Assembly: GCA_034670305.1 (NCBI GenBank)
Contig: JAXMNT010000089.1
Coordinates: forward strand, 1 to 16,860
DNA length: 16,860 nucleotides
DNA from: Deltaproteobacteria bacterium
GTDB lineage: Bacteria > Myxococcota_A > Polyangia > Polyangiales > Houyiibacteriaceae
Direction of reading: 5' to 3'
Position 1 is the first letter of the stretch. The number at the start of each line of letters is the position of its first letter. Position numbers and translations under genes: made by a program. The notes beneath the pieces are model-generated. The model was not told the origin of the DNA. It was given only the letters and a program-made list of their open reading frames with translations, and did no database searches. This document shows, piece after piece, positions 1 to 16,860 of the stretch.

Positions 1-151
1 CGATGTCGTGGTACGAGATCGCGTCTCCACCGTGCGTGTCCGACATCACCTTGGTGATGGCGGCGGTCAACGTGGTCTTGCCGTGGTCGATGTGACCGAT
101 GGTGCCGACGTTCACGTGCGGTTTGTTGCGGACGAATTCTTCTTTGGCCAT
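1..151 (-). CDS. tuf: Elongation factor Tu, N-terminal part (runs off window start)
   Basis: Reverse strand from ATG at 151 reads [35 protein letters not shown] (EF-Tu P-loop). A GAGGAG SD lies upstream and the gene follows fusA. Not in the ORF track. Confidence 0.97.
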
Positions 152-229
152 TGTCTATACTCCTCGAGGGGAACCGAAAACTCTTGTGCGAAGGGGACGA
201 AGGAACGGGGTGCGAAATGCCTGGTGCGA

Positions 230-2344
230 TTACTCGCCCTTCGCCTTCGCGATGATCTCTTGTGCGATGTTGGAAGGCACCGCGTCGTATTTGTCGAAAC
301 GCATGGTGTGGACCGCGCGTCCCTGGGTCTTCGACCGAAGATCGGTCGCGTACCCGAACATGGCTGCGAGGGGCACGGTCGCTTTGATGACCTGCATGTT
401 CCCGACCGTGTCCATGTTGGAGAGGTTGCCGCGCCGGGAGTTCAGGTCACCGATGACGTCGCCCATATAGTCCTCGGGCGTCCGAACCTCAACCGCCATT
501 ACGGGCTCGAGCAAGTGAATGCCCGCGAGCTGGCATCCCTCTTGAAAAGCGAGGGATCCGGCGATCTCGAAGGCAGCCTGGCTCGAGTCCACGTCGTGGT
601 AGTTGCCATCGGTCAGCTTCACGTGGACATCGATGACCGGGTAGTTGGCGAGCACGCCGCGGGTCATCGCGTCGCGAATGCCCTTCTCGACCGAAGGAAT
701 GAACTCCTTCGGGATGCTGCCGCCGACGGTCTTGTTCTCGAAGGTGAGTCCGGAGCCTTCTTCGCCCGGGCCGATCTCGATGTAGACGTGGGCGAACATG
801 CCGCGGCCGCCGCTCTGCTTCTTGAGCTTGCCCTCGCACTTCACCCACTCACGAATCGACTCGCGGTAAGCGACCTGGGGCGCGCCGACGTTCGACTCGA
901 CACCGAACTCGCGGCGCAACCGATCGACGAGCACTTCGAGGTGCAGTTCGCCCATGCCGGCGAGGATGGTCTGTCCGGTCTCTTCGTCCGTGTGCGCTTT
1001 GAAGCTCGGGTCTTCGCGTTGGAGTTTGGAGAGCCCTTCGCCGAGTTTCTTGGAGTCGGCTTTGGTCTTGGGCTCGATGGCGATCGAGATGACCGGATCC
1101 GGCAGGTCGATGCGCTCGAGGAGGATCGGGTGCTGGATGGCGCAGAGCGTGTCGCCGGTGTTGACGTTGGAGAGTCCCACCGCGGCCACGATGTTGCCCG
1201 CGAACACTTCTTTGATGTCTTCGCGCGAGTTGGCGTGCATGAGAAGGAGCCGGCCTACGCGCTCCTTCTTGCCGCTGGCGGCGTTGAGCACGGCGGTGCC
1301 GCTCTGGAGCTGTCCGCTGTACACGCGGATGAAGGTCAGCTGCCCGACGTAGGGGTCGTTGATGATCTTGAACGCGAGCGCGGCAAAAGGCGCGTCGTCG
1401 TCGGCTTCGCGGATCAGCTTCTTCTCGGGATCGTCGGGGTCTTCGCCTTCGGTCGGTCGGACGTCGAGCGGGGACGGCAGGTAGTCGACCACCGCGTCGA
1501 GCAGCTGCTGCACACCCTTGTTCTTGAAGGCGGAGCCGCAGAGCACCGGCACGAACACCTGGGTCAGGGTCGCCGTGCGGATGGCGAGTCGAATCTCATC
1601 GGGCGTGAAGTCCGTGTCGTCCTCGAGGAAGCGCGCCATCAGCTTCTCGTCGACTTCGGCCACCGCCTCGAGCAGTTCTTGCCGCGCGAGCGCCGCTTCG
1701 TCGGCGAACTCCGCAGGGATGTCGATGACGTCCCACTCGGCGCCGAGTTTGTCGTCCTGGAATTCGAAGGCGGTCATCGATACGAGATCGATGACGCCAC
1801 GAAGCTCGCCTTCGGAACCGAGCGGGAGCTGGATGGCGATGGCCTTGGCGCCCAGCCGATCTTTGATGCTCTGAAGCGCGCGCGGGAAGTCCGCGCCAAT
1901 CTTGTCCATCTTGTTGATGAAGCAGATTCGGGGCACGCCGTAACGGTCGGCCTGACGCCACACCGTCTCGGACTGAGGTTCGACGCCCTCTTTGCCGTCG
2001 AACACCGCAACCGCACCGTCGAGCACGCGCAACGAACGACCGACCTCGATGGTGAAGTCTACGTGGCCCGGCGTATCGATGATGTTGATGCGGTGTCGGA
2101 GCTCCGCATGCGGACCCTGCTTGGGCTCCCAAAAACAGGTCGTCGCCGCCGAAGTAATCGTGATTCCACGCTCCTGCTCCTGCTCCATGTAATCCATGGT
2201 CGCAGCCCCATCGTGGACTTCGCCGATCTTGTAGTTGACCCCCGTGTAATAGAGGATCCGCTCCGTCGTCGTCGTCTTCCCAGCATCGATGTGAGCCATG
2301 ATGCCGATGTTCCGGGTTCTTTTGAGTGGGTATTCGCGGGGCAC
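230..2344 (-). CDS. fusA: Elongation factor G
   Basis: [33 protein letters not shown] and NKMD motifs. Likely start is GTG at 2344 ([14 protein letters not shown]); the ORF-track start at 2473 is an unlikely extension. Confidence 0.98.
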
Positions 2345-2659
2345 GGGAGGAGTTTTTCGGGGGGAGCGGGCAGGGCTTTCGGGTGAGAAGCGGGAATGCT
2401 TCGGAAAGGTTGTTCCGAGATCGGAACCGGGTGGCTGACGCAAGAAAGCCCCTCCGAGCCTGCCAACCTCCATCGGGTTGGGCGTTTGTTCGGAAGGGGC
2501 TCGAGAGTGAATCGGTGCGAAGTTCTTCGCGTTTCTTCAGCAGGGCTGAACCGGACGTCTCTCGTCTATGGGCGCGTCGTCATCTGTTGGGGCGTGAGCT
2601 CCTCTTCCGAGTGGTTTCCTGCAGCGCAGGACCTGTCCCGGACATGGTCTGAAGTTGGG

Positions 2660-3130
2660 CTACCAGCGGTAGTGGGCGAACGCTTTGTTGGCGTCGGCCA
2701 TCTTGTGGGTGTCTTCGCGCTTCTTGACCGCGGAGCCGCGACCCTGCGAAGCCTCGACGAACTCGGCCGCGAGGCGCTCCGTCATCGACTTCTCGCCACG
2801 GCGGCGGGCGTAGCCCACGAGCCAGCGCATCGCGAGGCTGACCCGGCGGTCGTTGCGGACCTCGACGGGCACCTGATACGTCGCACCACCCACGCGGCGG
2901 CTCTTGACCTCCACTTTGGGCTTCACGAGATCGAGCGCTTTGCGGAAGACCTCGATCGGGTCCTCCTTGTAGCGGTTCTCGATGACGTCGAAGGCGCCGT
3001 AGAGAATCTTCTCGGCGGTGGACTTCTTGCCACCACGCATGAGGATGTTGCAGAAACGCGCAACCATCTTGTCTTTGTACTTGGCGTCCGGAATGATCGG
3101 GCGCTTCTGACTTTGCCGGCGACGACTCAT
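2660..3130 (-). CDS. rpsG: 30S ribosomal protein S7
   Basis: 156 aa with [17 protein letters not shown] and [15 protein letters not shown]. Confidence 0.99.
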
Positions 3131-3134
3131 CGAT

Positions 3135-3533
3135 TCAGCTCTTCGGCTTCTTCACGCCGTACTTGGACCGGCGCTGGGTGCGGTTTGCCTTGTTCGTGTT
3201 CGACGGGCCGGCTGCACCGGTTGCGTCGAGGGTTCCACGAACAACGTGATAACGAACACCGGGGAGGTCTTTCACACGACCGCCACGGATGAGCACCACA
3301 GAGTGCTCCTGAAGGTTGTGTCCCTCACCGGGGATGTACGTCGTGGCCTCGATCCCGTTGGAGAGGCGCACACGTGCGACCTTGCGAAGGGCCGAGTTCG
3401 GCTTCTTCGGCGTGGTCGTGTACACGCGAACGCAGACGCCGCGCTTCTGCGGGCAGTTCTGCAACGCCGGGGAGTTGGTCTTCCGGCGGGTCTTGAGGCG
3501 TCCCTTGCGGACGAGCTGGTTGATGGTGGGCAT
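3135..3533 (-). CDS. rpsL: 30S ribosomal protein S12
   Basis: [41 protein letters not shown]; carries an ~8-aa insertion near the C-terminus. Confidence 0.99.
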
Positions 3534-3652
3534 CGTAAAGTCGTTGCGGCGAATTCGAAATCGGACCGAAGGGCGTCCCGAATGCCGTCTTAGGGCTCAA
3601 AAATCCCGAAAAACCGTTAGTTTATGGGCCCCCCGGGCTTCGAGGGACGCGA

Positions 3653-3680
3653 AAGATACCGGCGGATGCCCCCCTGTCAA
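3653..3680 (-). promoter_or_regulatory. sigma70-type promoter of the str operon
   Basis: Minus strand TTGACA (3680-3675), 16-nt spacer, TATCTT (3658-3653), about 120 nt upstream of rpsL. Confidence 0.7.
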
Positions 3681-3825
3681 GCCGCCATGACGAGTTAATC
3701 GTCCGCGATCACCGATCGATGCGGCCTTCGGGAGGGGTCGACGGGAGGGCCCGAACGGGGTCCCGCAGCGATCATCCGTCGCCGTCGAGTGATCGTGTTT
3801 GCGGGGTTCCTGACTCGGCCCTGGG

Positions 3826-4785
3826 TCAGAATCGGAGCCGAAGGGTGAGATTTCCGATCCCGATTCCGATCTGCGCTTCCACGCCCGGTGTCTCGGGGGG
3901 CGCGACCTCGGGTTCGAGCTCGATTTCGGGCAAATCGTCCGGCAATGGGCGGGTTCCGGAACGGACACGCGTGGGCACGAACGCCGCCTGGGCTTGAATC
4001 ACACCACTGATCGCGACGATCGCGAGGGTCGCGGAGATGGTCTGGTTGCTCAGGCGGGCCGCCCGCTCGAGCCGGTTGAAGCGGTCGGCGTCTTCGGCGG
4101 GCACGGTCTGGACCTCACCGCGGAGCCAGCGGTGCCACCCCCAGGTCGCGAAACTCAACACCGTCAACGTCGCCTCGAGCACCGCGAACGCAACGCCCAA
4201 ACGCCTCTGATCATTGCGAAATTGGCCAACACCGAAGGGGAGCAGCGCGAGCGCCCGGGAGTTGGTGGTCTCGATGCGGGTCTCCCGGGCGAGCGCCTCG
4301 AGCCGCGCCATGCGCTCCTGCTGGAGGTAGAGCCGCTGGATCGTGCGCTGGTTCTCCCGCTCCAGCCGCTCCCGTTCGGCGCGCCGCTGCGCTTCCCGTT
4401 CGGCGAGGTATCGGGCCCGAACGCCCTGAAACACCTCGACCACGGCCGTCGGGAACTGATGACTGTCGATCTCGTAGGTGTCGTCGGCCCGGAGCAACTC
4501 GGTGAACTGCTCTTCCGATTCGGATCGGCGGTTGAGAAAGAGGTACGTCGCAGCCAGCAACTCACGGCATTCGTTGACGAGGGTGCGGTCTTGCACCCGT
4601 GGGACACCGCCACCCACCATCGACTCGAGCCGCCGCGCGGCGTCGTCGTATTGGTGGCGCTCGTACGCGGAGCGTGCGGCTTGGAAGTCGTCGAAGTCGT
4701 TGGCGTGCACCACCGAAGGTCCGATGAGGGACACGGTCAGCACCAGCGCGACTCTCCGAGCCCAAACTGCGATCCCCGGTCGCAT
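3826..4785 (-). CDS. Exported/membrane protein with TPR-like helical N-terminal domain and C-terminal hydrophobic segments
   Basis: Signal-peptide-like start (VALVLTVSLIGPSVVHA), TPR-like ARSAYERHQYDDAARRLE...LLAATYLFLNRRSESEEQFTELL, a coiled coil, then LLPFGVGQF and two hydrophobic segments. Lies 46 nt downstream of the kinase gene. Confidence 0.8.
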   Translation of the reverse strand: MRPGIAVWARRVALVLTVSLIGPSVVHANDFDDFQAARSAYERHQYDDAARRLESMVGGGVPRVQDRTLVNECRELLAATYLFLNRRSESEEQFTELLRADDTYEIDSHQFPTAVVEVFQGVRARYLAEREAQRRAERERLERENQRTIQRLYLQQERMARLEALARETRIETTNSRALALLPFGVGQFRNDQRRLGVAFAVLEATLTVLSFATWGWHRWLRGEVQTVPAEDADRFNRLERAARLSNQTISATLAIVAISGVIQAQAAFVPTRVRSGTRPLPDDLPEIELEPEVAPPETPGVEAQIGIGIGNLTLRLRF

Positions 4786-4831
4786 TCACCTCCAGCATGC
4801 AACAGCGGCCCACCCCCCGCCGGTCCTGGCG

Positions 4832-6598
4832 TCATTCGGAGGTCAGATCGACCGTCACACTCGTGACTTCGCCCGCTCGAAGCTGAACGGGACGAGGAGA
4901 GGTATAGACCTGGTACCCCTCGGCTGTCACTTCGAAGGTTCGTTCGTCGACCGCGGCGCCCATGGGAATGATGATGAAGTCGCGGGTGCGACCACGGGCT
5001 CCGGCGCCACGACCGGGTCGAACGACCACGTTTCCAGGGCGGGCGACGATGTAGAGGCGGGCTGCGCGGTAAGGAAGCCTCGCCGAGAGGGAGTAGGGGC
5101 CGTTGCCCGGTGGAATGCGCCGCGTGATGCGAAGCACCTCGCAGCAGTCGTCCGTTGGGCGGAACTCGAAGGTGTGGGTCGACCCACTCTGCAGCTCGAC
5201 CTCGAAGAAGGTCGGGCCGAAGGCACGCGGAGGTGCATCGTCCACGCGGATCATCACGTTCTGTGGACTCGGACTGAACTGCACCATGCGCGGCCCGGCC
5301 CGCACGGTGGGCCGACCGGTGTCGCGCCGGGTGGGCCCGGCGTCCACTCGGGTCGGCGCATCTTCTGCGCGCGCGTCTTGTACAGGCGCGTCCGGAGCCG
5401 CGTCGGCGAGCTCGGGCGCATCCGCTCCGCTGTCCTCCAGCACACCGATGCCCGCGTCCGCGACCACCGGATCCGTTCCGTCCGAGGGCCACAGCGCATA
5501 GGTCAGTGCGGCCACACCCAGCACGACCGCGATCACGCCGGCCCACAAGATCTTCGGATCGCCGGTCCCGAGGGAGTCGACCAACTTCAAGACCTGCGCG
5601 TTGCCTTCGTCGAGCGCCAGCACCCGGTTGAACGCATCCAGTGCCGCACTCCGCTGCTTCTTCTGCAGCGCCGCTTTGCCGCGCGCGAGGAGTGCGTCGA
5701 TCGACTGGGTTCGGAGTTCGGCGGCGACGTCCTCCGGGTCCGCGAGGTAGCGGACGAGCAACGCGTCGGGGTCGTCGATGCCCATGCCCCCGACGAAACT
5801 TCGGAGCGCGGCTTCCACATCCGAGACGGACTGAAAGCGGTCTTTCGGGTCGCGTTCCATGCACCGAACGATCGCGGCCGACAGCTCGCTGCCAACGGAC
5901 GGTTTCACCCGAAGCGGGTGCGGGTACTCCGCGTCCATGATGCGCTTGAGCACCTGGTGCGGGTTCTTCCCGGTGAACGGGAGTCGGCCGACCGCGAGGA
6001 AGTAGATGACGGTGCCGAGCGAGAACACATCGGAGCGCTCGTCGACGACACCGGTCTCCACCTGCTCGGGCGCCATGTGGCCTGGAGACCCGAGGATCTG
6101 ACCCGTCGCGGTGAAGGACTGGGCGTCGAGCATCTGCGCGATGCCAAAGTCGGTCAGCTTCACGATCCGTTGCTCGTGAAGGAGCACGTTCTCCGGTTTG
6201 ACGTCCCGGTGCACGATGCCGCGCTGATGCGCGGATGCGAGTGCGCTCGCGATCTGGATCGAGAAACACGCGGCGACCTCGGCCGGGATCTCCGGACCGT
6301 CTTCGACGAAGCGCCGCAGGGTGGGACCGGTCAGCAGCTCGGCTGCGATGAAACTCTCTTCGGAGTCTTCGCCGCTGTAGTCGTAGATCTCGAGGATGTG
6401 GTCGTGTTTGAGCTTCGCGACGCTCTGGGCTTCGCGCGTGAACCGCACCCGGGCTTCGCGGGCCTTCTGCAGATGAGGGTGCAGCACCTTGACCGCCACC
6501 TCGCGGTCGAGACGTTCGTCCCGCGCGCGGTAGACGGTCGCCATCCCCCCGTGGCCGATCTCCTCGAGGAGCTCGTACTTCTCGAGCTTGCGCAACAT
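4832..6598 (-). CDS. Membrane-anchored Hanks-type Ser/Thr protein kinase
   Basis: IGHGGMATVY, VAVKVL, HRDVKPEN, DFG, MAPE and SDVFSLG motifs, followed by a TPR-like helix, a TM segment (ILWAGVIAVVLGVAALTYALW) and a C-terminal extracytoplasmic domain. Confidence 0.96.
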   Translation of the reverse strand: MLRKLEKYELLEEIGHGGMATVYRARDERLDREVAVKVLHPHLQKAREARVRFTREAQSVAKLKHDHILEIYDYSGEDSEESFIAAELLTGPTLRRFVEDGPEIPAEVAACFSIQIASALASAHQRGIVHRDVKPENVLLHEQRIVKLTDFGIAQMLDAQSFTATGQILGSPGHMAPEQVETGVVDERSDVFSLGTVIYFLAVGRLPFTGKNPHQVLKRIMDAEYPHPLRVKPSVGSELSAAIVRCMERDPKDRFQSVSDVEAALRSFVGGMGIDDPDALLVRYLADPEDVAAELRTQSIDALLARGKAALQKKQRSAALDAFNRVLALDEGNAQVLKLVDSLGTGDPKILWAGVIAVVLGVAALTYALWPSDGTDPVVADAGIGVLEDSGADAPELADAAPDAPVQDARAEDAPTRVDAGPTRRDTGRPTVRAGPRMVQFSPSPQNVMIRVDDAPPRAFGPTFFEVELQSGSTHTFEFRPTDDCCEVLRITRRIPPGNGPYSLSARLPYRAARLYIVARPGNVVVRPGRGAGARGRTRDFIIIPMGAAVDERTFEVTAEGYQVYTSPRPVQLRAGEVTSVTVDLTSE

Positions 6599-6678
6599 CC
6601 AGCGGTCTCGACTATCCGCCGTCAGGGTTCACGGGGTCAACGATGGTGTGGGTTGTTGCACGCACAGTCGCCATCGGA

Positions 6679-7980
6679 TCAGTCGACGGGCGTGAGTTCG
6701 TCTGGGAAACACATCTCGACGTCGGAGCGTCCTTCGCCGGCCGCCACGACGAGCACCCCGGACTCGAACACCACCAGCGCGGGCCGACGACGTGGCGCCG
6801 TGAGGGTGAATCGCGGCTGCAAGGACCAGCGCCCATCGAAGCGCGCTTCGGAGACGTCCGCATCTCGCACGAGCCAACCGCCTTGTCCGGTGACGTCCAC
6901 CGCCTCGACGGCGGGCTCGACACCCGGTTCTGCGCGACACGCGCCAGGGCACCCAAGAAGCGAAACGTGGTCGGTGCGGGGTTCGCCGAGGTCGTCGACC
7001 CCGCCGACGAGCCAGAACGCTTCGTCGTCCGCGAGGATCGTCGCACCAAGCCGCAGCGGTTCCGATTCTCCGAAGGGCGCACCCATGTCGCTGGCCGGCT
7101 CGAGCATCTCCGCGACCGCGCCGGTGGTCCCGCCGGCGACGAGTACCCGGTCGCCGAGCGCGATGGCCACGGCACCCGAACGGGGCGCGCTGAGCTGCGT
7201 GCGGTGCACCCGGCCGTCCGCTGCGATCCAGCTGACATCGGACACGGCCGCTCCGTCCAGACTGCCGCCGATGACCGCAGCGCCGCCCGCATAGCTCACC
7301 ACCGCCGAGTCGACGCCCGCACCAGGATGCAGAGACACCGCCGATTCGCGGTCCTCCGCGATGGAGAGATCGAAACTGGCGGCGCCCTGTTCGGAGATGA
7401 TCGCGAACCGGTTCTCGCCGAGGTTCGCGCCCTGCGCTCGGCCGCGGGGTCCGACGAGATCATCGAGCTCCCCGCTGAACATGCGCAGCAGATCCAAGAA
7501 CTCCACCCGCGACGAGAGCAGCGCGTCGTCGAGACCGGCAGCCACGGTGAGGAACGTGTCGATGCGCGCGTTCGCGGTCTGACTGCGCGGCGCGGTGAAC
7601 GCCGCGTCGGGCACCCGCACGCAGCTTCCAGGTTCGCCCATGACGATGCGCACGAGGCCACCCGCGGTGCCAGGTACGAAGGTCGGCGGCGCACCGATGA
7701 GATCGGTCGCCCCCTCGAACGCCACCCGCAGCGACGTCTGGCCGCCGAGCGAATCGATCTCCACGGCGAGGTCGACATCCCCTTCGAGATCCCGGCGCAC
7801 CCGTGTGGTGGGACGTCCCGCCTGAGCGACCTCTACCAGGATGCTCGAGAAGCCGCCCTCGGCCAGCGGGTTGCTCCCGTCGGGCGCGATGAGCTGAACC
7901 TCGACGGTCGGCGGCGCGGGATCCGACTGGCACCCGAGCACGGCGAAGAGAAGAGGGGCCAGCGTTCCGAATCGGCGCAC
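6679..7980 (-). CDS. Putative lipoprotein with Kelch-like beta-propeller repeats
   Basis: GTG at 7980 gives MRRFGTLAPLLFAVLG-C (lipobox). Repeated hydrophobic-GG motifs (AAVIGG, VLVAGG, FWLVGG) follow. The upstream part of the 689-aa track ORF is antisense to the PabB-like gene. Confidence 0.8.
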   Translation of the reverse strand: MRRFGTLAPLLFAVLGCQSDPAPPTVEVQLIAPDGSNPLAEGGFSSILVEVAQAGRPTTRVRRDLEGDVDLAVEIDSLGGQTSLRVAFEGATDLIGAPPTFVPGTAGGLVRIVMGEPGSCVRVPDAAFTAPRSQTANARIDTFLTVAAGLDDALLSSRVEFLDLLRMFSGELDDLVGPRGRAQGANLGENRFAIISEQGAASFDLSIAEDRESAVSLHPGAGVDSAVVSYAGGAAVIGGSLDGAAVSDVSWIAADGRVHRTQLSAPRSGAVAIALGDRVLVAGGTTGAVAEMLEPASDMGAPFGESEPLRLGATILADDEAFWLVGGVDDLGEPRTDHVSLLGCPGACRAEPGVEPAVEAVDVTGQGGWLVRDADVSEARFDGRWSLQPRFTLTAPRRRPALVVFESGVLVVAAGEGRSDVEMCFPDELTPVD

Positions 7981-8043
7981 GCCGCCAGCCTGCGAGAGAG
8001 CCGTACGAGGGGCAACCTGCTTGGGACCGGTAGCGGCCGAACG

Positions 8044-8072
8044 TTGACCGCTGCGCCGGCCACCGGTAAGCC
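8044..8072 (+). promoter_or_regulatory. Putative sigma70 promoter giving a leaderless mRNA for the PabB-like gene
   Basis: TTGACC, 17-nt spacer, TAAGCC; ATG 6 nt downstream; no SD. Confidence 0.45.
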
Positions 8073-8078
8073 GCGGCC

Positions 8079-9347
8079 ATGTTCCGCCGCCCGCTGCCGG
8101 GGTGGACCGAAGACCCGGCGACCACCGCGCTCCGGCTGCGATCATTCGGCGGCCTGGCGTGGCTCGACGACGCGTCGGGGGGGCGCAGCTACCTGGGCTG
8201 CGCGCCGGATCGAGTCGTGGGCGGCACACGGTGGCAACAAGCGCTCGGGCCGATGGAATTGTTCCGGCCTGAAGAGCCCGCGGTGCCCTGGTGGATCGGG
8301 TACGTCGCGTACGACCACACAACTTGGTTTGGCCGGTACGATGCGTTGCTCGAGTGGGCGACCGAGGATGGGCGCTCCTCGGTGCACCTGGTGGGCGAAT
8401 CCGAGGCCGCGATGGACGCGTTGGCGGAGAGACTCCGCTCGGAACCGCGGCCAGCCACCGCACGCCTTGGACCACTCTGCGACCCGGATCCGATCGACCA
8501 CACGATGGGCGTGGACGCGGTGAAACACCACATCGCGGCCGGCGACGTCTACCAGGTGAACCTGGCCCGCGCGTGGCGCGCCGACTTCGAAGGAGACGCC
8601 CTGCACCTCTACCTTGCGATGCGCCGCGCGAGTCCCGTGCCACGGGGCGTGTTCCTCGACGCCGGCCCGTGTGGCGTGTGTGCACTGACGATGGAGCGGT
8701 TTCTGGAATGGCACCCCGACGGGGTGGGTCGGGGCGTGGTCCGATCATCGCCCATCAAAGGAACCATTGCGCGCGCCTCGAACCAGGGCGTGGCCGAAGA
8801 CGCCAGCGGCGCCGAGACGCTTCGGGCCGATCCCAAGGAGCACGCCGAACACTCCATGATCGTCGATCTGGTCCGAAACGATCTCGGCCGGGTCGCCGAG
8901 ATCGGGAGCGTGCATGTGGAGGCACTGCTGGAAGTCGAGTCCTACGCCAAGCTGCAACACCTCGTGAGCACGGTGCGGGCCACCACCCGAGAGACGACCT
9001 CCCTCACGTCGCTCCTGGACGCCACGTTCCCGCCCGGGAGCGTGACGGGCGCGCCGAAGGTGTCCGCGATGAAGATCATCGACGCGCTCGAGCCGGAGCC
9101 GCGCGGGATCTACTGCGGCGCGGTCGGCCACGTGGACCGCCGAGGCGGGATCGACTTCGCCGTCGCCATTCGAACCGCGGTCGTGCGCGATGGCCAGGTC
9201 GTCTACCACGCCGGCGGCGGGCTGGTCTGGGCCTCGGACGCGGCCCGAGAGCTCGCCGAAACCGAGCTCAAGGCGCGCGTGTTCTTGGATGCTGCCGCTG
9301 AGATGCGATCGAGCGAGCGCGACGAAGACACCGCGGTTCGCCCGTAG
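8079..9347 (+). CDS. pabB: Chorismate-binding enzyme, aminodeoxychorismate synthase component I / anthranilate synthase component I family
   Basis: GDVYQVNL, SPIKGT, AEHSMIVDLVRNDLGRV, FPPGSVTGAPKV, RGIYCGAVG and AIRT motifs. PIKGT favours PabB over TrpE. Confidence 0.85.
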   Translation: MFRRPLPGWTEDPATTALRLRSFGGLAWLDDASGGRSYLGCAPDRVVGGTRWQQALGPMELFRPEEPAVPWWIGYVAYDHTTWFGRYDALLEWATEDGRSSVHLVGESEAAMDALAERLRSEPRPATARLGPLCDPDPIDHTMGVDAVKHHIAAGDVYQVNLARAWRADFEGDALHLYLAMRRASPVPRGVFLDAGPCGVCALTMERFLEWHPDGVGRGVVRSSPIKGTIARASNQGVAEDASGAETLRADPKEHAEHSMIVDLVRNDLGRVAEIGSVHVEALLEVESYAKLQHLVSTVRATTRETTSLTSLLDATFPPGSVTGAPKVSAMKIIDALEPEPRGIYCGAVGHVDRRGGIDFAVAIRTAVVRDGQVVYHAGGGLVWASDAARELAETELKARVFLDAAAEMRSSERDEDTAVRP

Positions 9348-9427
9348 TTTGCGAGCGAAAACCGCTCATGCATTTGAGTTGCGAAAAGTATCGCGTAAGA
9401 AAATCGATTCAATCTCAACTTGATGCA

Positions 9428-9456
9428 TTGACACGTGAGAGTTGGACCGTTACCAA
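9428..9456 (+). promoter_or_regulatory. Putative sigma70 promoter of the tRNA array
   Basis: Perfect TTGACA (9428-9433), 17-nt spacer, TACCAA (9451-9456), with an AT-rich tract upstream (9360-9427). Confidence 0.55.
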
Positions 9457-9597
9457 GGGTCCATCGTGATTCATCAAACCCATAGGCCCTCCGCGGCCGC
9501 GACCACCCGACCGGGTGTGCAGAGAGTCTCAGGACTCGCTGTGCAACGGCTCTGGTGCGCGCAGTTGGCGGCAGGATCGATGGGGGCGAAAGCCACG

Positions 9598-9726
9598 ATG
9601 TCGACACTCCCAGCGAGTGCCACGAGTGAAAATTACGGAGAAACCCTTTCCCTTGGATTCGGAAAGCCCTGTCTCGATATTCGAGGCGGCCTGACGGTCC
9701 GCGTGGAGGAGGGTTTCCCCGGCTAG
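9598..9726 (+). CDS. Putative attenuator leader peptide (42 aa; alternative in-frame ATG at 9580)
   Basis: MSTLPASATSENYGETLSLGFGKPCLDIRGGLTVRVEEGFPG*. The stop codon lies within the strand complementary to the downstream terminator. Confidence 0.55.
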   Translation: MSTLPASATSENYGETLSLGFGKPCLDIRGGLTVRVEEGFPG

Positions 9727-9768
9727 GGGCGGCAGCCATCTTGAGGTCACTGGGACCTCACTTCGGAC

Positions 9769-9804
9769 GCCGCCCGCGGAAACCCGCTGGCGGCTTTTTT
9801 GTTT
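9769..9804 (+). terminator. Intrinsic terminator/attenuator upstream of the tRNA array
   Basis: GCCGCC-C-GCGG AAAC CCGC-T-GGCGGC followed by TTTTTTGTTT. Confidence 0.8.
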
Positions 9805-9989
9805 CCGTCTGACCCATGACGAAGTTGGCTCGACCACCTTCGAGGAGGATACGTGCGTCCAAATCAAACAAAGCTGTTCCCGTCATTCAAACGAAGATAC
9901 TCGAAAACCAACACTCGATCCCATTGGATTGCCCGACACTGAGCCCGGGTCTTCGCGAATGTTCCGGTGTGGTGATTCGAGAGTCTGAG

Positions 9990-10204
9990 GAGCCTGGACG
10001 GGGCCCCCACCCAAGGGGTCCAACCCGACGTAGAAAATGGAGTGTGTGCCGCTGGGCGGCAGCTGGGTTGTAACCCGTCTTTCCCGAGGGGATTGCCATC
10101 CCCTCCCCCACCAGGCCGAGCCTGGACGGGGCCCCCACCCAAGGGGTCCAACCCGACGTATAAAATGGAGTGTGTGCCGCTGGGCGGCAGCTGGGTTGTA
10201 ACCC
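9990..10204 (+). repeat. 87-bp direct repeat (9990-10076 and 10118-10204) containing the 5' half of tRNA-Tyr
   Basis: Copies are identical except TAGAAAAT vs TATAAAAT, and are separated by a 41-nt hairpin-containing spacer. Confidence 0.95.
10039..10076 (+). pseudogene. Truncated 5' half of tRNA-Tyr
   Basis: Identical to 10167-10204; ends just after the GTA anticodon loop and has no T arm. Confidence 0.85.
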
Positions 10205-10246
10205 CGGTGAAGCGATGTCTTGGAGGTTCGATTCCTTCGCACTCCA
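10167..10246 (+). tRNA. tRNA-Tyr(GTA)
   Basis: Acceptor GGAGTGT/GCACTCC+A; D arm TGCCGC-TGG-GCGGCA; anticodon arm CTGGG-TTGTAAC-CCCGG; long variable region; T arm GGAGG-TTCGATT-CCTTC. Confidence 0.88.
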
Positions 10247-10251
10247 CCCGA

Positions 10252-10445
10252 CCGGCAGGTCGAAAATCATGCAGCCAAACAGAGGGCTTCGGCTCTGCGG
10301 TTCCGAACTCGGCACCGTCCCATGTGCCCTCCGCGAACGCTCCTTCTGGGAGTGCGAGCGAACCCATCCGCGGGCTTCCTGCGGACTGGGACAGGCGAGG
10401 TGCGCCCAGCGTTCGAAGCGTTGGCCGCGCCAGACCGAAACCGTT
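10252..10445 (+). ncRNA. Structured ncRNA resembling the raiA motif RNA
   Basis: GGTCGAAAATCATGCAG...TGCGGTTCCGAACTCGG...CAGGCGAG...AGACC, with a GGTC/GACC closing helix, a long-range GTCCCA/TGGGAC helix and several internal hairpins. Family assignment is from recall and unverified. Confidence 0.55.
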
Positions 10446-10458
10446 CTCTACGAATCAA

Positions 10459-10530
10459 ACCGGACTCTTCCAATGGCCAGGATGCGCGGCTCTGAACCGC
10501 GTGATCGGGGTTCGAGTCCCTGGTCCGGTA
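10459..10530 (+). tRNA. tRNA-Gln(CTG)
   Basis: ACCGGAC/GTCCGGT+A; CGCGG-CTCTGAA-CCGCG; CGGGG-TTCGAGT-CCCTG. Confidence 0.92.
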
Positions 10531-10679
10531 CCGGTGCCCGCCACTACGGCGAACGAAGCACCAAGTTTCATTGACAATCGGGGGATGCGAAGTGGTGTAG
10601 CGCCTGCTTCGCATCGACCAGAGTTTTCGAAGAGCCGTCGTGTTTCGGCGCGGCGTCTCTTCGGAGCTCCTGGTCTTTT

Positions 10680-10752
10680 GGTGTCCATACAGAGGTCTGT
10701 GCGTTCGGTTGTGATCCGAATCGCCGTTGGGGTTCGAGTCCCCCTGGTCACC
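10680..10752 (+). tRNA. tRNA-His(GTG), atypical
   Basis: G-1:C73 extended acceptor GGTGTCCA/TGGTCACC (one T-T mismatch); TTCGG-TTGTGAT-CCGAA; GGGG-TTCGAGT-CCCC; aberrant D arm. Confidence 0.8.
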
Positions 10753-10754
10753 CC

Positions 10755-10904
10755 GGCAGACTGCTGCGCAGTCTGCCCTAGAAGACCTTCGGTCTTCGGC
10801 GCGCTTCAGAAGACGCTCGGTCTTCGGTGCAGCGTGTGTTGAAGACCGAACGTCTTCCTGACGGGCCTGTGGCCCGTCTAGGGCAGAGTGCGCAGCAGTC
10901 TGCC
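10755..10904. repeat. 27-bp inverted repeat enclosing three hairpins
   Basis: 10755-10781 and 10878-10904 are reverse complements with one mismatch. Confidence 0.9.
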
Positions 10905-10907
10905 TTT

Positions 10908-10979
10908 GCGTTCAAAGTGTTGCGGGTCGCACTCTTGGTTTCCACCCAAGCAGCGAGGGTTCGAGCCCCTCTGAACGCT
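10908..10979 (+). tRNA. tRNA-Gly(TCC)
   Basis: GCGTTCA/TGAACGC+T73; CTTGG-TTTCCAC-CCAAG; GAGGG-TTCGAGC-CCCTC; A at position 8. Confidence 0.9.
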
Positions 10980-11036
10980 CTGCCCTCGGCTCCGAATCCG
11001 ACTCCTGAAGAGGAGCGTCGTTCGAAGCCGATAGGA

Positions 11037-11109
11037 GACTCGAAGGCGTATCTGGTGAGCGCGCTTGGTTGAAGCCCAAGAGATGCTGGTTCGATTCCAG
11101 CTCGAGTCA
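11037..11109 (+). tRNA. tRNA-Phe(GAA)
   Basis: GACTCGA/TCGAGTC+A; CTTGG-TTGAAGC-CCAAG; GCTGG-TTCGATT-CCAGC. Confidence 0.9.
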
Positions 11110-11135
11110 CCGTGTTCCGCAGGGAACACACCAAA

Positions 11136-11211
11136 GGGATCGTGGCCCAACTGGGAAGGCACTCGCCTTGCAAGCGAACGATTGCGGGTTCGAATCCCGC
11201 CGATTCCACCA
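11136..11211 (+). tRNA. tRNA-Ala(TGC)
   Basis: GGGATCG/CGATTCC with the G3:U70 Ala determinant; loop CTTGCAA; GCGGG-TTCGAAT-CCCGC; CCA encoded. Confidence 0.95.
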
Positions 11212-11212
11212 A

Positions 11213-11283
11213 CCACCTGTCGTCCAAAGGTAGGACGCCCGTCTGATAAGCAGGAAACGGAAGTTCGAGTCTTCCCAGGTGGA
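11213..11283 (+). tRNA. tRNA-Ile(GAT)
   Basis: CCACCTG/CAGGTGG+A; GTCC/GGAC D stem; loop CTGATAA (stem has one C-A mismatch); GGAAG-TTCGAGT-CTTCC. Confidence 0.85.
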
Positions 11284-11296
11284 CTGATTTCCTGGC

Positions 11297-11561
11297 CTAC
11301 GGGCCTGGCTCGCTTCGCTCGACTGGCGGCCCTAATTCGGCGTCCAGAGCACATCGACGTGCTCGCCGCCTGCGCATTGGGTGCAGAAGAAGCACTTGGG
11401 TCACTTGGCGGCTGCGCGCGGTCGATGCACTCCCGCCGCCTCTATGACTCACTTGGGGAGTGCACCAGTTGCTCGGCCTGCGGCCTGCGCAGGTGCACGC
11501 CAGCGAGTCGCCTGACTCGTCGGCGCTGAGCGAGGTCCTCGCTTCGCTCGACTGGCGGCCC
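11297..11561 (+). repeat. ~260-bp dispersed repeat with terminal direct repeats, copy A (diverged)
   Basis: Starts CTACGGGCCTGGCTCGCTTCGCTCGACTGGCGGCCC; shares the core GGAGTGCACCAGTTGCTCGGCCTGCGGCCTGCGCAGGTGCAC; ends CTCGCTTCGCTCGACTGGCGGCCC. Confidence 0.9.
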
Positions 11562-11587
11562 GCACCCATCACGAACTTGCTCCACCT

Positions 11588-11672
11588 GCCGGGGTGGCGA
11601 AACGGGAAACGCAGCGAGCTCAAACCTCGTGGCCCTCGTGGCATGGGAGTTCGACTCTCCCCCTCGGCACCA
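11588..11672 (+). tRNA. tRNA-Leu(CAA)
   Basis: GCCGGGG/CCTCGGC+A+CCA; GCGAG-CTCAAAC-CTCGT; long variable arm. Confidence 0.94.
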
Positions 11673-11745
11673 ACCTCGCGACCCGACATTCGGGCTCGCG
11701 CAACTTGATGGTCGGCAGCGCCTCGGCGCCGACGACCGCACACCC

Positions 11746-11830
11746 GCCGGTGTGGCGAAACGGTAAACGCAGCGGTTTGAGAGACCGTGGCCCGCATCAG
11801 GGCTTGGGAGTTCGACTCTCCCCTCCGGCA
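11746..11830 (+). tRNA. tRNA-Leu(GAG)
   Basis: GCCGGTG/CTCCGGC+A (one mismatch); GCGGT-TTGAGAG-ACCGT; long variable arm. Confidence 0.92.
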
Positions 11831-11844
11831 CTGGCTTGCTGCCG

Positions 11845-12104
11845 CTACGGGCCTGGCTCGCTTCGCTCGACTGGCGGCCCTAAGTCGCGCCCGTCGCTGC
11901 CTGCACGTGCTCGCCGCCCATTCATTGGTGCGATGAAGAAGCACCTCGGATGATTTGGCGGCTGCGCGCGTCCAGGCGCTCCTTGAGGCGCTCGGTGTGC
12001 ACTGTAGGAGTGCACCAGTTGCTCGCCTTCGGCTGCGCAGGTGCACGAGTGGTGACTTCTTCCTTCTCTGTCAGGCCTGGCTCGCTTCGCGAGACTGGCG
12101 GCCC
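11845..12104 (+). repeat. ~260-bp dispersed repeat, copy B
   Basis: Same terminal repeats and core as copy A. Confidence 0.9.
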
Positions 12105-12115
12105 ACATTTGTTTT

Positions 12116-12189
12116 GCCGCGTTGTGCATCTGGGATGCTGACCCACTGTCTATGGGTCGAGACGGGTTCGATCCCCGTACGTGGCGCCA
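12116..12189 (+). tRNA. tRNA-Asp(GTC) copy 1
   Basis: GCCGCGT/ACGTGGC+G73+CCA; ACCCA-CTGTCTA-TGGGT; ACGGG-TTCGATC-CCCGT. Confidence 0.88.
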
Positions 12190-12229
12190 CCCTTGGCGCG
12201 GGCCGATCCGTCGGCCGCTCGAGGGCTTG

Positions 12230-12303
12230 TGCAGGGAGGGCTGGTCGTCCGACTCAGGTTCATGGCCTGAGACTGCTCAGTTCGACTCTGAGCCCTGCAT
12301 CCA
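12230..12303 (+). tRNA. tRNA with CAT anticodon (Met/fMet/Ile2 unresolved), atypical
   Basis: TGCAGGG/CCCTGCA+T+CCA; TCAGG-TTCATGG-CCTGA; CTCAG-TTCGACT-CTGAG; weak D arm. Confidence 0.8.
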
Positions 12304-12324
12304 TCGGTCGCCCGCGACCGACTT

Positions 12325-12396
12325 GCCGCGTTGTGCATCTGGGTATGCAGACCCGCTGTCTACGGGTTGAGACGGGTTCAATTCCCGTACGTGGCG
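12325..12396 (+). tRNA. tRNA-Asp(GTC) copy 2
   Basis: GCCGCGT/ACGTGGC+G; ACCCG-CTGTCTA-CGGGT; ACGGG-TTCAATT-CCCGT. Confidence 0.88.
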
Positions 12397-12527
12397 CCCA
12401 ACTACATTGAGTTGTCGTTGTCGTTTTTCTCATGGAGGCGCGTTGTCCATTCGTGCCTCACACCTGCGGTCCGTGCGCGGCGGTCCCCTCGACCAGGTCG
12501 AATCGCCGGGCCGCAGGTGGTCTCTCT

Positions 12528-12602
12528 GCCTTCGAAGCGTAGATAGCGACGTCCCTCCGTCGTACCGAGGGGAGTCCGGTGCAAGTCCGGACGAGGGCTC
12601 CA
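12528..12602 (+). tRNA. tRNA-Thr(CGT)
   Basis: GCCTTCG/CGAGGGC+T+CCA; loop GTCGTAC; TCCGG-TGCAAGT-CCGGA (non-TTC T loop). Confidence 0.82.
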
Positions 12603-12712
12603 ACCGTTTCATTCCTGGACCTGTGCCTCGAGTTCCGACTCCAGGCGCTTCGCCGGAATGCCACATCCCAACGTGGGGCCGTCCCGAGCACCGGCTCGGG
12701 GCGCCCTCGCCT

Positions 12713-12783
12713 GCTCCCGTAGTGAAAAGGAATCACGCGAGTCTCCGGAACTCGAAGTCTCTGTTCGAGTCAGAGCGGGAGTG
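12713..12783 (+). tRNA. tRNA-Arg(CCG)
   Basis: GCTCCCG/CGGGAGT+G; GTGA/TCAC D stem; CGAGT-CTCCGGA-ACTCG; CTCTG-TTCGAGT-CAGAG. Confidence 0.92.
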
Positions 12784-12807
12784 CCGATCGCAACTGCGAT
12801 CTCAACC

Positions 12808-12878
12808 GGCGCGTTCATCTAGCGGAAGGATTGCTGGTTCTCAGCCAGTCCACACGGGTTCGAATCCCGTACGCGTCA
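12808..12878 (+). tRNA. tRNA-Glu(CTC)
   Basis: GGCGCGT/ACGCGTC+A; GCTGG-TTCTCAG-CCAGT; ACGGG-TTCGAAT-CCCGT. Confidence 0.92.
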
Positions 12879-12881
12879 CAA

Positions 12882-12958
12882 CCGTGTGTAGCTCAATCTG
12901 GGAGAGCACCCCGTTCGGGTCGGGGAGGCTGGGGGTTCGAATCCCTTCACGCGGACCA
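12882..12958 (+). tRNA. tRNA-Pro(CGG)
   Basis: CCGTGTG/CACGCGG+A+CCA; GCTC/GAGC D stem; CCCCG-TTCGGGT-CGGGG. Confidence 0.95.
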
Positions 12959-12995
12959 AGGCACGCTGTACCCCGTGGTGCGGCGACCTCTTTCT

Positions 12996-13067
12996 ACTCT
13001 CGTGGTGAAGCAGAATCACGCAGGCGTGCGAAGCCTGAGTCCTCCCGTGCGAATCGGAGCGAGAGTG
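12996..13067 (+). tRNA. tRNA-Arg(GCG), atypical
   Basis: ACTCTCG/CGAGAGT+G; GTGA/TCAC D stem; CAGGC-GTGCGAA-GCCTG; imperfect T stem with TGCGAAT loop. Confidence 0.78.
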
Positions 13068-13135
13068 CCGCGGACGGAAACGTCCGAGTGACACGCCGGT
13101 GCGTCCTCATGGGCGCGCCGACGTCCGAAACACAG

Positions 13136-13210
13136 GGCGCGTTCGTCTAGCGGAAGGACCGTTGGTTTTCAGCCAGCACAACACGGGTTCGAATCCCGTA
13201 CGCGTCTCCA
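13136..13210 (+). tRNA. tRNA-Glu(TTC)
   Basis: GGCGCGT/ACGCGTC+T+CCA; GTTGG-TTTTCAG-CCAGC. Confidence 0.92.
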
Positions 13211-13240
13211 GGCCAAGCCGCTTCTGTGACTGGCCTTCAT

Positions 13241-13318
13241 CCGTGTGTAGCTCAATCTGCGAAGAGCACCCCGTTTGGGTCGGGGCGGCTGGGGGTTCGA
13301 ATCCCTTCGCACGGACCA
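13241..13318 (+). tRNA. tRNA-Pro(TGG)
   Basis: CCGTGTG/CGCACGG+A+CCA; CCCCG-TTTGGGT-CGGGG. Confidence 0.94.
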
Positions 13319-13359
13319 ACGATCGTCATGCCGCACCGGTGCCGTGTGGCGGTCGTCTT

Positions 13360-13430
13360 GTACCGGTGTTCTGGGAACGCCGTCGATTGCAACCCGACGA
13401 AGGTGAGTTCGACTCTCACTCGGTACTCCA
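13360..13430 (+). tRNA. tRNA-Cys(GCA), minimal D arm
   Basis: GTACCGG/TCGGTAC+U73 (Cys determinant)+CCA; loop TTGCAAC; GTGAG-TTCGACT-CTCAC; D arm GTTC-TGG-GAAC. Confidence 0.85.
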
Positions 13431-13432
13431 TT

Positions 13433-13504
13433 CGCTGTGTGCCCTGGGGGCCGACGTTCTTCATATGGACGAGCGCGAGGGTTCGATTTCCTCCGCAGCG
13501 ACCA
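13433..13504 (+). tRNA. tRNA with CAT anticodon (Met or Ile2), minimal D arm
   Basis: CGCTGTG/CGCAGCG+A+CCA; D arm GCCC-TGG-GGGC; CGTTC-TTCATAT-GGACG; GAGGG-TTCGATT-TCCTC. Confidence 0.8.
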
Positions 13505-13525
13505 CTCGATGCAACCGCATCGTGC

Positions 13526-13601
13526 GCGGGATGAGTCGTCTGGCGACGACATCGTTTTTACATGGCGACACAGCAGAGTTCGATTCTCTGATCCCGTACC
13601 A
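13526..13601 (+). tRNA. tRNA-Val(TAC)
   Basis: GCGGGAT/ATCCCGT+A+CCA; 6-bp D stem GTCGTC-TGGC-GACGAC; loop TTTACAT; CAGAG-TTCGATT-CTCTG. Confidence 0.88.
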
Positions 13602-13646
13602 CCGGCCGTGAACGCGGCCGGGCCAACGCAGTTGCGACTGCACCCA

Positions 13647-13727
13647 GCCGGGATGGCGAAACGGTAAACGCAGCGAGCTTAGACCTCGTGGCCTCGAGGC
13701 ATGGGAGTTCGACTCTCCCTCCCGGCA
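13647..13727 (+). tRNA. tRNA-Leu(TAG)
   Basis: GCCGGGA/TCCCGGC+A; GCGAG-CTTAGAC-CTCGT; long variable arm. Confidence 0.94.
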
Positions 13728-13739
13728 CTGTATTTCTCA

Positions 13740-13840
13740 CTACGGGCCTGGCTCGCTTCGCGAGACGGTGCCTTCTGAGGGGGAAGGGTTCCCCCTCCGG
13801 CCTTCGGCCTCCTCCCCACCTTGGGCCCTAGGTCGCGCCG
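13740..13840 (+). repeat. Short variant of the dispersed repeat (terminal unit interrupted by palindromes)
   Basis: CTACGGGCCTGGCTCGCTTCGCGAGAC...GGGCCCTAGGTCGCGCC, with GAGGGGGAA-GGG-TTCCCCCTC and GGCC-TTC-GGCC hairpins in between. Confidence 0.75.
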
Positions 13841-13938
13841 CCTGGTCGGCCCCTTTGTCTTCGCGTTTCGGATGGTCCGGGGCGCTTCCTCCACTCTCAC
13901 TCGAAGCGCGTGCACAGCACGCAGGAAGTCATCTCGCC

Positions 13939-14457
13939 ATGCGCACGCTCGTCCTGGATCAGGGCTACCAACCACACCAAATCGTCTCCTGGCAAAAGGC
14001 CGTCACCTTGCTCTACGTGGGCAAGGTGGATGTGCTCGAGGAGTACGAGGACATCATCCGCTCCGTCACGCTCGCGATGCGCATGCCGGCCGTCGTTCGA
14101 CTCCGCAAGGGTGGACACAAGCCGAAGCACCGCATCAAGTTCTCGCGTCTGAACGTCTTCCTTCGGGACGGCTTCCGGTGCCAGTACTGCGGTGAGAAGT
14201 TCCCGATGCGCGACCTCACGTACGACCACGTGCTGCCCAAGGCACACGGAGGAAAGACGACGTGGACGAACATCGTGACCGCTTGCCGAGCGTGCAACGA
14301 GACCAAGGCGAACCGGACGCCAGAGCAGGCCAAGATGCCGCTTCGCAAGAAGCCGGTTCGGCCGACCTGGCTCCCCGGCGGAACAGTGCATGTCGATGCA
14401 TCCCTGGTCCCCGACACCTGGAAGTCCTGGATGTCGTGGACGAAGGTGCTCGCCTAA
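13939..14457 (+). CDS. HNH endonuclease (McrA-like/HNH_5 type, zinc-binding), 172 aa
   Basis: MRTLVLDQGYQP...VFLRDGFRCQYCG...LTYDHVLPKAHGG...NIVTACRACNETK. The ATG at 13939 follows an AGGA SD; the track start at 13768 lies in a repeat. Confidence 0.95.
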   Translation: MRTLVLDQGYQPHQIVSWQKAVTLLYVGKVDVLEEYEDIIRSVTLAMRMPAVVRLRKGGHKPKHRIKFSRLNVFLRDGFRCQYCGEKFPMRDLTYDHVLPKAHGGKTTWTNIVTACRACNETKANRTPEQAKMPLRKKPVRPTWLPGGTVHVDASLVPDTWKSWMSWTKVLA

Positions 14458-14583
14458 GGGCTGAGTTCATTCTGGGTGAGGGCGCTCAATGGTGAGCGCC
14501 CACACCTCCAACGGTCGGTCGAGAGACCGGCTGCGTCGATCCCATGCGTACCACTTCGCCGCGGGCGCATGGGGTCGAGTTCT

Positions 14584-14673
14584 GGAAGAAGATTCGGTGT
14601 GGCACCGAAGACCGTTGGAAGCGGTTCTGCGCGCGGGAACGCGCGAGGGGTTCGACTCCTCCTTCTTCCGCCA
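14584..14673 (+). tRNA. tRNA-Ser(GGA), (8/4) fold
   Basis: 8-bp acceptor GGAAGAAG/CTTCTTCC+G+CCA; 4-bp T stem GGGG/CCTC; loop TTGGAAG; long variable arm CGCGCG-GGAA-CGCGCG. Confidence 0.9.
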
Positions 14674-14933
14674 GTCTCGCGAAGCGAGCCAGGCAACGTG
14701 CAGCGCCAGCGAGTCAGGCATCCCGCGGGTGCACCTGCGCAGGCCGCAGGCCGAGCAACTGGTGCACTCCTACAATGAACACCGAGCGCCCAAGAGGAGC
14801 GCCTGGACGCGCGCAGCCGCCAGTCGTTCCAAGTGCTTTTTCAGTACCCCACTGGGTTGGGCGGCGAGCACGTGCAGGTGCTCCGGGGTGCGACTTAGGG
14901 CCGCCAGTCTCGCGAAGCGAGCCAGGCCCGTAG
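14668..14933 (-). repeat. ~260-bp dispersed repeat, inverted copy
   Basis: Reverse complement of copies A/B; terminal repeats are 233 bp apart; overlaps the CCGCCA end of tRNA-Ser(GGA). Confidence 0.92.
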
Positions 14934-14946
14934 TGGCAATAAAAAA

Positions 14947-15036
14947 GGAAGGCGAACCGGTCGGGTGACCGGAGCTGATTGCTAATCAGTATGGCCCGCA
15001 CGACGGGTTGGGGTTCGAGACCTCCGACTTCCGCCA
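14947..15036 (+). tRNA. tRNA-Ser(GCT), (8/4) fold
   Basis: GGAAGGCG/CGACTTCC (one G-A mismatch)+G+CCA; D arm CCGGTC-GGGT-GACCGG; GCTGA-TTGCTAA-TCAGT; T stem GGGG/CCTC. Confidence 0.92.
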
Positions 15037-15042
15037 TATTGC

Positions 15043-15089
15043 TGGGGGCACAGCCCCCAAGGAATATTTCTTGGGGGCACAGCCCCCAA
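15043..15089. repeat. Doublet of REP-like palindromes TGGGGGCACAGCCCCCAA
   Basis: Two identical palindromes at 15043-15060 and 15072-15089. Confidence 0.85.
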
Positions 15090-15197
15090 ACCCCGTCCCG
15101 GTGACACCGCTGGCTCGCTTCGCGAGGCTGCACGCTGTCGAATATTCGGAAGCTCCTGGAGCAGGGAGTGTCTTCAAAGGCCGGCGAAGCCGGGGCT

Positions 15198-15257
15198 CAC
15201 GTACACGTGCACGTACTCGTAGACGTGCACGTATTCGTGAGCGTCCTCGTACCCGTT
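15198..15257. repeat. Degenerate hexamer tandem repeat (NNCGTN x10)
   Basis: cacgta cacgtg cacgta ctcgta gacgtg cacgta ttcgtg agcgtc ctcgta cccgtt. Confidence 0.85.
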
Positions 15258-15336
15258 CAGCACATCTTGGAGAGCATCGAGACCACCCGAACGAGGAGCT
15301 GCCCTCGCGGTGAGTCTGCTCGCCCCCAAGAAATAT

Positions 15337-15408
15337 TCTGGAGTAGCTCAGTGGCAGAGCACCGGCTTGTTAAGTCGACGTGGGTGGGTTCGATTCCCTC
15401 CTCCAGAG
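15337..15408 (+). tRNA. tRNA-Asn(GTT)
   Basis: TCTGGAG/CTCCAGA+G73; TAGCTCAGTGGCAGAGC D arm; loop TTGTTAA; T loop TTCGATT. Confidence 0.9.
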
Positions 15409-15462
15409 CCGCCAAAGATCTCGTGGCCTTGCGAGTGTCTGCGCTCTGCGTACCGTGGGCGT

Positions 15463-15915
15463 ATGCAACCATCGTCGTTCGACTCGTTGCCTGGTATCGC
15501 GGCCATCGGCTACGGGGGCGCAAACCTAGTCCTGCGTGTCCGCGACGCGCGCGGGCGCTGGCTTCGCGTTCACGAAGACGGGGCGCTCGAGATCGCACGC
15601 GGCGACGCGCGGACGGAGCGCGAACGCGTCGACGCAGGTGCGCTGTCGGGACCCGCTCCTCTTGCACTCATCGACTCTCTGCATCGCGACCTCGTCTCGC
15701 ACCCGCTCACGAAGCCGTCTCCATGGCCGCGCTTCTACCCCTTGCAGGTCTTCCGCTGGCGCGAACATCCTTCTGACGACGCGGAGCTCGTCGAGGGATA
15801 CATTGGAATCGAGTCCGAGATGGGTTGCATCGTCGACGTGTTCGGTGTGCGTGGTCGGCAAGGGCGCGAGATCGTCGGGGCGCTCAATGAGCTCCTCTCC
15901 GCCATGCCACGCTGA
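15463..15915 (+). CDS. Hypothetical protein, 150 aa
   Basis: High GC at third codon positions; ATG lies 6 nt after a TTGCGA-16nt-TACCGT promoter-like site. The track start at 15310 overlaps tRNA-Asn. No family recognised. Confidence 0.65.
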   Translation: MQPSSFDSLPGIAAIGYGGANLVLRVRDARGRWLRVHEDGALEIARGDARTERERVDAGALSGPAPLALIDSLHRDLVSHPLTKPSPWPRFYPLQVFRWREHPSDDAELVEGYIGIESEMGCIVDVFGVRGRQGREIVGALNELLSAMPR

Positions 15916-16042
15916 CCCGCGCGCTGCGCTTGGATCTGCACAGGGCGCGACTTGGACCCAGGGGAGAAGGCGTGCTTGCACGCCGAGGGGGACTCCAGCT
16001 CCCTCGCCAGCGCCAAACGCGCGATGCCCTTGCCCTTAAGGT

Positions 16043-16168
16043 GCGGTTCTGCGGCTCTGCGGTCCTGCGGTCCTGGGGCAAGGGCACGGGCAAGGGTCCG
16101 TAAGGGCAAGGGTCCGTAAGGGCACGGGCAAGGGTCCGTAAGGGCAAGGGCAAGGGTCCGTAAGGGGA
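16043..16168. repeat. Short tandem repeats (GCGGTCCT-like x4, then an AGGGCA / AGGGTCCGTA mosaic)
   Basis: Directly visible 8-, 6- and 10-nt periodicity. Confidence 0.9.
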
Positions 16169-16204
16169 CGCGAAGCGAGCCAGGCCCGTGCCCCCAAGGA
16201 ATAG

Positions 16205-16297
16205 GGAAGGTGACCCGGTCACTGGTGTCCGGAGCCGCCTCGAAAGCGGTGTGCGCCCAGAAATGGGTGTGGGGTTCGATTCCTCTGCCTTCCTCCA
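16205..16297 (+). tRNA. tRNA-Ser(CGA), probable (8/4) fold
   Basis: GGAAGGTG/TGCCTTCC+T+CCA; GCCGC-CTCGAAA-GCGGT; variable arm GCGCCCA-GAAA-TGGGTGT; T stem GGGG/CCTC. Confidence 0.9.
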
Positions 16298-16322
16298 ACG
16301 CGGGTCCCGTCGTGGCCCGCAT

Positions 16323-16494
16323 CGTGGCGCCGGCGGGCGCACGGTTCGATACCAGAGACGGGCTAGCGACCTGTCTCGGTGGCGGTGTCTTGCACGGTCG
16401 CGTGGTCGACCGCCGGGGGCTTGGCCCCTTCGGTGGAATCCACCCGCGCCGGTTGCACACAGCGCCACCCGAACCGAACCCGCCGGCCGCCACG
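16323..16494 (+). ncRNA. Unassigned ~170-nt three-way-junction structured RNA candidate
   Basis: 5' and 3' ends pair over 22 bp in three segments and enclose two further long hairpins. Confidence 0.4.
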
Positions 16495-16500
16495 TCACGG

Positions 16501-16860
16501 AGTCTCGCGAAGCGAGCCAGGCCCGAACAGCGCCTGCGAGTCAGGCATCTCCGCGTGTGCACCTGCGCAGGCCGCAGGCCGAGCAACTGGTGCACTCCCA
16601 AATGGAACACCGAGCGCCCAAGAGGAGCGCCTGGACGCGCGCAGCCGCCAGTCGTTTCAAGTGCTTCTTCAGTACCCCAGTTGATCGGGCGGCGAGCACG
16701 TGCAGGTGCTCCGGGGCGCGACTTAGGGCCGCCAGTCTCGCGAAGCGAGCCAGGCCCGAACAGCGCCTGCGAGTCAGGCATCTCCGCGTGTGCACCTGCG
16801 CAGGCCGCAGGCCGAGCAACTGGTGCACTCCCAAATGGAACACCGAGCGCCCAAGAGGAG
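16501..16860 (-). repeat. Dispersed repeat in head-to-tail tandem (233-bp period), runs off window end
   Basis: 16734-16860 is identical to 16501-16627; homologous to 14668-14933. Confidence 0.95.

Follow-up and report, generated by a model that had tools for sequence, protein, structure and literature searches.

The 16,860-nt window analysed here, a whole contig, is best read as a long chromosomal tRNA array with an embedded HNH endonuclease gene, which probably gives its Myxococcota host an alternative tRNA pool. The array comprises 27 tRNA genes at 10166-16297, all on the + strand and covering 18 amino acids (Table 1), exactly as an earlier note on this DNA had claimed. ARAGORN at default settings reports 24 of them over the same interval and strand, and the other three, Ser(GCU), Cys(GCA) and Thr(CGU), rest on orthology or a covariance model.

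tRNA content of the array

Only Lys and Trp lack a tRNA in the window. The downstream look for these tRNAs suggested by the earlier note found both on contig C102 of the same genome, which carries Lys(UUU), Lys(CUU) and Trp tRNAs and which gene order in relatives identifies as the right end of the array locus. Window and contig C102 together hold at least 30 array tRNA genes for all 20 amino acids, which supports the near-complete alternative set proposed earlier. Relaxed-threshold ARAGORN picked up Thr(CGU) and Ser(GCU), both borne out by other evidence. A further relaxed call, 'Thr(UGU)' at 10037-10112, was rejected as a truncated duplicate of the tRNA-Tyr 5' half; the direct repeat concerned is 99% identical to 10118-10204.

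Table 1. Coordinates of features in the window, with the evidence for each.
Feature	Position	Strand	Evidence and remarks
Promoter-like site: TTGACA (9428-9433), 17 nt, TACCAA (9451-9456)	9428..9456	+	read from sequence
Body of ~375-nt promoter-to-terminator unit, probably non-coding	9457..9768	+	unique in genome
Intrinsic terminator: GCCGCC..GGCGGC hairpin, then TTTTTTGTTT	9769..9804	+	dG -25.4
Truncated duplicate: 48 nt upstream sequence + tRNA-Tyr 5' half	9990..10076	+	87-nt direct repeat
tRNA-Tyr(GUA)	10166..10249	+	ARAGORN; 8-bp acceptor stem, long variable arm; RF00005 no match, tRNA-Sec model 43.8 bits
tRNA-Gln(CUG)	10459..10532	+	ARAGORN; RF00005 51.2 bits
tRNA-His(GUG)	10681..10754	+	ARAGORN; encoded G-1 opposite C73; RF00005 no match
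tRNA-Gly(UCC)	10908..10980	+	ARAGORN; RF00005 51 bits
tRNA-Phe(GAA)	11037..11111	+	ARAGORN; RF00005 62.8 bits
tRNA-Ala(UGC), G3:U70	11136..11211	+	ARAGORN; RF00005 60.4 bits
tRNA-Ile(GAU)	11213..11284	+	ARAGORN; RF00005 59.9 bits
Dispersed ~265-nt repeat copy, inserted in spacer	11297..11568	+	repeat search of genome
tRNA-Leu(CAA)	11588..11672	+	ARAGORN; RF00005 51 bits
tRNA-Leu(GAG)	11746..11831	+	ARAGORN; RF00005 51 bits
Dispersed ~265-nt repeat copy	11845..12111	+	repeat search of genome
tRNA-Asp(GUC), U at position 37	12116..12189	+	ARAGORN; RF00005 no match
tRNA-Met(CAU)	12230..12303	+	ARAGORN; RF00005 no match
tRNA-Asp(GUC), second copy, U37	12324..12400	+	ARAGORN
tRNA-Thr(CGU), T-loop GUGCAAG	12528..12602	+	relaxed ARAGORN (default misses); orthologues in L022, L020 align
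tRNA-Arg(CCG)	12713..12785	+	ARAGORN; RF00005 55.7 bits
tRNA-Glu(CUC)	12808..12879	+	ARAGORN; RF00005 49.1 bits
tRNA-Pro(CGG), C1:G72 and A73	12882..12958	+	ARAGORN; RF00005 58.6 bits
tRNA-Arg(GCG)	12996..13069	+	ARAGORN; RF00005 no match; no trusted twin elsewhere in genome
tRNA-Glu(UUC)	13136..13210	+	ARAGORN; RF00005 49 bits
tRNA-Pro(UGG)	13241..13318	+	ARAGORN; RF00005 55.5 bits
tRNA-Cys(GCA), U73-CCA, reduced D arm	13360..13429	+	default ARAGORN misses; orthology: 88.6% identical to array tRNA-Cys of relative G004 / L022 (blastn); tRNA-Sec model 22.4 bits
tRNA-Met(CAU), reduced D arm	13433..13504	+	ARAGORN; RF00005 no match
tRNA-Val(UAC)	13526..13601	+	ARAGORN; RF00005 no match
tRNA-Leu(UAG), just 5' of HNH gene	13647..13728	+	ARAGORN; RF00005 56.7 bits; sole Leu(UAG) detected in assembly
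HNH endonuclease gene, 172 aa	13939..14457	+	Pfam HNH_5 1.6e-17; PDB HNH matches
tRNA-Ser(GGA), 8/4 architecture	14584..14673	+	ARAGORN; pair counts
Dispersed ~265-nt repeat copy	14668..14938	-	repeat search of genome
tRNA-Ser(GCU), 8/4 architecture	14945..15035	+	default ARAGORN misses; relaxed ARAGORN; Rfam tRNA-Sec model 40.1 bits, E 2e-5; aligns with array Ser tRNAs
tRNA-Asn(GUU)	15337..15410	+	ARAGORN; RF00005 57.3 bits
tRNA-Ser(CGA), 8/4 architecture	16205..16297	+	ARAGORN; tRNA-Sec model 48.2 bits; pair counts
Two overlapping/tandem dispersed repeat copies, contig end inside	16501..16860	-	repeat search of genome

Sequence comparison establishes the array as a supernumerary, divergent and partly non-canonical set beside a complete housekeeping set. 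Outside it, 47 dispersed tRNAs with RF00005 matches serve every amino acid; their scores reach 74.7 bits, whereas array members score 44-62.8 bits. Genome G012, which is complete, likewise has 48 of its 77 such matches outside the locus. Identity between array and dispersed tRNAs is 56-75%, with a median of 0.62 for the same anticodon, and the medians to the arrays of G012, Polyangium and Byssovorax are 0.76, 0.68 and 0.67. For 21 of 24 array tRNAs, no trusted housekeeping tRNA with that anticodon has an identical 7-nt anticodon loop.

Several of the tRNAs keep key identity elements, namely G3:U70 in Ala, G-1:C73 in His, U73 with GCA in Cys, C1:G72 with A73 in Pro, and a long variable arm plus G73 or U73 in Ser. 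Nevertheless, 13 of the 27 are not recognised by the general Rfam tRNA model at E<=0.001, and odd features occur (U37 in the two Asp tRNAs, a reduced D arm in Cys and in Met, A73 in Gln), so some array tRNAs may be inactive. Selection maintains the folds of the array tRNAs, as comparison with relatives shows. Among 3360 stem pairs compared between array tRNAs and orthologues, 1913 are unchanged, 254 keep pairing after a one-side change and 667 after changes on both sides; 335 are broken and 191 gapped. Within the Ser family, pairing holds in 95.2% of cells and double changes occur in 21 of 27 pairs, a result matched by none of 500 shuffles. The stems thus carry many compensatory changes across relatives.

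The array Ser tRNAs resemble the (8/4) allo-tRNA-Ser of Mukai et al. 2017 (PMC5389517) in their 8-bp acceptor stem, 4-bp T stem, long D stem, long variable arm, G73 or U73, and serine anticodons. This 8/4 'allo-tRNA' fold is rare. Allo-tRNAs have been reported in phages, proteobacteria, rumen Clostridia and irregular-tRNA polycistrons of Acidobacteria (PMC5389517), and the main text of that paper contains none of the terms 'Myxo', 'Deltaproteobacteria', 'Sorangium', 'Polyangi', 'tRNA cluster' or 'array'. Unlike in those settings, the 8/4 Ser tRNAs here are fixed members of a clade-wide array.

Chromosomal place and the HNH gene

Several Polyangia genera share the order str operon-pabB / array / tRNA-Gln(UUG)-tlyA-ssb, which indicates a fixed chromosomal place for the locus. 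The full order pabB-[array+HNH]-Band7-hyp-tRNA-Gln(UUG)-TlyA-SSB is present in loci L016, L022 and L026 and partly in L015, L032 and L033. The synteny comparison across Myxococcota proposed in the earlier note thus extends over at least four genera and at least two families, and the ORFs scanned contain no integrase or phage family, in agreement with that note. The array seems to have been passed down through a whole bacterial lineage, not carried by a plasmid or phage. Its size among relatives ranges from 1 to 38 tRNAs, so that some lineages can dispense with it; 8 of the 12 relatives examined have 1-8 tRNAs at the locus, some only 1-2.

The spacers proved less specific than first described. 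Most of the long ones, noted earlier as structured, are copies of a genome-wide ~265-nt repeat rather than array-specific ncRNAs. This repeat has ~60 near-full copies on 27-28 other contigs and has invaded the array at least five times; at the contig end, 127 nt recur unchanged, 16734-16860 repeating 16501-16627. The raiA-like RNA proposed earlier is absent: no raiA or other non-tRNA Rfam family appeared at E<=0.01 in 9000-16860, where weak rows were chance-level or overlapped tRNAs. Repeat invasion and the truncated tRNA-Tyr duplicate are what a tolerated, weakly used region might show.

The HNH gene reported earlier among the tRNAs is well supported by domain searches. Its protein combines an N-terminal beta-rich domain with a Cys4 HNH; the true start is 13939, the MRTLVLDQGY start is conserved in 17/17 orthologues, and none of these 17 departs from the catalytic or zinc residues. 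It is a full-length homologue of HNH genes at the Nostoc PCC 7120 trn operon and in mycobacterial plasmid arrays. Identity to the pCC7120delta protein is 34% over residues 4-142 (E 3e-29), the latter's gene standing directly 5' of 24 tRNAs (ARAGORN). The homologue on an M. intracellulare plasmid (NZ_CP084587; 39.9%) lies inside 28 co-oriented tRNAs, confirming that plasmid as such an array. In Myxococcus phage Mx1, the homologue (46%) has a tRNA-Leu gene on either side, and a TROVE protein and a peptidyl-tRNA hydrolase are encoded nearby. In Myxococcota, the upstream tRNA of the HNH gene is tRNA-Leu in 11 of ~21 loci having one.

A quick tree places all 32 Myxococcota HNH rows in one clade (SH-aLRT 99) and other phyla in their own clades, with the mycobacterial array HNH as a long-branch outgroup and the Mx1 HNH on a long branch outside the Myxococcota. 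As far as this tree goes, the HNH follows phyla, as a hopping homing gene would not. In other phyla, 64 loci encode a member of the family but have just 0-2 tRNAs close by; hence the HNH needs no array.

Related arrays

Judged by sequence, the array and the 'L-arrays' or 'tRNA array units' of cyanobacterial and mycobacterial plasmids are modules of one kind. With the trn operon of Nostoc pCC7120delta it shares a long co-oriented array (24 tRNAs there, ARAGORN), redundancy with housekeeping tRNAs and a co-oriented HNH gene of the same family. The Nostoc operon is plasmid-borne and horizontally spread (PMC8421152, excerpt), whereas the window array is chromosomal and syntenic across genera. Moreover, the Nostoc HNH lies upstream of an array with short spacers, and here it sits mid-array among long, repeat-invaded ones. 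Induction by translational stress is shown for the Anabaena/Nostoc PCC 7120 array (PMC8421152, excerpt) and would extend to the window array by analogy only.

Mycobacterial array units hold 26-32 tRNAs for 19-20 amino acids, are likewise redundant with chromosomal tRNAs and embed a single HNH gene, yet they occupy plasmids, phages and variable sites rather than a fixed chromosomal place (PMC5966550, PMC12803027, excerpts). The window tRNAs are no closer to a mycobacterial array than to their own housekeeping set (median 0.64 vs 0.62). A nuclease gene among tRNA genes also recalls the phage clusters of T4 (SegB) and Mx1, although SegB is a GIY-YIG enzyme, unlike HNH, and the Mx1 region compared has only 4 tRNAs against 27 here. 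Phage tRNA clusters with homing endonucleases such as T4 SegB are described in work cited in PMC8421152 (excerpt).

Upstream control and possible roles

The promoter-like site and terminator singled out in the earlier note are real and conserved. The TTGACAC-17 nt-TAnnnn layout recurs in 5/13 loci examined (window, L015, L022, L020, L023), and a similar hairpin with a T-run lies 320-567 nt 5' of the first tRNA in 9/13; the window terminator is 92% identical to that of L015 over 38 nt. Their reading as an attenuator is less secure: the pair brackets its own ~375-nt unit, separated by 371 nt from the first tRNA downstream, and 'attenuator' therefore stays a conjectural label. The body of the unit is without an Rfam match, its GC3 is 0.62-0.80 against 0.82-0.89 in real genes, and its putative peptides fail to align. 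In 3/13 loci a strong terminator lies only 13-45 nt 5' of the first tRNA; with this second terminator in some relatives, the unit may represent a small RNA gene in its own right. A sigma-70 scan of 9000-16860 called no promoter-like site, 9428..9456 included. This result and the strong terminators upstream count against the explanation that we favour.

In that explanation, the array would be transcribed as one or few polycistrons, cut by RNase P with 3' trimming and charged by host synthetases, yielding a tRNA pool whose bodies and anticodon loops are unlike the housekeeping ones. By analogy with the Nostoc module, this pool is probably held low by upstream terminators and raised under translational stress, attack on tRNAs or the like. 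The probable target of the HNH nuclease is DNA within or beside tRNA genes, and its action would drive gain, loss and shuffling of array members.

That the array is instead the organism's main tRNA operon is highly improbable. It lies ~6 kb from the single-copy rpsL-rpsG-fusA operon and holds the assembly's only detected Leu(UAG) and only convincing Arg(GCG), but the dispersed set is complete and scores higher, dispersed Leu(AAG) and Leu(CAG) cover all CUN codons by wobble rules if A34 is deaminated, and some relatives retain just one or two tRNAs here. It is also rather improbable that the array came from a phage or plasmid, became fixed in the chromosome and now persists, mostly inert, through a selfish HNH gene: low or absent covariance-model scores for 13 tRNAs, repeat insertions, the truncated copy and the shrunken loci of most relatives examined are set against compensatory stem changes across genera and families, synteny, a single HNH clade and invariant HNH residues.

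A strict stress-inducible back-up operon, in which 9428-9804 is an attenuator and stalled translation causes read-through into the whole array, is possible but doubtful. The conserved promoter and terminator fit it, as do the HNH homology to the gene beside the stress-induced Anabaena array (PMC8421152, excerpt) and a 9440-9810 fold better than shuffles (z -3.27). Yet the body between promoter and terminator is conserved neither in sequence nor in structure (consensus fold -16.75 kcal/mol, covariation term +0.76), no T-box or other leader family was found by Rfam in 9000-16860, the terminator falls well short of the first tRNA, and Anabaena control uses operator repeats at the promoter, not an attenuator (PMC8421152, excerpt). 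Unlikely, finally, is a reserve of nuclease-resistant tRNAs, poor substrates for the tRNA-cleaving toxins of phage defence, phages or competitors. Old divergence alone would give the distinctive loops, and neither the window nor contig C102 has a linked tRNase or defence gene; on its side stand those loops, the low identity to housekeeping twins, the Mx1 homologue in its tRNA-Leu, TROVE and hydrolase setting and the anti-defence role currently suggested for mycobacterial array units (PMC12803027, excerpt). If the array were such a reserve, translation could go on while housekeeping tRNAs are cut.

Genomic setting and gene content

The array occupies an ordinary chromosomal neighbourhood. The window is an entire contig (JAXMNT010000089.1, here C89). 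The assembly to which it belongs totals 7.93 Mb, split into 105 contigs, with 96% completeness and 64.8% G+C. Because the left part of the window carries str-operon genes, of which rpsL and rpsG each have one copy in the genome, the window represents the str-operon region, and a mobile element is excluded. Plus-strand ORFs of positions 1-8500 are chance frames in GC-rich DNA, the true genes there being on the minus strand. From the end of the Ser/Thr kinase gene to pabB (6612-8078, about 1.5 kb), the only ORFs are ones lacking a family match, two on the minus strand, and tblastn against the related loci searched matched neither. As the earlier note had observed for the window, no integrase or phage Pfam families were recovered in the ORFs scanned, and the locus is flanked by pabB, Band7, TlyA, and SSB genes. 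An integrative element or prophage at a tRNA gene was rejected because the Pfam scan of these ORFs showed no flanking integrase or phage genes.

Features of contig JAXMNT010000089.1 and the evidence for each
Feature	Position	Strand	Evidence or remark
fusA	230-2473	-	third-position G+C, Pfam
rpsG	2660-3130	-	third-position G+C, Pfam
rpsL	3135-3533	-	third-position G+C, Pfam
Hypothetical gene	3826-4785	-	third-position G+C, Pfam
Ser/Thr kinase gene	4832-6598	-	third-position G+C, Pfam
Two ORFs	6612-7292, 7296-7778	-	no family match
pabB-like gene	8079-9347	+	stop at 9347
TTGACA	9428-9433		17 nt before TACCAA
Intrinsic terminator	9769-9804		strong; ~310 nt beyond TACCAA
87-nt direct repeat	9990-10076, 10118-10204		99% identity
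Rejected Thr(UGU) call	10037-10112		relaxed ARAGORN
24 tRNA genes	10166-16297	+	default ARAGORN
Palindromic spacer	10755-10907		between tRNA-His and tRNA-Gly
Spacers with ~265-nt repeat	11297-11568, 11845-12111, 14668-14938, 16501-16860		either orientation
Thr(CGU)	12528-12602	+	missed by default ARAGORN, yet supported
Cys(GCA)	13360-13429	+	missed by default ARAGORN; 88.6% identity to tRNA-Cys of a relative's array (genome G004)
HNH gene	start 13939		172 aa; conserved start MRTLVLDQGY
Ser(GCU)	14945-15035	+	missed by default ARAGORN; tRNA-Sec model, 40.1 bits, E 2e-5
~22-nt tandem unit, four copies	16080-16172		just upstream of tRNA-Ser(CGA)

Only 14 of the 24 tRNAs called by default ARAGORN pass the threshold of the general Rfam tRNA model (RF00005), and 13 of the 27 accepted in the window fail it at E<=0.001. 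Relaxed-threshold ARAGORN, which the earlier note had recommended, proved unspecific: at -ps80 it returned 58 calls, 18 of them in the upstream coding region. Additional tRNAs were therefore accepted only with orthologues or a model score, and three were upheld by such other evidence. With these, the original count of 27 genes for 18 amino acids, Lys and Trp excepted, is confirmed. One relaxed call, Thr(UGU), corresponds to a duplicated, truncated tRNA-Tyr (5' half) within the direct repeat. An encoded CCA is equally common in array (14/27) and dispersed (26/47) tRNAs and does not discriminate between them.

The contig terminates within a repeat, positions 16734-16860 being identical to 16501-16627 over 127 nt, which explains the assembly break. 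At the start of another contig of the same assembly, C102 (5.7 kb), whole-genome ARAGORN places Lys(UUU), Lys(CUU), and Trp(CCA), all on the same strand; behind them come genes for Band7 and a hypothetical protein, then tRNA-Gln(UUG), tlyA, and ssb. The order pabB, array with HNH, Band7, hypothetical gene, tRNA-Gln(UUG), TlyA, SSB is unbroken in three homologous loci of relatives (L016, L022, and L026) and partial in L015. The arrays of L032 and L033 share the left flank (rpsL, a hypothetical gene, and pabB) and the right flank (TlyA-SSB). This gene order identifies C102 as the right end of the locus; the contig carries Lys and Trp tRNAs, for which the earlier note had advised a search downstream. 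The link is one of synteny alone, as C89 shares no end overlap of at least 15 nt with any contig. Judged from sequence, the whole array, C102 included, has 30 or more tRNA genes, which together serve all 20 amino acids. The same-strand run (27 genes in the window plus three on C102, and 32-38 in relatives) is that of the long arrays known as L-arrays or tRNA array units, whose length greatly exceeds what accretion produces.

Leader region and spacers

The region behind pabB had been described as a promoter-like site and a terminator preceding the array. Both are real and recur in relatives: the TTGACAC-17 nt-TA.... arrangement is found in 5 of 13 loci examined, and a similar terminator lies 320-567 nt upstream of the first tRNA in 9 of 13. 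A second strong terminator lies 13-45 nt upstream of the first tRNA in 3 of 13 loci. A sigma-70 scan of 9000-16860 called 0 promoters, and the body between the two elements is unconserved. This body is unique in the genome, has low third-position G+C, and matches no Rfam family; its consensus fold is weak with a positive covariation term, and only the terminator hairpin is conserved. A small protein in 9428-9804 was dismissed (GC3 0.62-0.80, peptides failing to align), and RNAalifold gives no support for a structured RNA. A T-box or other known leader or attenuator was also rejected, with no Rfam leader family and no conserved structured body. From its sequence, the interval of about 375 nt is read as a putative separate small transcription unit with conserved ends. 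It may be a candidate unclassified small RNA gene.

The interleaved RNAs proposed earlier did not withstand inspection. No raiA row appears at E<=1 in an Rfam search of 9000-16860, and the long spacers, taken for structured ncRNAs, are copies of a genome-wide repeat of about 265 nt, parts of which occupy three further spacers. Elsewhere, 27-28 contigs carry around 60 nearly complete copies, and several contigs end inside the repeat. The repeat, which has conserved ends of about 43 nt (CTACGGGCCTGGCTCGCTTCGC...), resembles a MITE or REP-like element. The remaining spacers occur nowhere else in the genome. One of these, which separates tRNA-His from tRNA-Gly, is a long but imperfect palindrome: about 150 nt with 71.7% self-complementarity. 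It gives weak, chance-level matches to microRNA precursor models. The tandem unit upstream of tRNA-Ser(CGA) reads AAGGGCAAGGGTCCGT....

Elsewhere in the genome, the region G000:C5:118000-129000 (L002) resembles an Rsr/Y-RNA locus. At its positions 4857-7692, a weak, sub-threshold match to YrlA (Y-RNA-like; 28.2 bits) precedes three elements resembling tRNAs, one of which is a 147-nt RF00005 match, and a 524-aa ORF with only a faint vWA match. That ORF was rejected as a TROVE protein, having neither a TROVE Pfam match nor a PDB sequence match.

Redundancy and structure of the array tRNAs

The genome contains 66 RF00005 matches: 14 on C89, two Lys on C102, three in the odd C5 cluster, and 47 others. 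These 47 dispersed tRNAs, Gln(UUG) among them, supply every amino acid. A trusted same-anticodon twin exists elsewhere for 24 of the 27 ARAGORN-called array tRNAs (24 on C89 and three on C102), the exceptions being Leu(GAG), Leu(UAG), and Arg(GCG). As in L-arrays, the genes are thus supernumerary isodecoders rather than new decoding capacity. A closed relative (G012, 9.07 Mb) has 77 RF00005 matches, 29 in the array locus and 48 elsewhere. Identity of array tRNAs to their twins is 0.56-0.75 (median 0.62). Median identity to same-anticodon tRNAs of other arrays reaches 0.76 in G012, 0.68 in Polyangium sp., and 0.67 in Byssovorax; the mycobacterial (0.64) and Nostoc (0.60) arrays show no rise over the housekeeping twins.

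The dispersed set includes Leu(AAG) at G000:C69:28963-29046 (52.8 bits) and Leu(CAG), with no convincing Leu(GAG) or Leu(UAG), which suggests that CUN codons are decoded via A34-to-inosine conversion. Such decoding is unusual in bacteria. Leu(AAG) is also present in the array of L020.

Structural conservation was assessed by projecting the stems of each window tRNA onto the best same-anticodon orthologue in up to eight arrays, for 3360 pair comparisons. Stem pairs were unchanged in 1913 cases, altered on one side with pairing kept in 254, and altered on both sides with pairing kept in 667. A further 191 were gapped and 335 broken, part of these breaks being an artefact of crude pairwise alignment between distant pairs. 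Several tRNAs carry major elements under established identity rules: G3:U70 is present in tRNA-Ala, G-1:C73 in tRNA-His, U73 with a GCA anticodon in tRNA-Cys, C1:G72 with A73 in tRNA-Pro, and, in the Ser tRNAs, G73 or U73 together with a long variable arm. Oddities comprise U37 in both Asp tRNAs, a reduced D arm in Cys and one Met tRNA, the Thr T-loop GUGCAAG, and A73 in tRNA-Gln.

Serine tRNAs of the arrays were aligned, three of them from the window and 11 from eight other loci. The eighth acceptor pair is standard in all 14 (GC in nine, AU in three, GU in two), and the pair corresponding to the canonical fifth T-stem pair forms in one. The 6-bp D stem is paired in 98.8% of cells, with double changes at all six pairs, and the variable-arm helix in 91.1%; the discriminator is G or U. 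The whole structure is 95.2% paired, against 47-54% with slid partners, and none of 500 shuffles equals it. An 8-bp acceptor with a 4-bp T stem, a long D stem with a small loop, a long variable arm, and G73 or U73 together reproduce the (8/4) allo-tRNA-Ser fold of Mukai et al. (PMC5389517). This 8/4 fold accounts for the match of the Ser genes to the Rfam tRNA-Sec model instead of the general one.

The HNH gene, descent of the locus and its possible role

The HNH gene noticed within the array is real. Its protein combines an N-terminal beta-rich domain with a Cys4 HNH domain, whose catalytic and zinc residues are invariant in 17/17 orthologues. The AlphaFold model has a mean pLDDT of 79.8. PDB matches are limited to the HNH domain, such as the Geobacter nicking HNH and the HNH domains of Cas9/IscB; Foldseek likewise aligned this domain only (~59-88 columns, mostly Cas9 or Gme HNH domains), and no match covered the N-terminal domain (residues 1-57). 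A tblastn search against plasmids found homologues in 107 records. One, on a Mycobacterium intracellulare plasmid (39.9% identity), lies amid 28 co-oriented tRNA genes. Another, on pCC7120delta of Nostoc sp. PCC 7120 (34% identity, E 3e-29), lies immediately upstream of 24 co-oriented tRNAs; by position, it is all8564, placed beside the trn operon in PMC8421152. The linked nuclease is thus of the family found at known arrays. No tRNA lies within 7 kb of the homologue on an Acaryochloris plasmid.

Further homologues were noted. A second, divergent paralogue (G000:C16:126063-126689; 39-44% identity) contains one in-frame TGA, and similar second copies are present in many relatives. In Myxococcus phage Mx1 (OR576727.2, 1-7000), a homologue of 46% identity is flanked by two tRNA-Leu genes and lies downstream of genes for a TROVE-domain protein, tRNA-Gly, and peptidyl-tRNA hydrolase, a small RNA-repair/translation cluster. 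At the array-less Polyangia loci L017, L018, L019, and L029-L031, the HNH gene adjoins a single tRNA, either Gln(UUG) downstream or Arg(CCU) upstream.

Among the 41 genomes compared (this one and 40 relatives), the HNH query matched 30 at E<=0.001 and 25 strongly (E<=2e-45). ARAGORN counts over about 10 kb on each side of the gene in 12 relatives, less at contig ends, gave 38, 34, 32, and 17 tRNAs at four loci, 4-8 at five, and 1-2 at three. In a named-species set of 80 HNH loci, 16 were assigned to Myxococcota by title or tree position: nine carry 12-35 tRNAs (one repeats the L020 gene order and is not independent), one carries six, four carry two, and two carry none. The 64 loci of other phyla have 0-2 tRNAs. 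A quick maximum-likelihood tree was built from 100 HNH rows. In it, the 32 from Myxococcota all fall into a single clade (SH-aLRT 99), the rows labelled 'PolyOther' including loci too short for judging array presence. Acidobacteriota, Alphaproteobacteria, Vulcanimicrobiota, and Bdellovibrionota form groups of their own, and the genes from mycobacteria, Nostoc, and phage Mx1 fall outside on long branches.

The synteny comparison proposed in the earlier note showed the same chromosomal neighbourhood in several genera and at least two families, NCBI taxonomy placing Polyangiaceae and Sandaracinaceae within Polyangiales, Polyangia. The array tRNAs are closest to those of other Polyangia arrays, and neither a sprinkled distribution nor horizontal spread was found. 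The locus keeps its neighbourhood, is present clade-wide, and has a nuclease gene that tracks phyla; these features, read from sequence, point to a probable long vertical residence with repeated expansion and loss. This is the opposite of the horizontal spread named as a distinctive L-array feature in PMC8421152.

We are confident that the locus is a chromosomal, vertically kept, HNH-linked long tRNA array whose tRNA genes are under structural selection. Conditional expression is plausible, given the upstream terminators and the homology with the Anabaena module, which is silent until translational stress according to PMC8421152. The specific model of the earlier note, an attenuator inducing the array under stress, draws on the same promoter-like site and terminator, whose intervening body is unconserved, and appears unlikely. 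A reserve of nuclease-resistant tRNAs would fit the anticodon loops, which differ from those of the twins in 21 of 24 cases; we consider it quite improbable. That the array is a largely inert relic seems very improbable beside the 667 stem pairs changed on both sides with pairing kept. Charged tRNAs for translation are the likely product predicted from sequence.

The kind of array is already known. PMC8421152 describes L-arrays in every class of Proteobacteria and in further groups; they hold up to 43 genes and have a conserved HNH gene. For Mycobacterium array units, HNH is the most widespread linked gene according to PMC5966550, and PMC12803027 describes a single embedded HNH and redundancy with chromosomal tRNAs and suggests an anti-defence role. 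New here are the setting, which is chromosomal, syntenic, and shared across the clade in Polyangia; the fixed membership of 8/4 serine tRNAs in the array; and an array-linked HNH gene that tracks phyla. The literature searched held nothing relevant on a myxobacterial tRNA array; the species with L-arrays listed in Dataset S1B of PMC8421152 may include former Deltaproteobacteria, and thus genomes of this sort.

A broader reading is offered tentatively and is, on balance, doubtful. Polyangia may keep a second tRNA pool, with 8/4 Ser tRNAs and altered anticodon loops, at one str-operon-adjacent locus, by vertical descent over family-level time or deeper. It would be a regulated translation resource with a distinct function rather than a passenger; its tRNAs might, for instance, withstand toxins aimed at tRNAs or be used at a particular life stage. 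The HNH protein of about 170 aa would be an old phylum-tracking gene that has repeatedly nucleated arrays in Polyangia and in mycobacterial and cyanobacterial plasmids. If true, such nucleation would imply a direct biochemical link of the nuclease with tRNA genes.

Long tRNA arrays are usually seen as patchy plasmid or phage cargo, with stress back-up (Anabaena) or anti-defence (mycobacteria) as proposed roles. The array-linked HNH is part of a widespread gene family whose inheritance follows the phyla, which calls into question the simple picture of a homing endonuclease carrying the array. The fixed-site chromosomal array, ranging from 1 to 38 genes and with stems kept by compensatory change, is a natural series for comparison, and Polyangium and Byssovorax provide cultivable hosts for testing its role. 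Moreover, the rare 8/4 serine tRNA fold now has a defined, conserved genomic setting.

Follow-up and report, generated by a model that had tools for sequence, protein, structure and literature searches.

Transcription attenuation by leader peptides is classically exemplified by trp, his, leu, thr and pheA, whose leader ORFs comprise approximately 14 to 30 codons. In mycobacteria and other actinobacteria, the whiB7 uORF, which varies in length and sequence, was described before a Rho-independent terminator, and it was reported that its efficient translation leads to termination, whereas translation stress leads to antitermination (10.1101/2023.06.02.543512). The stresses reported for this system comprised drugs as well as the knock-down of tRNAs, of synthetases and of amino-acid synthesis (10.1101/2023.06.02.543512). 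Also in mycobacteria, leaderless polycysteine short ORFs located at the operon head were described as sensory, with stalling remodelling the downstream RNA (10.1101/834739). With regard to tRNA genes, long accessory tRNA arrays are widespread and horizontally spread, their control being known in one cyanobacterium only. This is the long tRNA array of Anabaena (trn operon), which has a linked HNH gene, is normally silent and is induced when translation is impaired, its control being described as a promoter-level mechanism (PMC8421152). A literature search covering main texts retrieved no paper on an attenuator or a leader ORF before a tRNA array.

The window analysed here, i.e., the whole stretch of DNA under study, is an entire contig of 16,860 bp, belonging to a genome of 7.9 Mb in 105 contigs (Table 1). 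Our preferred reading, to which a probability of roughly 0.55 is assigned, is that the region preceding its tRNA genes is a ribosome-dependent attenuator of the whiB7-uORF type, leaderless or nearly so, which would gate an accessory tRNA array. Like the whiB7 uORF, the element would combine a variable frame with a terminator and act as a generic sensor, there being no run of codons for a single amino acid. Unlike it, the element belongs to a phylum of the Myxococcota type, has its start codon at the promoter (leaderless geometry) and would have as its output a tRNA array with an HNH gene instead of a transcription factor, and it is not a member of that family; moreover, nothing comparable to the 25–40% alanine enrichment reported for whiB7 uORFs was noticed here by eye. 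Its resemblance to the classical attenuators lies in a leader ORF followed by an intrinsic terminator, in a stop codon placed just before a strand that would compete for the terminator 5′ arm and, presumably, in ribosome position as the signal. It differs from them in the lack of a one-amino-acid run, in its length (27–121 codons), in the absence of a Shine–Dalgarno leader and in that tRNAs would be regulated. The long supernumerary array with its linked HNH gene recalls the Anabaena trn operon, from which the present locus is set apart by its conserved, probably translated leader and its terminator; the main text of PMC8421152 does not contain the words attenuator, leader or terminator. Finally, the predicted leaderless geometry is that of the polycysteine ORFs, unlike which there is no codon tract here and the target would be an intrinsic terminator before non-coding genes.

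The tRNA genes of the window constitute a long tRNA array, with 24 co-oriented supernumerary tRNA genes in 6.1 kb and an internal HNH gene, homologues of which are also found within the arrays of relatives. In total, the genome carries 89 tRNA genes and one tmRNA, and the array is accessory, because a full tRNA set is present on other contigs (65 tRNA genes outside the array). On the same plus strand, an 818-nt gap separates the array from a PabB-like gene; among the first 10 modules compared, such a gene flanks five on the upstream side. Farther upstream, two frames with a high GC3, 156 and 132 codons long, which we take from their size and position to be rpsG and rpsL, lie between the genes for EF-G and the Ser/Thr kinase. 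At gathering scores, Rfam matched the whole window with tRNA models only; over 9200–10200 three matches were obtained, all on the minus strand, with E-values of at least 1 and far under the gathering scores, and the match to Leu_leader was on the wrong strand (16.7 bits versus a gathering score of 50).

Table 1. Features of the window, in order of position, with the observation or prediction on which each one rests.
Feature	Position	Strand	Basis or remark
EF-G gene	230–2473	minus	
Ser/Thr kinase gene	4832–6598	minus	
Chorismate-binding enzyme gene (PabB-like)	8079–9347	+	best score is PabB, under equivalog cut-offs
AT-rich stretch 5′ of the −35 box, UP-element-like	9381–9427	+	contains ATCGATTCAATC; AT-rich in 15/15 aligned promoters
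Predicted promoter P1	9428–9456	+	−35 TTGACA 9428–9433, 17-nt spacer, −10 TACCAA 9451–9456
Leader ORF	9466–9726	+	GTG start, 86 codons, stop TAG 9724–9726; predicted (nearly) leaderless
42-codon sub-ORF of the earlier note	9598–9726	+	same frame as the leader ORF
Long imperfect hairpin, CCCUUUCCCUU with the GGAGGAGGG box	9636–9722	+	minimum-energy structures; includes helix 9640–9647:9710–9717
Shine–Dalgarno-like box GGAGGAGGG	9705–9713	+	ends 11 nt before the stop
Stop TAG and G-box GGGCGGC, putative antiterminator 5′ strand	9724–9733	+	G-box 9727–9733 complementary to 9769–9775
Small hairpin between G-box and terminator	9742–9760	+	predicted fold
Intrinsic terminator T1, GCCGCC-C-GCGG / AAAC / CCGC-T-GGCGGC, then TTTTTTGTTT	9769–9804	+	comparison of 15 genomes
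Spacer from T1 to the first tRNA	9805–10165	+	holds one copy (9990–10076) of an 87-nt direct repeat
Accessory array, 24 tRNA genes	10166–16297	all +	ARAGORN
HNH endonuclease gene inside the array	13768–14457	+	Pfam HNH_5 and HNH

An earlier note, made from the letters of the window, had proposed a leader-peptide attenuator at 9580–9804 that would sense the whole tRNA pool. As judged from the comparison with relatives, what lies there is only the 3′ half of a longer conserved module, which comprises a predicted promoter, an open frame, its stop codon, a G-box and a terminator. In 15/15 modules, TTGAC(A/G/C) is separated by exactly 17 nt from a −10 box, and the same geometry was found in a further one, G010; the −10 box reads TAnnnn in 14/15 modules and CATCTT in G007. 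Leave-one-out scoring, in which the matrix applied to each P1 was derived from the remaining 14 promoters, gave values from 5.3 to 22.8 bits, with 13 of the 15 reaching at least 12.8 bits. A simple promoter and terminator scan with strict rules detected neither P1 nor T1, the latter having been missed because its hairpin contains a 1×1 internal loop. In its AT-rich upstream DNA and in the G+C-rich stretch that follows the −10 box, P1 resembles stable-RNA promoters, and the AT-rich stretch probably acts as an UP element. A conserved start codon, ATG or GTG, is found 6–10 nt past the −10 box in 16/16 modules (in the window, the GTG at 9466, 9 nt past it), and the untranslated 5′ end of the mRNA would measure 0 to approximately 3 nt if P1 is used as predicted. 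In 15/15 modules, as well as in G010, this promoter-proximal start and the conserved stop share one reading frame, which in the window is open from 9442 onward.

The length of the leader frame varies from 27 to 121 codons across modules, the shortest one being that of G007 (27–28 codons). No in-frame stop was found among the 1326 codons of 15 frames, whereas the two alternative frames contained 49 stops in 2652 codons, corresponding to 24.5 expected (Poisson P ~2e-11); taken one by one, the first ten frames had a shuffling-derived probability of being open of 0.06–0.67 each. The same picture is given by contigs from four metagenome runs (X5, X6, X8 and X9), 90–99% alike, which were compared with positions 9350–10300. 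Among the differences listed, the indels within the frame (9608–9614) were net +3 in 3/3 events and those outside it (9761 and 9794) were +1 in 2/2 events. Again among the differences listed, positions 9670–9740 were invariant in all four runs; the stretch 9598–9669 varied between strains, mostly by non-synonymous changes. Altogether, these observations, together with N-terminal residues that are kept across synonymous changes (MFTRSH in G013 and G019), suggest that the leader frame may be translated. Additionally, its stop codon is TAG in 10/16 modules versus 30% of the long ORFs of this genome (P 0.008).

The leader peptide of the earlier note was a 42-codon ORF starting at ATG 9598. Its composition was described accurately: 42 sense codons, 30 of them distinct, for 17 amino acids, with 17/42 ending in A/T, and a codon bias unlike that of the neighbourhood (GC3 of 0.60 versus 0.78–0.84 in four neighbouring genes). 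Support was also obtained for a probably translated frame that ends directly before a G-rich strand able to pair with the 5′ arm of the terminator; the 42 codons, however, are only the 3′ part of the 86-codon frame. The proposed start is unsupported, given that ATG 9598 is altered in all four strain variants (GCG in X6 and X8, TTG in X5 and X9) and that no internal start is conserved in relatives. As the note had stated, no codon run for a single amino acid occurs among the 17 amino acids of the sub-ORF, and inspection of the 15 leader peptides revealed no homopolymeric tract; because of the lack of such a run, a generic translation sensor is the natural reading.

The terminator hairpin, consisting of 6 plus 3–5 bp followed by a U-run, is found 24–54 nt past the stop in 15/15 modules. 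In the alignment of the 15 genomes, 94.5% of the cells are paired, compensatory changes are present in three inner pairs, and the covariation score was matched by 0/500 shuffles; the outer six pairs, invariant bar two wobble changes in G006, are uninformative for covariation. On these comparative grounds, the terminator hairpin is real, recurring in 15 genomes with compensatory changes, and its presence agrees with the hairpin and T-run that had been noted at 9769–9800. The consensus structure of alignment A1 consists of the terminator alone. Upstream of it, an SD-like pentamer of the GGAGG type ends 2–11 nt before the stop in 14/15 modules, and it is conserved at the RNA level, because in G006 the box sits in another reading frame. 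The GGAGG box of relatives often pairs with CCUCC a few nucleotides upstream, its partner in the window being CCCUUUCCCUU, approximately 50 nt upstream; the 16S 3′ end of this genome carries CCUCC as well. Most relatives have a GGYGG-type box that adjoins the stop or overlaps with it, and in the window the G-box is the best partner of the terminator 5′ arm within the ORF. At the position between G-box and terminator, relatives have one or two hairpins of differing sequence.

The strings on which the mutually exclusive helices of the earlier note were built are all found exactly where it had placed them: GAAACCCT (9640–9647) is the reverse complement of AGGGTTTC (9710–9717), GGGTTTCC (9711–9718) that of GGAAACCC (9778–9785), and GGGCGGC (9727–9733) that of GCCGCCC (9769–9775). 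The fold of the 225-nt region had a predicted energy of −98.6 kcal/mol (z −2.32; 1/200 shuffles as good), and that of 365 nt (9440–9804) had −166.1 kcal/mol (z −3.51; 0/100 shuffles as good). Both folds contain the pairing of GGGCGGC 9727–9733 with GCCGCCC 9769–9775 and the long imperfect hairpin 9636–9722, within which the first of the three helices is located. On the other hand, single 8-bp complements in 225 nt are at roughly chance expectation, and the helices 9640–9647:9710–9717 and 9711–9718:9778–9785 are specific to this genome. The variant A9643G retains the pair of the former as G-U, and C9783A in X9 weakens the latter, which involves the terminator loop. Regarding the conservation that had been asked of relatives, the frame is kept open in 15/15 modules and the helices as written are not conserved, and the interpretation given in the earlier note is partly supported.

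The module was recognised in 16 genomes of 11 genera and two families, all from one order (myxobacteria), and 15 of the 16 copies lie 190–560 nt upstream of a long tRNA array and are co-oriented with it. The arrangement is thus conserved at the arrays of 15 genomes. BLAST searches with the 818-nt gap aligned nothing but the terminator segment, which matched in 7 of the 87 further family genomes, and each of these seven loci has a co-oriented tRNA array downstream, with 4–11 detected genes. A terminator pattern applied to 401 genomes of the order returned 52 places in 46 genomes, 30 of which were examined. Ten of these 30 have co-oriented tRNAs within 1.5 kb, and the module is present at all ten; the other 20 have no tRNAs and resemble coding sequence or unrelated hairpins. 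Among the remaining 22 places, one (G004) later proved to be a member. None of the statements made here depends on G396, an unpublished genome among those listed. A second search avoided a family defined by its terminator by starting from the HNH gene of the array, homologues of which occur in 79/88 genomes of the family. The 20 HNH-anchored regions comprised five arrays with upstream DNA (G004, G006, G016, G013 and G103), one array cut by a contig end (G014) and 14 regions, from two genera, without an array. All five arrays with upstream DNA carry the module, with differing terminator sequences. In G010, it is an HNH gene that directly follows the module, the 3-kb locus being free of tRNAs. 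A wider scan indicated that the terminator pattern is generic across phyla, with arrays downstream at three among the 80 loci listed, and loci L073, L083 and L101 carry the same module. A phylum-wide sample of 401 genomes contained no member outside the order and, in another family, three palindromic terminators with no tRNAs nearby.

Transcription of the array may start at P1, which would be in keeping with the promoter content of the spacers. In the window, the best P1-type site between T1 and the first tRNA scored 1.5 bits versus a shuffle mean of 5.8; across the 15 modules, the best spacer sites scored 0.9–8.8 bits, and 14/15 were no better than shuffles, the exception being G007 (p 0.035). 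The weak P1 of G131 and that of G007 are outscored by the best site of their own spacers. A candidate internal promoter element before tRNAs in eight genomes (see below) and, in G012, G047, G004 and G006, a second hairpin followed by a T-run just before tRNA-Tyr likewise speak against an array fed from P1.

Whether the conserved parts could form a switch was addressed by examining the partners of the terminator 5′ arm. When the RNA was folded in the state that precedes emergence of the 3′ arm, the predicted partner of the 5′ arm was the box next to the stop in 8/10 modules and a G-rich site 34–39 nt upstream in the other two. Ranked against every 24-nt segment of the frame to which it belongs, the stop region came within the top 10% of partners in 6/15 genomes and above the median in 13/15 (Fisher P 6e-5, with genomes treated as independent). 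In G043 and G103, where the antiterminator pairing is weak, it does not exceed the ORF median, and it is outside the top three partners of the terminator arm in G012, G043 and G017. Stop regions combined with their own terminator arms reached −13.9 kcal/mol versus −12.7 kcal/mol with foreign arms, a comparison that revealed no true covariation and no compensatory changes. The antiterminator pairing is consistent but unproven by covariation. In the full-length minimum-energy folds, the terminator formed without a ribosome in 6/10 modules, and the default state of the naked RNA may be OFF rather than ON. A ribosome with a stop codon in its A site covers approximately 12 nt downstream. This geometry fits masking, since a ribosome at the stop codon would cover the G-box and not the terminator.

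According to the attenuation model, transcription would begin at the consensus-like promoter 9428–9456, so that the first codon, GTG 9466, would be right at the 5′ end of the transcript or no more than approximately 3 nt away from it. A ribosome would then translate the 86-codon frame, the product of which is unconserved. The frame would end at TAG 9724, directly before the G-rich strand 9727–9733, which is able to pair with the terminator 5′ arm. We infer the direction of the switch as follows. A ribosome keeping pace with RNA polymerase would sit on the stop and cover the G-box, where two features would help to keep it, the GGAGG box located 11 nt upstream and a proline close to the C-terminus; with the G-box covered, the terminator would form, the transcript would end at approximately 335 nt and the array would be OFF. 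If initiation or elongation lagged from any cause, such as shortage of any one of many tRNAs, amino-acid starvation or drugs that target ribosomes, the emerging terminator 5′ arm would find a partner in the G-box or in some other G-rich stretch of the frame. The resulting antitermination would allow the polymerase to enter the tRNA genes and the HNH gene, turning the array ON.

A more far-reaching form of this model, which we advance tentatively and hold to be somewhat short of probable, is that of a ‘translation speedometer’, in which a leaderless stretch of approximately 30–120 arbitrary codons would be raced against RNA polymerase, slow decoding turning on back-up tRNAs and the HNH nuclease. 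In this form, the terminator would be able to form only if a ribosome reached the stop in time, the SD-like box and the C-terminal proline anchoring it there, and the whole would constitute a homeostatic loop having the tRNA pool itself as its target and passed on vertically in at least 11 genera of a single myxobacterial order. The output of a tRNA array would feed back directly on the translation machinery. If attenuation is correct, the module would represent a second, mechanistically different route to the physiology of the Anabaena array, order-wide in myxobacteria, and, within the literature searched, the first ribosome-dependent attenuator with tRNA genes as its output. Being a compact part of approximately 380 nt from promoter to terminator, it could report global translation capacity, and the model can be tested directly on the 16 modules, which vary in their frames and offer several versions of the terminator.

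It may alternatively be supposed that 9466–9726 is a gene for a largely disordered small protein and counts among the genes of the array, that T1 is its own terminator and that the tRNAs are transcribed from other promoters, which we consider unlikely. Short motifs recur at both ends of the peptide, T-H/Q-x-R at the N-terminus and L-E-V/E-x-P at the C-terminus, as would suit a small disordered protein. The N-terminal sequence MFTRSH is kept in G013 and G019 across four synonymous differences, and an F-G motif recurs with varied codons. In addition, the full-length folds mostly contain a formed terminator, and a conserved element of the form ‘TTTGACAAtCG plus hairpin’ is found 27–110 nt before a tRNA in eight genomes: that of the window (at 10571, inside the array), G005, G019, G017, G131, G007, G013 and G103. 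This element may act as an internal promoter, in which case part of the array would not depend on the leader. However, the middle of the peptide is unconserved and unalignable even within a genus, where the frames share 46–57% DNA identity and substitutions fall evenly on the three codon positions, with no third-position bias. The length of the frame changes from 27 to 121 codons, Pfam and NCBIfam assigned no family to any of the 15 leader peptides, and the distance of the F-G motif from the C-terminus is not fixed. For the same reason, an arrest peptide with the F-G motif at a fixed distance from the stop was discarded, the distances varying from 13 to 39 residues. Furthermore, the small-protein gene does not account for a GGAGG box that in G006 lies in another frame, for a stop that always adjoins a strand complementary to the terminator arm, or for the absence of a P1-class promoter between T1 and the first tRNA in 14/15 modules.

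A clearly less probable explanation is that T1 is a constitutively leaky terminator without any switch, translation merely protecting the 5′ region (e.g., from Rho or nucleases) and the terminator either setting a fixed low level of read-through or insulating the array from upstream genes. A frame kept without peptide conservation, a terminator that is strong and conserved and an antiterminator devoid of covariation support are all in keeping with this idea, which nevertheless leaves unexplained the fixed stop, the SD-like box and the complementary strand within 24–54 nt of the terminator in 15 genomes, as well as the difference between the invariant outer and the covarying inner part of the terminator stem.

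The exact version of the earlier note, with a peptide starting at ATG 9598, an anti-antiterminator 9640–9647:9710–9717 and two antiterminator helices, is highly improbable. All its strings exist and its first helix is part of the predicted long hairpin, but ATG 9598 is lost in four variants against a promoter-proximal start in 16/16 modules, and relatives lack the helix formed with the terminator loop, which in X9 is weakened. Lastly, a non-coding structured RNA (an sRNA or the long 3′ UTR of the PabB-like gene) whose open frame is incidental would match the strong predicted structure (z −3.5) and the poor codon usage throughout (frame GC3 of 0.60–0.65 versus ~0.82 in genes), yet it is scarcely credible in view of a frame open in 15/15 modules (P ~2e-11), of strain variants with in-frame indels only inside the frame among the differences listed, of a promoter belonging to the module right at its start codon, of a PabB-like gene upstream in only 5/10 and of the lack of an Rfam match.

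Some minor observations concern the DNA between the terminator and the tRNA genes. A small downstream ORF (GTG at ~9853) and the ORF 9816–10073 were set aside, because the frame is lost in relatives (in G019 it stops after 6 codons) and strain variants either vary in this region or have lost it. The 87-nt direct repeat, with copies at 9990–10076 and 10118–10204, duplicates the 5′ half of tRNA-Tyr together with its upstream flank, and it is missing from the related strains X5 and X6, as evidenced by joints in metagenome contigs.

The leader module (promoter P1, an open frame and terminator T1) may control the HNH endonuclease gene in addition to the tRNAs, since in one relative (genome G010, locus L173) the module, consisting of a promoter, an ATG, 38 codons, a TAG and a terminator, is directly followed by an HNH gene located approximately 230 nt downstream of the terminator, and no tRNA gene was found in this 3-kb locus. 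Homologues of the HNH protein encoded within the array were identified in 79 of the 88 family genomes, with 52–77% identity, and a homologue was found close to single tRNA genes in two array-less genera. When compared with the NCBIfam IscB and Cas9 HNH models, the HNH domain of the array protein yielded weak scores.

Additional sequence signals were observed around P1 and in the spacer between T1 and the first tRNA gene. In four genomes (loci L034, L033, L204 and L205), a second G+C-rich hairpin followed by a T-run is found 10–20 nt upstream of tRNA-Tyr, the first tRNA, and therefore two terminator-like signals separate P1 from the array. Short AT-rich words of the ATCGATTC / TCAATC type recur 5′ of P1 and in the post-terminator spacer of many genomes, where they may represent a regulator binding site. 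In one relative (genome G004, L204), the spacer carries four tandem copies of GGGCTGGAGAGTCT after the terminator. In the window, an 87-nt direct repeat corresponds to a second copy of the tRNA-Tyr 5′ half together with 48 nt of its upstream flank; this duplication is absent from the contigs of two related strains (X5 and X6) that span the region.

Regarding the array itself, only 15 of the 24 genes predicted by ARAGORN reached the Rfam gathering score (14 as tRNA and one as tRNA-Sec), and therefore many of the array tRNAs are non-canonical. The last one was assigned by ARAGORN to Ser(CGA) and narrowly passed the Rfam tRNA-Sec model (48.2 bits, threshold 47), and a tRNA-Arg with anticodon GCG is also among the array genes. 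Conserved in eight genomes, an element composed of yTTTGACAAtCG and a G+C-rich hairpin lies 27–110 nt upstream of a tRNA gene. Its –35 hexamer is perfect, no –10 box was recognisable in it, and the hairpin stem varies among genomes, with a loop that is often GGTGTAGCGCC. This element could be an internal promoter or a processing signal.

Coordinates of features in the window
Feature	Window positions	Other loci
AT-rich words (ATCGATTC / TCAATC type)	9381-9427	spacers of several loci
87-nt direct repeat (copies 99% identical)	9990-10076, 10118-10204	
yTTTGACAAtCG element with hairpin	10571-10625	L027, L028, L031, L021, L035, L209, L210
Palindromic and flanking repeats	11297-11339, 11845-11887, 12069-12111, 13740-13782, 14668-14938, 16501-16860	
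HNH endonuclease gene	13768-14457	
Tandem repeats of ~22 nt	16080-16172	
Last array tRNA	16204-16297	

Many copies of a palindromic repeat with the core CTGGCTCGCTTCGCGAGACTGGCGGCCC, together with longer repeats flanking it, lie in both orientations between the array tRNA genes. These repeats resemble a small mobile or REP-type element, and the contig terminates within one such copy. Finally, tandem repeats (AAGGGCACGGGCAAGGGTCCGT) are located just 5′ of the last array tRNA.
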